Position numbers and translations under genes: made by a program. From an uncultured Clostridia bacterium (GTDB lineage: Bacteria; Bacillota; Clostridia; DUPQ01): DNA of 64,000 nt. The DNA lies in the NCBI GenBank assembly GCA_963766335.1, contig CAVXZA010000002.1, positions 1,615,530-1,679,529 on the forward strand. The letters are read 5' to 3'. Position 1 is the stretch's first letter, and every line of letters starts with the position of its first letter. Shown here piece by piece: positions 1-64,000 of the stretch. The notes under the pieces were generated by a model. It was not told the origin of the DNA and made no database searches. It saw only the letters and a program-made list of their open reading frames with translations.

Positions 1-51
1 GGGCTGAAATATAATGAGTTAGAAATTCTATGAAAGAGTGAGGATCTATCT

Positions 52-864
52 GTGATAATCATTGGAGAAAAAATAAACAGTACTTTAAAAAAAGTAAGGC
101 CGGCAATAGAAAAATATGATAAAAAGGCCATACAAGACTTGGCTTTGAGGCAAGTTGAAGCTGGTGCTACCTTTATAGATTTAAATGCGGGTATGTTTAT
201 GAACGATGAACCCGAAAGGCTGGAATGGCTTGTTAACACAGTCCAGGAAGTAACGGATGCTCCATTGGCAATGGATTCACCTAATCCTGTTGCCATTGAA
301 AGAGGGCTAAAAGCTAATAAAAACGGTAAAGCAATCATCAATTCTATTACTGATGAAACTGAAAGATTTGAAGCTATCATGCCGCTTATAAAGAAATATG
401 ATACTGCTGTAATTGCTTTGTGCATGGACGACACCGGAATGCCTGAGACCATAGAAGACAGGGTAAAGATTGCACGCAGCATGATAACAAAACTTTCTGA
501 AGCCGGAGTAGCTCATGAAGATATTTTTATAGATCCGCTGATCAGACCGATAGGAACAGGTTCCCATTATGGAAAAGTTGCCATAGGAACCATGAGGCAG
601 GTCAAGGAAGAGTTCCCGAATGTGCACATTACATGCGGACTCAGCAACATATCCTTCGGCATTCCAGCAAGAAAACTGATGAACCAGACATTCCTCGTGG
701 CTGCTACCGCCAACGGGATGGACGGAGCGATACTCAATCCTCTTGATAAGAAACTGATGACATTCCTTTATGCCGCTGAAGCGCTGATGGGACATGATGA
801 TTACTGCATGAACTATTTAACAGCTTATAGGGAAGGCAAACTCGAAGGTTTCGAACCTAAATAA
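52..864 (+). CDS. Pterin-binding methyltransferase; methyltetrahydrofolate:corrinoid methyltransferase (AcsE/MtrH-like) family
   Basis: 270 aa. DHPS-like pterin-binding fold with motifs GATFIDLN, AIINSIT, ALCMDD and GxSNxSFG, typical of MeTr. GTG start with AGTGAGGA ribosome-binding site upstream. Confidence 0.65.
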   Translation: MIIIGEKINSTLKKVRPAIEKYDKKAIQDLALRQVEAGATFIDLNAGMFMNDEPERLEWLVNTVQEVTDAPLAMDSPNPVAIERGLKANKNGKAIINSITDETERFEAIMPLIKKYDTAVIALCMDDTGMPETIEDRVKIARSMITKLSEAGVAHEDIFIDPLIRPIGTGSHYGKVAIGTMRQVKEEFPNVHITCGLSNISFGIPARKLMNQTFLVAATANGMDGAILNPLDKKLMTFLYAAEALMGHDDYCMNYLTAYREGKLEGFEPK

Positions 865-886
865 GTATAAGAACACTCTAAAAAAC

Positions 887-916
887 AAACCCGGTTTGAT
901 TCAAGCCGGGTTTTTT
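887..916. terminator. Bidirectional rho-independent terminator between convergent genes
   Basis: aaacccgg...ccgggttt hairpin flanked by an A-run and a T-run. Confidence 0.7.
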
Positions 917-954
917 AATGTTATTACTAAGCCCCTCATGGCATTATGGGAGTA

Positions 955-1941
955 TCATGCTGTTTTTGTTTTAGCAGTTATCAATTGCCAAATTTTAATA
1001 ATCCCATAAACGGCCATAACACTGCCGAAAGCCAGTGTTCCCAATTTGCCACCTGCTCCCTGGAGAGTATATGAGAAAATAAATGCAAATCCAGAAATTA
1101 GTCCTGTTGTAGCTATATAGAATTCATTTGACAACCTTTTGGGGCTGGACATTCCTGCAAATGACGCACAGAATGCCATAATAGCCATAGTAGCACCATA
1201 ATCAGGGAAAATCAGAGGGAGCCATAATCCGGCCATAACACCTATCAGTGCCGAAGCCAAAACGGGACCGAGTTTCAGGCGTACAGACAGGACATATGTG
1301 ATAACAGCAGCCAATATGGATATCAAAACCAAGATCAATCCAATATCCCATCCTGCAAAACTCTTAGCCGGTATCCGGTTCCCGGTAATTAGTGCAGCAA
1401 GAAGACACGCTGTAAAAGCAATTGTTCCGAACTTCCCACCGAAGCCGTTCAAAACATTTTTGGCCATAACATAGATTATTCCTGCTAGAACCGCAGCAAT
1501 AAGCAATTCCCATTGATTAAGAAGTAATGCGGAACTCATGCCTGCGAACGATCCGCAAAAAACCGGAGCCGCATACTTTTTAAAAAAAACAGCTGCGACA
1601 ACCCCGACGATACCGGATGCCAATACAGACCCAAGACCTGCATATATGCTGAGGGCATATGTTATGACAGCACCCAGGAAAACTGCAGCGAATATCTTTA
1701 GGTTTTCTATATTGAGTAATTTCCCATCAGTTTTTAGTGACCTAATGGCGAAAGCTTCCTTTATGAGTGTAAAAACAATACCCAGAAGGGAGAGAAGTAA
1801 TAAAATCATTACAGGAATGTTAGTTCTCGCAGCGTTAGAAAATGTTATAACATAAAGAATCAATGCCATAGCCGCCAGCATCATAAAACCTATTTTAAAA
1901 ACCTGAGTTTTCCTTATTTGATGTTTTTGCGTCATTATCAT
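955..1941 (-). CDS. Polytopic membrane protein of unknown function with internal two-fold repeat
   Basis: 328 aa, about 10 hydrophobic helices. Two homologous halves each contain a CxSFAGMSS motif (VFCGSFAGMSSALL and AFCASFAGMSSPKRL). Confidence 0.5.
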   Translation of the reverse strand: MIMTQKHQIRKTQVFKIGFMMLAAMALILYVITFSNAARTNIPVMILLLLSLLGIVFTLIKEAFAIRSLKTDGKLLNIENLKIFAAVFLGAVITYALSIYAGLGSVLASGIVGVVAAVFFKKYAAPVFCGSFAGMSSALLLNQWELLIAAVLAGIIYVMAKNVLNGFGGKFGTIAFTACLLAALITGNRIPAKSFAGWDIGLILVLISILAAVITYVLSVRLKLGPVLASALIGVMAGLWLPLIFPDYGATMAIMAFCASFAGMSSPKRLSNEFYIATTGLISGFAFIFSYTLQGAGGKLGTLAFGSVMAVYGIIKIWQLITAKTKTA

Positions 1942-2341
1942 ATCCTTTCACAAAGTTCTAAAATTGAATCTTGCCATAAGAAATTATTTCAAAATACAAG
2001 CGGAATGTCAATAATACAAAAACAGAAGTTCTTTTCAATTCGTCGTGGTAAAATTAATACTTGCACAGTTTCCTTTTACTTATTAGCATACCTTTTACAT
2101 GATATCCACACTTTGAAAGCGGTATATTCAGCAGTTTTTCTTGCTGAAACATATATGTGAACTGCCTTGCTGTCCTCGCTGAAATTGACCTTTTCTACTT
2201 TCAAGGAAGCTTTTGTCCAAAGGATGTTTTTATCCAATGAATTTTTCAAACATACTTCTGAAATTAATTATCTTATCCATTGAATTACAGGCTTGCTCAT
2301 TTGATATAATGTTTATATAGTAATTGATTTCGGAGGGTGTT

Positions 2342-2914
2342 ATGGAGTGTTTTAAAACTATAATGGGTAGAAGAAGCATAAGAAAATTCGAAAGGAAAGA
2401 AGTGCGGTTGGAAGAATTGAAAGAACTGGTTAAATATGGCGGAATGGCTGCGAGTGGTATGAATGTGCAGCCGATTAAATATATCATTGTCTCATCAGAT
2501 GAAAAAGCATCTGAGATATTCCCATATACAAGATGGGCAGGATACCTTAAGGGAAAAGGTTCGCCATCATTTGAGGAAAGACCTGCGGCTTTTATCCTTG
2601 TTTTAAATGATAATAATCTCAGAAAAAGCGGATACGAACTCGATGCCGGTGCTGCAGTGCAGAACATTTTGCTAGCGGCTCATTCAATGGGGCTTGGAGC
2701 ATGCTGGCTCGGTGCGATTGATTATGATAAAATTTCTGAAATTACAAAAATCAACAGCGAGTATAAACTTATTTCAGCCATTGCCGTTGGTTATCCCGCA
2801 CAGATAAGTATTTCAGAGCCGTCAAAAGGGGACATAAGATACTATCTTGATGATGAAGATGTGCTTCATGTCCCCAAACGCAGACTTGATGAAATCATTT
2901 TAAATATTTTTTAA
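2342..2914 (+). CDS. Nitroreductase family protein
   Basis: N-terminal RRSIRKF motif and overall nitroreductase-fold similarity. ATG at 2342 preceded by GGAGGG; the track ORF starts at an upstream TTG. Confidence 0.7.
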   Translation: MECFKTIMGRRSIRKFERKEVRLEELKELVKYGGMAASGMNVQPIKYIIVSSDEKASEIFPYTRWAGYLKGKGSPSFEERPAAFILVLNDNNLRKSGYELDAGAAVQNILLAAHSMGLGACWLGAIDYDKISEITKINSEYKLISAIAVGYPAQISISEPSKGDIRYYLDDEDVLHVPKRRLDEIILNIF

Positions 2915-4385
2915 TCAGGTAATCACAGTAGTAGTTTGGATTAAAATCTTCGCCACAGGCGTAATTGATGATTTCTTTCGGTTTTAGAAGTTCGCCGTGC
3001 TTATGGATTTTTTCAGACATCCATGCATTAATCCTTGATAGGTCGCCTTTTGCGACATCAGCCTTATAATCGAATTCCTTTTCCATGTGGGCTGTAAGCT
3101 GGGCTGAGATTGCGCTGCCAAGTGCATAAGTAGGGAAGTAGCCAAGCATGCCTTCAGACCAATGGACATCCTGCAGGACTCCCGTTGTATCATCCGGCGG
3201 AGTAATTCCGAGATATTCCTGGTATTTTTCTTTCCATACTTCCGGTAGTTCGCTGACTTCAATATCTCCGTTAAAGAGCATCCGTTCAATTTCATAGCGA
3301 ACCATGATGTGAAGGCTGTATGTCAATTCATCTGCTTCTACCCTAATCAAGGAAGCTTCGGGTTTGTTAACGGCATTGTAAAATTCTTCTGCGCTGACGT
3401 CTGCAAATTGCTCAGGGAAAAGATCTTTTAAAATGGGATGCAGGAATGCAGTGAATTCCCTTGAGCGTCCTATTATATTTTCGTAAAACCGTGACTGGGA
3501 TTCGTGCAGCCCAAGTGAACCGCCGCCGTCAAGCCCGGTGTACATAAGTTCATCTGCCGTATTCAATTCATAGGTTGCATGCCCGCCTTCATGAATGGTG
3601 CTGTAAATTGCTGAAGCAAGATTCTTTTCATAAAAATGAGTTGTGAACCTGACGTCCTTTTTATTAATGCCCATAGTAAAGGGATGCTCTGATTCAGCCC
3701 AGGCAAAACTTTCCCTGTTGATTTTCATGATATCAATAAGTTTTTCTGTTAATTCCTTTTGTTTGTCTATAGGATAAGAACGTTTCATGAAATCATCGCG
3801 AATGTCCTTATATTTGGGTATTGATTCATGTATCAGTGGAACGACTTTTTCTTTCAGAACTGAAAAGAACAAGTCATAGTCTTTCATTGTATAACCCTTT
3901 TCAAAATCATCGAGAAAGACATTATAAGGTTTTTTATCAGGATTTCTGTAAGCAGCAAACCTTTTCAAAGTGGCTACGATTTTTTCCAGATATGGTTCAA
4001 AAGCCGGAAAGTCGTTTTCAAGCTTTGCTTTTTCCCATACATGATTAGCATCATTGGTTAATTTCATATACTCCATGAATTCTTGCATGGGTATTTTTGA
4101 AGTCTTGTCGAACTCCTCGCGGCCTTCTTCAGCAATTCTAAATGTAATTTTATCGAGATTCTCTTTGTTTTCCAGTAGAAAATTAAGCAGGTCATCGGTT
4201 TCCTTGTTGATGAATGATTTATATACTTCGCCTGATAGAAAAGAAAGAGTTCTGCCCCTGCCCTCAAAACTATTCGGAGGTGCAACCGTAGACCCGTCAA
4301 GATGCAGCATCGCCATAGCTTGGCCGAATGCGCTCTGCTTTGCAATTAATTCCGTTAATTTGCCTTTTGCTTCTTCTAAATTCAT
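2895..4385 (-). CDS. Carboxypeptidase Taq-like metallopeptidase (M32 family)
   Basis: 496 aa with HEGGHATYE zinc motif (HExxH), HESQSRF and DxRxExD-like segments typical of M32 carboxypeptidases. Confidence 0.8.
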   Translation of the reverse strand: MNLEEAKGKLTELIAKQSAFGQAMAMLHLDGSTVAPPNSFEGRGRTLSFLSGEVYKSFINKETDDLLNFLLENKENLDKITFRIAEEGREEFDKTSKIPMQEFMEYMKLTNDANHVWEKAKLENDFPAFEPYLEKIVATLKRFAAYRNPDKKPYNVFLDDFEKGYTMKDYDLFFSVLKEKVVPLIHESIPKYKDIRDDFMKRSYPIDKQKELTEKLIDIMKINRESFAWAESEHPFTMGINKKDVRFTTHFYEKNLASAIYSTIHEGGHATYELNTADELMYTGLDGGGSLGLHESQSRFYENIIGRSREFTAFLHPILKDLFPEQFADVSAEEFYNAVNKPEASLIRVEADELTYSLHIMVRYEIERMLFNGDIEVSELPEVWKEKYQEYLGITPPDDTTGVLQDVHWSEGMLGYFPTYALGSAISAQLTAHMEKEFDYKADVAKGDLSRINAWMSEKIHKHGELLKPKEIINYACGEDFNPNYYCDYLIKKYLK

Positions 4386-4506
4386 ATTTTAATCCACCTT
4401 AATTAAGATATATTAATGATATATTGTTAATCTGTTTTATTCAACATATGCATACAATTTAGATTTTTAATGCTAATGGTAAATTTGTGGTTATTCTTAA
4501 ATTAAA

Positions 4507-4608
4507 GCTTTCACCACACACGGGTTCGAGTTCCTTTATATAACAAGATAGAAGAGCTGATATCATCTGATGAAATCAGCTCTTCTATGGTGCGGGCGAA
4601 GGGACTCT
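4507..4608. repeat. Direct repeat copy 1: conserved block + hairpin + 21-nt copy of tRNA-Leu 3' end (truncated pseudo-tRNA)
   Basis: Shares gctttcacc..cacgggttcgagt.cc and atggtgcgggcgaagggactc with copy 2 at 4695-4806. After ...gggactc the sequence diverges (tattccgc instead of gaaccccc), so no complete tRNA is present here. Confidence 0.6.
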
Positions 4609-4672
4609 ATTCCGCTGCGCTATGCTTGCGTAATATCCACGTCGGCTCTGATAAGCCTCCTGCGTGAAATCT

Positions 4673-4700
4673 AAAAAACAATCCGCCGGATTGTTTTTCT
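4673..4700. terminator. Bidirectional terminator-like palindrome
   Basis: aaaaaacaatccg c cggattgtttttct: 9-bp perfect stem with an A-run and a T-run on either side. Confidence 0.55.
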
Positions 4701-4806
4701 AAACGCTTTCACCCCTCACGGGTTCGAGTCCCTCTTGGTATACAGGAAAAAAAGAACAGACATCTGATTATGCCTGTTCTTTTATGGTGCGGGCGAAGGG
4801 ACTCGA
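4695..4806. repeat. Direct repeat copy 2 (contains terminator and 3' end of intact tRNA-Leu)
   Basis: See copy 1. Conserved blocks are identical; the central hairpin is different. Confidence 0.6.
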
Positions 4807-4869
4807 ACCCCCACACCTCTCGGCACTAGATCCTAAATCTAGCACGTCTGCCAGTTCCGTCACGCCCGC
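4785..4869 (-). tRNA. tRNA-Leu (anticodon TAG)
   Basis: Reverse complement reads GCGGGCG...CTAGA TTTAGGA TCTAG...GGGGGTTCGAGTCCC TTCGCCCGC ACCA. 7-bp acceptor stem, long variable arm, anticodon loop TT-TAG-GA, encoded CCA. A minus-strand terminator hairpin (4750-4781) follows. Confidence 0.9.
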
Positions 4870-5068
4870 ATGCTATGAAAATTATAGTTTAACAGAACTG
4901 TGTTGTCAATTAAAAAAGCCTTTGAGCGACCCAATTATTATAAACCGAAAAAATGAAAAGGGAATAGTAGATATGTTTGCTATTTTTCTGGATTTTACAT
5001 TAATCTTCATGTACTATTATATTGATGATATATTAATAATGTATGAAGTTGAAAGGGAAATTGTTAAA

Positions 5069-5167
5069 TGAGTAGGAATAAAAGAATCAGGTTATTGGCA
5101 ATTGTGATAGCCCTAATTTTTCTGGGGACTTCTTTTATGATGCTGTTTTTATACGCTTTCAAATAAA
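5069..5167 (+). CDS. Possible small single-pass membrane peptide (32 aa)
   Basis: MSRNKRIRLLAIVIALIFLGTSFMMLFLYAFK. AAGGGA about 10 nt upstream. Followed by a 10-bp stem hairpin at 5173-5207. Below the track size cutoff. Confidence 0.25.
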
Positions 5168-5323
5168 AATTTGTGAGCAGGTCATATATTTTGCTCACAA
5201 ATGAGTATCATATGTTTCAAAATCATAACAAAACCTAAGATTTCGTTTTATTTTACCTTTAAGTATGTATAATTATTATACAGGGGATGTAGAAATGCCC
5301 CTGATGGTGTGCAGGTGGCCTGA

Positions 5324-6217
5324 ATGAATTTATTCGATGGACTAAATATTGGTGAACAACTGAAATTCTTTGCACTGGAGATTACCGGCGTGTGGGCTGT
5401 CATCGGTATAGTAATAGATATCCTGATTGTATCCTACATTGCATATAAGATAATCCAACTGGTGCAGGAAACGCGCGCCTGGAGTCTATTCAAAGGTCTC
5501 CTGGCAATTCTTGTTGTCGCCGTTATCAGCGATATATTCAATCTAAGGACGATATCCTTTCTTATTGACAACATCATAGCATTTGCTTTCCTTGCTATTG
5601 TAGTAATCTTCCAGCCTGAAATCAGAAGGGCTCTGGAGAAACTCGGAACTGGTGGCTTCAGGAATATTTTCGGCAGCAACGGTTCTGAAGAAGATATTCT
5701 AAAGACTACTACCATGATTGAAGAAGTAGTCAATGTCTGTGAAAGTATGTCCCAGTCATACACCGGTTCTATAATTGTAATAGAAAGAGATATTAAACTC
5801 GGAGAAATCATTAATAAGGGCGTTCAGATGGAATCAAAGATTTCAGAGGCACTGCTTATGAGTATATTCAATACGAAGACTCCGCTTCATGACGGAGCAG
5901 TGATAATCAGGGACGAAAAAATAATGGCTGCGGCCTGTGTCCTTCCTCTTACTGACAATCCCAACCTAAGTTCCGACCTTGGAACAAGGCACAGGGCTGC
6001 ACTGGGTATAACAGAAGTTTCCGATTGCATCGCGATAGTCACTTCTGAAGAGTCTGGAAAGATTTCATACGCAAACAATGGGGGACTCGTCCGCAACCTG
6101 ACCAAAGAGACACTTAGAAAAGCCATGCAGATTAATCTCCTTAAGGGTGAAAAAACAAAACGCAGAACATTTAGTTTCCTGAGAGGTAAAAAAGGTGCTG
6201 GAAAAGATACGACATAA
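5324..6217 (+). CDS. cdaA: Diadenylate cyclase CdaA (c-di-AMP synthase, DAC domain)
   Basis: N-terminal 3 TM helices then DisA_N/DAC domain with DGA and RHRAA motifs. AGGTGG ribosome-binding site. Followed by cdaR-glmM-glmS as in Firmicutes. Confidence 0.9.
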   Translation: MNLFDGLNIGEQLKFFALEITGVWAVIGIVIDILIVSYIAYKIIQLVQETRAWSLFKGLLAILVVAVISDIFNLRTISFLIDNIIAFAFLAIVVIFQPEIRRALEKLGTGGFRNIFGSNGSEEDILKTTTMIEEVVNVCESMSQSYTGSIIVIERDIKLGEIINKGVQMESKISEALLMSIFNTKTPLHDGAVIIRDEKIMAAACVLPLTDNPNLSSDLGTRHRAALGITEVSDCIAIVTSEESGKISYANNGGLVRNLTKETLRKAMQINLLKGEKTKRRTFSFLRGKKGAGKDTT

Positions 6218-7667
6218 TTTACCGATGAAAATACTGTCCGTGGTGATAGCGGTCTTATTCTGGTTCATGGTATATACCAATGAGAACCCTATTGAAACGC
6301 GCCAGATTAACATTTCGCTTACTCCGATTAACGAAGCATCCCTGGCCACGGATAACCTGAGGATTCTAAATGAATATGATTCCGAGATTGGGGTAACACT
6401 GCGTGGACGTAGTTCCGAAATTGAACAGGTAAGTGAAAAGGATTTTACAGCTTATTTAGATTTCAGCGCTATTAATAATGAATATACCGACTATGTGGAA
6501 ATATCCGGACTTAATTATCTCGGAGACAGGAATATTATTTACGAACTGAATGGCAGCGGCAGGATCGGGCTGAGCGTCGACCGGATCATAACCGGTGAAA
6601 TACCCATTACAGTTGAGATAATAGGGGAAACAGCAGAGGGCTTCTTCATCGCCGGCGGACCCGTGCTACAACCAGCGAATTATACTGTACTCGACATAAA
6701 AAGCATTGTAACAGAAGTTGCCACAGCTGTAGTAACCGTTGATGTAAGCGGAATGAAGGGAACCGAGACGGTAAGGAAGCTGTGCATGCTCTACGATGAA
6801 AACGGCGAATTAATAAGTGAATTGAGCAACAAGAACGCTATTGATATTACAGTAAATATAGCAAAGAGCGTACCTGTACAGGTTAAGCTTGAAGGCGTTC
6901 CTGCGATAGATCATATAGAAACAGAAGCTGTTTCAGACCCCACTCATGTGTTGGTGTCAGGTTCTGAAGAAGAACTGGCCATGATTGAAAAAGTTACGAC
7001 GCTCCCTGTAAATATTGAAGGTGCGGATGAAACATTCGTCGCAACCACAGGGTTGCAGACTCTCCCGGCAGGGCTGAAAATTGTTGGTACCGGTGAAATT
7101 GAAATAGGTGTTACCATAGAAACCCTGCAGGAAAAAACTTTAATTTTCAACCCGTCGAATATTAATATCAGGTACGGATTGGGCAACAAGGACTACGATA
7201 TTATCAGCGGTTATATAGAAGTGACAGTAAAAGGCCGGAAGAGTATGCTTGACACTATAACCGTGTACTCTGCTGATGGATATATAGATGTGAGCAATAC
7301 GGAAGACGGTCTTGTTAGTCTGCCGCTTCGCTTTGACAATCTAAACAATGTAGAACAGATGAGTTTCCCGCTGGTAGAAGTGTATATCCAGACTGAAATG
7401 AGCATTGCGGTATATACTGAAGACATATTCTTGGAAAACAGAAGCGGTGGTAATTACACGTATGAATTTATAAACACTGCTGCAAACCTTAATCTAATTG
7501 GCTTGTCAGAAAATCTGGATAATCTGGATTACGGCACCCTGAATCCTACTCTAGACGTTGGAGAGCTTAAGGCAGGCACCCACACGGTTACAATATCTAT
7601 AAGCCTTCCTGATGGCGTAGCGATTTCCGGTGAACTGACGACACAGCTTAAAATTACGGATAATTAA
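6195..7667 (+). CDS. cdaR: CdaA regulatory protein CdaR (YbbR-like domain protein)
   Basis: N-terminal TM helix followed by repeated YbbR-like beta-rich domains. Conserved position between cdaA and glmM. Start uncertain (GTG 6195 overlapping cdaA end, or ATG 6225). Confidence 0.75.
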   Translation: MLEKIRHNLPMKILSVVIAVLFWFMVYTNENPIETRQINISLTPINEASLATDNLRILNEYDSEIGVTLRGRSSEIEQVSEKDFTAYLDFSAINNEYTDYVEISGLNYLGDRNIIYELNGSGRIGLSVDRIITGEIPITVEIIGETAEGFFIAGGPVLQPANYTVLDIKSIVTEVATAVVTVDVSGMKGTETVRKLCMLYDENGELISELSNKNAIDITVNIAKSVPVQVKLEGVPAIDHIETEAVSDPTHVLVSGSEEELAMIEKVTTLPVNIEGADETFVATTGLQTLPAGLKIVGTGEIEIGVTIETLQEKTLIFNPSNINIRYGLGNKDYDIISGYIEVTVKGRKSMLDTITVYSADGYIDVSNTEDGLVSLPLRFDNLNNVEQMSFPLVEVYIQTEMSIAVYTEDIFLENRSGGNYTYEFINTAANLNLIGLSENLDNLDYGTLNPTLDVGELKAGTHTVTISISLPDGVAISGELTTQLKITDN

Positions 7668-7669
7668 AT

Positions 7670-9262
7670 ATGATAACATTAATAATAGATAATATCAGGG
7701 TGCCTGTGGAAACGGCATTCAAAGAGGGATTGGACAATTCAATCATGTCCGCGGTCAGGATGCGTCTTGGAACCGCGGATTTTGAATATAGGGGACTTTT
7801 TCATAAATCAATCGATGCAAGGCGAAAAGGCAGGATTAATCATGTTCTGTCTGCCAGAATAGGAATTGATGATACTTTTAATACCGATAATGTTGAGAAT
7901 GCAAGGGTATTTTTTAACGATGCTCCTGTAACTTTAGCACAGGGGAATATTAAAATAGAAAATCCGCCTGTTGTTGTAGGAAGCGGTCCGTGCGGCCTTT
8001 TTTGCGCATATATCCTGGCCAGTAACGGATATGACCCTATTATCATTGAACGCGGTGAGGATATTGATGCGAGGAAAGAATCTGTCCGTGGTTTCTGGAA
8101 AACCGGTGTACTGGATCCGGATTCGAATGTGCAGTTCGGCGAGGGAGGAGCGGGTACATTTTCAGACGGCAAATTGGTCACCCGTATAAATGATAAAAGA
8201 TGCGATATGGTAATAAAGGCCTTCTTAAGCAACGGGGCTCCCAAAGAAATTGGGTATGAAGCGCGTCCGCATATTGGAACTGATGCCTTGGTTCCGGTAA
8301 TTAAAAGCATACGAAGAGAAATTGAAAAACTCGGGGGTAGGTTTATATTCAGGGCAAAACTGACGGACATCAGTGCAAACGGGAGTATTCAGTCCGTAAG
8401 GGTTAATGATGAATATGACATCGCTGCCAACGTAATTGTGCTTGCGATTGGGCACAGCGCCCGTGATACCTTTGGGATGTTGTTTGACAAAGGCCTTGAA
8501 ATGGAAGCCAAGCCGTTTTCCGCAGGAGTCAGGATTGAACACCTGCAAAAAGATGTGAATTTTGCTCAATGGGGAAATCAAGGCCGTTTTATACTATCTG
8601 CAGCTGATTATTCCCTGTCCAGCCGAATAAGCGGCAGGGCGGCATACACTTTCTGCATGTGCCCGGGCGGGGTAGTAGTAAATGCTTCTAGTGAAAAAGA
8701 TGCATTAACAATAAATGGAATGAGCTATAATGCCAGAAATGGGAAAAACGCCAATAGTGCATGGGTTGCGGAAATCAGACCGGGGGATTTGGCTGCTAAA
8801 CATCCTCTGAGCGGGATAACATTTCAGCGCGAAATAGAAAAAGCTGCATTTTTGGCAGGCGGCAACTTCAATGCTCCGGTGCAGCTGCTTGGCGATTTTA
8901 TTAATGACCGGACTTCTACGAAGTTTGGCAAAATCAAACCATCCTATACCGGCGAAACGATATTTCATGATATAAACTCAATAATTCCGGCATTTATTTG
9001 TAACACCTTGAAAACCTCGCTTACCGGTTTTGGCAGGAAATTGAATTGCTTCCCGGATCCCGAAGCAGTTTTGACCGGATGCGAGACCAGGACAAGTTCG
9101 CCGGTAAGGATTTTAAGGAATGAAGAACATCAATCCTTATCTATGAAGGGCGTCTATCCTGCCGGAGAGGGAGCCGGCTATGCAGGTGGAATAATGAGCG
9201 CTGCCGTCGACGGTATCAAAGTTGCGGAATCCATCATTAAATTATATAATTACATCGGATGA
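7670..9262 (+). CDS. FAD-dependent protein (COG2509-like putative NAD(FAD)-utilizing dehydrogenase)
   Basis: 530 aa. Rossmann dinucleotide motif VVGSGPCGLFCAYILA...IIERG near residue 100 and C-terminal GEGAGYAGGI motif. Inserted between cdaR and glmM. Confidence 0.6.
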   Translation: MITLIIDNIRVPVETAFKEGLDNSIMSAVRMRLGTADFEYRGLFHKSIDARRKGRINHVLSARIGIDDTFNTDNVENARVFFNDAPVTLAQGNIKIENPPVVVGSGPCGLFCAYILASNGYDPIIIERGEDIDARKESVRGFWKTGVLDPDSNVQFGEGGAGTFSDGKLVTRINDKRCDMVIKAFLSNGAPKEIGYEARPHIGTDALVPVIKSIRREIEKLGGRFIFRAKLTDISANGSIQSVRVNDEYDIAANVIVLAIGHSARDTFGMLFDKGLEMEAKPFSAGVRIEHLQKDVNFAQWGNQGRFILSAADYSLSSRISGRAAYTFCMCPGGVVVNASSEKDALTINGMSYNARNGKNANSAWVAEIRPGDLAAKHPLSGITFQREIEKAAFLAGGNFNAPVQLLGDFINDRTSTKFGKIKPSYTGETIFHDINSIIPAFICNTLKTSLTGFGRKLNCFPDPEAVLTGCETRTSSPVRILRNEEHQSLSMKGVYPAGEGAGYAGGIMSAAVDGIKVAESIIKLYNYIG

Positions 9263-9281
9263 TATTTATTGAGGTTTACTA

Positions 9282-10637
9282 ATGAGGAAGCTTTTCGGGA
9301 CCGATGGCGTAAGAGGAATCGCAAATAGAGAACTCACATCCGACCTGGCATTCAAACTTGGCCAGGCCGCGGCATATGTACTTGCCGGCGAATTAGACCA
9401 CAAACCACAGATAATGGTAGGAACGGATACCCGTATATCATGTGACATGCTTGAGTGTGCTTTAAATGCAGGCTTATTTTCTGTCGGGGCCGATGTCATA
9501 AGTCTTGGGGTTATACCTACACCCGGTGTTGCATATCTGACGGCTAAATATAAGGCGGATGCAGGTGTAGTAATTTCAGCATCACATAATTCATTTGAAT
9601 TTAATGGAATAAAGTTTTTTGATTCCGACGGATACAAGTTGCCGGATGATATTGAGAGCAGGATTGAAGATTTTGTTTTTTCTGATGTCAAGCTTCCTCA
9701 TAAAACAGGGCCGAACATCGGCAGGACAATCAGAAAATTCGAGTATGTGAAGGATTATATAAAATTTCTGATTTCGCAGTCGGAATCTGATATCAGCGGC
9801 ATGAAAATTCTACTCGACTGTGCGAACGGTGCAGCTTTCAGGGCTGCGCCTATTGTTTTTTCGCGGCTTGGTGCTGAGATAACTGTTATCAACGCATCGC
9901 CTGACGGGATGAATATAAATGATAGATGCGGTTCAACCCATATCAGTATAATGGGTGAAACTGTTAAAAAAGGTGAATATGACATCGGGTTTGCTTATGA
10001 TGGGGATGCCGATAGGGTTATCGCCGTCGCGGAGGACGGAACCGTTATTGACGGAGACAGAATGCTTGGGGTTCTTGCACTTGATATGAAAAAGAAGGGG
10101 TCTCTTGTTAATGACTCACTTGTTATAACTGTGATGAGCAATATGGCACTTGACAAACTGGCCGAGGAAAATGGGATGTCGGTTGTCAGGACCAAGGTAG
10201 GCGACAGGTATGTCATAGAAGAAATGCGAAAAAATGATTATGCTCTGGGGGGAGAGCAGTCAGGCCATGTTATAATACGCGGATGCAATACTACCGGGGA
10301 CGGAATTCTCACATCAGTTAGGCTTGCAGGAATATTGGCTGACAATGGTAAACGGGCTTCTGAAATTTTCGGGACAATGGAGAAATATCCCCAGGTAATG
10401 GTAAATGCAGCTGTAGATAATAAAAATAAGTATAAAATCCTTAATGATGATACCGTTCTCTCAATGATAGGAAGCATAGAAGAGGAGTTTAACGGGGACG
10501 GCAGGCTTTTAATAAGACCTTCTGGAACCGAACCGGTTGTCAGGGTAATGTTGGAAGGCAGGGACCGGGAATATATCAAATTGAAAGCAAAGGAAATGGC
10601 AGAACTTATAGAAGACAGGTTCGGCAGGGAGGTGTAA
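9282..10637 (+). CDS. glmM: Phosphoglucosamine mutase
   Basis: 451 aa with phosphoserine loop SASHNSFEFNGIKF, Mg site GFAYDGDADR, and GEQSGH motif. Confidence 0.9.
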   Translation: MRKLFGTDGVRGIANRELTSDLAFKLGQAAAYVLAGELDHKPQIMVGTDTRISCDMLECALNAGLFSVGADVISLGVIPTPGVAYLTAKYKADAGVVISASHNSFEFNGIKFFDSDGYKLPDDIESRIEDFVFSDVKLPHKTGPNIGRTIRKFEYVKDYIKFLISQSESDISGMKILLDCANGAAFRAAPIVFSRLGAEITVINASPDGMNINDRCGSTHISIMGETVKKGEYDIGFAYDGDADRVIAVAEDGTVIDGDRMLGVLALDMKKKGSLVNDSLVITVMSNMALDKLAEENGMSVVRTKVGDRYVIEEMRKNDYALGGEQSGHVIIRGCNTTGDGILTSVRLAGILADNGKRASEIFGTMEKYPQVMVNAAVDNKNKYKILNDDTVLSMIGSIEEEFNGDGRLLIRPSGTEPVVRVMLEGRDREYIKLKAKEMAELIEDRFGREV

Positions 10638-10654
10638 ATACAGGTAGGAATGTA

Positions 10655-10800
10655 GTGACAGCGCCAGGACCGCCCTCGGGCGGTTGACGAGGAGAAAGCT
10701 TATCGAAAGATTCGGCGGATGGCTTTCCGGTTCCACGATCGAGACGCATGATGTAAAACCCGCAGGCAACTGCGAAACAAAGGACATGCGGTGTGGTTCT
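10655..10800 (+). ncRNA. glmS ribozyme: glmS ribozyme (GlcN6P-responsive self-cleaving riboswitch) in glmS leader
   Basis: Conserved core AGCGCCAGGAC...GGCGG TTGACGAGG...TTATCGAA..TTCGGCGGATG... matches the glmS ribozyme consensus (P1-P2.1 pseudoknot core). Located immediately upstream of glmS. Confidence 0.85.
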
Positions 10801-10841
10801 TAATTTATTTCCTTTATTTAATAAAAGACAGGAGAATAATC

Positions 10842-12611
10842 ATGTGCGGAATCATAGGATGCACAGGTGGCTTCAAAACCGTTGATGTATTGCTTGAAGG
10901 GCTCAGGAAGCTCGAGTACAGGGGATACGACTCTGCGGGAATCGCTGTCATGTGCAATGATAAGATAGAAGTTGTCAAATGCAAGGGAAGGATAAGCGGG
11001 TTATCCGATAAAATCAAAGACCGGGATTTCAGTTCCTGCAAATCAGGAATCGGTCATACGAGGTGGGCTACCCACGGAGAGCCGAATTATATTAATTCAC
11101 ACCCTCATATAAGTGATTCGGGCCTTTTCTGTGTCGTCCACAATGGAATCATTGAGAATTATGTTGAAATTAGGGAAAATCTTAAAGAAAACGGATATAG
11201 TTTCCTTTCAGAGACGGACTCTGAGGTCATAGCACACCTTTTGGAGTTTAATTATAACGGTGATGTTGTTAAGGCGATTCACGATACAGTTAACCAGCTT
11301 GAAGGCTCATATGCCCTCGGAGTAATATGCTCCGTCACCCCTGATAAGATTTATTCAGCCAGAAAAGACAGCCCTCTTGTCCTTGGGATGACTCCTAAGG
11401 GAGGGCTTATAGCATCGGATATTCCGGCGATACTGGGACTCACCAGGGAAATATTTATCGCTGAGGACGGTGAAATTGCATGCATAGGAAGCGAAGATAT
11501 TTGTTTCTATAATTCGCTGGGTATGCTCATTGAAAAAGAGAGCATAACGGTTGACTGGGATGCAGGAGCAGCTGAAAAGGGCGGCTACGAGCATTTCATG
11601 CTGAAGGAAATACATGAAGAGCCCGAGGCGGTGAGAAAAACCCTGGCGAATAAGGGATTGGATAAACTTGTAATTACAAGGCCTGACAGGATATACATAA
11701 TTGCATGCGGAACAGCATATCATGCCGGGGTTGTAGGAAAGTATATAATTGAGGAGACAGCCGGTATTCCGGTTGAAGTCGACCTTGCGAGTGAGTTCAG
11801 ATACAAGAATCCTATAATCGGTAATAATAGCCTTGCTATTATTATTTCGCAATCGGGAGAGACAATAGACACCCTCTTTGCTATGAGAAAAGCAAAAGAA
11901 CTCGGTGCAAGGATACTGGCCCTTGTCAATGTAGTAGGAAGCTCCATTGCACGCGAAGCGGATGATGTTTTTTACACCAGGGCCGGACCTGAGATTGCAG
12001 TTGCCTCTACAAAAGCCTATTCAACCCAGCTTGCGGCTATTTTTATGCTGGCCGGCAAGCTTTCCGGCGGACTGATCCAGGAATCGGATATGTATGAATT
12101 ACCCGGAATGCTGGAAAAGATTCTTGAACAAAAAAATACGGTACAAAGGTACGCCTCGGAGCTTTTCGGAGGGAAAAGTATATTTTTCATTGGGCGTGGA
12201 CTTGATTATGCGCTTTCCATGGAAGGTTCGCTTAAACTAAAGGAAATTTCTTATATTCATTCGGAAGCTTATGCCGGAGGTGAATTAAAACATGGCACAA
12301 TTGCCTTGATTGAAGAGGGAACACCGGTAATATGCAGCATGACCCAGCCTTATATATTTTCAAAAATGGCAAGTAACCTGATGGAAGTTAAGGCGAGAGG
12401 AGCAAGGGTTTTGATAATCACTACAGAAAAACTGGCTATGAAGGCAAAGGAGATAACCGATATGATTATAACAATACCGGATGTACTTCCGGTTCTTGCC
12501 CCGATAACTGCTGTAACTCCAATGCAATTGTTTGCATATTATTGTTCAGTTCTTAAAGGCTGTGATGTTGATAAACCCAGAAACCTGGCAAAAAGCGTTA
12601 CTGTGGAATAA
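10842..12611 (+). CDS. glmS: Glutamine--fructose-6-phosphate aminotransferase (isomerizing)
   Basis: Starts MCGIIG (Cys2 nucleophile). AGGAGA ribosome-binding site. Two SIS domains. C-terminal ...KPRNLAKSVTVE. The track ORF begins at a spurious upstream ATG. Confidence 0.92.
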   Translation: MCGIIGCTGGFKTVDVLLEGLRKLEYRGYDSAGIAVMCNDKIEVVKCKGRISGLSDKIKDRDFSSCKSGIGHTRWATHGEPNYINSHPHISDSGLFCVVHNGIIENYVEIRENLKENGYSFLSETDSEVIAHLLEFNYNGDVVKAIHDTVNQLEGSYALGVICSVTPDKIYSARKDSPLVLGMTPKGGLIASDIPAILGLTREIFIAEDGEIACIGSEDICFYNSLGMLIEKESITVDWDAGAAEKGGYEHFMLKEIHEEPEAVRKTLANKGLDKLVITRPDRIYIIACGTAYHAGVVGKYIIEETAGIPVEVDLASEFRYKNPIIGNNSLAIIISQSGETIDTLFAMRKAKELGARILALVNVVGSSIAREADDVFYTRAGPEIAVASTKAYSTQLAAIFMLAGKLSGGLIQESDMYELPGMLEKILEQKNTVQRYASELFGGKSIFFIGRGLDYALSMEGSLKLKEISYIHSEAYAGGELKHGTIALIEEGTPVICSMTQPYIFSKMASNLMEVKARGARVLIITTEKLAMKAKEITDMIITIPDVLPVLAPITAVTPMQLFAYYCSVLKGCDVDKPRNLAKSVTVE

Positions 12612-12975
12612 GCAGAAATGTTAATAAACAGAGGCCCCTTAAAATAGTCGGAATTTTACGAATATATAAGCATAGGGGATATTGTAGATAATTAAGATAA
12701 GGATTCCCCGACAACGGCCAGGCTTATGCCGATTTACTGCAAAAATGGTTTCTCAATTATATGCTGGTTTTTGGGAAATCGGTTTTGTTAGTAATTTAAC
12801 TGTTGAACAGAGAAATATATAGGAGTATAATGATTTCACAAGATAATATTTTGGGAAAGCTTTGATTATCTGCCTATATTTGGGCGCTTTGGCGGATAGG
12901 AGCAAGTAGCGCAACCGGCCTTGTCAATGTCCCTTTGCACAGCCGGAGGGATTTTCTATAGCATTCAATCATCAT

Positions 12976-13266
12976 ATGGTCTTCACTAAAGATAAAAAAG
13001 ATAAATCTCTGAAAGACGGTGTTGTCATGATGAAAGCAAAAGTGGATGCAGCGGCCTGCAACGGATGCGGGTTTTGCGCAAGAATGGTCAGTGGTATTTT
13101 CCTGATCAGGGAGAGCGGGAAGGCGTTTGCCTTGAATATAGAAATTCCCGTAGACTATGTTGAACTGGCGCGTGTCGCCAGGGATGAATGCCCGAAGGAT
13201 GCCATAACGTTATATGAAGAAAAGAAACGCATGTCATATGTTCCGTATCCGGCGAAACAGGCATGA
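12976..13266 (+). CDS. 4Fe-4S ferredoxin (single-cluster type)
   Basis: CNGCGFCARM ... CP motif. Likely true start at the internal ATG at 13027 (MMKAKVD...). Confidence 0.5.
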   Translation: MVFTKDKKDKSLKDGVVMMKAKVDAAACNGCGFCARMVSGIFLIRESGKAFALNIEIPVDYVELARVARDECPKDAITLYEEKKRMSYVPYPAKQA

Positions 13267-13409
13267 GGGTAAAACCTTTAGAAAATTTGTTAGCTAATTG
13301 AATGAAAGAGCATATATGGCTAAAAGGAACTAGGGGTTCTGCCGGGCCATGTAAAGAATTTCTGAAAGTAAAGAAAGAACGATATTTTAGAAAGAAAGGA
13401 AAAAGAAAA

Positions 13410-13574
13410 ATGAAAAAATTAGTGGCTATTTTAGTAGTAGCGGCAATTCTATTATTGGGTGCAGGTTCTGTTCTGGCAGGCGGAGATAAAGTACAGATGG
13501 AAAATCCGGGATTTAATCAGGAGCCAAGTGATCACAATGCAGTAAATCATTGTTTTCAAAATATCAATGACTAA
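13410..13574 (+). CDS. Small secreted peptide (55 aa) with signal peptide
   Basis: MKKLVAILVVAAILLLGAGSVLAGG... with AAAGGA ribosome-binding site 8 nt upstream. The upstream part of the track ORF 13302.. is probably not translated. Confidence 0.4.
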   Translation: MKKLVAILVVAAILLLGAGSVLAGGDKVQMENPGFNQEPSDHNAVNHCFQNIND

Positions 13575-13724
13575 ATGATTCTTTAACAGGACATAAAGAA
13601 ATCAGGTAAGCGATTTTATTAGTCTGCGTTTGGAATGCAAATATTTTATTAAACTAGTAAGATCGTGTGTTTCATATAGGTATAAACAGGTATAAGAATG
13701 TATACTTTAGAAAGGAGTACCGAT

Positions 13725-13850
13725 ATGAACAATATAATAGCACTTGAGGAATGCCCGGGTTGCGGAATTATCCTAGGCCTGACACCTGAAGTTGAACAGG
13801 TTGATTTCTCCGGCGGATGTTTCCGAGAAAAAAAGGAATCCGACGATTAA
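13725..13850 (+). CDS. Small Cys-containing peptide (41 aa), unknown function
   Basis: MNNIIALEECPGCGIILGLTPEVEQVDFSGGCFREKKESDD with a strong GAAAGGAG ribosome-binding site 7 nt upstream. Followed by terminator at 13881-13902. Missed by the ORF track (<60 aa). Confidence 0.45.
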   Translation: MNNIIALEECPGCGIILGLTPEVEQVDFSGGCFREKKESDD

Positions 13851-13880
13851 ATAGACTCATAATACAAAATTAATTATTAG

Positions 13881-13902
13881 CAGGGCGAAAGCCCTGTTTT
13901 TT
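13881..13902 (+). terminator. Rho-independent terminator
   Basis: cagggcgaaagccctg hairpin followed by tttttt. Confidence 0.7.
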
Positions 13903-13908
13903 AAAAAA

Positions 13909-13941
13909 ATCGATGAGCTGACCCAGGGTCAGCTCATCGAT
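13909..13941. repeat. Perfect 33-nt palindrome (15-bp arms, 3-nt centre)
   Basis: ATCGATGAGCTGACC CAG GGTCAGCTCATCGAT. Lies upstream of the beta-galactosidase gene. Candidate operator or hairpin. Confidence 0.6.
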
Positions 13942-14036
13942 TACCCCGGTGGTTCAATTAAATTTTTTATAAAGAGGATTATCTGTTTCCCCGCATTGCT
14001 GTATTTTGATATACTGTTTTATATCCCTTCGGATAA

Positions 14037-18613
<4,577 letters not shown>

Positions 18614-18728
18614 AATTGTCCGGGTAGAGGTTGTTATTGGATAAATAAATATAGATTGAAAAATCAGAATACTGAAAATCTGATGTATACTTGTATAAAT
18701 ATATTTTTTAACGGGAGACTATCTCTGA

Positions 18729-20096
18729 ATGAGAAAAAGCAGGGACCTGACCCAAGGCAGTATTAAAAAACATATTGTTACGCTGACGGGCCCGATGATT
18801 TTCGGCATCCTCGGTGTTACAGTTTTTAATCTTGTTGACACATATTTCGTTGGTCTCCTTGGAACAAAGGAGCTTGCGGCATTATCTTTCACTTTCCCGA
18901 TTGTGCTTACTTTCAGCAGCCTGACCCTTGGAATCAGTACGGGTGTAACTGCGGCTGTTTCCAGGGTTGCAGGGAAACACGACTCCGGGCGGTTGAAAGC
19001 GCTCGTATTTGACAGCATGGTCCTCTCGGTTCTTTGTGTATTGCTCTTCATCGGAATCGGTTTTCTGGTCATGCGGCCTATACTCGGTTTTATGAAAGCA
19101 GAGGAAGAGCTTATCCCAATAATCATGACATACCTGACAATATGGCTGCCCGGGCTTATATTCGTTGTATTTCCTATGGTTGGAAACGGAATTATAAGGG
19201 CCCTCGGCGACACACTGACACCCGGAATTGTAATGATCATTGCGGGTATTGTTAATGCAATCCTTGATCCTATGTTTATATTCGGAATTGGGTTTTTCCC
19301 TGAACTGGGTGTGGCGGGCGCTGCCATTGCAACAGTCATCGGCCGGTTCATCACATTTATAGTGGCCCTTTATGTCCTTATGAAAAGGGAGAAGGTCCTT
19401 ACATTGCAAAAACGAAAATTAAGTGATATGGCTGCAAATTGGAAGGAAATTCTGAAAGTCTCAATACCAGCGGGTCTGTCAAGGGTTATACTCCCTGTCG
19501 GGAGCGGTATAATTACTGGAATGGTAGCTGTTTATGGAGTTGAAGCAGTTGCAGGCTTTGGAATGGCGACTAAAATTGAAAATTTCCTGATTATTATAGC
19601 AAATGCCATGGCTTCAATAATAATTCCATTTGCCGGACAAAATATCGGTGCCGGTAAATTCGGGCGAGTGAAAGATATATTTAGATATTCCAACAAGTTT
19701 ATCTTAATCCTGCAGGCAGGCCTGTATATTTTGGTGCTTTTCTCCGCTGATTTTCTCGCCGGCCTGTTTTCAGATGACCCTGAGGTAATCAGGGTTGCAT
19801 CACTGTATATGAGAATCGTTACTTTGGCTTATGGATTCAAAGGGGTAATCCTTCTTTGTTCTTCATTCCTTAATGTTATGAGAAGACCACTCGTCGCAGC
19901 GGCGCTGAACCTTGCTCAGATGTTTATAATATTCATTCCTCTGGCTTGGATAGGCAATCAACTGATTGGGATTGCAGGTATTTTTTCAGCGCTTGCATTA
20001 TCTCTTCTAATAACGGCGGCAGCAGCATGGTTAACAACAAGAAGGAGATTGGATTTTATATCTTCAAATTTCACAAATCCGGAGGTGAACGGATGA
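18729..20096 (+). CDS. MATE family efflux transporter
   Basis: 455 aa, 12 predicted TM helices, typical MATE N-terminal region (..GPMIFGILGVTVFNLVDTYFVG..). Confidence 0.8.
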   Translation: MRKSRDLTQGSIKKHIVTLTGPMIFGILGVTVFNLVDTYFVGLLGTKELAALSFTFPIVLTFSSLTLGISTGVTAAVSRVAGKHDSGRLKALVFDSMVLSVLCVLLFIGIGFLVMRPILGFMKAEEELIPIIMTYLTIWLPGLIFVVFPMVGNGIIRALGDTLTPGIVMIIAGIVNAILDPMFIFGIGFFPELGVAGAAIATVIGRFITFIVALYVLMKREKVLTLQKRKLSDMAANWKEILKVSIPAGLSRVILPVGSGIITGMVAVYGVEAVAGFGMATKIENFLIIIANAMASIIIPFAGQNIGAGKFGRVKDIFRYSNKFILILQAGLYILVLFSADFLAGLFSDDPEVIRVASLYMRIVTLAYGFKGVILLCSSFLNVMRRPLVAAALNLAQMFIIFIPLAWIGNQLIGIAGIFSALALSLLITAAAAWLTTRRRLDFISSNFTNPEVNG

Positions 20097-20389
20097 AAGA
20101 ACTGATTAAGGAAATTATTAAATTCAGGGATGACAGGGACTGGAGAAAATATCACACACTGGACAACCTGGCAAAATCCATATCGATAGAAGCGGCTGAA
20201 TTACTTGAGAACTTCCAGTGGAGTAATGAGTATGATATTGAAAACGTCTGTGATGAACTGGCGGACATAATGATATATTCAATTATGGCAACGGAACTCA
20301 TAGGGGCAGACATGGAAGATATAATTCGGAAAAAGATAGCTAAAAATGCTGAAAAATACCCGTTGGATAGAGATAATGCTCTAAGATGA
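20093..20389 (+). CDS. MazG-like nucleotide pyrophosphohydrolase (small, single domain)
   Basis: MKELIKEIIKFRDDRDWRKYHTLDNLAKSISIEAAELLE...DELADIMIY: EExxE/D MazG motif. ATG overlaps the MATE stop. The track ORF started in the wrong upstream frame region. Confidence 0.7.
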   Translation: MKELIKEIIKFRDDRDWRKYHTLDNLAKSISIEAAELLENFQWSNEYDIENVCDELADIMIYSIMATELIGADMEDIIRKKIAKNAEKYPLDRDNALR

Positions 20390-20431
20390 TTTATTGAAAT
20401 AACCGGGAGGTTTTTTAAAACGAGGTGCGGG

Positions 20432-21487
20432 ATGAATTGGAACAATATTATAAAACTTAGGATGGAGAGGCTGGGATTTACAGCGCCGGCCGGCAATGAA
20501 GCGGAATACGATGAGTTATTCAGGCGGTTGCAGCCGGTTTCGACTGAATACTTTTCCGAACCCGGACGCCCGCCTTCTATCAGATACAGGGCTGATTTTG
20601 ATGATATTGAATATAACCGCCTTTTAAGGCAGAATCAGGACATAATTAAGGCCAGGTTCCAGGGCAGCACAATTTCTTATGTACGCAGGGATGAACTTGA
20701 ATTATATGCCGCGGCATTCGCAAAGCCATTGTCAAAAATGAACGACACGGAATTGGAGCTTTTTACAGTACTGGACCAGGTCGGTCCTATGGATAAAAAA
20801 CAAATCATGGAAGAACTGGATCTTAAAGGCCCGGTGGTTACAAAGATACTTCAGAAATTTCAAAAGGCATTCATGGTTTATGAGCTTCAGCCGGACAGGT
20901 TCGGTGAACAGGTATGGCAGACTTTCAGTTCGGAGTGGCCTGAATTTAATTACATGATTTATAATGCTGATGAAGCCCGTAGAAAAATCGTACTGAGATT
21001 TCTGGGTAATATGGTGATAGCCGATGCAGATATGACAAGGGACTGGACCAGGTTCAGCAAAAAAGAGATAGCCGGGGTGTTTGCAGATCTTGAAAAAAGG
21101 GGCATGGTAAAATCTTTTGTCAGTAATGACAAAGCAATTTATTTCAGGCCTGAAGATAAAGCTGCAATATTCAACAGGATGAAGGTTAGGATTCCAAAGT
21201 CAGTATTTGTCATACATAAAGCTGATTACTTATACAGGGCGTATGAGGGCAGTTTGAAAGCCAGATACAAAGGCAGGGAAATCCTGCAGCATCTGCTGAT
21301 TGACGGTGAATTTGCCGGGGCGGTTGAAGGCCACTGGAGGATAGGGCCCCACAATATTGAAAATATCATCGTGGAACTTTCCGCCGAGAAGGCAGCGGAA
21401 AGAAAAAACAAAATAATTAGTGCAGTGGCTCAATTCTACCATCCGCCTAACAGCAATATATTAAGATACAATGGTGTGCCAATCTAG
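20432..21487 (+). CDS. Hypothetical protein (possibly winged-helix YcaQ/AlkZ-like)
   Basis: 351 aa soluble protein with no strong motif recognised. Size and a central region that looks winged-helix-like are the only basis, and family assignment is unverified. Confidence 0.3.
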   Translation: MNWNNIIKLRMERLGFTAPAGNEAEYDELFRRLQPVSTEYFSEPGRPPSIRYRADFDDIEYNRLLRQNQDIIKARFQGSTISYVRRDELELYAAAFAKPLSKMNDTELELFTVLDQVGPMDKKQIMEELDLKGPVVTKILQKFQKAFMVYELQPDRFGEQVWQTFSSEWPEFNYMIYNADEARRKIVLRFLGNMVIADADMTRDWTRFSKKEIAGVFADLEKRGMVKSFVSNDKAIYFRPEDKAAIFNRMKVRIPKSVFVIHKADYLYRAYEGSLKARYKGREILQHLLIDGEFAGAVEGHWRIGPHNIENIIVELSAEKAAERKNKIISAVAQFYHPPNSNILRYNGVPI

Positions 21488-21731
21488 AAATGTTCGTTTT
21501 ACAGATTTATAACCGGGGTTCAGATGAGGACACCGTTGTTTTGTATCGCCTTTATGATTTCATAAACTCCATTAGGTCCGAAATATAAGGTGACTTTACT
21601 TGATTCGGGGCTGCCTGTCAGTGAGAGAAGTTCAAAATTTCAACCGTGTTTTTCCATTGACCGATCATACCATGACAAAAGCGGGGAAGCGCTTATGATA
21701 TAATAACAGTATCAAGGCAGGAGGTATTGCC

Positions 21732-22565
21732 ATGATAGAAATTCCGGAAGCAAAAGTGATTTCATCCCAGCTTAATAAAGAAATCTCAGGTAAAAGCATC
21801 AAATATGCCGCAGCAGGGACACATCCTAATAAGTTTGCCTGGTATACAGGCGAACCGATTGAGTATGGGAAAAAATTGTTCGGGAGAAAAATTGTTAAAT
21901 CATATAACCATGCATCAAGGGTATTTATTGAACTTGACAACGGGCTTGCCCTGATTTTCGGAGAGGGGACTTGCATTAGTTTTCATCAAGCCGGTGCCCC
22001 AAGGCCAAAAAAACACCAGCTTATAATAGAATTTACTGATGACACTTCTCTAACGGTATCAATCAGGATGTACGGATTCATCTTATGTGAGGATAAGGAT
22101 TCGGTTACTAATAAATATATAGTTGATTCCATGAAAAAGCCATCTCCCCTTAGTACAGGGTTTACATGGGATTATTTCAATAAATTATTCATTGCCAATA
22201 AAGACACAGTTATGAGTACGAAAGCTTTTCTTGCAACTGAGCAACGGATTCCAGGGCTTGGTAACGGCGTACTGCATGATATCCTTTTTAATGCACTGAT
22301 TCATCCTAAGCTTAAATTGAAGAATTATAATGATGAAGAACCGGACAACCTGTTCAATTCTATAAGGATAACGCTTGGTGAAATGGCTGATAAAGGAGGC
22401 AGGGACACGGAAAAGGATATTTTTGGACAAAAGGGTGGCTATAAATCAATAATGTCCAGGAATACCGTCGGGACAGCCTGCCCTTCATGCGGAGCATTGA
22501 TTGAAAAACAAAGTTATATGGGAGGCAGTATTTATTTCTGCCCTGAATGTCAGAGAAATGAGTAA
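21732..22565 (+). CDS. Fpg/Nei family DNA glycosylase/AP lyase homolog with non-canonical N-terminus
   Basis: N-terminus MIEIPEAK (cf. MPELPEV). H2TH region KAFLATEQRIPGLGNGVLHDILFNALIHP. C-terminal zinc finger CPSCG...CPECQ. AGGAGG ribosome-binding site. Confidence 0.7.
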   Translation: MIEIPEAKVISSQLNKEISGKSIKYAAAGTHPNKFAWYTGEPIEYGKKLFGRKIVKSYNHASRVFIELDNGLALIFGEGTCISFHQAGAPRPKKHQLIIEFTDDTSLTVSIRMYGFILCEDKDSVTNKYIVDSMKKPSPLSTGFTWDYFNKLFIANKDTVMSTKAFLATEQRIPGLGNGVLHDILFNALIHPKLKLKNYNDEEPDNLFNSIRITLGEMADKGGRDTEKDIFGQKGGYKSIMSRNTVGTACPSCGALIEKQSYMGGSIYFCPECQRNE

Positions 22566-22568
22566 CAC

Positions 22569-23162
22569 TTGATTTACAATTTTGAATATGAGCTAAAGCT
22601 GATGCTTACCGAAGACGAATATGAATCGCTTCTTGTTTTTCAAGGATGTGATGCTTTTAAACAGACGAATCACTATTTTGATACCTGTGATTTTGCTATG
22701 AATAGGAATAAGACTGTAATCAGGATACGCGAGAAAGAAAACTCATATGAATTAACTGTCAAAACAAATAAATCCGTTACTAAGGATACCGGGGTTGTAG
22801 CAATGGATGAGAATAATTTAAATATTGATGGTAAAACCGCTGTAAAGCTCTTGGCAGGGGGGTTGGATATAAGAGAATTACTTCCCGTTGATGTAGTTCA
22901 TTCCGATAAAAAACTCTGTTATATTGGTAAAATAACTACGGTAAGGAAGAAAATTCGTATAAATGAGAAGCTTCCAATGGCTGAACTTGATAAAAGTGTA
23001 TATAATGACACAGTTGATTATGAGCTTGAATGGGAAATCAGTGAAGAGAAATATAATGAAGCGGTTGGCAATTTGAAAAATATCGGGATACCCCTTGAGG
23101 GCCGCCTGAGTGGATTGTCCAAATACGGCCGTTTGGTCGAAAGGCTTAGAAAGGGAAAATAA
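22569..23162 (+). CDS. CYTH domain protein (triphosphate tunnel metalloenzyme)
   Basis: N-terminal FEYELKL (ExExK CYTH signature). Size about 197 aa. Probably TTG start at 22569. Confidence 0.55.
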   Translation: MIYNFEYELKLMLTEDEYESLLVFQGCDAFKQTNHYFDTCDFAMNRNKTVIRIREKENSYELTVKTNKSVTKDTGVVAMDENNLNIDGKTAVKLLAGGLDIRELLPVDVVHSDKKLCYIGKITTVRKKIRINEKLPMAELDKSVYNDTVDYELEWEISEEKYNEAVGNLKNIGIPLEGRLSGLSKYGRLVERLRKGK

Positions 23163-23356
23163 TGTACTGGTGGTATTTTTTGATACTGCTTGGAGCGGTG
23201 GCGTATTTTGGCTACAGGCGGTACCTTGGAAATAAAAGAAAAAAGCGGGGCCTGTCGCCTACATGCGAGAAATGCGGGACACCTATGGAGCTGCAGACAA
23301 AATTAGATGAAAGTGAAATATGGGAATGTCCGAAATGCAATCCGCATGACGGCTAG
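23162..23356 (+). CDS. Small membrane-anchored zinc-ribbon protein
   Basis: N-terminal TM helix (WWYFLILLGAVAYFGY), then CEKCG...CPKC. Confidence 0.4.
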   Translation: MYWWYFLILLGAVAYFGYRRYLGNKRKKRGLSPTCEKCGTPMELQTKLDESEIWECPKCNPHDG

Positions 23357-23436
23357 TTTTTTTAATAGCGAATGCAGGTCAAATTGAAACGGTGCATCAC
23401 TCAGGACTTGTATTAAATTTCCAATAAGGAGTTACA

Positions 23437-24234
23437 TTGAAAATAGTTGACGTTGATAGTGCCAATGAAGGATATTTCATGAATTGCCGCCTTGAGACGG
23501 CATCAGTGAATTATACTGATGGGCAAAAAATCAGAAAAACATATATAGCCAATCATAATAAAAAGGGCCAGGGAATCAAACTTATGATGGATGATGAAGG
23601 TGCGATTGTGGGAAGACTTCACTATGTACCTATTGAATATTCGCCTTTGGTCGGTGAGAATATTCTTGTAATTCTATGTCTTTATATCCATATGTATAAA
23701 CACAATATCGGTGACAAGAGGAATATCGGATATGGCAAGCATTTCCTTGATTACGTAGAGAATGAAGCCGGAAACCGGGGATTTGACGGGGTGGCTGTCT
23801 GGGCAATGGACTGGAACTGGAACCCGGTCTCATTTTATTTTCACAATGGCTATATTGAAGCGGACAGATTAGACAGGGTTGTAGTTGCGTGGAAACCGTT
23901 TAAAAATGAGGCTAGTAAACCAAAACTGGCAAGGATACCTGCAGAATATTTTAATATAGTATCCGAGGATAAAGTTGTTTTGATTTTGGCTGATAATGAT
24001 TGGTGTAATTGCAGGAATAAGATGAATACAGCTATTGAAGCAATCGATGGGATTGAGCACATGGCGGAAGTGCATATTGTTACTGAGAATTCGCCGGGCG
24101 GGTATGTTCATCTCGGTTACGCAGGAGGGATATTCATTGACGGAGAACCCTACCATCCATATCAGCACCTGGGTGGCAGCATTGATTTAAGAGAATATAT
24201 AATTAAGAAATATAAGGAAAAACAGAGTAGCTAA
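23437..24234 (+). CDS. GNAT-like N-acetyltransferase domain protein with C-terminal extension
   Basis: Motif-A-like RNIGYGKHFLDYVENEAGNRGFDGV. TTG start with AAGGAG ribosome-binding site 8 nt upstream. Confidence 0.4.
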   Translation: MKIVDVDSANEGYFMNCRLETASVNYTDGQKIRKTYIANHNKKGQGIKLMMDDEGAIVGRLHYVPIEYSPLVGENILVILCLYIHMYKHNIGDKRNIGYGKHFLDYVENEAGNRGFDGVAVWAMDWNWNPVSFYFHNGYIEADRLDRVVVAWKPFKNEASKPKLARIPAEYFNIVSEDKVVLILADNDWCNCRNKMNTAIEAIDGIEHMAEVHIVTENSPGGYVHLGYAGGIFIDGEPYHPYQHLGGSIDLREYIIKKYKEKQSS

Positions 24235-24923
24235 ACCAATTTATCAATAATTATCAGAATAGTCATATGAAGCGGATAAAAAACATAGAAGAACCATTTC
24301 GTAAAAGTATTTGAAATACCTTTTTTTTTATTATATAAATTAATTATTGGCAGCGGCAGGAGATAAAAGGCGACGATTACCCATCCGTAATAATTAACTC
24401 CATACCTCAGCAAATAAGATGCCGAGAATAACAGTATAAGCAGCGAAGCTGTAATGTTTCTGTACTGTTTGTTATTCTTCGTATAATAAAATGCAATTAC
24501 CATAAGAATTCCGAAAGCCCCGTGATCAAGATTCGCGAATTCAGCTATTAAAGCGAATATAACCGGGACGAAAGCAGCGGCAAAAACGCTGCCCCTTTCA
24601 ATGGCGTATATCGAAGCCAATCCCAGAAATAATGTGAAAATCACATTTATTTGAAAACCACTGACATTGCTTAGCATAATTGTATAAGGAATCTGGGCTA
24701 TGATTGCAAAAACCAACATGCGAAACATGTATTTGTTAATATTTCTGGTTTTTAAATAGCCTTCGGCAACCATGAATGCAAAAATCGGGAAAGCGATACG
24801 GCCCAGACACCGCATATAAATTGCAGCAGGAAAAAACACATGAGCTGTGTGGTCAATCAGCATAGCGCATGCGGCAATTAATTTTATCTGAAACGAATCA
24901 AAATATTTCCTTATGTTATACAT
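24231..24923 (-). CDS. TraX family membrane protein
   Basis: LIAACAMLIDHTAHVFFP N-terminal TraX signature, multiple TM helices. Confidence 0.65.
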   Translation of the reverse strand: MYNIRKYFDSFQIKLIAACAMLIDHTAHVFFPAAIYMRCLGRIAFPIFAFMVAEGYLKTRNINKYMFRMLVFAIIAQIPYTIMLSNVSGFQINVIFTLFLGLASIYAIERGSVFAAAFVPVIFALIAEFANLDHGAFGILMVIAFYYTKNNKQYRNITASLLILLFSASYLLRYGVNYYGWVIVAFYLLPLPIINLYNKKKGISNTFTKWFFYVFYPLHMTILIIIDKLV

Positions 24924-25019
24924 AACTCAATTATATACTATATCGTTTTAAACAAAACCCCTCGCGGATGATTGCTGCCGGGGTTGAAGAACAAGTGTTC
25001 GGTATGGTAGAATATCAAT

Positions 25020-27176
25020 ATGGAAGTGCTTAAAAAATTACTCGGGGGATTAAATAAGGCCCAGCTGGAAGCCGTTAAGGCAACCGAGGGCTACATTAGG
25101 GTAATCGCAGGTGCAGGTTCTGGAAAGACAAGAGCCCTGACCCGCAGGTATGCGTGGCTAGTCGAAGGGCTGGGCATCAGCCCGTCAAATATTTTGTGCG
25201 TGACTTTTACAAATAAGGCTGCGAATGAAATGAGGAACAGGGTAAAGAATCTAATCGGATCTGACGAACCAATAAGCCTGGTATGCACATACCACGGATT
25301 CTGCGTAAAAGTCCTAAGGGAGGATATAAACAAGCTTTATTATCCAAAGGGCTTTACAATCATAGACGAACAGGATGAGAGGCTGCTGCTTAGGGAGATT
25401 TATGAAGAAATCGAAATTACCTCAAAAACAGTGACTTTCACAACATGCATTGATTACATTGCAGCAAGGAAAGATAACCCGGAATACATCAAGCATATGG
25501 AGTCCTTTGAAATGCTGGACGACCGGATTAATAAATCCCGGGACCTGCTTGAAAAAATATTTTACAGCTATTTGAAAAAACAAAAAAAGAATTATGCTGT
25601 TGATTTCGATGACCTTTTAAATTTTACACTTCATATATTCATAAACCACAAGGATATACTTGCAAAATGGCAGGACAGGCTGCATTATATCCAGGTTGAC
25701 GAGTTCCAGGACAGCGACACAAAGCAATATATGCTGATATCCATGCTCAGCAAGGGGCATGGGAACCTATTCGTTGTCGGCGACCCGGACCAGACCATAT
25801 ATGAATGGCGCGGTGCCAAGCCTGAATTTATCGTTGATTTCCACAAGAACTTCCCGGATGTAAAAACCATTATTATGAACAGGAACTACAGGTCGACGCC
25901 TGAGATTCTGAATGTCGGGAATTCTATTATTAAAAATAATAAGATGCGCGTTGAAAAAGACATGTTTACAAAGAATCCGAACGGTCCCATAGTAACCCAT
26001 TTTCATGCTGTCACAGAGGAAGAGGAAACAAAATGGATTATACAAAAAATTAAAAAACTAGTAGAAAGCGGGGCAGGACTTCACGATTTTGCAATACTTT
26101 ATAGGGCGAATTTCCTGTCAAGGTCCATCGAGCAGGCATTTATAAAAGAAAATATCAACTATGTTGTTTATAGCGGCGTTAAATTCTTTGACAGGCAGGA
26201 GATTAAGACAATTATCGCATATCTTAAGATGCTGACCAACGGCGACGATATTTCATTCCTACGAACAGTTAATTTTCCAAGGAGAGGTGTAGGAAGAAAG
26301 AAAATCGCATTTCTTAAAAGTGCAGCAGAAGAAGCGGAATGTTCCTTATACGATGCCTTGAAAAGCAATAATCGGGACCCGGTTATGCTGGGCAGTGCCT
26401 GCGGGGAATATATTAAACTAATTGAAATGATGCGAAACCGTAAAGTTGGAGAATGCATATCCGAACTCACCAGGGATTTGTTGAATAAAAGTGGATTCAT
26501 GGAATTTTACAGACGTGACGGTGATAACAACAGGCTGGATAATATTGCTGAGTTCATGACTTCCATGATTGCATATGAGCAGACAGCAGGTGAAGATGTA
26601 GCCCTGGATGAATATCTCCAGGAACTGTCTCTTTACACAGATGCTGACATCGGAAATGAAAAAGACAGAATAAAGCTAATGACCATTCACGTCGCCAAGG
26701 GCCTTGAATTTCCGTATGTATTTCTGTGCGGATTGTCGGAAGATATAATGCCGAATGCCAGGGCGATGCAGGAACGCAAGCTGAAAGCGCTTGAAGAGGA
26801 GCGCAGACTCGCTTATGTAGCAGTGACCAGGGCGGAAAGAGAGCTTTTTCTCACTGAGTCCGAGGGTACCGGGCACGGCGGCTCATATAAATACCCATCA
26901 AGATTTCTTCTTGAGATTAAAGAGAACATGATTGTCCGCGAAGGGAAACTCGATCCTGAGCTTCTTGAGAAAACTAAAAGAAGGGTTAATGCCGGGATGC
27001 ATATTGCAAAGAGCGGGTATTTCGTTGCGGGAGATATTGTAATTCACCCTGTCTGGAATGAGGGTATAATCCTAAAAGTTAATCCTGATAAAGGGGAGTA
27101 TGTAATTAAGTTCACTGATCCTGATGTGGTAAGGCATATACGAATGAAGTACCGTCTTTTGGTAAAAAAAATATAG
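25020..27176 (+). CDS. UvrD/PcrA-type ATP-dependent DNA helicase (superfamily 1)
   Basis: Motif I AGAGSGKTRALT, motif II QVDEFQDSD, GDPDQTIYEWRGA, C-terminal VTRAE...L and Tudor-like tail. Confidence 0.85.
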   Translation: MEVLKKLLGGLNKAQLEAVKATEGYIRVIAGAGSGKTRALTRRYAWLVEGLGISPSNILCVTFTNKAANEMRNRVKNLIGSDEPISLVCTYHGFCVKVLREDINKLYYPKGFTIIDEQDERLLLREIYEEIEITSKTVTFTTCIDYIAARKDNPEYIKHMESFEMLDDRINKSRDLLEKIFYSYLKKQKKNYAVDFDDLLNFTLHIFINHKDILAKWQDRLHYIQVDEFQDSDTKQYMLISMLSKGHGNLFVVGDPDQTIYEWRGAKPEFIVDFHKNFPDVKTIIMNRNYRSTPEILNVGNSIIKNNKMRVEKDMFTKNPNGPIVTHFHAVTEEEETKWIIQKIKKLVESGAGLHDFAILYRANFLSRSIEQAFIKENINYVVYSGVKFFDRQEIKTIIAYLKMLTNGDDISFLRTVNFPRRGVGRKKIAFLKSAAEEAECSLYDALKSNNRDPVMLGSACGEYIKLIEMMRNRKVGECISELTRDLLNKSGFMEFYRRDGDNNRLDNIAEFMTSMIAYEQTAGEDVALDEYLQELSLYTDADIGNEKDRIKLMTIHVAKGLEFPYVFLCGLSEDIMPNARAMQERKLKALEEERRLAYVAVTRAERELFLTESEGTGHGGSYKYPSRFLLEIKENMIVREGKLDPELLEKTKRRVNAGMHIAKSGYFVAGDIVIHPVWNEGIILKVNPDKGEYVIKFTDPDVVRHIRMKYRLLVKKI

Positions 27177-27261
27177 TTCTCATAGTTTGCAGATTAGCAA
27201 TATTTGTAATAGAATAAAAATGCATCCAATCGCGGTGTAATATTCTAGTGGAGGTAATATA

Positions 27262-27738
27262 ATGGGTAAATTAAAAGGCTTTGGTAAGAAACTGAGTGAT
27301 GCAGCCAAGAATACAGCAAAAAAATCTGAAGAGTTGATTGAAATTGGTAAAGTAAGAAGCAAAATCAGGGATGCAGAGAATGATATTGAAAAGATAAAAA
27401 TGCAGATTGGTGAAACTGCATATAGTAAATTTAAAGAAGGCGTTGCCACTTTTCCAGAGGCAGAGGATTTATGTTCGGGTATAGATGAAGCCCTGGCAAG
27501 AATAGATGATTTAGAAGAAAAAATATTAAGGCTCAAACATATAAGGATTTGTCCTGAATGTTCGACGGAAGTTGAAGATATAGTTGCTTTTTGCTCTAAA
27601 TGCGGACATAAATTCGAAGACCTTCCTGTCGAAGAAGATGTTGAAGAAGGGCCTGAAGGTCAAAAATGCAATGCCTGTGGCGCGGTTCTTGAAGAAGGGG
27701 TTGCTTTCTGCGGGAAATGCGGGGCAAAGGTAGAGTAA
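27262..27738 (+). CDS. Coiled-coil / double zinc-ribbon protein
   Basis: CPECS...CSKCG and CNACG...CGKCG. Confidence 0.5.
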   Translation: MGKLKGFGKKLSDAAKNTAKKSEELIEIGKVRSKIRDAENDIEKIKMQIGETAYSKFKEGVATFPEAEDLCSGIDEALARIDDLEEKILRLKHIRICPECSTEVEDIVAFCSKCGHKFEDLPVEEDVEEGPEGQKCNACGAVLEEGVAFCGKCGAKVE

Positions 27739-27751
27739 CCATAAAATAAAT

Positions 27752-27773
27752 AAGCCTGCTTTGACAGGCTTTT
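27752..27773 (+). terminator. Rho-independent terminator
   Basis: aagcctg ctttgac aggctt + ttt. Confidence 0.55.
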
Positions 27774-27847
27774 CATACATGCATGGTCCGGATGGTTTTC
27801 CGGGTTTTGCCATGCATTGAAATTTATTTTATGCCGGGAGGATTAAA

Positions 27848-30373
27848 ATGATTGACAGGCTTATATTCGATACTATGTTTGAAAAGATACCCATGGGTGT
27901 TTTCATTGCAGACAGCGAGGGCTATTTTAAATATGTAAACCCCATGGCATGCAATATGACAGGCTACAACATAAATGAACTCATTGGCATGAACAGGATG
28001 GATTTAGTTCCTGATGAATTTAAAGAAATCGCGGTTCGGGTATACGAAGACCTGAAGTCAGATATCGGAGCTGACCAAAAAGTCCCTTATAAAACGAAAA
28101 CCGGCGAAATCAGGACATGGGGAATAAAGACATTGAAGATCGATGGAGCTAATTATGTTGCAATAACAGAGGATATTACCGAATTCGAAAAAATTGTCGA
28201 TCAAAATACTAAATATCTTAACAGGCTCCAGCTTGCAGGAGAAACAGGAAAAGTCGGAAGCTGGGAATATGATGTAAGAACCGGCTCTTTCTGGCGTTCT
28301 TCTGAAGCAACAAGGCAGTTTACAGGCAAAGCCAAGGAAACTACTTGTAATCTTGATGATATAGACAAATATATTGTAAAAAAGGGTACTCTGAAAAAAG
28401 CGATTGATCTTATTCTGAAAACAGGAAAGGAAGCTGAAAAAGAATTCAGTATCATTTCTGATGACGGCACTCTCAAAGTATTGAAAACATACGGTAGGGT
28501 TGTAAGGGAAAAGGATGTTATAACTAAGATAGTCGGAGCCACTGTTGAGATTACAGAAATTAAGCAGGTGCAGGCACAGATTCTTGAGGAGAAGAACAAG
28601 CTTCGGGAGTATCTTGATATTTCAGGAGTAATACTGATTGCTATTGATAATAACGGTATTGTAAAAATGATAAACAAAAAGGGCTGTGAGGTCCTTGGAT
28701 ATAGTGAAAAGGAAATAGTTGGAAAATCCTGGATGGATAATTTTATACCTCAGTATACAAAAACAAAAATTGAAGAAATCCATCGCAACAATATTTTTGA
28801 TTCTGACAAATACATAGAGGAAATGGAAAATCCTATTGTTAATTCAAAAGGCGAGGAGAGGATTATCCATTGGAAAAATACAGTTATGAAGGATTCAAAC
28901 GGCATAGTAGTCGGCAGCCTCTCGTCAGGGGAAGACATAACAGATAAAAAGGTAATAGAAAAAGCACTTGAAGAGAGCGAAATGTCGCTTAAAAAAGCCG
29001 AAATAATTACCAGAAGCGGACATTTTGAAAGGGACCTGGCGACAAATATAAGCAAATGGTCGGACGGGATGTATATTATTCTTGGTTATGAACCCCAGAG
29101 TTTTGAAATAAATTCTGATAAGGAAAATGAACTTTTTACAGCTAAATCGATCAAGAAGCTTGAAAAAGCTTTCCATAATGCTTTAAGAGGTAACAACGAA
29201 TTTGAAATTGAAGTTGAAGCTGTCGCTAAGGATAAAAAAATCCTTGTATTGCTGATGAAAGCGATTATTGAGACTGATGGTAAAAAACCGGTTAAAATGC
29301 TTGCCACATGCCAGGATATTACAGGCAGGAAGGAACACCTGGAACACATTGAGTACATTAGTTACCACGACCAGCTTACCGGACTATATAACCGGCGTTT
29401 CCTTGAGGAGGAATTCAACAGGCTTGATGTCCAGAGGAATTATCCTTTTGCAATTATAATGGCAGATGTTAACGGCCTTAAGCTGGCCAATGACACATTT
29501 GGTCATACTGAAGGCGACCAGATGCTGATAAACACTGCAGAAGTATTAAAGCAGGCGGTCAGGAAGGATGACATAATAGCAAGAATAGGAGGCGATGAAT
29601 TCATGATTCTGCTTCCCAAAATCGAGTGGGCCTATGTTGAGAAGATAATGGGCAGGATACTGGAGTTCTCAAAGGCTTTCCAGACTACAATGCTGCCGCT
29701 GTCAGTAGCTCTTGGATCCGCTGTTAAAGAAGAGAAAAAAGTAAGCCGGGACGAACTGTTTAAAAAAGCGGAAGACAATATGTACAGGAGTAAACTCCAT
29801 GATGTGGGCAGCCGTAGGAACGAGGCAATAAAAATAATATCGGATACCCTTTACGAGAAGAACAAAAGGGAAGAAGCCCATTCCGAGCGGGTCAGCCAAA
29901 TCAGTGTAATGCTCGGGACAGCCGTCGGCCTGACTAGGCCCGAACTGAATGAATTAAAAACCCTTGGGCTTATGCATGATATAGGGAAAATAGCTGTGAA
30001 GGAAGAATTGCTTAACAAACCCTCTGCACTGACTATGGAAGAATTTGAAAACATTAAAATGCATCCGGAGGCCGGGTTCAGGATTTTGAGTACATCAAAT
30101 GATATGGCCGATCTTGCGGAGTATGTACTATCGCATCACGAAAGATGGGACGGGAAGGGATATCCGAGGGGTTTGGCCGGAGAGGATATCCCGATGATGG
30201 CCAGGATAATTGCGATTGCCGAAGCTTATGACGCAATGACCAGCAAAACGCCTTACAGAAGGCCGATGCCGCATAGCAAGGCATATTTAGAAATAAGGAA
30301 AAATTCAGGCAGCCAGTTTGATCCCGTACTCGCTAAAATCTTCCTTCAGGAAGTGTGGCCGGACCTGGCATAA
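27848..30373 (+). CDS. PAS-sensor diguanylate cyclase / HD-GYP phosphodiesterase (c-di-GMP turnover protein)
   Basis: Three PAS-like segments. GGDEF domain with RIGGDEF and YNRRF. C-terminal HD-GYP with HDIGK and HHERWDGKGYP. Confidence 0.85.
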   Translation: MIDRLIFDTMFEKIPMGVFIADSEGYFKYVNPMACNMTGYNINELIGMNRMDLVPDEFKEIAVRVYEDLKSDIGADQKVPYKTKTGEIRTWGIKTLKIDGANYVAITEDITEFEKIVDQNTKYLNRLQLAGETGKVGSWEYDVRTGSFWRSSEATRQFTGKAKETTCNLDDIDKYIVKKGTLKKAIDLILKTGKEAEKEFSIISDDGTLKVLKTYGRVVREKDVITKIVGATVEITEIKQVQAQILEEKNKLREYLDISGVILIAIDNNGIVKMINKKGCEVLGYSEKEIVGKSWMDNFIPQYTKTKIEEIHRNNIFDSDKYIEEMENPIVNSKGEERIIHWKNTVMKDSNGIVVGSLSSGEDITDKKVIEKALEESEMSLKKAEIITRSGHFERDLATNISKWSDGMYIILGYEPQSFEINSDKENELFTAKSIKKLEKAFHNALRGNNEFEIEVEAVAKDKKILVLLMKAIIETDGKKPVKMLATCQDITGRKEHLEHIEYISYHDQLTGLYNRRFLEEEFNRLDVQRNYPFAIIMADVNGLKLANDTFGHTEGDQMLINTAEVLKQAVRKDDIIARIGGDEFMILLPKIEWAYVEKIMGRILEFSKAFQTTMLPLSVALGSAVKEEKKVSRDELFKKAEDNMYRSKLHDVGSRRNEAIKIISDTLYEKNKREEAHSERVSQISVMLGTAVGLTRPELNELKTLGLMHDIGKIAVKEELLNKPSALTMEEFENIKMHPEAGFRILSTSNDMADLAEYVLSHHERWDGKGYPRGLAGEDIPMMARIIAIAEAYDAMTSKTPYRRPMPHSKAYLEIRKNSGSQFDPVLAKIFLQEVWPDLA

Positions 30374-30423
30374 TACTGCAAAATATTAATATGTTTGTCT
30401 TTTAATATGGAAAAGGGCTATCA

Positions 30424-30606
30424 TTAAGCATTGCCTAAAAGGAAGAGGATTGTAGTAAAGTATGCAGAAAACACTATAGTGATTATTGTTTTAACTAGAT
30501 TATTGTAATTTAAACTAAACCACAGAATTGTTATACCAAAGGGCGGTAGAAAGACCAATAGCATCCATAAAACCCAATTTTTTATAATTCTTGCATCATT
30601 TTCCAT
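30424..30606 (-). CDS. Possible small two-TM membrane protein
   Basis: 60-aa ORF with two hydrophobic helices. Weak ribosome-binding site. Confidence 0.25.
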   Translation of the reverse strand: MENDARIIKNWVLWMLLVFLPPFGITILWFSLNYNNLVKTIITIVFSAYFTTILFLLGNA

Positions 30607-30745
30607 AATACCAAACCTACGTTTTGAGTATATTACAAATGCTACTTAACTACAATTGGGTAAATTATAATTAATAGTGCTATATACATTGCCGATATAT
30701 GATTTATACTATATGATACTTATGATTTTCATACCGGAGGATTAG

Positions 30746-31729
30746 ATGGAGTTTATTAAACTGGGAAAAACAAATATAGAAGTTTCTAAAATTGCCTTTG
30801 GCTGCTGGGCTATAGGCGCAGGGCGCGAATGGGGCGAAAGCCTTGAGGACAGGGTTTATTCCGAAACCATTTTGACTGCCTATGACGGGGGAATCAACTT
30901 TTTTGATACTGCCATGGGCTATGGCGGGGGACATTCGGAGGAATTGCTGGGAAAAACAATTAAGAACATAAGGGACAAGGTCATAGTTTCAGATAAATGC
31001 TCAACCCCGGGATTAACCAAAGATAAGGCAAGGGAAAGCGTAGAAACCAGCTTGTCAAGGCTTAAGACTGATTATATTGATATTTATTTCGTACATTGGC
31101 CTAATCCTGATATCCCGGTAGAAGAACCGATTGAAGAACTGATGAAACTGAAGGCAGAAGGCAAAATCAGGGCAATAGGAGTTTCCAACTATACACTTGG
31201 ACACTTAAAGCGTGCAGTAAAAGCGGGGCAGATTGATGCAGTGCAGCCCTGTTATAATCTTTACTGGAGGCATATTGAAAAAGATTTGCTCCCGTATTGC
31301 CTGGAGAATGGCATCAGTGTGATTACATATAGTTCAATAGCCCAGGGTCTTCTCACAGGTAAATTTACCAAAGACTGGTCCTTTGCTGAAACTGATATGA
31401 GGCGCACTACAATCCCGCTTTTCAAATCACCCACATTTGAAATGGCTATTGATACGACAGAAAAAATTAAGTCTATCGGTGAAAAGTATGGTAAAAGCCC
31501 TGTGCAGACTGCCATTAATTGGACAATAAACAAGCCCGGTATAACTTCTGCTATAGTAGGAGCGAAATATCCGGACCAGGTTGTTGAAAATATTAAATCC
31601 ACGGGTTGGAGCATGTCCGATGAAGATTATGAGTATATAGGCAATATATCCATGGAAGTTGCCGAAACAGTACTTGGATGGGATACCATGTACCAAAAAG
31701 ATGACCATAGGTTGGTCATGAATGTTTAG
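30746..31729 (+). CDS. Aldo/keto reductase family oxidoreductase
   Basis: GCWAIG, FFDTAMGYGGGHSEELLG, IRAIGVSNY motifs. GGAGG ribosome-binding site. Confidence 0.85.
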   Translation: MEFIKLGKTNIEVSKIAFGCWAIGAGREWGESLEDRVYSETILTAYDGGINFFDTAMGYGGGHSEELLGKTIKNIRDKVIVSDKCSTPGLTKDKARESVETSLSRLKTDYIDIYFVHWPNPDIPVEEPIEELMKLKAEGKIRAIGVSNYTLGHLKRAVKAGQIDAVQPCYNLYWRHIEKDLLPYCLENGISVITYSSIAQGLLTGKFTKDWSFAETDMRRTTIPLFKSPTFEMAIDTTEKIKSIGEKYGKSPVQTAINWTINKPGITSAIVGAKYPDQVVENIKSTGWSMSDEDYEYIGNISMEVAETVLGWDTMYQKDDHRLVMNV

Positions 31730-31732
31730 CAG

Positions 31733-32650
31733 GTGAATATGGATTCGGCCGTTGTATTCTTCGAAGTATTAATTCTATTTATCTTGATGCTTGCAGGATT
31801 CATTGCAGCAAAAACTAAAATTATTGGTGAAACCTCCAGAGGGCAGCTTTCGTCGTTCATTATAAATATTACGCTGCCTGTTGTAATTTTAATGTCGTCC
31901 CAGATGGATTTTACACAGGAAAAAATTGAAAATTCATTATGGTTGCTTGGTATGTCAGTTCTAATGTTTTTTATTTCCATTGGTATTTCACATTTCTTAT
32001 ATAAAAAAGCGGGCAATGATAAAGAAAAAGTTTTGAAATTTTCTACTGTGTTTTCAAATAGCGCTTATATGGGATTCCCGGTTTTATATGCCCTGTTAGG
32101 CAGCGAGGGCGTATTTTATGGAGCTGTTTTCCTTATTCCATTCAATGTTTTCTTATGGACTTACGGCATATTGATATTTAAGAAACATAATAGTTTCAAG
32201 CAATTGATAAAAGATGTTATGAGTCCGTCAATGATTGCAATGCTTATTGCTTTCCTTTTCCTTGGATTTAGCATTCGGGTACCTTATCCGCTGAATAAGG
32301 GCCTTGATATTATCGGAGGTCTGACCACGCCGTTGTCTATGATAGTAATTGGAGCAACCCTGGCAACAGTTAAATTTAAGACTATGATATCAGATAAATG
32401 GATATATATTGTTTCAGCCGTAAGGCTCCTTTTGCTTCCGGCCGTATCATTCGGATTATTCTTCTGGCTGTCTCCCCCGGAAATGTCATTGACTATTTTG
32501 GTTCTGCTTGTCGGAATGCCATGCGCTGCCGCCACCACAATATTTGCCCAGCAGTTCGGTGGCGATGCAAAACTTGCTTCCGGGATTGTATCCTTTTCAA
32601 CAATTCTTTCAATAGGCACTATTCCATTGTTGATATTTCTTTTCCTATAA
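31733..32650 (+). CDS. AEC (auxin efflux carrier) family transporter
   Basis: 305 aa, about 10 TM helices with two homologous halves. Confidence 0.65.
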   Translation: MNMDSAVVFFEVLILFILMLAGFIAAKTKIIGETSRGQLSSFIINITLPVVILMSSQMDFTQEKIENSLWLLGMSVLMFFISIGISHFLYKKAGNDKEKVLKFSTVFSNSAYMGFPVLYALLGSEGVFYGAVFLIPFNVFLWTYGILIFKKHNSFKQLIKDVMSPSMIAMLIAFLFLGFSIRVPYPLNKGLDIIGGLTTPLSMIVIGATLATVKFKTMISDKWIYIVSAVRLLLLPAVSFGLFFWLSPPEMSLTILVLLVGMPCAAATTIFAQQFGGDAKLASGIVSFSTILSIGTIPLLIFLFL

Positions 32651-32904
32651 CATTTAATATTGCATATAGAAATTTCTCAATAGTTTGAAAATTTATAGCT
32701 GAAGAGTTTAACATTCAGTTTTTTCGTTATATAGCAAACCAAGGTTTTAGACTTGATGTATTAAAAAAAATGATATCTATTGATATTTTTTGTTAAAATT
32801 TAACGGGACTCTTAGCAAATTCGATTGCCAAATGATATAATATCATCGTCGGGGGAACAGGTCATATATAGATAATATAATCTCAGTCTTAGGGGGCGTC
32901 TATA

Positions 32905-35900
32905 ATGAAGAAATTCAGTAAACAAATCAGTCTGCTACTTGTTATTGTTTTATTGAGCTCATATATGCTCACGGGTTGCAAGAAAAAAAACAATAAAACA
33001 GAGGTTTCGCCTAGTCCGGGGACCAGCCAGTCGGCAGCTCCGGCAAACACCTCGACACCACCGCCATCACCAGGACCGACTCAAAGTGCGCCGTCGGAGA
33101 AACCGCCCGAACAGGGGGGGCAGGTTGATCCGTGGATAACAACAGAAGATATTAACAAACCCCCTTCAAATGTTGATGAATTTTTAGACTCAGACGATGC
33201 TGATGCTGGTAATCTGCTTGATGACCCGGCAATTGCTGAAGAAATTCTTGGTGCTGATAATCTAGGAGATTTGGTTGACAGCCCGAGAGATGCTGATCGG
33301 CTGCAGGAACTGGCAGAAGAGATTGAAGAACTGATAGATGAAATGACCGATGATGAGGGCAACGCCCCTGATGAAGAAACTCAGGAAGTCGTCGATCAGC
33401 TTGAAGATATTCAAGAAGCTATTGAGGAGCTTTTTGCAGATGCTGAACCGACACCTGAGCAGCTTGAAGCTACCACGGATCTTAAGGGAACCTGGACAGA
33501 GCCTAACAGCATTATTCTTAGATGGACACCTCAAATTGAATGGTTGCCTGAAGACGGTTATTATCTTTATAGGATAATAGATAATGAAGCAGTTATCGTT
33601 GACCGTGATTTAGGAATGGCATACAAAATATATGAACTTTCAGGCCTTAATTATAATTTCTCCCCGTATGTGGCCGATATATTTAATGACTCAGTTCTTG
33701 ATTCGGCAAAACTGAGTACAATCGGAGTTTCAACTGTACAGCAATTCAACGATTTGGTTTTCAGCGATGTAATACTGAATGACTCTATGATGAAAATCAG
33801 CGGGGCTGAAGAATTTGAAAATCAAAAGAATGATAAATTTATACGGCCTTCAACAATTATTGATAAAGTCCCTATAAAAGATGTATATACAAATACCAGC
33901 ATTCACCTTGCTGCCCAGATAAATACAACAGTAATGTCTATTGCAGAAGTACAGGGATCTGCGACAGAAGCCCCGGGCCCTGTCAAAACTGTGGTTCCGG
34001 CACTGACGCCTGCAGAGGAAACAATACAGCTTGTCCTTGAAGCGAGGAATTCAATGCTTACCCTCGCCAACACTAATTCAGAGTTTGCAACGACAGTTGG
34101 CTTTGGATATGAGGATAATTTCGGCGATGCATCATATACAGCAAACACTGTGATTGAGTACGTTCTGCTCCCGATGAGCGAGGGGGTTTCAGCTCCGGAA
34201 GCATCTGAAATAATTGATGAGTCAGCAAGAACAGGCATGTATTCCCTGAAAGTAAGCTATGGTGCTCAGACACCGATAGAAGTCCCTGAGGATCTTGTGG
34301 GATATGGAATTGACGGCGAGGTTCATTTAAGGTGGAAAGCGCCCGAATCAGATTATGCAAAAAGCATAATATCAGGGTATTATATCGAAAGAAAATTAAA
34401 CGGCGAAACCGACTATACCAGAATTAACGATGTTCCTGTGGCAATATCATATATGGAAGATGAAAATAATATCCTTTATGAAGTTGCAGATTATTATGTT
34501 GATTATGATGTCGAAAATGGGGATAGGGCTACATATAGAGTCCAGGCGCTTGATATATTCGGAAGAGTCAGCGATTACTGCTCGGAACCGCTTTCCATTG
34601 AGGTTGTGAAAACAGTTCCTCCGGGATCGCCGGATCTTGACCAGCCCGTACTGTCAAATGCAATTAAACAGAGGACAGAAAGCTACTTTGAAGACACACT
34701 AACAAAATACCCCGGGGAAACAGGTGTGATACTCCCAATATCAAAAACTACAAGCGATACTGAAAGTTTCATAATTTATAGGAGCGCAGCTTGGGGAACC
34801 GGGCTATTTGCAGAACCTGAAGAACTGGGTCGTATTGAAATACCGGATGATGTACTGCCAAATGAACTTGTGTTGAAAAGTACTGCGGGAACCAGGTTTA
34901 AACTGGTTGCAGATGCTAATTCGGATGATGCGGATGCCGTATTCTATGACGTGAATGTTACACCCGGATATTTTTACAAATATTGGGTGGCGGCTGTTGA
35001 TGCCTGGGGTAATGAAAGCGCGTGGTCAAACTCCAAGGTTCTTGGATATTCTACAGAAAATGAACCGCAGGTTCCCGGGGCTGCATATGCCCGGATGACA
35101 TTTAATCTTCTGCCTGACCTATCATTTGAAGCGGTAGGGTTCCTTAATGGCAGATTCGCCGGGATTGATGTGGTAAAAGAGATTGACTGGGTAGGAAATT
35201 CCAATGACGGCGACATGGTTGCAAGAACAAATGTCGATACAACCCCTGTGCAACAGGCTCTTGTCCAGGACGTTCAAATCGGGATTTCGCTTTCAGATAC
35301 AGTAAGACATGAGTTCGCAATAATTCCGCAGCTTTTAAACCTTGAATACGGCAATATGCCGGAACCGCGTGATGTGCATGACATAATTGCGCTGCAGAGC
35401 AATGACATACTGCCGAATGGCAATGCAGAGGTTTCCTGGTATCATTATGCCGGAGATGGTTTGGGAGCATATAATGTTTTCAGGGCTTATGCAGATGGGG
35501 AAGATATTGATGCAATTAGAAGTCTGTCCATTGAAGAAATCCTAGAGGATTATGACTGGAAGCTTGTTGAAGACAATATTACATACAACCAGATAACAGA
35601 TAATGTGGAACAGCAGTCCGGCAGGATTTACTTATATATGATAGCAATGGTACCTGCCGAAACCAGTTTAGCCGAGGACATCGGCTACACCGGTTATGCG
35701 CCAGCCGGCTGGATTAACCTGACATGGGAACGCCCGGATGATCTTCAGATTTCACACTTCAGAGTATATAAAGCAGAAGTCCCGTATTTCAGTGAAAGCG
35801 ACAATCTTGAATCACTTGACTGGACTATGGTTGGGGATAATCTGAAATACGCAGGCTATACCGAAGAAGCCGACCAGACTCATGCACATTACTACTATTA

Positions 35901-38900
35901 TAAAGTTACTTCTGTAAGTATTTGGGGAGTAGAAACAAATTTATATTCATCAGCAGAAATCAGGGTGGCTTCTACAGTTCCTCCGCAGGCGCCTACAATG
36001 CTCATCCCATTCCCGCAGAAAGCGAGTGTTGAGGTTCGGTGGATGGGTGTGCCGTTTGCCAGTTCCTATAAAATATTCAAGACAAAGGTTCCTAGAGTCA
36101 CAGAAGCCGATATTGAAGCCATTCAGGTTAAAGCGCCTGAGATGTTTAATAAGATCTTCATGCCGGAAATAAGCATTCAGATTTATATGCCGGATGAGCT
36201 GATAGTTCCGTTTTCAAATGAGAATCCTTCAATTGGATATATGGCTTCAGGGACTAGTATTCCCTCAGCCAGTGTATCTGAAGCGGTGTCTAATTTTAAT
36301 ACACTGCAGTTGCTGTCACCTACTGCCATAATGGATAGCATCAAGACATCACCGGTCAATACAAAAGTGGATGTTTATAAAACTATTGTAGATAAATACG
36401 GTATCCTTGCAGTGTCCCCATACGGACTTCTTGACTCATCGGCAGCAAAATTAATACCATGGGATGAAATATATGTCGAGGAAATTCCTTTAGGTTCTGA
36501 GTCAACAGGCGAATTCTCATTTGTAGATACTGATGTTGAGTTCGGTGACACATATATGTATACGGTACAGGCATGGAATGACGATGAATTAGCTTCAGAA
36601 CGGCCTGAACCTGTAAGTGTGTCGCCGCGTAAGGGCGAGGCTTTCCCACCGGTTTCAGGCATATCGGCTAAGATAGACACAGACACAGGGCAGCCGGAAA
36701 TCACCTGGAATGCTGCAAAAGATCCTAATCTTAGCATTGAGGAAAGTGCAGAATTCATAGCTGGATACATTGTATACAGAAGTAAAACTCAGAACGGTGT
36801 GTACTATCAGGCCAGTCCGTTCCTAACGGCAACCGGCTATATTGATGATGAGGCAGATCCTGCTGCGGTTAACTGGTATAAAGTTAAGGTCATCGACACC
36901 GGCGGATATACATCTGAGTTTTCTAATGCTGTCTCAACAGGTGGGCAAAGGAATTTCATATTGGCTCCAAGTTCTATTCAAAAAAGGATTATAGAACCAA
37001 TAAGAATCATTCCGATTATTCCGATAATACCTCCGATAGGCGGAGAAGAACCACCGACTGTGCCGGATACTACAGCATCAACAACATCAATCAATTTTCC
37101 TATTTACACGATTCCTCCAATAATCATAATACCTGTAACGCTTCCCGAGTCGGTTAAACTTGCAGGTTTTGATATAACAAATGTTGTGACAACAGACAAT
37201 GGAACACCTAAAAAGGCAACCGGCGATCTTGTTTTGGCAAATAAATATACGATTCCTGTCAATCTTACTGTCAGTAACTGGAGCAGCGAGGGAGAAATCA
37301 CCAATGGGTATGCCTCGCTTCAGGGTAACGTTGAAATTGGTGATACCGGAACATTCCTCAGCGCCCTGTATGTCAGTACAGCTTCTAACAATGGAGTCGC
37401 ATCCGGATACGTTTTAAAAGCAGGTAATCAGGGAACGGAAAATCTTATAGGCGACCTATACTCGCTCAGATTCAGCGGCAGTGAGATAACGCCTGGCGGG
37501 ATAATAAAAATCACTGATATTCCTGAATTCCGGTACAACAATATTAAAATGTCAGACATGGAAAGCATAACTGTTAACCTTGGTGCATTTGACGCCAGCG
37601 CACCGGCTGTAATTCAACAGGAAAGCATATTCAAGGGCGGATATACCATTTATTTCATGTATGGAACCGGCTTTATAAACATGATGAACGGGACTGCTGA
37701 AAATGACCTTGGAATGGAAACAGTTGATAACAAGGGGCTTGTGTTCAGCTATAGTATTATTAATTTTGACCGGAACGGAGCCCTTAACGGTACAATGACT
37801 ATCGATGAAAATCAACTTATGCGCACTGTCATTCCATCGGGGCTTGGGATAAAAACATCAGATGCCAAGCTGGTATATTCCAATGGTGTTGCCGATACTA
37901 CCCAAAGTTATCTTAATGGCAAGATAATGCTTCCTTTCAGAATGTTTGTAGATGATTCGCCTGTGAATACAGACTTTCTGTCAATGGCATCTAGGACACT
38001 CGGAGATGTGCCGATGAATAATATCAATATCTCCAGTATTCTAGATATGAATCCGGTATTGATTCAATCCGGTTCCCAGGCAGTAAGCAAAGCTGAAAAG
38101 AGCATAATTGATGTTGGAATGTACTATGTGGCTGAAAGGGCGCAGGAACAAACGCTGCTTGTTATGCCGGCCGAAGCGATTGACCTAGAATATTTTTCGA
38201 ATATTCCTATCAATGTTTCGGGATGGGACGGCCGCGGATTTACTGTTATAAACAAAACATTGAAACCAACCCTTGTCGGAAACGATGATGAGGAAGTAGG
38301 TGTAATAGGCAGCAATGTCACTATAGACCTCGACCGCGAAGCATTTACTTCAGCCGCAACTACAACCGAGACAATGGAAGATGTATGGACCGGAATGATT
38401 GTGAAATCCGGCCGTGTGTCCTTGCCTCCTGCATATATTCAAACAGAAGATGGCAAAAGGGTTTCCTTCGTACTATCACCAGGCGATATGCTATATGACA
38501 GAAATGGATTTGCATACCAAAGCCAGGCATATTCGCCGCAGGGCATTCCGGTTAATTTTGGCGACCAGTTAGGCAACTTTGAAGATGTATACGCCCATAG
38601 TATATACATTGATTTGTATAATAACGAAGTTAACATGGAGGTCAAAGCATCTCTCGGCATACCTTTGTTTGGATTCCAACGGGTTGATGTAAGGCTTTAT
38701 ACATCAGAAGAACTGGGTAAACTTGTGTGCAGTGTCGATGAAACTGAGAAATTTGACCCTGCAGGAACCGGTGAGGTATTTATAAGTATTTCCGGCGGGC
38801 ATCTGATGGAAGACGGACTGCATATGGACGGCACCCTCGACCTACAGTTTACCAACTCAATTGATATGAGCAACATTGCATTTACAGAATTGATAATCCC

Positions 38901-40443
38901 TGCGGACATGGAAGCCCTGAAGGTGGAAAATAACCCTGAAGGCCTTCTTGGTTCAGCTATGTTCGATAAACCGTATAAGATACAATTCCACGATTTTGAT
39001 ATGGAAATCAGGGCTCTGTCATTGACAACCAGGGATGCGCCCTTCCAAGTAACATTGCTTCCGCTGCAATTGGGGACAGGCATAAAAAGAACATTTATGG
39101 GTGTTGGAAAAACCATGCCGATATCCGGGACAGTGAATTATTATGCCAGCGACCTGTTCCTCTGGGGCGGAATGCAGTTATCAGATACTCTCGCTATCGA
39201 TACTGAAGAGGATTTTGACAGGGTAGTTATCTCCGGTGTATTTGAAGATCCCGTTATCAGTTACTCTGAATCCAAATCCAAGATTGATATGGAATTCGAA
39301 GAATTTGCGCAGATTGATGCGGTGGCAACACCTAAGATGGTAGATCCTTCGTCCGGAATAATTGAATATGATACCGAAAACCTGGAAATGATATTTAATA
39401 CAGCGGCAGATATCTTCAGCGGAGTGGAGCTTGAGTGTAATGCCCGCCTTGGATACGACAAAGTGATGAGTAGATTTTTCTTCGCTCTTGCAATTTATTA
39501 CCATGACCCGAATGGGGGCATTAAATTTGCATATGGAAGCATTAACGACTTGACAGGCGTAATCGGGTACAACCTTGACATTGAATACACCGATGAAACC
39601 GGCTATTACATACCTGACGGAAAACAAGGTTTGTTTAACTATATTGACGATATGGATGTAAATCGAGATTCCGGCGGTAATTATTTCTTCGCAGCATCCG
39701 CATTTATGACTATAGGATATGAAACCAGCGGAGGTACCATTAAACTTGGTGAAGTCAGGAATATGTACCTTATCATTGAAAAAGGACCTACGGTAGAAAT
39801 GGGTGGCAAGTATTATGGACCTTCAACGATAACGTCACTAACTACAGGGAATGATCTCAAGCATATGGGAACAGTCAGAATAGGTTATTATCACAAAGAC
39901 AGGTTATTTAAATTCAGCCTGACATTGAATGACTTTGGAATGTATGGCCTGACAGTAAACGGTGATGTGGGATTTGAAATGAGTCCGAAATACTGGGAAC
40001 TTCGGATTGGATACCCTAATACGCTAGTTGCTGAACTCGGTAGTTTGGCTAGTGCGGGATTTGGTCTGATTATCCACACTTCGTTCCCTCCTTCAGAAAG
40101 CTATATGAAAACAAAGATGTTCTTTGAATTCGACACCGGATATGTGACCATAGCCATTGTTTATTTCCGGGCTTATCTGAGCATAGGCGCCGAGGGAGAG
40201 ATAAATATTCCGGAAAACTACATGTATTTCACTGCATGGATTAAAGGAGGCCTTGAGGGCGGAATTAAGGTTGGCGGAAAGAGATATGAAATAATTTCAC
40301 TGCATCTTGATGCAGTCGGCGAACTGGAAAAACGCCAGAGCGATTGGCGGCTTGAGGCTAAAGTCAAAGTGCGATACCACTTAAATTTGTTCTTGTTTGA
40401 TGTGGGTGGGTCTGTAACCTGGCACATGAAGCTGAAATTCTAG
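32905..40443 (+). CDS. Giant (2512 aa) surface lipoprotein with multiple FN3-like domains and C-terminal beta-barrel-like region
   Basis: Signal peptide + lipobox LTGC (Cys25). S/P/T-rich then D/E-rich low-complexity region (residues about 75-190). At least 6-7 FN3-like modules with W...Y...Y/V patterns. IPIIPIIPP Pro/Ile linker (about nt 36990-37150). About 1100-aa C-terminal region with alternating amphipathic strands ending ...VGGSVTWHMKLKF. GGGGG ribosome-binding site. Confidence 0.8.
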   Translation: MKKFSKQISLLLVIVLLSSYMLTGCKKKNNKTEVSPSPGTSQSAAPANTSTPPPSPGPTQSAPSEKPPEQGGQVDPWITTEDINKPPSNVDEFLDSDDADAGNLLDDPAIAEEILGADNLGDLVDSPRDADRLQELAEEIEELIDEMTDDEGNAPDEETQEVVDQLEDIQEAIEELFADAEPTPEQLEATTDLKGTWTEPNSIILRWTPQIEWLPEDGYYLYRIIDNEAVIVDRDLGMAYKIYELSGLNYNFSPYVADIFNDSVLDSAKLSTIGVSTVQQFNDLVFSDVILNDSMMKISGAEEFENQKNDKFIRPSTIIDKVPIKDVYTNTSIHLAAQINTTVMSIAEVQGSATEAPGPVKTVVPALTPAEETIQLVLEARNSMLTLANTNSEFATTVGFGYEDNFGDASYTANTVIEYVLLPMSEGVSAPEASEIIDESARTGMYSLKVSYGAQTPIEVPEDLVGYGIDGEVHLRWKAPESDYAKSIISGYYIERKLNGETDYTRINDVPVAISYMEDENNILYEVADYYVDYDVENGDRATYRVQALDIFGRVSDYCSEPLSIEVVKTVPPGSPDLDQPVLSNAIKQRTESYFEDTLTKYPGETGVILPISKTTSDTESFIIYRSAAWGTGLFAEPEELGRIEIPDDVLPNELVLKSTAGTRFKLVADANSDDADAVFYDVNVTPGYFYKYWVAAVDAWGNESAWSNSKVLGYSTENEPQVPGAAYARMTFNLLPDLSFEAVGFLNGRFAGIDVVKEIDWVGNSNDGDMVARTNVDTTPVQQALVQDVQIGISLSDTVRHEFAIIPQLLNLEYGNMPEPRDVHDIIALQSNDILPNGNAEVSWYHYAGDGLGAYNVFRAYADGEDIDAIRSLSIEEILEDYDWKLVEDNITYNQITDNVEQQSGRIYLYMIAMVPAETSLAEDIGYTGYAPAGWINLTWERPDDLQISHFRVYKAEVPYFSESDNLESLDWTMVGDNLKYAGYTEEADQTHAHYYYYKVTSVSIWGVETNLYSSAEIRVASTVPPQAPTMLIPFPQKASVEVRWMGVPFASSYKIFKTKVPRVTEADIEAIQVKAPEMFNKIFMPEISIQIYMPDELIVPFSNENPSIGYMASGTSIPSASVSEAVSNFNTLQLLSPTAIMDSIKTSPVNTKVDVYKTIVDKYGILAVSPYGLLDSSAAKLIPWDEIYVEEIPLGSESTGEFSFVDTDVEFGDTYMYTVQAWNDDELASERPEPVSVSPRKGEAFPPVSGISAKIDTDTGQPEITWNAAKDPNLSIEESAEFIAGYIVYRSKTQNGVYYQASPFLTATGYIDDEADPAAVNWYKVKVIDTGGYTSEFSNAVSTGGQRNFILAPSSIQKRIIEPIRIIPIIPIIPPIGGEEPPTVPDTTASTTSINFPIYTIPPIIIIPVTLPESVKLAGFDITNVVTTDNGTPKKATGDLVLANKYTIPVNLTVSNWSSEGEITNGYASLQGNVEIGDTGTFLSALYVSTASNNGVASGYVLKAGNQGTENLIGDLYSLRFSGSEITPGGIIKITDIPEFRYNNIKMSDMESITVNLGAFDASAPAVIQQESIFKGGYTIYFMYGTGFINMMNGTAENDLGMETVDNKGLVFSYSIINFDRNGALNGTMTIDENQLMRTVIPSGLGIKTSDAKLVYSNGVADTTQSYLNGKIMLPFRMFVDDSPVNTDFLSMASRTLGDVPMNNINISSILDMNPVLIQSGSQAVSKAEKSIIDVGMYYVAERAQEQTLLVMPAEAIDLEYFSNIPINVSGWDGRGFTVINKTLKPTLVGNDDEEVGVIGSNVTIDLDREAFTSAATTTETMEDVWTGMIVKSGRVSLPPAYIQTEDGKRVSFVLSPGDMLYDRNGFAYQSQAYSPQGIPVNFGDQLGNFEDVYAHSIYIDLYNNEVNMEVKASLGIPLFGFQRVDVRLYTSEELGKLVCSVDETEKFDPAGTGEVFISISGGHLMEDGLHMDGTLDLQFTNSIDMSNIAFTELIIPADMEALKVENNPEGLLGSAMFDKPYKIQFHDFDMEIRALSLTTRDAPFQVTLLPLQLGTGIKRTFMGVGKTMPISGTVNYYASDLFLWGGMQLSDTLAIDTEEDFDRVVISGVFEDPVISYSESKSKIDMEFEEFAQIDAVATPKMVDPSSGIIEYDTENLEMIFNTAADIFSGVELECNARLGYDKVMSRFFFALAIYYHDPNGGIKFAYGSINDLTGVIGYNLDIEYTDETGYYIPDGKQGLFNYIDDMDVNRDSGGNYFFAASAFMTIGYETSGGTIKLGEVRNMYLIIEKGPTVEMGGKYYGPSTITSLTTGNDLKHMGTVRIGYYHKDRLFKFSLTLNDFGMYGLTVNGDVGFEMSPKYWELRIGYPNTLVAELGSLASAGFGLIIHTSFPPSESYMKTKMFFEFDTGYVTIAIVYFRAYLSIGAEGEINIPENYMYFTAWIKGGLEGGIKVGGKRYEIISLHLDAVGELEKRQSDWRLEAKVKVRYHLNLFLFDVGGSVTWHMKLKF

Positions 40444-40483
40444 AAACCATATAACTTTGCTTTCAGTAACATTAAGTTATTAG

Positions 40484-40515
40484 CCACCGGGTATATTTAT
40501 CACCCGGTGGTTTTT
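40484..40515 (+). terminator. Rho-independent terminator after giant gene
   Basis: ccaccgggt...acccggtgg + ttttt. Confidence 0.75.
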
Positions 40516-40643
40516 AGATTAATTCTTCGTTTGTTTGCGGTAGTTACTTTCTTGACGTGTTAACTTTCTAAGATGTTTTGATGCAGGTTAATTTATACTA
40601 GTATTTTTAATCTAAAAAGATATGGGTTTAACATGAATTAATA

Positions 40644-43553
40644 TCAAGTCAAAAAATCACGTTGTATCATACTCTGCAACTCATCGATTTCTTTAAAACA
40701 CTCAATAATTACAACTTCCTCCAAATGGCTGAATTGACTCGGGTCAATCCAATTATCAAGTTTTTGGTTGTGCTCAAAAGCAGAAGCTTGATTCCATAAC
40801 CGTAAACGCATAAGCGTCTCATATGCAGTGATGATATCCCGGTGCTTGGAATCCAAAATAATTCCCAGGCCTTTGATATCGTCAAGTTGAAGCAATGTAT
40901 TTGATTCGTCTATCGAGTTTTTCAAAGAGTAGAGGCGTGCAAAGGCAACAATTGCCATAGCAGGTGTTTTCACATCTATTAAACCCGGATGCTCTTTCCC
41001 TCCTGATGCTACGATATTGCCAAATAATCGTAAAGGCGTTTTGAAAATCAAGGCATTCTTGGCAACCTGTGATAAGAAGAATGGATTGTTCTGTACTTCA
41101 GAAAAAATATACTTGCGTAGTTCTGTAGCTAAATCCAGGTCGCCTGATACTGTCCGAAGATCAAATAAAATGCAAAACTCAACCACTTGCTGCGGCTCAG
41201 AGCCGTGAATCCATTTTTCAAAATATGATTTCCAGACAGATAGTGGCTGGTTCCATTCGGGATTGCTTGCGATTTTATTGCCAATGCACTTTTTATACCC
41301 GGCCTGCTCCAGGGTATTGCAAACTATTGTTGCCAATTCCATAAAGTATTCTTCAACAGCTTTTTTATCATCATTATCAGTTAACTCATATATAATTGCA
41401 TTATCCTGGTCGCTGAAAAGTGTTTGTGATTGCCTGCCATGACTCCCTGATGCTAAAAAGGCAAAGGATGTTGGCGGTTTACCTATTTCTTTTATGGTAA
41501 GTTCAATGATTTTTTGTGTGGTCAGATCAGTTATCAACGAAATCATATAAGCTATTGCGACCGAGGATGTGCCGTTTTCCAGGAGAGGAACAATCAGGTC
41601 GGCTGTTTTTTTGCATAGATTAATAACATCGTTTATATGATAGGCATTTTTTATAGAATCAGCTAAATCCGAGGCAATATTGCTTGGAATATGGAGTAAA
41701 CGATTCAGGGCTACATGCGGTCCGGTGAACTCTGCTAGATCATCTGAACGCCTGACAAGTATCATGAAGCCTGACGTCGGATCATTCAAGCCTTTCTTTA
41801 CAGTCATGCTGCAACTAAGCAGGGTTCCGTCAATACGGCGTAAAACCCCGTTATGTAAATTGGCTGCATCGTGTTCATGAACTGAGAAAAGAAATGATAA
41901 CCATTCCTTATTGACTTTGATGTCAGGGAAAATGTCCATTAAGTCTAATAGTTCTATTGTATCTTCAGTACATTCAAGCAACTCGTACATTACTGTATTT
42001 GCATATCTGCAGCGCCCGTTATATACAAATAATGCACCTTCAGATGCGGCATCAGTCAGCGACTGATAGCGCTCAATTGATTCAAGAAGCAGCTTCTCAG
42101 CTTCTATCCGTGATTTTTCCAATTTTATGCTCTGCCTGATTAAATATAGCATTAATAAGATAACAATTGCTATAATCACAAGCGATATCTTAACAATATT
42201 TCCGCGCAGCAATGCAATTTCTGCATGTACATCATTGACGTATATACCGGTTCCAATTACCCATCCCCATGGTTCGAATAGCCTGATGTACGACTCTTTT
42301 GGCTCCTGTCTTTCAGTTTCATCCATCCATTGCCAAACATAACTTATGTATCCTTCGCCCTTTTCTAATACAAGATCAGAGAAAGCTACAAATATCCTGG
42401 TGCCCTGTGCATCCTGATAGTCTGATACATCTTGATTATTCAAATCTTTTCGATATGGGTGCATGAGTATTCGCGGAGTTGTATCCTGCAGCCAGAAATA
42501 GTCTTTATTGTCAACACCATAGCGCATGGCCTCTATGCGGTTCTTAGCCAGTGTTTGAGCCTGTTCCAGTGACAACTGGTTATTTTCGACTTCCTCGGCA
42601 GCTTCATTTAGAACTCCCCAGGCTACTTGTGTAAGCTGCCTGATATTTTCACGCTTTCGTTCAAGCAAGGTATCCTCAAAATATGGAATAAGGATTGCGA
42701 AAAGAGCAATTATAAATAGTGCCACCGATAGTATTACAGGAAGTAAAAAGTTTATTGCAAAGGAAAACCATTTTGTCTTTTGTCTCTTTGGCGATTGCAG
42801 ATTCTGAACAGCAGCAGGTTGAACATAATTAGAAGATGCCCGTATAAGTGCGTCGCGGAATGCTTTCCAATATTTCGTCTTTATAACTTTGCCCGGATCT
42901 ATTTCGGTAGGTAAATGGTAGTCGGTACCGGCAGACATAAGCAGGTTTGATTTTGTGGCAATTTCCACTAATTTGGCTTCTTTTTCAGAAGAATTCGGAC
43001 CATAAAATGCCTCGATACCATCAAGTCCTAGATTTTGCAGTTCATCAACCAGTTCCTGAATCTTTTTTATGTCAGGTTCAGTTTGATATGGATGGGCTAA
43101 AAAGGCTATACCACCGGCCCTATGAATGATTTCTATGATTTCCTGGGCCGTCCGGTAAACCTGTGGCTTTATGTGACTGGTTGCATCAGCATTACTATTT
43201 TTTTCATTTAATAGGGTGACTAACTCAGGGTGTTCTGGGTTAAATCCATAAGCCAGTAAATGGATTATTTGGTCTTTAAGTTCCGTCGTAATTTCAAGCC
43301 CTGAGACATAGCCAATGCCATACTGTTTAAGTGCCTTTTTGAATGCAGGACATCCTACTATAGTGTTATGGTCAGTAAGTGAAGCAAATTTTATTTCATG
43401 CTCAGATAGATTTTTAGCAATTTGCTCCGGTAATAAAGTGCCGTCGCTGAATACAGAATGGCAGTGCATATCAACGCATATATTATCTGCTATCGATTCA
43501 TCCCGATAGGTTTCTTTTTTCATTAAAGTTTCTTGAATCTGGTTAAATTTCAT
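40644..43553 (-). CDS. Membrane sensor protein: PHP phosphoesterase - TM - Cache - TM - PAS - DUF294-type nucleotidyltransferase
   Basis: N-terminal PHP motifs (CVDMHCHSVFSDG, TDHN, AHP, GTDYH). Two TM helices flank a Cache-like domain (YFWLQD...GWVIGTGIYV). C-terminal Pol-beta-type NTase motif GSHGRQSQTLFSDQDNAI (nt about 41405-41460) plus DUF294_C-like helical domain. Confidence 0.7.
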   Translation of the reverse strand: MKFNQIQETLMKKETYRDESIADNICVDMHCHSVFSDGTLLPEQIAKNLSEHEIKFASLTDHNTIVGCPAFKKALKQYGIGYVSGLEITTELKDQIIHLLAYGFNPEHPELVTLLNEKNSNADATSHIKPQVYRTAQEIIEIIHRAGGIAFLAHPYQTEPDIKKIQELVDELQNLGLDGIEAFYGPNSSEKEAKLVEIATKSNLLMSAGTDYHLPTEIDPGKVIKTKYWKAFRDALIRASSNYVQPAAVQNLQSPKRQKTKWFSFAINFLLPVILSVALFIIALFAILIPYFEDTLLERKRENIRQLTQVAWGVLNEAAEEVENNQLSLEQAQTLAKNRIEAMRYGVDNKDYFWLQDTTPRILMHPYRKDLNNQDVSDYQDAQGTRIFVAFSDLVLEKGEGYISYVWQWMDETERQEPKESYIRLFEPWGWVIGTGIYVNDVHAEIALLRGNIVKISLVIIAIVILLMLYLIRQSIKLEKSRIEAEKLLLESIERYQSLTDAASEGALFVYNGRCRYANTVMYELLECTEDTIELLDLMDIFPDIKVNKEWLSFLFSVHEHDAANLHNGVLRRIDGTLLSCSMTVKKGLNDPTSGFMILVRRSDDLAEFTGPHVALNRLLHIPSNIASDLADSIKNAYHINDVINLCKKTADLIVPLLENGTSSVAIAYMISLITDLTTQKIIELTIKEIGKPPTSFAFLASGSHGRQSQTLFSDQDNAIIYELTDNDDKKAVEEYFMELATIVCNTLEQAGYKKCIGNKIASNPEWNQPLSVWKSYFEKWIHGSEPQQVVEFCILFDLRTVSGDLDLATELRKYIFSEVQNNPFFLSQVAKNALIFKTPLRLFGNIVASGGKEHPGLIDVKTPAMAIVAFARLYSLKNSIDESNTLLQLDDIKGLGIILDSKHRDIITAYETLMRLRLWNQASAFEHNQKLDNWIDPSQFSHLEEVVIIECFKEIDELQSMIQRDFLT

Positions 43554-44145
43554 ACCTGTATCCTCAAAGTAAAGAGATCATTTAAGTTCACTGCGTTAGC
43601 CGCTGTCAATCAATATATTTATATAATAGATGTTTGCCCGGTGGAACACTTAAAATTCTTATCAAGTATCCTAAATAGTACAAAAAATATATATGCATAT
43701 ATTATTACTTAGCGAAATAATGATATATTCATAGATTAATTAAGTCAATTATTATAAAGGAGGACTTAAAAATCAATTCCTCACTATTCATTTCGGAGAA
43801 GAAGATTCAAAACCGTACGTCCCATCATTAAGCGTGCCTTATTTCAATATTTACCTAAGAGTTTTGAGTAAGTACAAAAACAGTTTTAGAAATGTGAGGG
43901 CACTGTTTATGCTCTCAAGAGTAGTGTTAGAGTTAGGTCTAAACACAATTTCCAGTAACGCGAATGCACTTTTCAATAGATTCATATTAGTGTAAATAAG
44001 TATCGTTAAGTACTTTGATAAAGGCGTTTCTTTGAGCTGTGTTTGTTCATTAAGTACATTTAAGATTATATAGGTTATTCGAAGAAGTGTAACCAAAATG
44101 TTACCACGGAATTAATTGTCTCATCATGTCTGTTATTTTGACTTA

Positions 44146-44190
44146 TTTGTAATCACCAAAAACCCCGGAGGTTTTTGGTGATTTTCTTTT
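44146..44190 (+). terminator. Orphan terminator-like hairpin in AT-rich intergenic region
   Basis: atcaccaaaaacc ccgga ggtttttggtgat (13-bp perfect stem) + tttcttttattt. No plus-strand CDS upstream. Confidence 0.5.
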
Positions 44191-44297
44191 ATTTACTTTT
44201 ATTTATACATGGATACAGTATAAAGATATTTAGCATCATATATTTACAACAAGTCATTTGGTCTATATTATGAAATCAGGCAGTTAAGGAGGCAGAG

Positions 44298-45419
44298 GTG
44301 AAGATAATATTTAAAAATCTGTTAACCAGCACAATCAGACTGGCAAGAACCCTATATTACATGCGTATTTGCAGAAGAATCGTAAAGAAAAAATATCTAA
44401 AACCAACAGATTCAATATCCAAAAGTTATAAAAAGGATATTGAACGGTACTGGAGAAATTATGGGGTAAAGGTTTGCACCGATTGGCATAAGTGTTATAC
44501 AAGCAGAAACGGAATAGAGGATGTAAGATACATACCGGAAGATCTGTTCTACAGTAAAATTGAACCTGCACTTAACAATCAAAGATTCAGCCTACCCTAT
44601 GAAGATAAGTCATTATTCGATTTATTAATGACTGATTTTAAAAAAGCAGTTACTGTTGTAAGAAATGTAAATGGTAGCTTTCTTAATTCCCGTTACGAGC
44701 TAATTTCTTTTAGACGGGCTATAGAAGCTTGTATGGGCATAGGTGAAATTGTAATTAAGCCTACAATTTATTCGGGTGGCGGCAGAGAAGTTTTGTTTAT
44801 TAATCCTAGTGAAGATGAAGAAGCCTTTGAACATATAAAGAATATCTTTTTGAAATATAAAAGGGATTTTATTGTGCAGGAACCTATTGTCCAGCATGAA
44901 GAATTTCATAAAATGAACCCTGATTCAGTCAATACGATGAAATTTGTTTCATTGTTAATGGATGACAGTGTCAGTATAGTATCAACACATATAAGGGTTG
45001 GTCTTAAAGGCAATAGGGTAGATAACTTAAACAATGGGGGATGCTCAGTAGGAGTAGATGAAAACGGAGGTTTGTTTGAAATCGGATTTACAAGCGATGG
45101 AGAAGAAGTAACTTTTCTCCCCAATGGATATACGTTCAAAGGGAAAAAACTACCCGGTTATAAAAAGGCAGTTGAGCTTGTAAAAAAGGCGCATCTTAAA
45201 CTTGGTCATTTCAGACTTGTGTCATGGGATATAGCTATAGGAGCTGATGAAACACCTGTATTCATTGAGTACAACCTGTTTTTCCAGGGAATTTCTCTGC
45301 ACCAGATGAACAACGGACCTTTATTCAGTGACAAAACAGAGAAAGTTTTAGAGTTTGTATTTAATAAAAGATACGCTGGAGCAAAGGTAGGAGATGAATC
45401 GGCTCAATATATCTATTGA
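44298..45419 (+). CDS. TupA-like ATP-grasp domain protein (sugar-transfer-associated ATP-grasp)
   Basis: KPTIYSGGGREVLFI, HIRVGLKGNRVDNLNNGG, RLVSWDIAIGADETPVFIEYNL patterns typical of the ATPgrasp_TupA family. GTG start with AAGGAGG ribosome-binding site. Confidence 0.5.
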   Translation: MKIIFKNLLTSTIRLARTLYYMRICRRIVKKKYLKPTDSISKSYKKDIERYWRNYGVKVCTDWHKCYTSRNGIEDVRYIPEDLFYSKIEPALNNQRFSLPYEDKSLFDLLMTDFKKAVTVVRNVNGSFLNSRYELISFRRAIEACMGIGEIVIKPTIYSGGGREVLFINPSEDEEAFEHIKNIFLKYKRDFIVQEPIVQHEEFHKMNPDSVNTMKFVSLLMDDSVSIVSTHIRVGLKGNRVDNLNNGGCSVGVDENGGLFEIGFTSDGEEVTFLPNGYTFKGKKLPGYKKAVELVKKAHLKLGHFRLVSWDIAIGADETPVFIEYNLFFQGISLHQMNNGPLFSDKTEKVLEFVFNKRYAGAKVGDESAQYIY

Positions 45420-45688
45420 AAACATAATATACAACTGACAATGAAAAAGCATTATTTATAGTGGGAAAACATATGAGAGTAACAAATTGACACCAAGAAG
45501 AAAGAAGCTGCCAACAGAATTGATTCTGTTATAAAAAGCGTTTCAAATAGTAAATGAGTTTATGTCCTGCTATGACTAAATCTCGTAGGTTTGCGCACCA
45601 AAATGAGCACCAGGAACCAAAATCAATATATTTCTTAAGTGCGGTTGAAAGCTTAAAACAGACAAAAACCCTTTTAACAAGGGTTTTA

Positions 45689-45730
45689 TGGCGGAGAGGG
45701 ATTCGAACCCATGTCAGGGGTAAACCTGAA
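45689..45730 (-). pseudogene. tRNA-Val-like 3' fragment (anticodon arm TAC + T-arm + acceptor 3' strand), no 5' half
   Basis: Reverse complement TCAGG TTTACCC CTGA CAT GGGTTCGAATCCC TCTCCGCCA. No D-arm or 5' acceptor strand is present upstream. Adjacent minus-strand terminator hairpin 45668-45688. Confidence 0.45.
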
Positions 45731-45794
45731 CACGATTTCCAGTAGTATTCAATACGGTGGTATAATTGATGGTGATTAAATAAAGGGGTTTGAT

Positions 45795-47165
45795 ATGCGT
45801 GAATATATTTTACATCCGTGGCGGGTGAGTATGCGAACCAACTGCCATGATAGGTTTGAACCATTACACAAATACGTCGGCAACCCGGTTTTTACAGGCG
45901 GACAGCCGTGGGAGCCAAGGACTGCATGGCCAACGGTTCTGTTTATTCCAGAAGAAAATCTCTTTAAAATGTGGTATCTGGCAATAGTCGAAGGGGAAGA
46001 TGACACAGATGATGTCCTCGTGATTGACAATGCAGTTGTAAAGAAGAATAAGTTTTATATCTGCTATGCCGAATCTTCTGACGGGATAGAATGGGAACGG
46101 CCTGAGCTTAATATTATCAGGGCGAAGAAATATCCCGGCAACAATATAATAATTGAAAATACGGGAAGGTATGTTGACGGACCTTCAGTTGCCTATGACC
46201 CCGGAGACCCGGACTCGGCCAGACGTTATAAGGCTGCATATTATGAGCATGATGGCAAGAAAATGGGTGTAAGGACCAAAGTGTCGCCTGACGGAATTCA
46301 TTGGACTGAAGAAGGGGAGTTTCCGGTGCTTCCCAGCCAGGATGCTATGAAAATGTACCATGACGCAGAAGCCGGTATGTTCTATATGTTGCTTAAGGAC
46401 AGGATTATGAACAGACGCTCAAGGCTGGTGTCGGAAAGCAGGGATTTTAAGAACTGGAGTGAACCGCGGGAATTTCTGGCCCCGAACCTGGGTGATAACG
46501 ATACAACAAATTTCTATGATATGTGCATGTTTAAAAACGGTGATATTACCATGGCTTTTGCAACTATTTTTGATGCAGCCACACAGTTCTCGCACTCTGA
46601 ACTCATCATGTCTGAACCCGGTTCAATCGCAGAAAGATTTCCGGCGCGGCCGGCTGTACTGAATCCAGGTGATTATGGTTCATGGGACGGCGGTGGAGTA
46701 TATACTTCATCCGGCGCGCCGATTGAGTTCAATGGTAAAATGCGGTACTACTATTACGGCTCCTCCAGACGGCATGACAGTTACCTTTTCCAAGAGAAAT
46801 ATAAAAAGATGATAGGTGATGATGTATGCTGGACCGGACTAGGGTTCGCCGAATATGACAAAGGAAGACTTTGCGGGCAGCAATTTCTGGGAGAAGGGAT
46901 GGTCGAGACAACAGCCATTAGAAAATCGGGGGCGAAACTTTACGTAGATGCAGTTGTACCTGAAAAACTTCGGGTTTCAATCACACGCTGCGGTTATTCC
47001 ATGCCATATGAAGGGTTTTCAGGAGACAAGTGCCGTCCGATATCCGGTGATGGATTGTTTGAAATAAGCTGGCCGGGGAAAACTTTAGATGATATCACTG
47101 ATGATTACATAAGGATCAAGGTCGAAGGAAAGAACGCCATTATATATGGCTATAGGTTTGAATGA
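45795..47165 (+). CDS. Hypothetical protein, possible five-bladed beta-propeller glycosidase/phosphorylase-like (GH43/GH130-like)
   Basis: Repeated SxDGxxW-type motifs (SSDGIEWE, SPDGIHWT), D/E-rich blades. No secretion signal. Confidence 0.3.
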   Translation: MREYILHPWRVSMRTNCHDRFEPLHKYVGNPVFTGGQPWEPRTAWPTVLFIPEENLFKMWYLAIVEGEDDTDDVLVIDNAVVKKNKFYICYAESSDGIEWERPELNIIRAKKYPGNNIIIENTGRYVDGPSVAYDPGDPDSARRYKAAYYEHDGKKMGVRTKVSPDGIHWTEEGEFPVLPSQDAMKMYHDAEAGMFYMLLKDRIMNRRSRLVSESRDFKNWSEPREFLAPNLGDNDTTNFYDMCMFKNGDITMAFATIFDAATQFSHSELIMSEPGSIAERFPARPAVLNPGDYGSWDGGGVYTSSGAPIEFNGKMRYYYYGSSRRHDSYLFQEKYKKMIGDDVCWTGLGFAEYDKGRLCGQQFLGEGMVETTAIRKSGAKLYVDAVVPEKLRVSITRCGYSMPYEGFSGDKCRPISGDGLFEISWPGKTLDDITDDYIRIKVEGKNAIIYGYRFE

Positions 47166-47655
47166 TATGATTACTGAAGACTACATTCTGAAATTAATAC
47201 GGCTGGCCACTGAGTTCGTTGTAAAAGCACTGGGACTTGCCAAAGAGGGAGACTTCCTCACCAGTGAAAAAACCCTTGAAAACGGCCTTCAGGACCTCAC
47301 CGGAATCAGCATAGACACTTTAAAGACCCTTGAAGCTGAATCCCTTATGTCTATCCTAAGCGACAATAGGGCAAGTATATTTGTAATTGCGCAGTTCCTT
47401 GGGACATTGGCAGAGGTTGAAAAACAAAAGGGCATGCTTGACTTATATTATATATACCTTAAGAAAGCACTCAGGTTATACCTTTCAATCCACATGGATG
47501 AAGACCTTGAAACCGATGGTCCTATCATAGAGACTTATAGCAAGACAAGAGATACAATTTATGATTCTGATTTGCTGGTGGAGTTATTAGAATTTTTCAA
47601 ATCAAAGGGCGATGCCGGTGAATGTGACCATATAGCATTATTATTAGCAGAATAA
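47146..47655 (+). CDS. Hypothetical protein
   Basis: 169-aa ORF, alpha-helical, overlaps upstream gene end by 20 nt (possible coupling). Confidence 0.35.
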   Translation: MAIGLNDMITEDYILKLIRLATEFVVKALGLAKEGDFLTSEKTLENGLQDLTGISIDTLKTLEAESLMSILSDNRASIFVIAQFLGTLAEVEKQKGMLDLYYIYLKKALRLYLSIHMDEDLETDGPIIETYSKTRDTIYDSDLLVELLEFFKSKGDAGECDHIALLLAE

Positions 47656-47659
47656 CCGA

Positions 47660-49039
47660 TTACTTTTTGTTTTCTGAACCTTCCCTGAGCACAATTGCCT
47701 TTTCCATCCATTTCTTGGAACGGAAGATGAATATCATGATAATGACAGTAATAAGGTGCGACAAGCCCATCCCAAGCCACATTCCCGATGCGCCGAGGCT
47801 TGTATATGAGAATAGATAGGCAAGGGGAACCCGAAGAACAAAAAGTGATATCAGCGTAGTGATGAAGACCGAGCGTGAGTCACCCGCACCGTACCATGCG
47901 AATATCATTGCAACCCTTAGTCCAAGGAAGCAGAAGAATGAGAAGTTGTAGTAAAAATAGAATCGGCCCAGGTCGACAACTGCCGGGTCATTTGTGAACA
48001 CCGACAGAAGCGGGCGTGCGAATATAATAAACAACAGAGTTAGCAAAACAATTGAAATAAATATGAATTTCATGGACTCTGTTGCAGTCTTATAGGCCCT
48101 GTCCCGGTTTCTTGCCCCAAGATTCTGACCAACCATTGTTGCCGATGCCTGACCTATGGCAGCCATGGGCAGATAAAGCAGGGAATCAAATCGTATCCCG
48201 ATGCCATGGGCAGCCGTAGCGACAGAACCGAATGTGTTCATTCTTCCCAAAATAAGCATTGTTCCGAATGCAACTGACATTTCGGAGAGGCTTGACGGAA
48301 TTCCTATTCTGAATATTTCTTTTGTGATTTTCAAATCTATTCTAAAATGCCTCATCTTAACACCAAGAGGACAATCTTTTTGGACAATCCTATAAAATAG
48401 ATAGAAAGAAAGCAGAGCCCTGGCAATAACAGTTGCATAGGCAGCTCCTGCGACGCCAAGTTTAGGGAAGAACAGCCATCCGTAAATTAGGAGCGGGTCA
48501 AGTACAATATTTATAATATTCGAAACTATGCTTGCAACCATAGGGGTTTTTGTGTCGCCGACGCCTCTTAGCATACTTTGGAATACATAGAATGTGAACA
48601 TGAAGAACATACCCACCATTATGATTGTAAAGTACTCATCCGCAAGTGGTATTACATCTGGATCCGTCTGCAGAAGTTTGAAAATCCATTGCTTTGTCAA
48701 TATGCCAGTAATTGTTACAACGAAAGCCAGGCTGCAGATAACTATAATTGACGTGTGGACGGTTTTTTCCAGATTGTCGTGGTCTTTTGCTCCGAAATAC
48801 TGGCTTATCAAGGTGGTTGTAGCAGTTGACAATCCGATGGCAAATGCGACAAGCAGAAAGACAACATTAAATGCTATTGTAACAGCTGCAATTGCATCAG
48901 CGCTGTTTTCAAGCTGACCGACGAAAAAAGTATCGGCAATATTATAAAAGACATTGGCAAGGTTCGAAACAGCTATCGGCCATGCCAACTTCATCATGTT
49001 TTTTGTTATCGGGCCTTTTGTTGCGTCTATGTTCCTCAT
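47660..49039 (-). CDS. MATE family efflux transporter
   Basis: 459 aa, 12 TM helices, MATE-type N-terminus. Confidence 0.8.
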   Translation of the reverse strand: MRNIDATKGPITKNMMKLAWPIAVSNLANVFYNIADTFFVGQLENSADAIAAVTIAFNVVFLLVAFAIGLSTATTTLISQYFGAKDHDNLEKTVHTSIIVICSLAFVVTITGILTKQWIFKLLQTDPDVIPLADEYFTIIMVGMFFMFTFYVFQSMLRGVGDTKTPMVASIVSNIINIVLDPLLIYGWLFFPKLGVAGAAYATVIARALLSFYLFYRIVQKDCPLGVKMRHFRIDLKITKEIFRIGIPSSLSEMSVAFGTMLILGRMNTFGSVATAAHGIGIRFDSLLYLPMAAIGQASATMVGQNLGARNRDRAYKTATESMKFIFISIVLLTLLFIIFARPLLSVFTNDPAVVDLGRFYFYYNFSFFCFLGLRVAMIFAWYGAGDSRSVFITTLISLFVLRVPLAYLFSYTSLGASGMWLGMGLSHLITVIIMIFIFRSKKWMEKAIVLREGSENKK

Positions 49040-49193
49040 GCTTCCCCCATACCATTAAATAATATCATCAGGCAGCTGACGGCACAATAAAAACACGCAA
49101 AATCCATTTTAAGTTGATTTTCAGTTTGCCCGAAATACCATTGGGGCTTATACTGGAATGGGGTTATTATTCAAATCTTTGGGGGCAAGTTTT

Positions 49194-51020
49194 ATGGCTA
49201 TATATGAGTGCAGGGAAAATAACGAGAACCACATAAAAATAAGCAAGGATGCATGCGAATCGGTTATATTCGGGACAAAAAAAGTAGTATCCGGCATCTG
49301 CAATGCTTTTTCCTCAAATCAAGGGAAGCTAAAAATAGCCTTTGACGGCTGGTATGGAATAGAATGGGATTCCATTCTTGAAAAGATTGTAAAAGCCTGC
49401 AGTGAAATGGGGGTATCTATTGAGACAATTCATTCAAGTGCAAATTTTCTTAACAAGGAAGGTTTAGAGAGGTATAAACAGAAGTTTATCACCGAGGACC
49501 CTGCGTTTGGCTGGGAAAACCTTGACGGAACCATAGAAGACATATTGGATTCGAAAAAAACTAAGCAAACTAAAGATATTTTTGATAATAATGATTTTAG
49601 CTCAGATGTGCTGATTATATATGGCCCCGGATGTACGGCAGGAGGCTTGGCAGACAGCTGCGACCTCATATATTATTTTGACAAACTGGTTCAGTATGTT
49701 CTGCTGATGATGTGGGATTCCAAAATCGAACCCTTTGGCTATGATGCGCCTGAAAAAGAATATTTCTGGAAAGAATATTATTACTGCGATTATCATCTGC
49801 TGCTTAAACATAAACTTAATATAGCTGGTAGGATGGATTACTATATCGACGCATTGGAAACGGATGATCTTAAGATGCTTCCGCGCGCAGCTTATGACGA
49901 GATTATCAGGGCTTTAGTTAGCTATCCGGTCAAATGCATTGAAACATACCAGGGAGGTCCCTGGGGGGCTTACCGATTTAAGCAACTTGAGGATATCAAA
50001 GGGCTTGAGTGCAATGCCTGGCATACTATGACCAGCCCCGACCTTAGTATGGAGGTCGATTTCGGAGGGGAAAAAATGCTAAACCTGCCGTTTATCCTTC
50101 TGATGCAATATCCTGAAAAGCTTGTTGGTAGTTATGTGTCCCAAGAATACCCGATGTTGTTCCCGTTCCAGGTAGGGCTTGATGACGGTTGGTTCCCCAA
50201 ACCCATGCCCAGGGAAAGAACTGCCATGCCCATGCATAACCATCCGGGCATTGACTACTGCAGAAAACATTTCAATGAAATCTACGGCAGGTATGAGACC
50301 TATTATATTGTAGAAGCATATGAAAACGGCGGTTCTTTCATGGGATATAAGGATGACTGCGACCTGGAGGAATGGGAAAGGAAATGCAGGGAGTCCGATA
50401 ATACAGCCTTGATTTCTGATTGGCAGGATTACTGTAAATTCTGGGATACTAAGACAGGAGACCTGTTTTTAATTCCCCCCGGTACGGTTCATGGGCACGG
50501 GGGCAACCAAATGGTACTGGAAATGGATACCTGCCCCGCAATTGCCGGAAATGAATATTCTTTTTTCCTTCATGATTTTGCCAGAAAAACCTGGGATGAT
50601 AATAAAAAAACCATGACTGGCAAACCAATGAGAATGCATCTGGACCATGGATTTGACAATGAGCATTGGAGAAGAGAATCGTATATAAAAGAAAATCTCA
50701 GAGCCAGGCCGAAAGTAGTTTATTCAAAGGATGATTATTGCATTGAGAGATATTCTTCAATTACTGAAATGCCGTTCCATATTGAAAGAATTCACTATTA
50801 TGACCGTGCGGAATATTCAACTTATGGCAAATATACGCATGTACTTACCCTTACCCGCGGCAAGAGGGCGATGATTAGGTCGCTGAATAATCCGGAGCAT
50901 AAGGCTGAGATCGTAAGGTATCATAATGCTGTGATACCGGCGGCATTCGGAGATTATGAGCTTATAAGCCTGGATGGAGGATTTAACACCATAGTTCTGA
51001 TAAGGCTTAAGAAAGGCTGA
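49194..51020 (+). CDS. Hypothetical protein with C-terminal cupin resembling type I phosphomannose isomerase
   Basis: HNHPG...FLIPPGTVHGHGGNQMVLE pattern similar to the PMI zinc/cupin core. About 230-aa N-terminal extension. Start 49194 (GGGGG ribosome-binding site) preferred over 49158. Confidence 0.3.
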   Translation: MAIYECRENNENHIKISKDACESVIFGTKKVVSGICNAFSSNQGKLKIAFDGWYGIEWDSILEKIVKACSEMGVSIETIHSSANFLNKEGLERYKQKFITEDPAFGWENLDGTIEDILDSKKTKQTKDIFDNNDFSSDVLIIYGPGCTAGGLADSCDLIYYFDKLVQYVLLMMWDSKIEPFGYDAPEKEYFWKEYYYCDYHLLLKHKLNIAGRMDYYIDALETDDLKMLPRAAYDEIIRALVSYPVKCIETYQGGPWGAYRFKQLEDIKGLECNAWHTMTSPDLSMEVDFGGEKMLNLPFILLMQYPEKLVGSYVSQEYPMLFPFQVGLDDGWFPKPMPRERTAMPMHNHPGIDYCRKHFNEIYGRYETYYIVEAYENGGSFMGYKDDCDLEEWERKCRESDNTALISDWQDYCKFWDTKTGDLFLIPPGTVHGHGGNQMVLEMDTCPAIAGNEYSFFLHDFARKTWDDNKKTMTGKPMRMHLDHGFDNEHWRRESYIKENLRARPKVVYSKDDYCIERYSSITEMPFHIERIHYYDRAEYSTYGKYTHVLTLTRGKRAMIRSLNNPEHKAEIVRYHNAVIPAAFGDYELISLDGGFNTIVLIRLKKG

Positions 51021-51060
51021 AGATATATCTCAATTGCATTTGCTCCGGCTAATGTTTTGT

Positions 51061-51089
51061 TGACAGTTGTATGGTATTGATTTAGAATG
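51061..51089 (+). promoter_or_regulatory. Sigma-A type promoter for alaS leader
   Basis: TTGACA - 17 nt - TAGAAT. Confidence 0.6.
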
Positions 51090-51094
51090 AAACT

Positions 51095-51306
51095 GCGTTC
51101 ATGGGGACGAGTAACCGGAGGATTAGTTTCAGAAAGAAAGCGGTTGATGAGAGCTTTTACATGAAACCGGCGAAGGCTGACCCACAGCATCCTTTCCCAA
51201 TAAGTAAGGACGACTAAACCGCGTTAAGGTTCCGAGTGCTTCCGTAAGGAAGAATCAGGGTGGTACCGCGAGTAACTCTCGTCCCTTTCAGGGATGGGGG
51301 TTTTTT
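51095..51306 (+). promoter_or_regulatory. T-box: T-box riboswitch leader (tRNA-Ala responsive)
   Basis: Conserved T-box sequence AATCAGGGTGGTACCGCG at 51253-51270. Terminator hairpin cgtccct...agggatggg + tttttt at about 51280-51306. Candidate GCU specifier at 51176-51178. Confidence 0.85.
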
Positions 51307-51348
51307 AATTTTAGGGAAATCCTGCAACTATAATATTTGAGGTGTAAG

Positions 51349-53964
51349 ATGGAAAAATTATCATTGAATGTACTTAGGACAAAGTTTTTAGAGTTTTTTG
51401 AAAGCAAAGGGCATCTTGCAGTGCCCAGCTTTTCGCTTGTGCCGGATAACGACCCAAGTATATTGCTAATAAATGCGGGGATGACGCCTCTTAAGCCATA
51501 TTTTACAGGAGCAAAAAAACCTCCCTCAAACAGAATGGCTTCATGTCAGAAATGCCTTAGGACCCTTGATATAGAAAGTGTTGGCATTACAGACCGGCAT
51601 GGGTCATATTTTGAAATGCTTGGTAATTTTTCCTTTGGCGACTATTTTAAAAGAGAAGCTATTGCCTGGGCCTGGGAATTTTTCACGGAAGTATTGGAAA
51701 TCCCGGAAGAATTATTGTCTCCAACCGTTTATCTTGATGATGATGAGGCATATGATATCTGGACAAAGGATATAGGTTTTGCTGAGGAGAAAGTTTCCAG
51801 ACTTGGCAAAGAGGATAACTTCTGGGAACATGGAATCGGACCATGCGGGCCTTGTTCAGAAATTTTCTTCGACAGGGGAGCTAAATACGGATGCAGTGAT
51901 CCTAAATGTGCCCCGGGTTGCGACTGCGACCGCTATATTGAAGTGTGGAATCTGGTTTTTACTCAGTTTGATAAGCAGGAAAATGGCGAATATGTGCCAC
52001 TTGACATGAAAAATATTGATACGGGGATGGGGCTTGAACGGCTTGCATGTGTTATGCAGGAAGTTGATAACCTGTTTGAAGTAGATACCATAAAAAGCAC
52101 CCTTGACAAGACTTGTGAACTTGCAGATATTGAATATAAGAAGGATGCAAAGAAAGATATTTCAATCAGGCTTATCACCGATCATGTAAGAAGCTCGGTA
52201 ATGCTGGTATCTGATGGTGTAATTCCTTCAAATGAAGGCAGGGGATATGTACTTAGACGTCTTTTAAGAAGAGCTGCACGGCATGGAAGGCTCCTTGGAA
52301 TCAAAGGAATATTCATGACTGAAATAGTAAAGGATGTCATTCGTCAGTCAGGAGGAGCTTATCCTGAACTTGTCAGCAGACAGGAGTATATTGAAAAAGT
52401 TATAATGATTGAAGAAGAGCGTTTCCAGACCACCGTTGACCAGGGGATTGCTATACTGACTAATATTATTGATGAAATAAAAGAAAAAGACAGCGATACA
52501 CTTGATGGACTCAATATTTTCAAACTGCATGACACTTTTGGCTTTCCATATGAGCTTACAGAGGAAATAGCCGCTGAAAACAATATAAAAATGGATGAAG
52601 AGGGCTTTAAGGTTCAGATGCAGAAGCAGAAGGAAATGGCTCGTAACGCCCAGAAAGCCGAGGATGGTTCCCAGGCGTGGGGCGGCGGTGAAGAAGATGC
52701 CTTTGAAGATGTAGCGCCGTCTGTATTTACAGGTTATGATAATCTAACTGACAGAGGGATTGTTCTGAAAATCGTAAAATTGGGGGATATGGTTGAAGTA
52801 GCGCTAGACAAGACGCCGTTTTATGCTGAAAGCGGCGGGCAGGTCGGAGACACAGGAATTATCCGGAGCGGTGATGACTTTGAAATGATCGTTGTGGACT
52901 GTATTAAGACTCATACAGGTGTTTATGTACATAAAGGCAAAATAGTTTCAGGTGCCGTTTCTGAAGGCGATGAAGTTACCTGTGAAGTTAGCGAGAAATT
53001 GAGAAAAGCAACAGAAAGAAACCATACGGCTACCCATATCCTGCAATTTGCACTTCAGGAAGTACTCGGAAGCCATGTTGCACAGGCAGGATCACATGTC
53101 GGACCTGATAGAATGAGATTTGATTTTACCCATTTTTCAGCAATGACGTCGGATGAGGTTAAGAAGGTTGAGGATATTGTCAATGAAAAAATCCTCGATG
53201 ATGCCGCGGTCAAGCTTGAGAACATGGGTATAGCCGAAGCCCGGGAAAAGGGTGCAATGGCTTTGTTCGGCGAAAAGTATGGAGATACCGTCAGGGTTGT
53301 AAGTACAGGTGACTTCAGCATAGAGCTTTGCGGTGGGACACACCTTGAGCATACTTCGTCTGCAGGATTGTTCATTATCGTATCCGAAAGCGGAGTAGCC
53401 GCCGGAGTCAGGAGGATTGAAGCCCTGACCGGGGCAAGTGCCCTGGCATATCTTCAGGATAAGAGGGAAAATCTTGAAAAAGTCGCAGGTTCTATAAAAT
53501 CTACGGATTCAGATGCACCTGAGAAGGTTGGAAAATTGCTAATGGACCTTAAGACTGCAAGAAAAGAGATTAATAATCTCAAGAAAAAGGCTGCGTCAGG
53601 TTCTGTTTCAAATGTTCTTGATAATCCTGAGGAAATAAATGGCACAAAAATTATAGTGGCAGAAATAAAGGGAGCGGATATGAATACCCTTAGAAGCATG
53701 TGTGATGCAGCGCGTGAAAAATATGATGATTGCGTTGTATTGCTTGGAAGCGGGGAAGGCAGGATTAGCTTTGCTGCTGCCGCTACCAAAAAAGCCGTTG
53801 AAAAAGGCATTCATTCCGGTAAAATAATCGGACAGGTAGCAAAAGTAACCGGAGGGGGAGGCGGCGGACGTCCTGATATGGCCCAGGCCGGGGGGAAAGA
53901 CGCTTCTAAACTCAAAGAGGCCCTGGAAAAGGGTATCGAACTTATAGGGGAGGTATTGAAATGA
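51349..53964 (+). CDS. alaS: Alanine--tRNA ligase
   Basis: 872 aa. Class II motifs, editing-domain HxxxH...CGGTH, C-terminal GGGGGRPDMAQAGG (DHHA1). GAGGTG ribosome-binding site. Confidence 0.95.
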   Translation: MEKLSLNVLRTKFLEFFESKGHLAVPSFSLVPDNDPSILLINAGMTPLKPYFTGAKKPPSNRMASCQKCLRTLDIESVGITDRHGSYFEMLGNFSFGDYFKREAIAWAWEFFTEVLEIPEELLSPTVYLDDDEAYDIWTKDIGFAEEKVSRLGKEDNFWEHGIGPCGPCSEIFFDRGAKYGCSDPKCAPGCDCDRYIEVWNLVFTQFDKQENGEYVPLDMKNIDTGMGLERLACVMQEVDNLFEVDTIKSTLDKTCELADIEYKKDAKKDISIRLITDHVRSSVMLVSDGVIPSNEGRGYVLRRLLRRAARHGRLLGIKGIFMTEIVKDVIRQSGGAYPELVSRQEYIEKVIMIEEERFQTTVDQGIAILTNIIDEIKEKDSDTLDGLNIFKLHDTFGFPYELTEEIAAENNIKMDEEGFKVQMQKQKEMARNAQKAEDGSQAWGGGEEDAFEDVAPSVFTGYDNLTDRGIVLKIVKLGDMVEVALDKTPFYAESGGQVGDTGIIRSGDDFEMIVVDCIKTHTGVYVHKGKIVSGAVSEGDEVTCEVSEKLRKATERNHTATHILQFALQEVLGSHVAQAGSHVGPDRMRFDFTHFSAMTSDEVKKVEDIVNEKILDDAAVKLENMGIAEAREKGAMALFGEKYGDTVRVVSTGDFSIELCGGTHLEHTSSAGLFIIVSESGVAAGVRRIEALTGASALAYLQDKRENLEKVAGSIKSTDSDAPEKVGKLLMDLKTARKEINNLKKKAASGSVSNVLDNPEEINGTKIIVAEIKGADMNTLRSMCDAAREKYDDCVVLLGSGEGRISFAAAATKKAVEKGIHSGKIIGQVAKVTGGGGGGRPDMAQAGGKDASKLKEALEKGIELIGEVLK

Positions 53965-54305
53965 GCGCTTGTATATTCTGCAGGATTATCGGGGGTGACA
54001 TTCCTTCGGATACCATATTTGAAAATGAGAAAGTCAAGGTATTCAAGGATATTAACCCGGTGGCTCCTGTCCACCTGATAATAGTTCCGAAGGAGCATAT
54101 TGACGACATCAATGCTCTGAACGAAACAAATGCGGCTGTTATCGCTGACTGCATGCTGGCTGTAAAAGAAGCAGCTAAGCTATCGGGTTTAAGTGAAAGC
54201 GGGTACAGGGTTATAAGCAACTGTGGTGAGGATGCCGGACAATCCGTGCAGCACCTTCACTTCCACCTTATAGGCGGTGTTACAATGGGCGAAAGGATAT
54301 TATGA
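53961..54305 (+). CDS. HIT family protein (histidine triad nucleotide hydrolase)
   Basis: HLHFHLIGG histidine triad. CxxC N-terminal. Confidence 0.85.
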   Translation: MSACIFCRIIGGDIPSDTIFENEKVKVFKDINPVAPVHLIIVPKEHIDDINALNETNAAVIADCMLAVKEAAKLSGLSESGYRVISNCGEDAGQSVQHLHFHLIGGVTMGERIL

Positions 54306-55621
54306 AAAAGATATATGCCGTAATAATCGCATTGATTGTTTCGGCTCTTTTCTTTACAGGATGTGTTGGCCCTAAAAGAGGTGTTAAACGCGTCGATATC
54401 GCAACCTCATATGTAGAGGCGATTTTCAACGAGGACTTTAAATCGCTGAGTAATTTCAAACTTACGTTCCAGATGCGAATGTCATTGTTCACAAAAGCTG
54501 AATATAAGAAAGTAAAGGGCGTTTTTACTGATGCATGCGGAGAATTCGAGGGTATTGTTGACACCATCGAGACCGAAATCGGCAATTTTCGGATTATATC
54601 GGTTGTCAGTAATTTTGATAAGACATACGCAAATATAAACGTCGTTTTCGATAAAAGCAATAAGATTGCAGGCGTACACTATGTCTATAACAGGTCATAT
54701 GAATCACTTGGGGATAGAGAAGAAACTGTGGCCTTTGGTGAAGAATATCCGCTTGAGGGCAGCCTTGCTATTCCTAAAGCAGATGAACCGGTTCCGGCTG
54801 TTATAATTGTTCATGGTTCCGGACCCTCGGACAGGAATGGTTCGGTAGCCGGTAATGCCGTTTATCTAGACCTTGCCGAACAGCTGTATGACAACGGAAT
54901 TGCGTCCCTTAGATATGATAAAAGAACATATACATATTCATATCTTGCTGATGAAGGATATTTCGACGAATTAACTGTATGGGAGGAAACTATCAACGAT
55001 GTCAAGCTGGCATATGAATTTCTTGTTGGCCGGGAAGACATTGATCCTAAAAGAATATTCATAGCAGGACACAGCCTGGGAGGTTATCTGATGCCTAGGA
55101 TTGCGAATGAAATACCTGAAGCAGCTGGTTTTATATTGCTTGCCCCGTCATCTTCCCATCTTGAAGATTTGATAATCAGGCAGACGGAATATATAGCAGG
55201 TCTTGACGGGAAGATGTCTTCCCAGGAAAAGGATTTACTTGTTGAATATAATATCGTTATGGAAAGGATAAAAGAGCTTGAACCCGATTCAGGGTATGGT
55301 ATAGCGGATTTACTGGGAGCACCTGAAGAATACTGGCTGGACCTACAGGATTATGAACCGGTTGACGATATGAAGAACGAGGGTAGACCGATCCTTGTAA
55401 TACAGGGAGGCAGGGATTATCAGGTGGATATGAGCGAATATCGTTCATGGCTTGACGGACTGGCCGACATGGATAACGTGGAATTCCTTCTGTTTGACGA
55501 CCTTAATCATATGCTGGCTACGGGCACCGGGCTTTCAAACCCTGATGAATACCAGAAACTTTCACAAGTTGACAATAGGGTGGGAGATGCAATGTCAGAC
55601 TTTATATTAGGAGAATATTAA
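54302..55621 (+). CDS. Lipoprotein alpha/beta hydrolase
   Basis: Lipobox FFTGC. GHSLGG nucleophile elbow. N-terminal DUF-like domain. Confidence 0.6.
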   Translation: MKKIYAVIIALIVSALFFTGCVGPKRGVKRVDIATSYVEAIFNEDFKSLSNFKLTFQMRMSLFTKAEYKKVKGVFTDACGEFEGIVDTIETEIGNFRIISVVSNFDKTYANINVVFDKSNKIAGVHYVYNRSYESLGDREETVAFGEEYPLEGSLAIPKADEPVPAVIIVHGSGPSDRNGSVAGNAVYLDLAEQLYDNGIASLRYDKRTYTYSYLADEGYFDELTVWEETINDVKLAYEFLVGREDIDPKRIFIAGHSLGGYLMPRIANEIPEAAGFILLAPSSSHLEDLIIRQTEYIAGLDGKMSSQEKDLLVEYNIVMERIKELEPDSGYGIADLLGAPEEYWLDLQDYEPVDDMKNEGRPILVIQGGRDYQVDMSEYRSWLDGLADMDNVEFLLFDDLNHMLATGTGLSNPDEYQKLSQVDNRVGDAMSDFILGEY

Positions 55622-55622
55622 T

Positions 55623-56465
55623 ATGGCATATGATGGACATGTTCATATTAGACCCGGTAAGGCTGAACCTGATAAGCTGCTTGAGAGAATGAGTAAATGC
55701 GGTATTGAAGGCGGTTTGATAATATCTCTTGCCCCGGATGAGGGTTCGTTTGAAGACCGGCTGGAAAACCTATATGAATGGACTGAAGGACATGACGGAC
55801 TCATTCCGTTTTTCTGGATTGATCCTTTGGAGACAGGTGCCATCGGGCAAGTGAGAAGAGCTATAGACAATGGAGTTGCAGGGTTTAAGATTATATGCGG
55901 CAGGTTTTATCCTGGGAACAAACACTGCTTGGCCGTCTGCAAGATGGCCGCTGATGCAGGTAAGCCTGTCTTATTCCATTCAGGGATTCTCTGGGATGGG
56001 AAACCATCCTCGGAGTATTGCAGGCCCGTACATTTTGAAAGCCTTCTTTTGATTGAAAACCTCAGGTTTTCCCTGGCCCATATAGGCTGGCCCTGGTGTG
56101 ATGAAATGATTGCTGTATACGGTAAGTTCATTAACTTCAGGACCAGGAATCCAAAGTCAAAAACGGAAATGTTCATTGATATGACGCCGGGAACACCCCT
56201 GGTATACAGGGATGAGGTTCTAAGGAAGCTTTTCTTTACCGGGTATGATGTTGAAAGAAATGTCATATTTGGTTCGGATTGTGATGCTAACTTATACAAC
56301 ACAGAGTGGACAGCCGGTTGGATAAACACTGACAATGGTATATATTCTGCATTGAAATTGGATGATGAAGTTGTAAATGGCATATATAAAGATAATCTGG
56401 AAGCATTTATAAAAGGCACTAATATACATCGGAAATATAAGGATTTAATGCCTGCTTCCCTATAG
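55623..56465 (+). CDS. Amidohydrolase-2 family metal-dependent hydrolase (TIM barrel)
   Basis: DGHVHI N-terminal metal-binding motif, HxGxxW, C-terminal D for metal. Confidence 0.55.
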   Translation: MAYDGHVHIRPGKAEPDKLLERMSKCGIEGGLIISLAPDEGSFEDRLENLYEWTEGHDGLIPFFWIDPLETGAIGQVRRAIDNGVAGFKIICGRFYPGNKHCLAVCKMAADAGKPVLFHSGILWDGKPSSEYCRPVHFESLLLIENLRFSLAHIGWPWCDEMIAVYGKFINFRTRNPKSKTEMFIDMTPGTPLVYRDEVLRKLFFTGYDVERNVIFGSDCDANLYNTEWTAGWINTDNGIYSALKLDDEVVNGIYKDNLEAFIKGTNIHRKYKDLMPASL

Positions 56466-56497
56466 TTCCAGCGTCCTGAATCAGGTCTAAAACCCGG

Positions 56498-56526
56498 TTG
56501 ACTATTGATACCCTATCGTGTATAAT
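56498..56526 (+). promoter_or_regulatory. Sigma-A type promoter for rpsU
   Basis: TTGACT - 17 nt - TATAAT. Confidence 0.6.
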
Positions 56527-56621
56527 GTCATTCAGTATTTAGGAAACCGAGCCGAAACAGTGAGTTTATGGCCGTCCCTTTATAGAAAGAACCCTAGTAT
56601 AGAAGGGGGGGAATAAGAAAC

Positions 56622-56798
56622 ATGGCAGAAATAAGAGTTAAAGAAAATGAAAGCCTTGAAAACGCATTGAAGAGGTTCAAAAGACAATGCGCAAAAGCCG
56701 GTGTCCTCGCAGAAGTAAGAAAAAGAGAGCACTACGAAAAGCCAAGCGTAAGAAAAAAGAAGAAATCTGAAGCAGCAAGAAAGAGAAAAAGAAAATAG
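56622..56798 (+). CDS. rpsU: 30S ribosomal protein S21
   Basis: [58 protein letters not shown] (58 aa, below the ORF-track cutoff). GGGGGG ribosome-binding site. Confidence 0.9.
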
Positions 56799-56806
56799 AA
56801 AATCAA

Positions 56807-56831
56807 AACCGGCCGAATGGCCGGTTTTTTT
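56807..56831 (+). terminator. Rho-independent terminator after rpsU
   Basis: aaccggccgaatggccggtt + ttttttt. Confidence 0.8.
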
Positions 56832-56901
56832 ATTACGCTCAAGTATCTATCGGATACTTGAATGATTTTGACAGGTTATCCGAAGGATATCCTTTCGTCG
56901 A

Positions 56902-58176
56902 TTATATAGTGATGAGGGCATCCCGCTCCGGGCCAACTGATACATAGGAAATTCTGGTGCCGGTAAGGGACTCGATTTCCTTCAGGTAGCTTCTTGCAGC
57001 GATAGGGAGTTCGTCAAATGCCCTGCATTGGGTTATGTCCTCATCCCATCCGGGTATAGTCTTGTAAACCGGTTTTGCATCATTCAAAGTACAGTTGATT
57101 GGGAAGTTTGTTGTGATTTCTCCGTTTATTTCGTAAGCGGTGCAGATTTTGAGTTCCTTCTGTCCACTGAGCACATCAAGGCAGGTAACAGTCATTTCAG
57201 TTGCACCCTGAAGAGTACATCCGTATTTCGTGGCTACGGCATCAAAATAACCGATTCTCCTCGGCCGTCCAGTCTTAGCTCCGTACTCATGGCCGATCTC
57301 ACGGATCTCATGGGCTATATCGCCGAATAATTCCGTTGTAAACGGGCCTTCGCCTACACAGGTCGAATATGCCTTTGTTATTCCTACAATTCTCTCGATG
57401 GAAGCAGGGGGAACAGGTATTGAAGCGCATGCATTTCCGCTGAGAGTTGATGATGAAGTTGTATATGGGTAAATGCCGTGAGTTATATCCCGTAAAGCGC
57501 CGAGTTGTGCTTCTGCGATAATGTTTTTGCCTTCAGCAAGTAATTTGTCTACCAGGGATTTGGTATTGATGATGTATGGTTTAATCATTTCGGCATATTT
57601 CATCAGATAGCTGTAGATTTCATCCGGGTCAACGGGGTCTGCGCCGTATCCGCCCGAGATGGTAAGGTTCGCAAATTCAACAATATCCTTTACATGCTCC
57701 TTCAAGTATTCCGGATAGAAAAATTCACCTGCTTGTATTCCCTTTTTTAGGAACTTATATCCATATGTCGGAGCAATACCGCTCATTGTAGAACCGTATT
57801 TCTTATCTTTAAGGCGTTCTTCCTCAAGTTTTTCAAGTATCTTTGCATAAGGCATTATCAGGATAGCCCTGTCCGAAATATATATGTTATCAACTTTAAG
57901 GCCATTTGATTCAACATCCTCGAGTTCCGCGATAAATGAATCCGGGCTGACTACTGAACCGCTGGCAATAATGTTTATTACTCCCGGGTAACATACACCG
58001 GACGGCAAATTATGAAATGCGAATTTACCATGTTCATTGACAACCGTATGCCCTGCATTGTCGCCTCCCTGGTACCTGATTACACAATCGGCTTTCCCGG
58101 CGAAATAATCCACCATCCTGCCTTTGCCCTCATCGCCCCAGTTAAGGCCTACTATTGATGTAACCATTAAGTCCAT
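56902..58176 (-). CDS. purA: Adenylosuccinate synthetase
   Basis: N-terminal GLNWGDEGKGRMVDY (GDEGKGK P-loop), GIAPTY, C-terminal VSVGPERD. Confidence 0.95.
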   Translation of the reverse strand: MDLMVTSIVGLNWGDEGKGRMVDYFAGKADCVIRYQGGDNAGHTVVNEHGKFAFHNLPSGVCYPGVINIIASGSVVSPDSFIAELEDVESNGLKVDNIYISDRAILIMPYAKILEKLEEERLKDKKYGSTMSGIAPTYGYKFLKKGIQAGEFFYPEYLKEHVKDIVEFANLTISGGYGADPVDPDEIYSYLMKYAEMIKPYIINTKSLVDKLLAEGKNIIAEAQLGALRDITHGIYPYTTSSSTLSGNACASIPVPPASIERIVGITKAYSTCVGEGPFTTELFGDIAHEIREIGHEYGAKTGRPRRIGYFDAVATKYGCTLQGATEMTVTCLDVLSGQKELKICTAYEINGEITTNFPINCTLNDAKPVYKTIPGWDEDITQCRAFDELPIAARSYLKEIESLTGTRISYVSVGPERDALITI

Positions 58177-58277
58177 CCTCCTTGTAATTAAAATACATAC
58201 ATATTATAATCACAGCATATACATTAGTAAAATTAATAAATTTAATAATATAGATAAGGAGAACTAATATTAATAAT

Positions 58278-59156
58278 TTGGAGCAATACAGAGTTTTTTA
58301 TACGGTTGCAACTGAGGGCGGCTTCTCAAAGGCAGCGGATAAGTTATTCATTTCGCAGTCTGCAGTAAGTCAATCCATAAAGCAGCTGGAGGTTTACAGC
58401 GGGGCCAGGCTTTTCGTAAGGCTCCGCAGGGGGATTAAGCTTACAAAAGAAGGCGAGATGCTGATGGAACATGTATCGCCGGCCCTGGAAAAAATCAAGG
58501 CTGGTGAGAAAAGACTTGCCGATATGGCCAATCTGGAATCCGGTTCGGTCACAGTAAGTTCATCAGATACATTCTGTATGTATCTCTTCCCTTCCATGCT
58601 TGAGGAATTCAGCAGGAGATATCCCGGCATAAATATGAAAATATCAAATATGACATCTTCGGAGACCAGAAAACTCCTGGATGCCGGCGAAGCTGATATC
58701 GGAATAATCAATCTTTATGGTGACAACTCAAAAGGCCTGGAAATATGGAAAGAATATATTATTAATGACTGCTTTATAACTAAGAAAGGCAGCCTTGATA
58801 TATCCGGTTTATCAGTCAGCGTAAAAGAACTGGCTGTAATGAATCACATAATGCTGGAAAAAGGGACAAGTACAAGGGCGCATATTGACAGATATTTCAG
58901 CAGTGCAGGTTGTTCTGTAGAGGCTTCGATAGAATTGGGTTCCGTGGAACTACTGCTGAAATTCGCCGCCATGGGAATGGGTGTCAGTTGCATAGCAAGG
59001 GAATTCCTTGAAAAAAGTGCTTATAGTGACATGGTTGATATTATTCAGGTTAAAACTCCTGTTAAACAAAGAAGCATTGGTGTGGTAACATTAAAAGGCG
59101 TTCCTGTTTCGAAGGCAGCTGAAGCCTTCCTTGGAATAATCATGGAGGATAAATGA
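58278..59156 (+). CDS. LysR family transcriptional regulator
   Basis: N-terminal HTH (GGFSKAADKLFISQSAVSQSIKQLE) plus substrate-binding domain. Confidence 0.8.
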   Translation: MEQYRVFYTVATEGGFSKAADKLFISQSAVSQSIKQLEVYSGARLFVRLRRGIKLTKEGEMLMEHVSPALEKIKAGEKRLADMANLESGSVTVSSSDTFCMYLFPSMLEEFSRRYPGINMKISNMTSSETRKLLDAGEADIGIINLYGDNSKGLEIWKEYIINDCFITKKGSLDISGLSVSVKELAVMNHIMLEKGTSTRAHIDRYFSSAGCSVEASIELGSVELLLKFAAMGMGVSCIAREFLEKSAYSDMVDIIQVKTPVKQRSIGVVTLKGVPVSKAAEAFLGIIMEDK

Positions 59157-59794
59157 AGATAAAAAGCGCAGAGCACGAAATAACAGCCGTTAAGCCGGCG
59201 GGGTATCCGGAGCTTGAACTACCTGAGGTAGCTTTCGCGGGTCGTTCGAATGTCGGGAAATCATCCATGATAAATTCTCTGTTAAACCGCAAAAAACTGG
59301 CTTATGTCGGTAATACACCCGGCAAAACCAGGCAGATAAACTTTTTCATAATTAATGATGAATTCAGGTTTGTAGATCTTCCGGGATACGGTTATGCAAA
59401 GGTGTCAAAAGCCGAAAAACACTCATGGAGCAAACTGGCTAACACATATCTTGAAACAAGGAAACAGTTGAAGTTAATTGTGCATCTGATAGATATACGA
59501 CACAAACCGACAGTCAAAGATAAGGATATGACAGACTGGCTGATGCAAAGCGGGATACCATACGCCGTATGTGCGGTGAAAAGCGATAAAATTTCCAGGG
59601 GAAAATACAAAAAAAATGTAACGGATATTATAAGTGTTCTTGACCTTCCCCCGGATACACCATTCGTGATATATTCATCTATGAAAAAAGAAGGAATCAA
59701 AGAACTATGGGAAGTCATAGAATATTATCTTTTTAATGACGATGATCCGGATTCTTATGAGCCGGCTATAGCCGGGGAAGGAACAAAGGAATGA
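59153..59794 (+). CDS. engB: Ribosome biogenesis GTP-binding protein YsxC/EngB
   Basis: G1 GRSNVGKSS, G3 DLPGYG, G4 KSDK. ATG overlaps LysR stop. Confidence 0.85.
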   Translation: MKIKSAEHEITAVKPAGYPELELPEVAFAGRSNVGKSSMINSLLNRKKLAYVGNTPGKTRQINFFIINDEFRFVDLPGYGYAKVSKAEKHSWSKLANTYLETRKQLKLIVHLIDIRHKPTVKDKDMTDWLMQSGIPYAVCAVKSDKISRGKYKKNVTDIISVLDLPPDTPFVIYSSMKKEGIKELWEVIEYYLFNDDDPDSYEPAIAGEGTKE

Positions 59795-59890
59795 GGAAGT
59801 AATTTCAATCCATAATAAATAATGAAAAGGATTGGGATTATTCCATGCTTATCTAACGGCAGGAATAACCCTCTGGACGGAGGGAAAAAT

Positions 59891-61444
59891 ATGCTTGCTA
59901 TACATGCAGAAAATATAATCAAATATTATGGCGACAGGCTTATCCTTGATATATCCGACATAAAGATATACACGGGTGATAAAATTGGTCTTATCGGCAC
60001 GAACGGTTGTGGAAAAACAACCCTTCTTGACGTAATCACGGGGAAAATCCAGCCCGATGAGGGAAAAGTTCATATTAACACTTCCTGGTCTTATATAACT
60101 CAATTGGGCCATATAGGAATGGAAGGCCACCTTAGCGGGGGGGAAGTAACAAAGGCGAAGGTATTTGATGCGTTTGCATCAAATCCGGGCCTTATGATTG
60201 CAGACGAACCCACTGCGAACCTTGACAGCGATGCAATAGTAATAACGGAAAACCTATTCAAACGTCTGAAGGGCTCGCTTATCATAGTATCCCATGACCG
60301 TGCATTCCTTGATGTGCTGTGCAATAGAATATTCAGGCTTGAAAACGGCAGGATAACCGAGTACCACGGCAATTACTCGTCTTATGCAAGGCAGGTTGAG
60401 CTTGATAGAATAACCAGGCAAAATGAATATGACAGGTTTGTAGCTGAAAAGGCACATCTTGAAGGTGCTGTAGCTGGTATGGCCAAAGCTGAGAAGAGGA
60501 TTAAAAAGACCCCTTCAAGAATGGGAAATTCAGAGGCGCGGCTTCACAAACGGTCTTCTACAGCAATAAAAAAGCATTTGGCTCAACACAGGAAAGGCTT
60601 TCAGACCAGACTAGAAAAGCTTGATGAAAAAGATAGGCCGAAAGATCCGTATACTCTAAAAATATATCACCAGGGTGTCAGGCTGCCTGTGTCAAGAACA
60701 GCGCTTAGCCTGAGTATTCCTATGCTGGCGGCCGGGGGAAAATACCTTATAAAAAATATTAAACTAACAATTCCTACAGGGTCAAAAACAGCTTTAACCG
60801 GTGCCAACGGGTCCGGGAAAACAACCTTGCTGAATTACATATATAAGAATAGTGAAGGGGTAAGGGTGGCTCCGGGCAGCAGGGTGGCATATTTCAGCCA
60901 AAAACTTGACAGTGTTGACGACGGACTGAGCCTTCTTGACAATGTGCTTAAAAACAGTACCATTGAGCGTGGGATTATCCGCACGGTGCTTGCTTCAATG
61001 CTTTTTACAAAAACCGACATTGATAAACCGGCCTCGATTCTAAGCGGCGGCGAAAGGGTAAAGCTTCAGCTGGCATGTTCTTTGCTTTCAGGCGCGGATT
61101 TCCTCATTCTTGATGAAGTTACAAACTACCTTGACATCAGGGCAATTGATGCGCTTGAAAAGCTGATGCAAGAATTCCCGGGCACCATACTGTATGTTTC
61201 GCATGATCGCAGGCTTGTTGAGAATACCGCGGACCGGATATATGAAATTAAAAATATGGGAATAGATGATTTTACGTATCTTAATCATATAAAAGACATG
61301 GCGGATACGGAAAGCATTCTACTTAATATGAGGCTTTCCGAACTCGCTGCTTACCTTGGGAAAGGCGATATTTCGGATGAGCAGAGGGAAAAATCACAGG
61401 CTGAATATGACGAACTTGCGGCTAAAAAAAGAAAATCCACTTAA
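59891..61444 (+). CDS. ABC-F family ATPase of the ARE (Vga/Lsa/Sal-like) type
   Basis: Two NBDs (Walker A GTNGCGKTT / GANGSGKTT, signatures LSGGE / LSGGERVKL, Walker B LMIADEPTANLD / LILDEVTNYLD, H-loops VSHDR) separated by about 95-aa basic linker. Blocks like IIVSHDRAFLDVLCNRIFRLENGRITEYHGNYSSY closely parallel Vga(A)-type proteins. GGAGGG ribosome-binding site before ATG 59891. Confidence 0.7.
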   Translation: MLAIHAENIIKYYGDRLILDISDIKIYTGDKIGLIGTNGCGKTTLLDVITGKIQPDEGKVHINTSWSYITQLGHIGMEGHLSGGEVTKAKVFDAFASNPGLMIADEPTANLDSDAIVITENLFKRLKGSLIIVSHDRAFLDVLCNRIFRLENGRITEYHGNYSSYARQVELDRITRQNEYDRFVAEKAHLEGAVAGMAKAEKRIKKTPSRMGNSEARLHKRSSTAIKKHLAQHRKGFQTRLEKLDEKDRPKDPYTLKIYHQGVRLPVSRTALSLSIPMLAAGGKYLIKNIKLTIPTGSKTALTGANGSGKTTLLNYIYKNSEGVRVAPGSRVAYFSQKLDSVDDGLSLLDNVLKNSTIERGIIRTVLASMLFTKTDIDKPASILSGGERVKLQLACSLLSGADFLILDEVTNYLDIRAIDALEKLMQEFPGTILYVSHDRRLVENTADRIYEIKNMGIDDFTYLNHIKDMADTESILLNMRLSELAAYLGKGDISDEQREKSQAEYDELAAKKRKST

Positions 61445-61510
61445 AATGTACCGTAATGATAAAGGTGATATAATTATAGTGAAATCGAATAACTTGGAGG
61501 GGGAATTCCA

Positions 61511-63292
61511 ATGAAGGAAAAGAAAACTTTCAGGGAAGTTGCCAGGGCATTCGGCCAAAGGCTTTTCAATGGTATGCGCAGGTATCCCGCGGCGATAGGG
61601 ATGGCAGCCGCCGCGTCAGTCATAGGCATTGTACTTGTGCATAATGATAATTTCAGCGATGATACCCGAAGATTGCTGATTAGCTTTGTTATGGCTCTTG
61701 TCCTTGGCTTTCTTGTGTCCATTACGATGAAGACAATACTCGAAAACGGCAATCAGGGTATGAGGATGAAGGCGTTCACATGGATAGTCCTCGGTACCGG
61801 CTCATTGCTTTATGCGATGTATCTATATACCTATCTTGAAAATATGGAGATGTTTGAGTTCATGAGGTTTGCGGCTTTCATGCTGGCGGGCTTTGTGTTA
61901 TTCATGACGGCGATTTTTAGAAAAAAAACGGAATACCAGGAGGTATTCTCAACAGTTGCTGGATGGCGGCTGGCTATCACTGTTATTTATACATTGATAA
62001 TCTGGGGTGGAATCTCGCTGATATTATTTGCAATCGACAGGCTTCTTAATGTCAATATCGAGGAAGAATTGTATATGGATACGATTATCATTGCTGCGGG
62101 CTTTTTCGCGCCGATGTTCTTTTTCGGAGGCATTCCCAAAAAAGAAGAAAAGCTTGAGCCGGACAGAATCTACAAATTCTTTAAGATATTGGTGCTTTAT
62201 GTAATCGCACCGTTGCTAAGTGCTTATACAGTTGTTTTCTATATTTATGCATTGAGAATTCTCTTTAACTGGAACTGGCCTGACGGCATAGTGGGCAATA
62301 TGGTGCTTTGGTATGCTTTAATCGGTACTGTAACTATGTATTTCCTTCACGGGATGGATAAAGGCAGCAAATGGGCGTCAATTTTCGGAAGGTGGTTCCC
62401 GAGGGTGGTTATCCTTCCCCTTGTGCTGCTGTTTATTTCCCTTGGAATCCGGATAAACGCCTACGGTTTCACAGCTACTAGGTTTTTACTTGGCGCAGCC
62501 GGGATCTGGATGCTTGGCAGCGCAATATATATGAGCATAGTTAATTATAAGAAACGTTCAACCCGGCTTATAACAGTTTCGCTTGTTGTCATTGCATTAA
62601 TAAGCGTGGTGGGTCCATGGAATGCAATTAACATAGGGAGAATAAGCCAGACTAACAGGCTTGAGAAATTATTAATTGAAAATAACCTGCTGGTCAATGG
62701 CGTCTTAATACCAAATTCAAGCCTCTCTGATAAGACAAAAGGCATGGTTTCCGATAAGCTTGACTACCTCGGAAGAGAATACAATAATAAAGGCGTGGAC
62801 TTTCTGCCTGATGGATTTGAAACAAGGGATATGAAGGAAGTTTTTGGCTTCGAGTACTTATATTATTATGATGATTATCCAAAACAGGGAGAAGGCAGGC
62901 ATATATTCATTAATGAAGAAACCGTTGACACCATAATAAATGTAAAAGGGTATGACTACATCTGGAACTCTGACGAATGGGATGAATCATCCGTGGATAC
63001 TGATATTGGTACACTAACATTTGAATTTATAAGAGATGAAGATGGCAATGTCTTTCTGATTAGTTTGGATGATGATGTTATCGTCACCAACAAAGTGGAC
63101 AAATACTTGGATCCTATAAAAGAAATCTGGGATGATAAGGGTTCCGAGATAACACTTGAGGAATTATCCTTTGTTGAGGACTCAGACAAATTGGCTTATA
63201 AAATCGTGTTCACGGGGCTGGAACTTTATCCTGAGAATAATGGATATACAGTTGGTTGGCTCAGGTTCTATGTTTTAGTTAAGCTTAAATAA
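61511..63292 (+). CDS. Hypothetical polytopic membrane protein with C-terminal soluble domain
   Basis: 593 aa. About 10 TM helices in first 400 aa. Acidic about 190-aa C-terminal domain. Confidence 0.45.
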   Translation: MKEKKTFREVARAFGQRLFNGMRRYPAAIGMAAAASVIGIVLVHNDNFSDDTRRLLISFVMALVLGFLVSITMKTILENGNQGMRMKAFTWIVLGTGSLLYAMYLYTYLENMEMFEFMRFAAFMLAGFVLFMTAIFRKKTEYQEVFSTVAGWRLAITVIYTLIIWGGISLILFAIDRLLNVNIEEELYMDTIIIAAGFFAPMFFFGGIPKKEEKLEPDRIYKFFKILVLYVIAPLLSAYTVVFYIYALRILFNWNWPDGIVGNMVLWYALIGTVTMYFLHGMDKGSKWASIFGRWFPRVVILPLVLLFISLGIRINAYGFTATRFLLGAAGIWMLGSAIYMSIVNYKKRSTRLITVSLVVIALISVVGPWNAINIGRISQTNRLEKLLIENNLLVNGVLIPNSSLSDKTKGMVSDKLDYLGREYNNKGVDFLPDGFETRDMKEVFGFEYLYYYDDYPKQGEGRHIFINEETVDTIINVKGYDYIWNSDEWDESSVDTDIGTLTFEFIRDEDGNVFLISLDDDVIVTNKVDKYLDPIKEIWDDKGSEITLEELSFVEDSDKLAYKIVFTGLELYPENNGYTVGWLRFYVLVKLK

Positions 63293-63303
63293 AGGGCGGT
63301 TCT

Positions 63304-64000
63304 ATGGTTGATTCAATTTATAAGAAAATGGACTTCAGGACCAAGAGGATTAGCACTTATGACAGAAGCGGCGGGAACATTGATTCTATTCGCATAGCGC
63401 CCGGCGAATCCAAAATAATTGCTGATATCCGGGGACCTGGAATCATAAGCCATATCTGGATGACTTCCTTTGGGAAATGGGGTCCTGATGATGAAAGGGA
63501 CTTTGATTCTCTAACTCTTAGAAAAATGCTTATCAAAATATTCTGGGACGATGAAAATGAACCATCGATTTATGCTCCAGTCGGGGATTTCTTCAATCTC
63601 GGACATGCCCGTGCTTATACTCATCAGAGCGTCTTTTTCAGCAGTACATGCAATGCAACGATTGAGGGAACTGAAAGCCCACGGGTCGCAATGAACAGCT
63701 GGATTCCCATGCCATTTAATAGAAGAGCCCGTTTGGAACTTGTCAATGAACAGGAAAAACCCGTAATAACATATTTCTATATTGACTACCAGGAGCATGA
63801 TTCGCTTTCTGCTGATGCCATGTATCTTCACGCAAGTTGGAAAAGGGTTAGAAGAAATGAAAAGTTTAAAATGAAAAACGGAAAAAATCTTAGCGACAAA
63901 GATAATTATCTGGTTCTGGAAGCCGAGGGCCGGGGAACTTATATAGGCATGAATATGAGCGTTGATAATATTGAGGGAGGCTGGTGGGGCGAAGGCGACG
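63304..64000 (+). CDS. DUF2961 (GH172-like) domain protein, 3'-partial (runs off window)
   Basis: MVDSIYKKMDF...IADIRGPGIISHIWMT...YFYIDYQEH...GGWWGEGD, characteristic of DUF2961. Not in ORF track because no stop codon within window. Confidence 0.6.
   Translation, partial: MVDSIYKKMDFRTKRISTYDRSGGNIDSIRIAPGESKIIADIRGPGIISHIWMTSFGKWGPDDERDFDSLTLRKMLIKIFWDDENEPSIYAPVGDFFNLGHARAYTHQSVFFSSTCNATIEGTESPRVAMNSWIPMPFNRRARLELVNEQEKPVITYFYIDYQEHDSLSADAMYLHASWKRVRRNEKFKMKNGKNLSDKDNYLVLEAEGRGTYIGMNMSVDNIEGGWWGEGD

Follow-up and report, generated by a model that had tools for sequence, protein, structure and literature searches.

A giant predicted lipoprotein of uncultured Clostridia with an FN3-like stalk, a single length-variable linker and a family-specific beta-rich C-terminal module

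The largest gene of the window analysed here (the whole stretch of 64,000 nucleotides from an uncultured Clostridia bacterium) encodes a 2512-amino-acid protein. The explanation that we favour, with slightly more than even confidence, is that of a surface protein that is tethered to the membrane of a monoderm and spans its wall, with a single extensible spacer slot and a new beta-sheet head that probably serves in binding. From this functional reading, which is derived entirely from the architecture, we propose the following organization. After export by the Sec system, the N-terminus would be anchored on the external side of the cytoplasmic membrane via a lipidated Cys25, a task that an uncleaved signal anchor would perform in other family members. 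The Pro/Ser-rich tether, the acidic segment and about seven FN3-like modules, two of them with helical inserts, would make up a stalk with a probable length of some tens of nanometres, which may suffice for crossing a Gram-positive wall. The Pro/Ile linker slot would tune the reach of this stalk, and distant members of the family appear to insert canonical Ig, FN3 and PKD domains. The distal module of 1100 amino acids would be a family-specific all-beta head ending in a meander of about 20 strands (the last ~500 amino acids) with one conserved hydrophobic face, which the head would most likely bury by self-folding, or else use for binding to a ligand or to the surface of a partner. The whole protein would thereby work as a device for binding or adhesion at long reach.

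The gene is an intact open reading frame (32905..40443, plus strand) beginning with ATG, and its length and coordinates agree with the first-pass annotation of this DNA, which had ranked it as the largest of the window; the second largest encodes 1002 amino acids. It is probably monocistronic and is flanked by the putative expression signals listed in Table 1, of which the intrinsic terminator was overlooked in a first scan because its loop exceeds 8 nt. The sensor gene described as convergent does lie downstream, facing the giant-protein gene (40644-43553, minus strand).

Table 1. Features of the giant-protein gene and of its product. Positions are those of the window; residues are numbered from the initiator methionine.
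Feature	Position	Strand	Basis
Promoter-like site, TTAGCA-18-TATAAT with extended -10 TG	32812..32841	+	10/12 consensus positions; consensus match only
Ribosome-binding site AGGGGG, 8 nt 5' of ATG	32891..32896	+	Sequence reading
Signal peptide with lipobox L-T-G-C25, residues 1-25, N-terminal membrane tether	32905..32979	+	Sequence
Pro/Ser/Thr-rich low-complexity tether, residues 26-74	32980..33126	+	Composition
A8 homopolymer coding Lys, right after lipobox Cys	32983..32990	+	Sequence reading
Acidic segment, residues 75-189	33127..33471	+	42 D/E vs 3 K/R
FN3-like module 1, residues 190-459, split by ~160-aa helical insert	33472..34281	+	DSSP of model, fold search
FN3-like module 2, residues 460-570	34282..34614	+	Model, fold search; hhalign to module 7, 94% probability
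FN3-like module 3, residues 571-722	34615..35070	+	Model, fold search; invariant YKYWV.A.D.W.NES.WS
Inter-module segment, residues 723-814	35071..35346	+	pLDDT <50
FN3-like modules 4 and 5, residues 815-927 and 928-1026	35347..35982	+	Mutual match, 90% probability
FN3-like module 6, residues 1027-1243, split by ~115-aa helical insert	35983..36633	+	Model, fold search
FN3-like module 7, residues 1244-1346	36634..36942	+	Module comparison, model, fold search
Pro/Ile-rich linker, residues 1347-1416	36943..37152	+	The family's one length-variable slot
C-terminal module part a, residues 1417-1690, beta-rich	37153..37974	+	pLDDT 77-91 over first 150 residues
C-terminal module helical insert, residues 1691-1762	37975..38190	+	Helices, low pLDDT
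C-terminal module part b, residues 1763-2016, beta-rich	38191..38952	+	pLDDT 74-89; invariant WDG.GF, YD.NGF.YQ
C-terminal amphipathic beta-meander, residues 2017-2512, conserved final strand GSVxWxMxLxF	38953..40440	+	
Intrinsic terminator, 9-bp stem, 9-nt loop, then TTTTT	40484..40515	+	Sequence reading

The protein starts with a K-rich n-region and a hydrophobic h-region, followed by the lipobox L22-T-G-C25 that had been recognized at first reading (MKKFSKQISLLLVIVLLSSYM-LTGC25); it fits the [LVI][ASTVI][GAS]C pattern near the end of the h-region and is kept in the clade of the window protein (P0001-P0011). This motif supports the prediction of a lipoprotein, which would be processed at Cys25. 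Many family members have no lipobox cysteine and possess a plain signal anchor. Because the other complete members, outside the window's clade, have an uncleaved N-terminal hydrophobic signal anchor in place of the lipobox, the tether itself is to be viewed as the conserved feature. Beyond this N-terminal anchor, the giant protein displays no further transmembrane helix and no LPXTG-like motif, and Pfam gave no match to SLH or CWB domains, the other hallmarks of Gram-positive surface proteins. The tract of eight adenines noted after the lipobox cysteine codon is present, at the position given in Table 1 and not at 32981-32988. It encodes a Lys-rich stretch that is conserved in the homologs, and its possible role as a phase-variation switch received no support. 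The extremely acidic segment proposed at about residues 75-190 is borne out by its composition (Table 1); the extreme acidity is restricted to the window's clade, and the conserved core motif of the segment reads L..P.I..EIL.A..L.D.V.S.

The FN3-like nature of the stalk is based on a Foldseek search with the N-terminal model. This search returned only tandem FN3 arrays, i.e. beta-sandwiches in series (probability of 1.00 and 366 matches with E <= 1e-3; best TMt of 0.64, on sDscam FNIII2-3), for a model of low overall confidence (pLDDT 52) in which module 5 is poorly modelled and residues 723-814 are not resolved. The sequence motifs initially quoted as FN3 cores were found at residues 474-550 (HLRWKAPESD...YRVQALD) and 1266-1331 (ITWNAAKDP...YKVKVID), i.e. 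within modules 2 and 7. The Pfam fn3 HMM (PF00041) detects no module in the window protein at E <= 1, and the assignment rests on the fold search. The array of at least six modules that had been put forward is supported by fold, with a count of about seven and with two modules split by helical inserts.

A comparison of FN3 copy number between homologs had also been suggested. It turned out that module lengths are rigidly conserved across the family and that each module is conserved individually and in position, the length of the linker varying instead. Typical adhesins possess near-identical repeats in variable number, and the individual conservation of the modules might point to a machine that is more specific than a generic adhesin. 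Like intimin/invasin and the LPXTG-anchored giant Ig/FN3-repeat adhesins of Gram-positives, the giant protein would project a distal functional module on an Ig-superfamily (FN3-like) array, and Invasin_D3, Big and PKD domains exist in distant family members. It differs from these systems by its N-terminal lipid or transmembrane tether (intimin has an N-terminal barrel and the LPXTG adhesins a C-terminal anchor), by its divergent and position-conserved modules as opposed to repeats in variable number, and by its distal module, an orphan of 1100 amino acids.

The stalk is followed by the Pro/Ile-rich linker, in which the two unusual stretches reported earlier, IPIIPIIPP and PPIIIIPV, lie at residues 1369-1377 and 1404-1411. 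This slot is the only one of variable length in the family, ranging from 19 to 487 amino acids. Distant family members carry canonical fn3 (best E 1.7e-67), PKD, Big_13 and He_PIG domains, all absent from the window protein, and these extra domains appear, from module lengths, to occupy the linker slot. Such a variable spacer suggests that reach matters.

The C-terminal module was predicted by AF2 to be all-beta (pLDDT 71, pTM 0.44), with the final strand left unplaced in the model. Its last part, the meander of residues 2017-2512, comprises about 20 strands of 9-19 residues that are mostly connected by short turns, with tight turns at both ends of most strands in the model and, within the first third of the meander, two long loops of poor model quality. 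The alternation of hydrophobic and polar residues noticed at first reading exists and is conserved in the family, over about 500 amino acids and not only the last 250 or so, and generates one strictly hydrophobic face of 11-17 residues per strand that is kept at 25-80% identity. The C-terminal end reads ...VTWHMKLKF, as stated. No internal repeat was detected in the module by hhalign (all probabilities <4%). The invariant residues of the family, nearly all of them G, P, W, Y or F, are of a structural kind, and no conserved catalytic-type residue was found in the head across the family. In a covariation analysis (52 non-redundant sequences, Neff 24) where the adjacent-hairpin control itself rose just about 1 sd over background, the best non-adjacent partner of the last strand was strand 2382-2393, and not the first strands.

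Sequence searches revealed no kin of this module outside its own family. An exhaustive profile search of 1.84 billion proteins gave 117 matches, all from the same family and all with the module at the C-terminus of proteins of 2100-3200 amino acids. Scanning the protein and the family alignments against Pfam, NCBIfam, PHROGs and PADLOC produced no meaningful match: DUF6603, a term not found in the literature searched, was weakly matched by one of 11 members (E 0.055) and was absent from 18 divergent members. A PDB sequence search with the module profile returned galectin noise only (E >= 0.07). The earlier statement that the C-terminal module would be something new if the host were monoderm is thus supported, for about 1100 amino acids. 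Although giant surface proteins are common, this family stands out by its complete lack of annotation, by its head without sequence relatives elsewhere among the 1.84 billion proteins and by its restriction to uncultured Clostridia-type Bacillota seen only as metagenome-assembled genomes (MAGs). It comprises 62 loci in a collection with one genome per species for ~185,000 species, hosted by Clostridiaceae, Oscillospiraceae, Lachnospiraceae, Christensenella, Acetivibrionales and others.

Knowing that the diderm lineages of Firmicutes are the Negativicutes, Halanaerobiales and Limnochordia (PMC10628300), it is worth noting that none of these occurs among the hosts of the 62 related loci, all of which are Bacillota/Clostridia MAGs. 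In addition, the 64-kb window contains Firmicute hallmarks, namely a glmS ribozyme, a T-box leader and the cdaA-ybbR(cdaR)-glmM-glmS genes, as well as a c-di-GMP-II riboswitch. Together, these data indirectly support a monoderm Clostridia host, and the diderm alternative left open by the first-pass annotation, with an outer membrane and a BAM machinery, is not upheld by the lineages of the 62 loci.

The main competitor of a self-folding or partner-binding head comes from the fold matches of the C-terminal module. The best one is the beta-belt of ApoB-100 (9bde_A, E 3.5e-7, probability 0.97). LptD and the Deinococcus SlpA barrel (8ae1, 7zgx) come next, with TamA also among the matches, and the last third of the head resembles a fragment of an outer-membrane barrel from a Gram-negative bacterium. 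The last ~500 amino acids could accordingly be a lipid-contacting beta-sheet, either a BAM-independent, single-chain OMP-like barrel or an ApoB-like belt, with which the tip of the stalk would grip or insert into a foreign membrane (partner, prey, vesicles) or a hydrophobic or lipid substrate, and to this explanation we attribute a minor, but real, likelihood. The hydrophobic face of each strand, preserved despite the sequence divergence given above, speaks for it, as does the conserved amphipathic final strand, which ends with Phe in about half of the members. Like the ApoB-100 belt, the hydrophobic face of which rests on lipid (PMC11839476), the head is a long, continuous, amphipathic antiparallel beta-sheet with inserts. 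It differs by its ~20 strands, versus 120 in ApoB, by the lack of a vitellogenin-type N-terminal domain (no Pfam vitellogenin match) and by its occurrence in a bacterial, surface-tethered protein, while the TM-score on ApoB-100, about 0.12, reflects local 3Di similarity only. Over all these matches, TM-scores are 0.1-0.3 and only ~200 residues align, so that barrel closure in the meander stays putative. A poor global fit is expected if the sheet contacts lipid, since AF2 collapses lipid-bound belts when lipid is absent (PMC11839476).

Several observations speak against contact with lipid. The tight turns at both ends of the strands are unlike the alternation of long loops and short turns of OMPs, the model does not place the final strand, a soluble two-layer sandwich or taco equally predicts amphipathic strands, and no lipid-related gene was found in the neighbourhood. 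Furthermore, a single-chain OMP-like barrel is, to our knowledge, without precedent among monoderms. The outer-membrane barrels (TonB-dependent receptors, porins, LptD, BamA/TamA and autotransporter beta-domains) also differ from the giant protein, which has no sequence or profile similarity with them, the opposite end of which is tethered to the cytoplasmic membrane, the terminal aromatic residue of which is not conserved and the host lineage of which is monoderm. The bolder proposal that a monoderm displays, at the tip of a stalk and without BAM, an OMP-like barrel or ApoB-like belt that enters or wraps a foreign membrane, a vesicle or a hydrophobic particle appears doubtful to us. If true, it would be, as far as we know, the first beta-sheet membrane or lipid module of this kind in Gram-positives, and possibly a relic or a re-use of an outer-membrane-type architecture in a lineage without outer membrane. 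The predicted OMP- or ApoB-like meander, in a host presumably devoid of an outer membrane, raises the question of whether monoderms can deploy large amphipathic single-chain beta-sheets at their surface, with foreign membranes or hydrophobic substrates as candidate targets. In the conservative reading that we prefer, i.e. a tethered binding device, the protein is a clean case of a fixed stalk with a single extensible spacer slot, and its head is a new domain family worth curating.

That the giant protein is a structural part of the envelope (a wall-spanning spacer, or an S-layer-associated or sporulation-associated component) and not a binding device seems improbable. This would fit with the fixed architecture, in which every module is conserved in position, with the single-copy chromosomal gene surrounded by housekeeping genes, and with the Deinococcus SlpA envelope protein being among the Foldseek matches. 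SlpA and OmpM resemble the giant protein in that they combine an anchor and a long stalk with a large C-terminal beta-sheet domain, but they possess SLH domains, coiled-coil stalks and a real outer membrane, none of which is found here. Neither Pfam nor NCBIfam revealed SLH, cell-wall-binding or sporulation domains, the variable spacer points to the importance of reach, and the family is too patchy (62 loci for ~185,000 species) to be a core envelope part.

A lipid-transfer protein of the TamB/AsmA or bridge-like type, in which an anchored long beta-taco would conduct lipids across the envelope in a hydrophobic groove, is very improbable. The resemblance lies in the N-terminal anchor, hydrophobic in all complete members (signal anchor or lipid tether), in the very long and mostly beta envelope-spanning chain, in the amphipathic C-terminal beta-meander and in the presence of LptD and TamA among the fold matches. 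However, hhalign of the module profile gave probabilities of only 0.5% for E. coli TamB and 0.2% for LptD, no DUF490/TamB or AsmA domain was found with Pfam or NCBIfam, no internal repeat units were detected, no TamA partner is present, and discrete FN3-like domains occupy over half of the protein, as a stalk that is incapable of lipid conduction. Moreover, a monoderm offers no second membrane as a destination for the lipids.

We give hardly any credence to the autotransporter- or intimin-like adhesin originally envisaged, in which BAM would insert a C-terminal barrel in the outer membrane of a diderm, with an extra lipid anchor. The end of the protein (...W.M.L.F) fits the generic beta-signal pattern. 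Across the family, however, only the amphipathic final strand is conserved, and the terminal residue is F in 29 members, G in 22, L in 5, I in 3, W and K in 2 each, and Y, V and M in 1 each, so that the terminal aromatic cannot be taken as the beta-signal of a BAM-dependent OMP. Similarly, no autotransporter, intimin or OMP family was matched in Pfam or NCBIfam at E <= 1, nor was TamB, and hhalign gave 0.7% probability for Ag43. A type Va autotransporter has a 12-strand C-terminal beta-domain (PF03797), versus about 20 strands here, whereas type Ve proteins have an N-terminal barrel (PF11924) and a C-terminal Ig-like passenger, the reverse of the order observed; neither family was detected. 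The conserved N-terminal tether and the ~1400 amino acids of folded domains that precede the putative barrel make the wrong topology for both types. As all hosts are Clostridia-type Bacillota, with none from a diderm lineage, this identity is largely rejected.

Finally, an artefact or a cargo (assembly chimera, pseudogene, polymorphic toxin, enzyme, phage or defence protein), which the unusual size and the lack of annotation might have suggested, has a negligible likelihood: full-length homologs with 64-81% identity, together with more distant ones of identical domain order, are present in dozens of independent assemblies, which rules out the chimera that the first-pass annotation had considered, the C-terminus is conserved and not polymorphic, no conserved immunity-like neighbour or catalytic motif was seen, and neither PHROGs, PADLOC nor a scan of viral contigs yielded a relative.

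As regards the surroundings of the family loci, no partner gene conserved across the whole family was found in their neighbourhoods. A membrane-embedded LuxR-type regulator is a recurrent neighbour in a distant subfamily only. Many of the isolate names, judged as names alone, suggest an origin in anaerobic digesters or bioreactors.

Using a combination of methods (word-indexed and profile searches, domain scans, AF2 modelling, Foldseek comparison and analysis of gene neighbourhoods), we found that the giant gene, by far the largest of the window, encodes a giant membrane-tethered surface protein that carries a new all-beta head and belongs to a new, unannotated family in Clostridia-type Bacillota. 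The word-indexed search yielded 18 relatives, and a scan of one genome per species (~185,000 bacterial and archaeal species) yielded 62 loci. A profile of the C-terminal module, compared with 1.84 billion representative proteins, gave 117 matches, all of the same architecture or pieces of it; the module always lies at the C-terminal end of 2100-3200-aa proteins. Every locus title is that of a Bacillota/Clostridia MAG, with labels including Clostridiaceae, Oscillospiraceae, Lachnospiraceae, Christensenella, Ruminiclostridium, Thermoclostridium, Lutispora, Acetivibrionales, Caldicoprobacterales, Saccharofermentanales and Tissierellia. Many isolate names, taken by themselves, suggest anaerobic digesters or bioreactors; no relative was found in viral contigs.

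From the following lines of evidence, we propose, with slightly better than even confidence, that the best-supported mechanism is a tethered FN3-like stalk with an extensible slot and a binding or adhesion head. The protein would be exported by Sec and then tethered to the cytoplasmic membrane by a lipid or a TM segment; its seven FN3-like modules and spacers would form a stalk, of presumed length, that probably spans the Gram-positive wall. The single extensible spacer slot, which does vary in length, may serve to tune reach, and the large distal beta head would act in binding or adhesion.

The open reading frame is intact and, from its ribosome-binding site, promoter-like site and terminator (Table), looks like a monocistronic unit. 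Since it is positioned 3' of the convergent sensor gene as well, the terminator may be bidirectional. The run of eight A residues, which the first-pass annotation had placed at 32981-32988, is in fact at 32983-32990, and codes for a Lys-rich stretch after the lipobox Cys that is common to homologs. An assembly chimera is ruled out by full-length homologs (64-81% identity) in many independent assemblies; more distant homologs, also from many independent assemblies, keep the identical domain order.

Table. Positions of the giant gene, its signals and other features of the window
Feature	Position	Strand	Remarks
Giant gene	32905-40443	+	2512 aa
Ribosome-binding site			AGGGGG, 8 nt 5' of ATG of giant gene
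Promoter-like site	32812-32841	+	TTAGCA-18-TGxTATAAT, consensus match
Intrinsic terminator	40484-40515	+	9-bp stem at 40484-40510, 9-nt loop (missed by consensus terminator scan), then T5; ~40 nt past stop
Fusion sensor gene	40644-43553	-	969 aa, convergent
PAS-PAS-GGDEF-HD-GYP gene	27848-30373	+	~2.5 kb upstream of giant gene
cdaA-ybbR(cdaR)-glmM-glmS cluster	5324-12611		Firmicute-type
glmS ribozyme	10649-10800	+
glmS ORF	10791-12611		mechanically called GTG start
c-di-GMP-II riboswitch	12846-12929	+	upstream of the next two ORFs
4Fe-4S ferredoxin-like ORF	12976-13266		96 aa
Small membrane ORF	13302-13574		90 aa
T-box leader	51089-51289	+	directly 5' of alaS
alaS	51337-53964
ORF without Pfam match	955-1941	-	328 aa
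ORF without Pfam match	23437-24234	+	265 aa
ORF without Pfam match	45795-47165	+	456 aa
ORF without Pfam match	49158-51020	+	620 aa
Pterin-binding (MtrH/CdhD-like) methyltransferase domain gene	52-864	+	at window edge

Apart from that position, all the sequence features listed in the first-pass annotation are present: the LTGC lipobox (Cys25), the acidic segment (residues 75-189; 42 D/E vs 3 K/R), the quoted FN3-type motifs, the IPIIPIIPP and PPIIIIPV linkers and the terminal ...VTWHMKLKF. The window protein also has a Pro/Ser-rich tether. An N-terminal hydrophobic tether is invariant in the family, as a lipobox in the window's clade and a few others, and as an uncleaved signal anchor elsewhere; the family proteins have neither further TM helices nor an LPXTG motif. 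Pfam and NCBIfam scans of the window protein gave no match, fn3 included. Residues 186-1352 were modelled by AF2 with low confidence overall (pLDDT 52); Foldseek, driven by the confident beta islands of this model, matched tandem FNIII arrays exclusively (366 matches at E <= 1e-3, probability 1.00, TMt up to 0.64), among them titin, MyBP-C, gp130-type receptors, Dscam and contactin. Profile-profile comparison related M2 to M7 (94%) and M4 to M5 (90%), the other modules being weakly related. About seven FN3-like modules (M1-M7) are predicted in the window protein, with helical inserts splitting M1 (~160 aa) and M6 (~115 aa), and with residues 723-814 lacking a resolved fold in the model. Each module is near-constant in length among members at 25-80% identity, which rules out variable-number repeats for the modules. 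The only part that varies is the Pro/Ile-rich linker slot (residues 1347-1416 here), of 19-487 aa across the family. Canonical fn3, PKD, Big_13 and He_PIG domains, all lacking from the window protein, are seen in distant members and, judging from the module lengths, probably occupy this slot.

The AF2 model of the head (residues 1412-2512; 11 sequences; pLDDT 71, pTM 0.44) is nearly all-beta apart from one helical insert. Starting at about residue 2017, it forms a meander of ~20 strands (9-19 residues each, with tight turns between most), which has two long, poorly modelled loops in its first third; the final 20 residues are not placed (pLDDT < 50). The strands show a strict hydrophobic/polar alternation kept across the family. 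Nearly all invariant positions hold G, P, W, Y or F, so that no catalytic-type motif is evident. Foldseek ranks the ApoB-100 beta-belt first (E 3.5e-7, probability 0.97); LptD, Deinococcus SlpA, ushers and porins come next, and TM-scores are 0.1-0.3 throughout. In ApoB, the belt lies as an amphipathic sheet on lipid, and without lipid AF2 collapses it to compact shapes (PMC11839476); therefore, the curvature and closure of the head model should not be over-read. That the meander truly contacts lipid or membrane is the main rival to our proposal, a serious one that we nevertheless hold to be clearly improbable, and a structural role in the envelope appears less likely again. TamB-like lipid transfer is a slim prospect. 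Profile comparison (hhalign) of the head with E. coli TamB, LptD and Ag43 gave <1% probability for each. No internal repeats are detectable in the module, and the covariation test of barrel closure was underpowered (Neff 24). The conserved C-terminal element is the amphipathic final strand, not the terminal residue: roughly half the members end in Phe, and endings in G, L, I, K, V or M also occur. The head is a sequence orphan, and its amphipathic meander is predicted to be OMP-like or ApoB-like.

The first-pass annotation had proposed an autotransporter/intimin-like adhesin if the host is diderm, and a new C-terminal module if it is monoderm; the second part is supported and the first is not. 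The host is most probably monoderm, as suggested by the taxonomy of the relatives and by Firmicute hallmarks in the window (cdaA-ybbR-glmM-glmS with a glmS ribozyme, a T-box leader and a c-di-GMP-II riboswitch). Negativicutes, Halanaerobiales and Limnochordia, the named diderm Firmicute lineages (PMC10628300), are absent from the 62 loci. Host envelope type, family signatures, beta-signal and topology all contradict the autotransporter/intimin reading; as to topology, ~1400 aa of folded domains separate the barrel-like region from the conserved tether, which is N-terminal. An OMP or autotransporter is very unlikely. An artefact or a toxin is the least credible of all.

No neighbour gene is kept across the whole family. 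In the six loci of the closest relatives, the PAS-PAS-GGDEF-HD-GYP gene, an aldo-keto reductase and an AEC-family transporter are syntenic with the giant gene, which hints at possible c-di-GMP control of the surface protein. The convergent neighbour in the window is an unusual fusion sensor, comprising a PHP domain, a Cache sensor between hydrophobic segments, a PAS domain and a DUF294 nucleotidyltransferase with its substrate-binding domain. In the distant subfamily, a gene for a ~480-aa polytopic membrane protein flanks the giant gene, in most cases upstream of it and on the same strand (L034, 377-1819 (+), and 10 other distant loci). This protein terminates in a LuxR/GerE HTH and might therefore act as a membrane-embedded one-component regulator. 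In four loci a DUF3592/DUF2500 membrane protein lies between it and the giant gene.

Elsewhere in the window, the ferredoxin-like and small membrane ORFs look like unusual cargo for the c-di-GMP-II class. The glmS ribozyme overlaps the called start of glmS, the true start probably being an internal ATG (MCGIIG...). Four sizeable ORFs have no Pfam match, and the MtrH/CdhD-like protein would fit an anaerobe with C1 or corrinoid metabolism.
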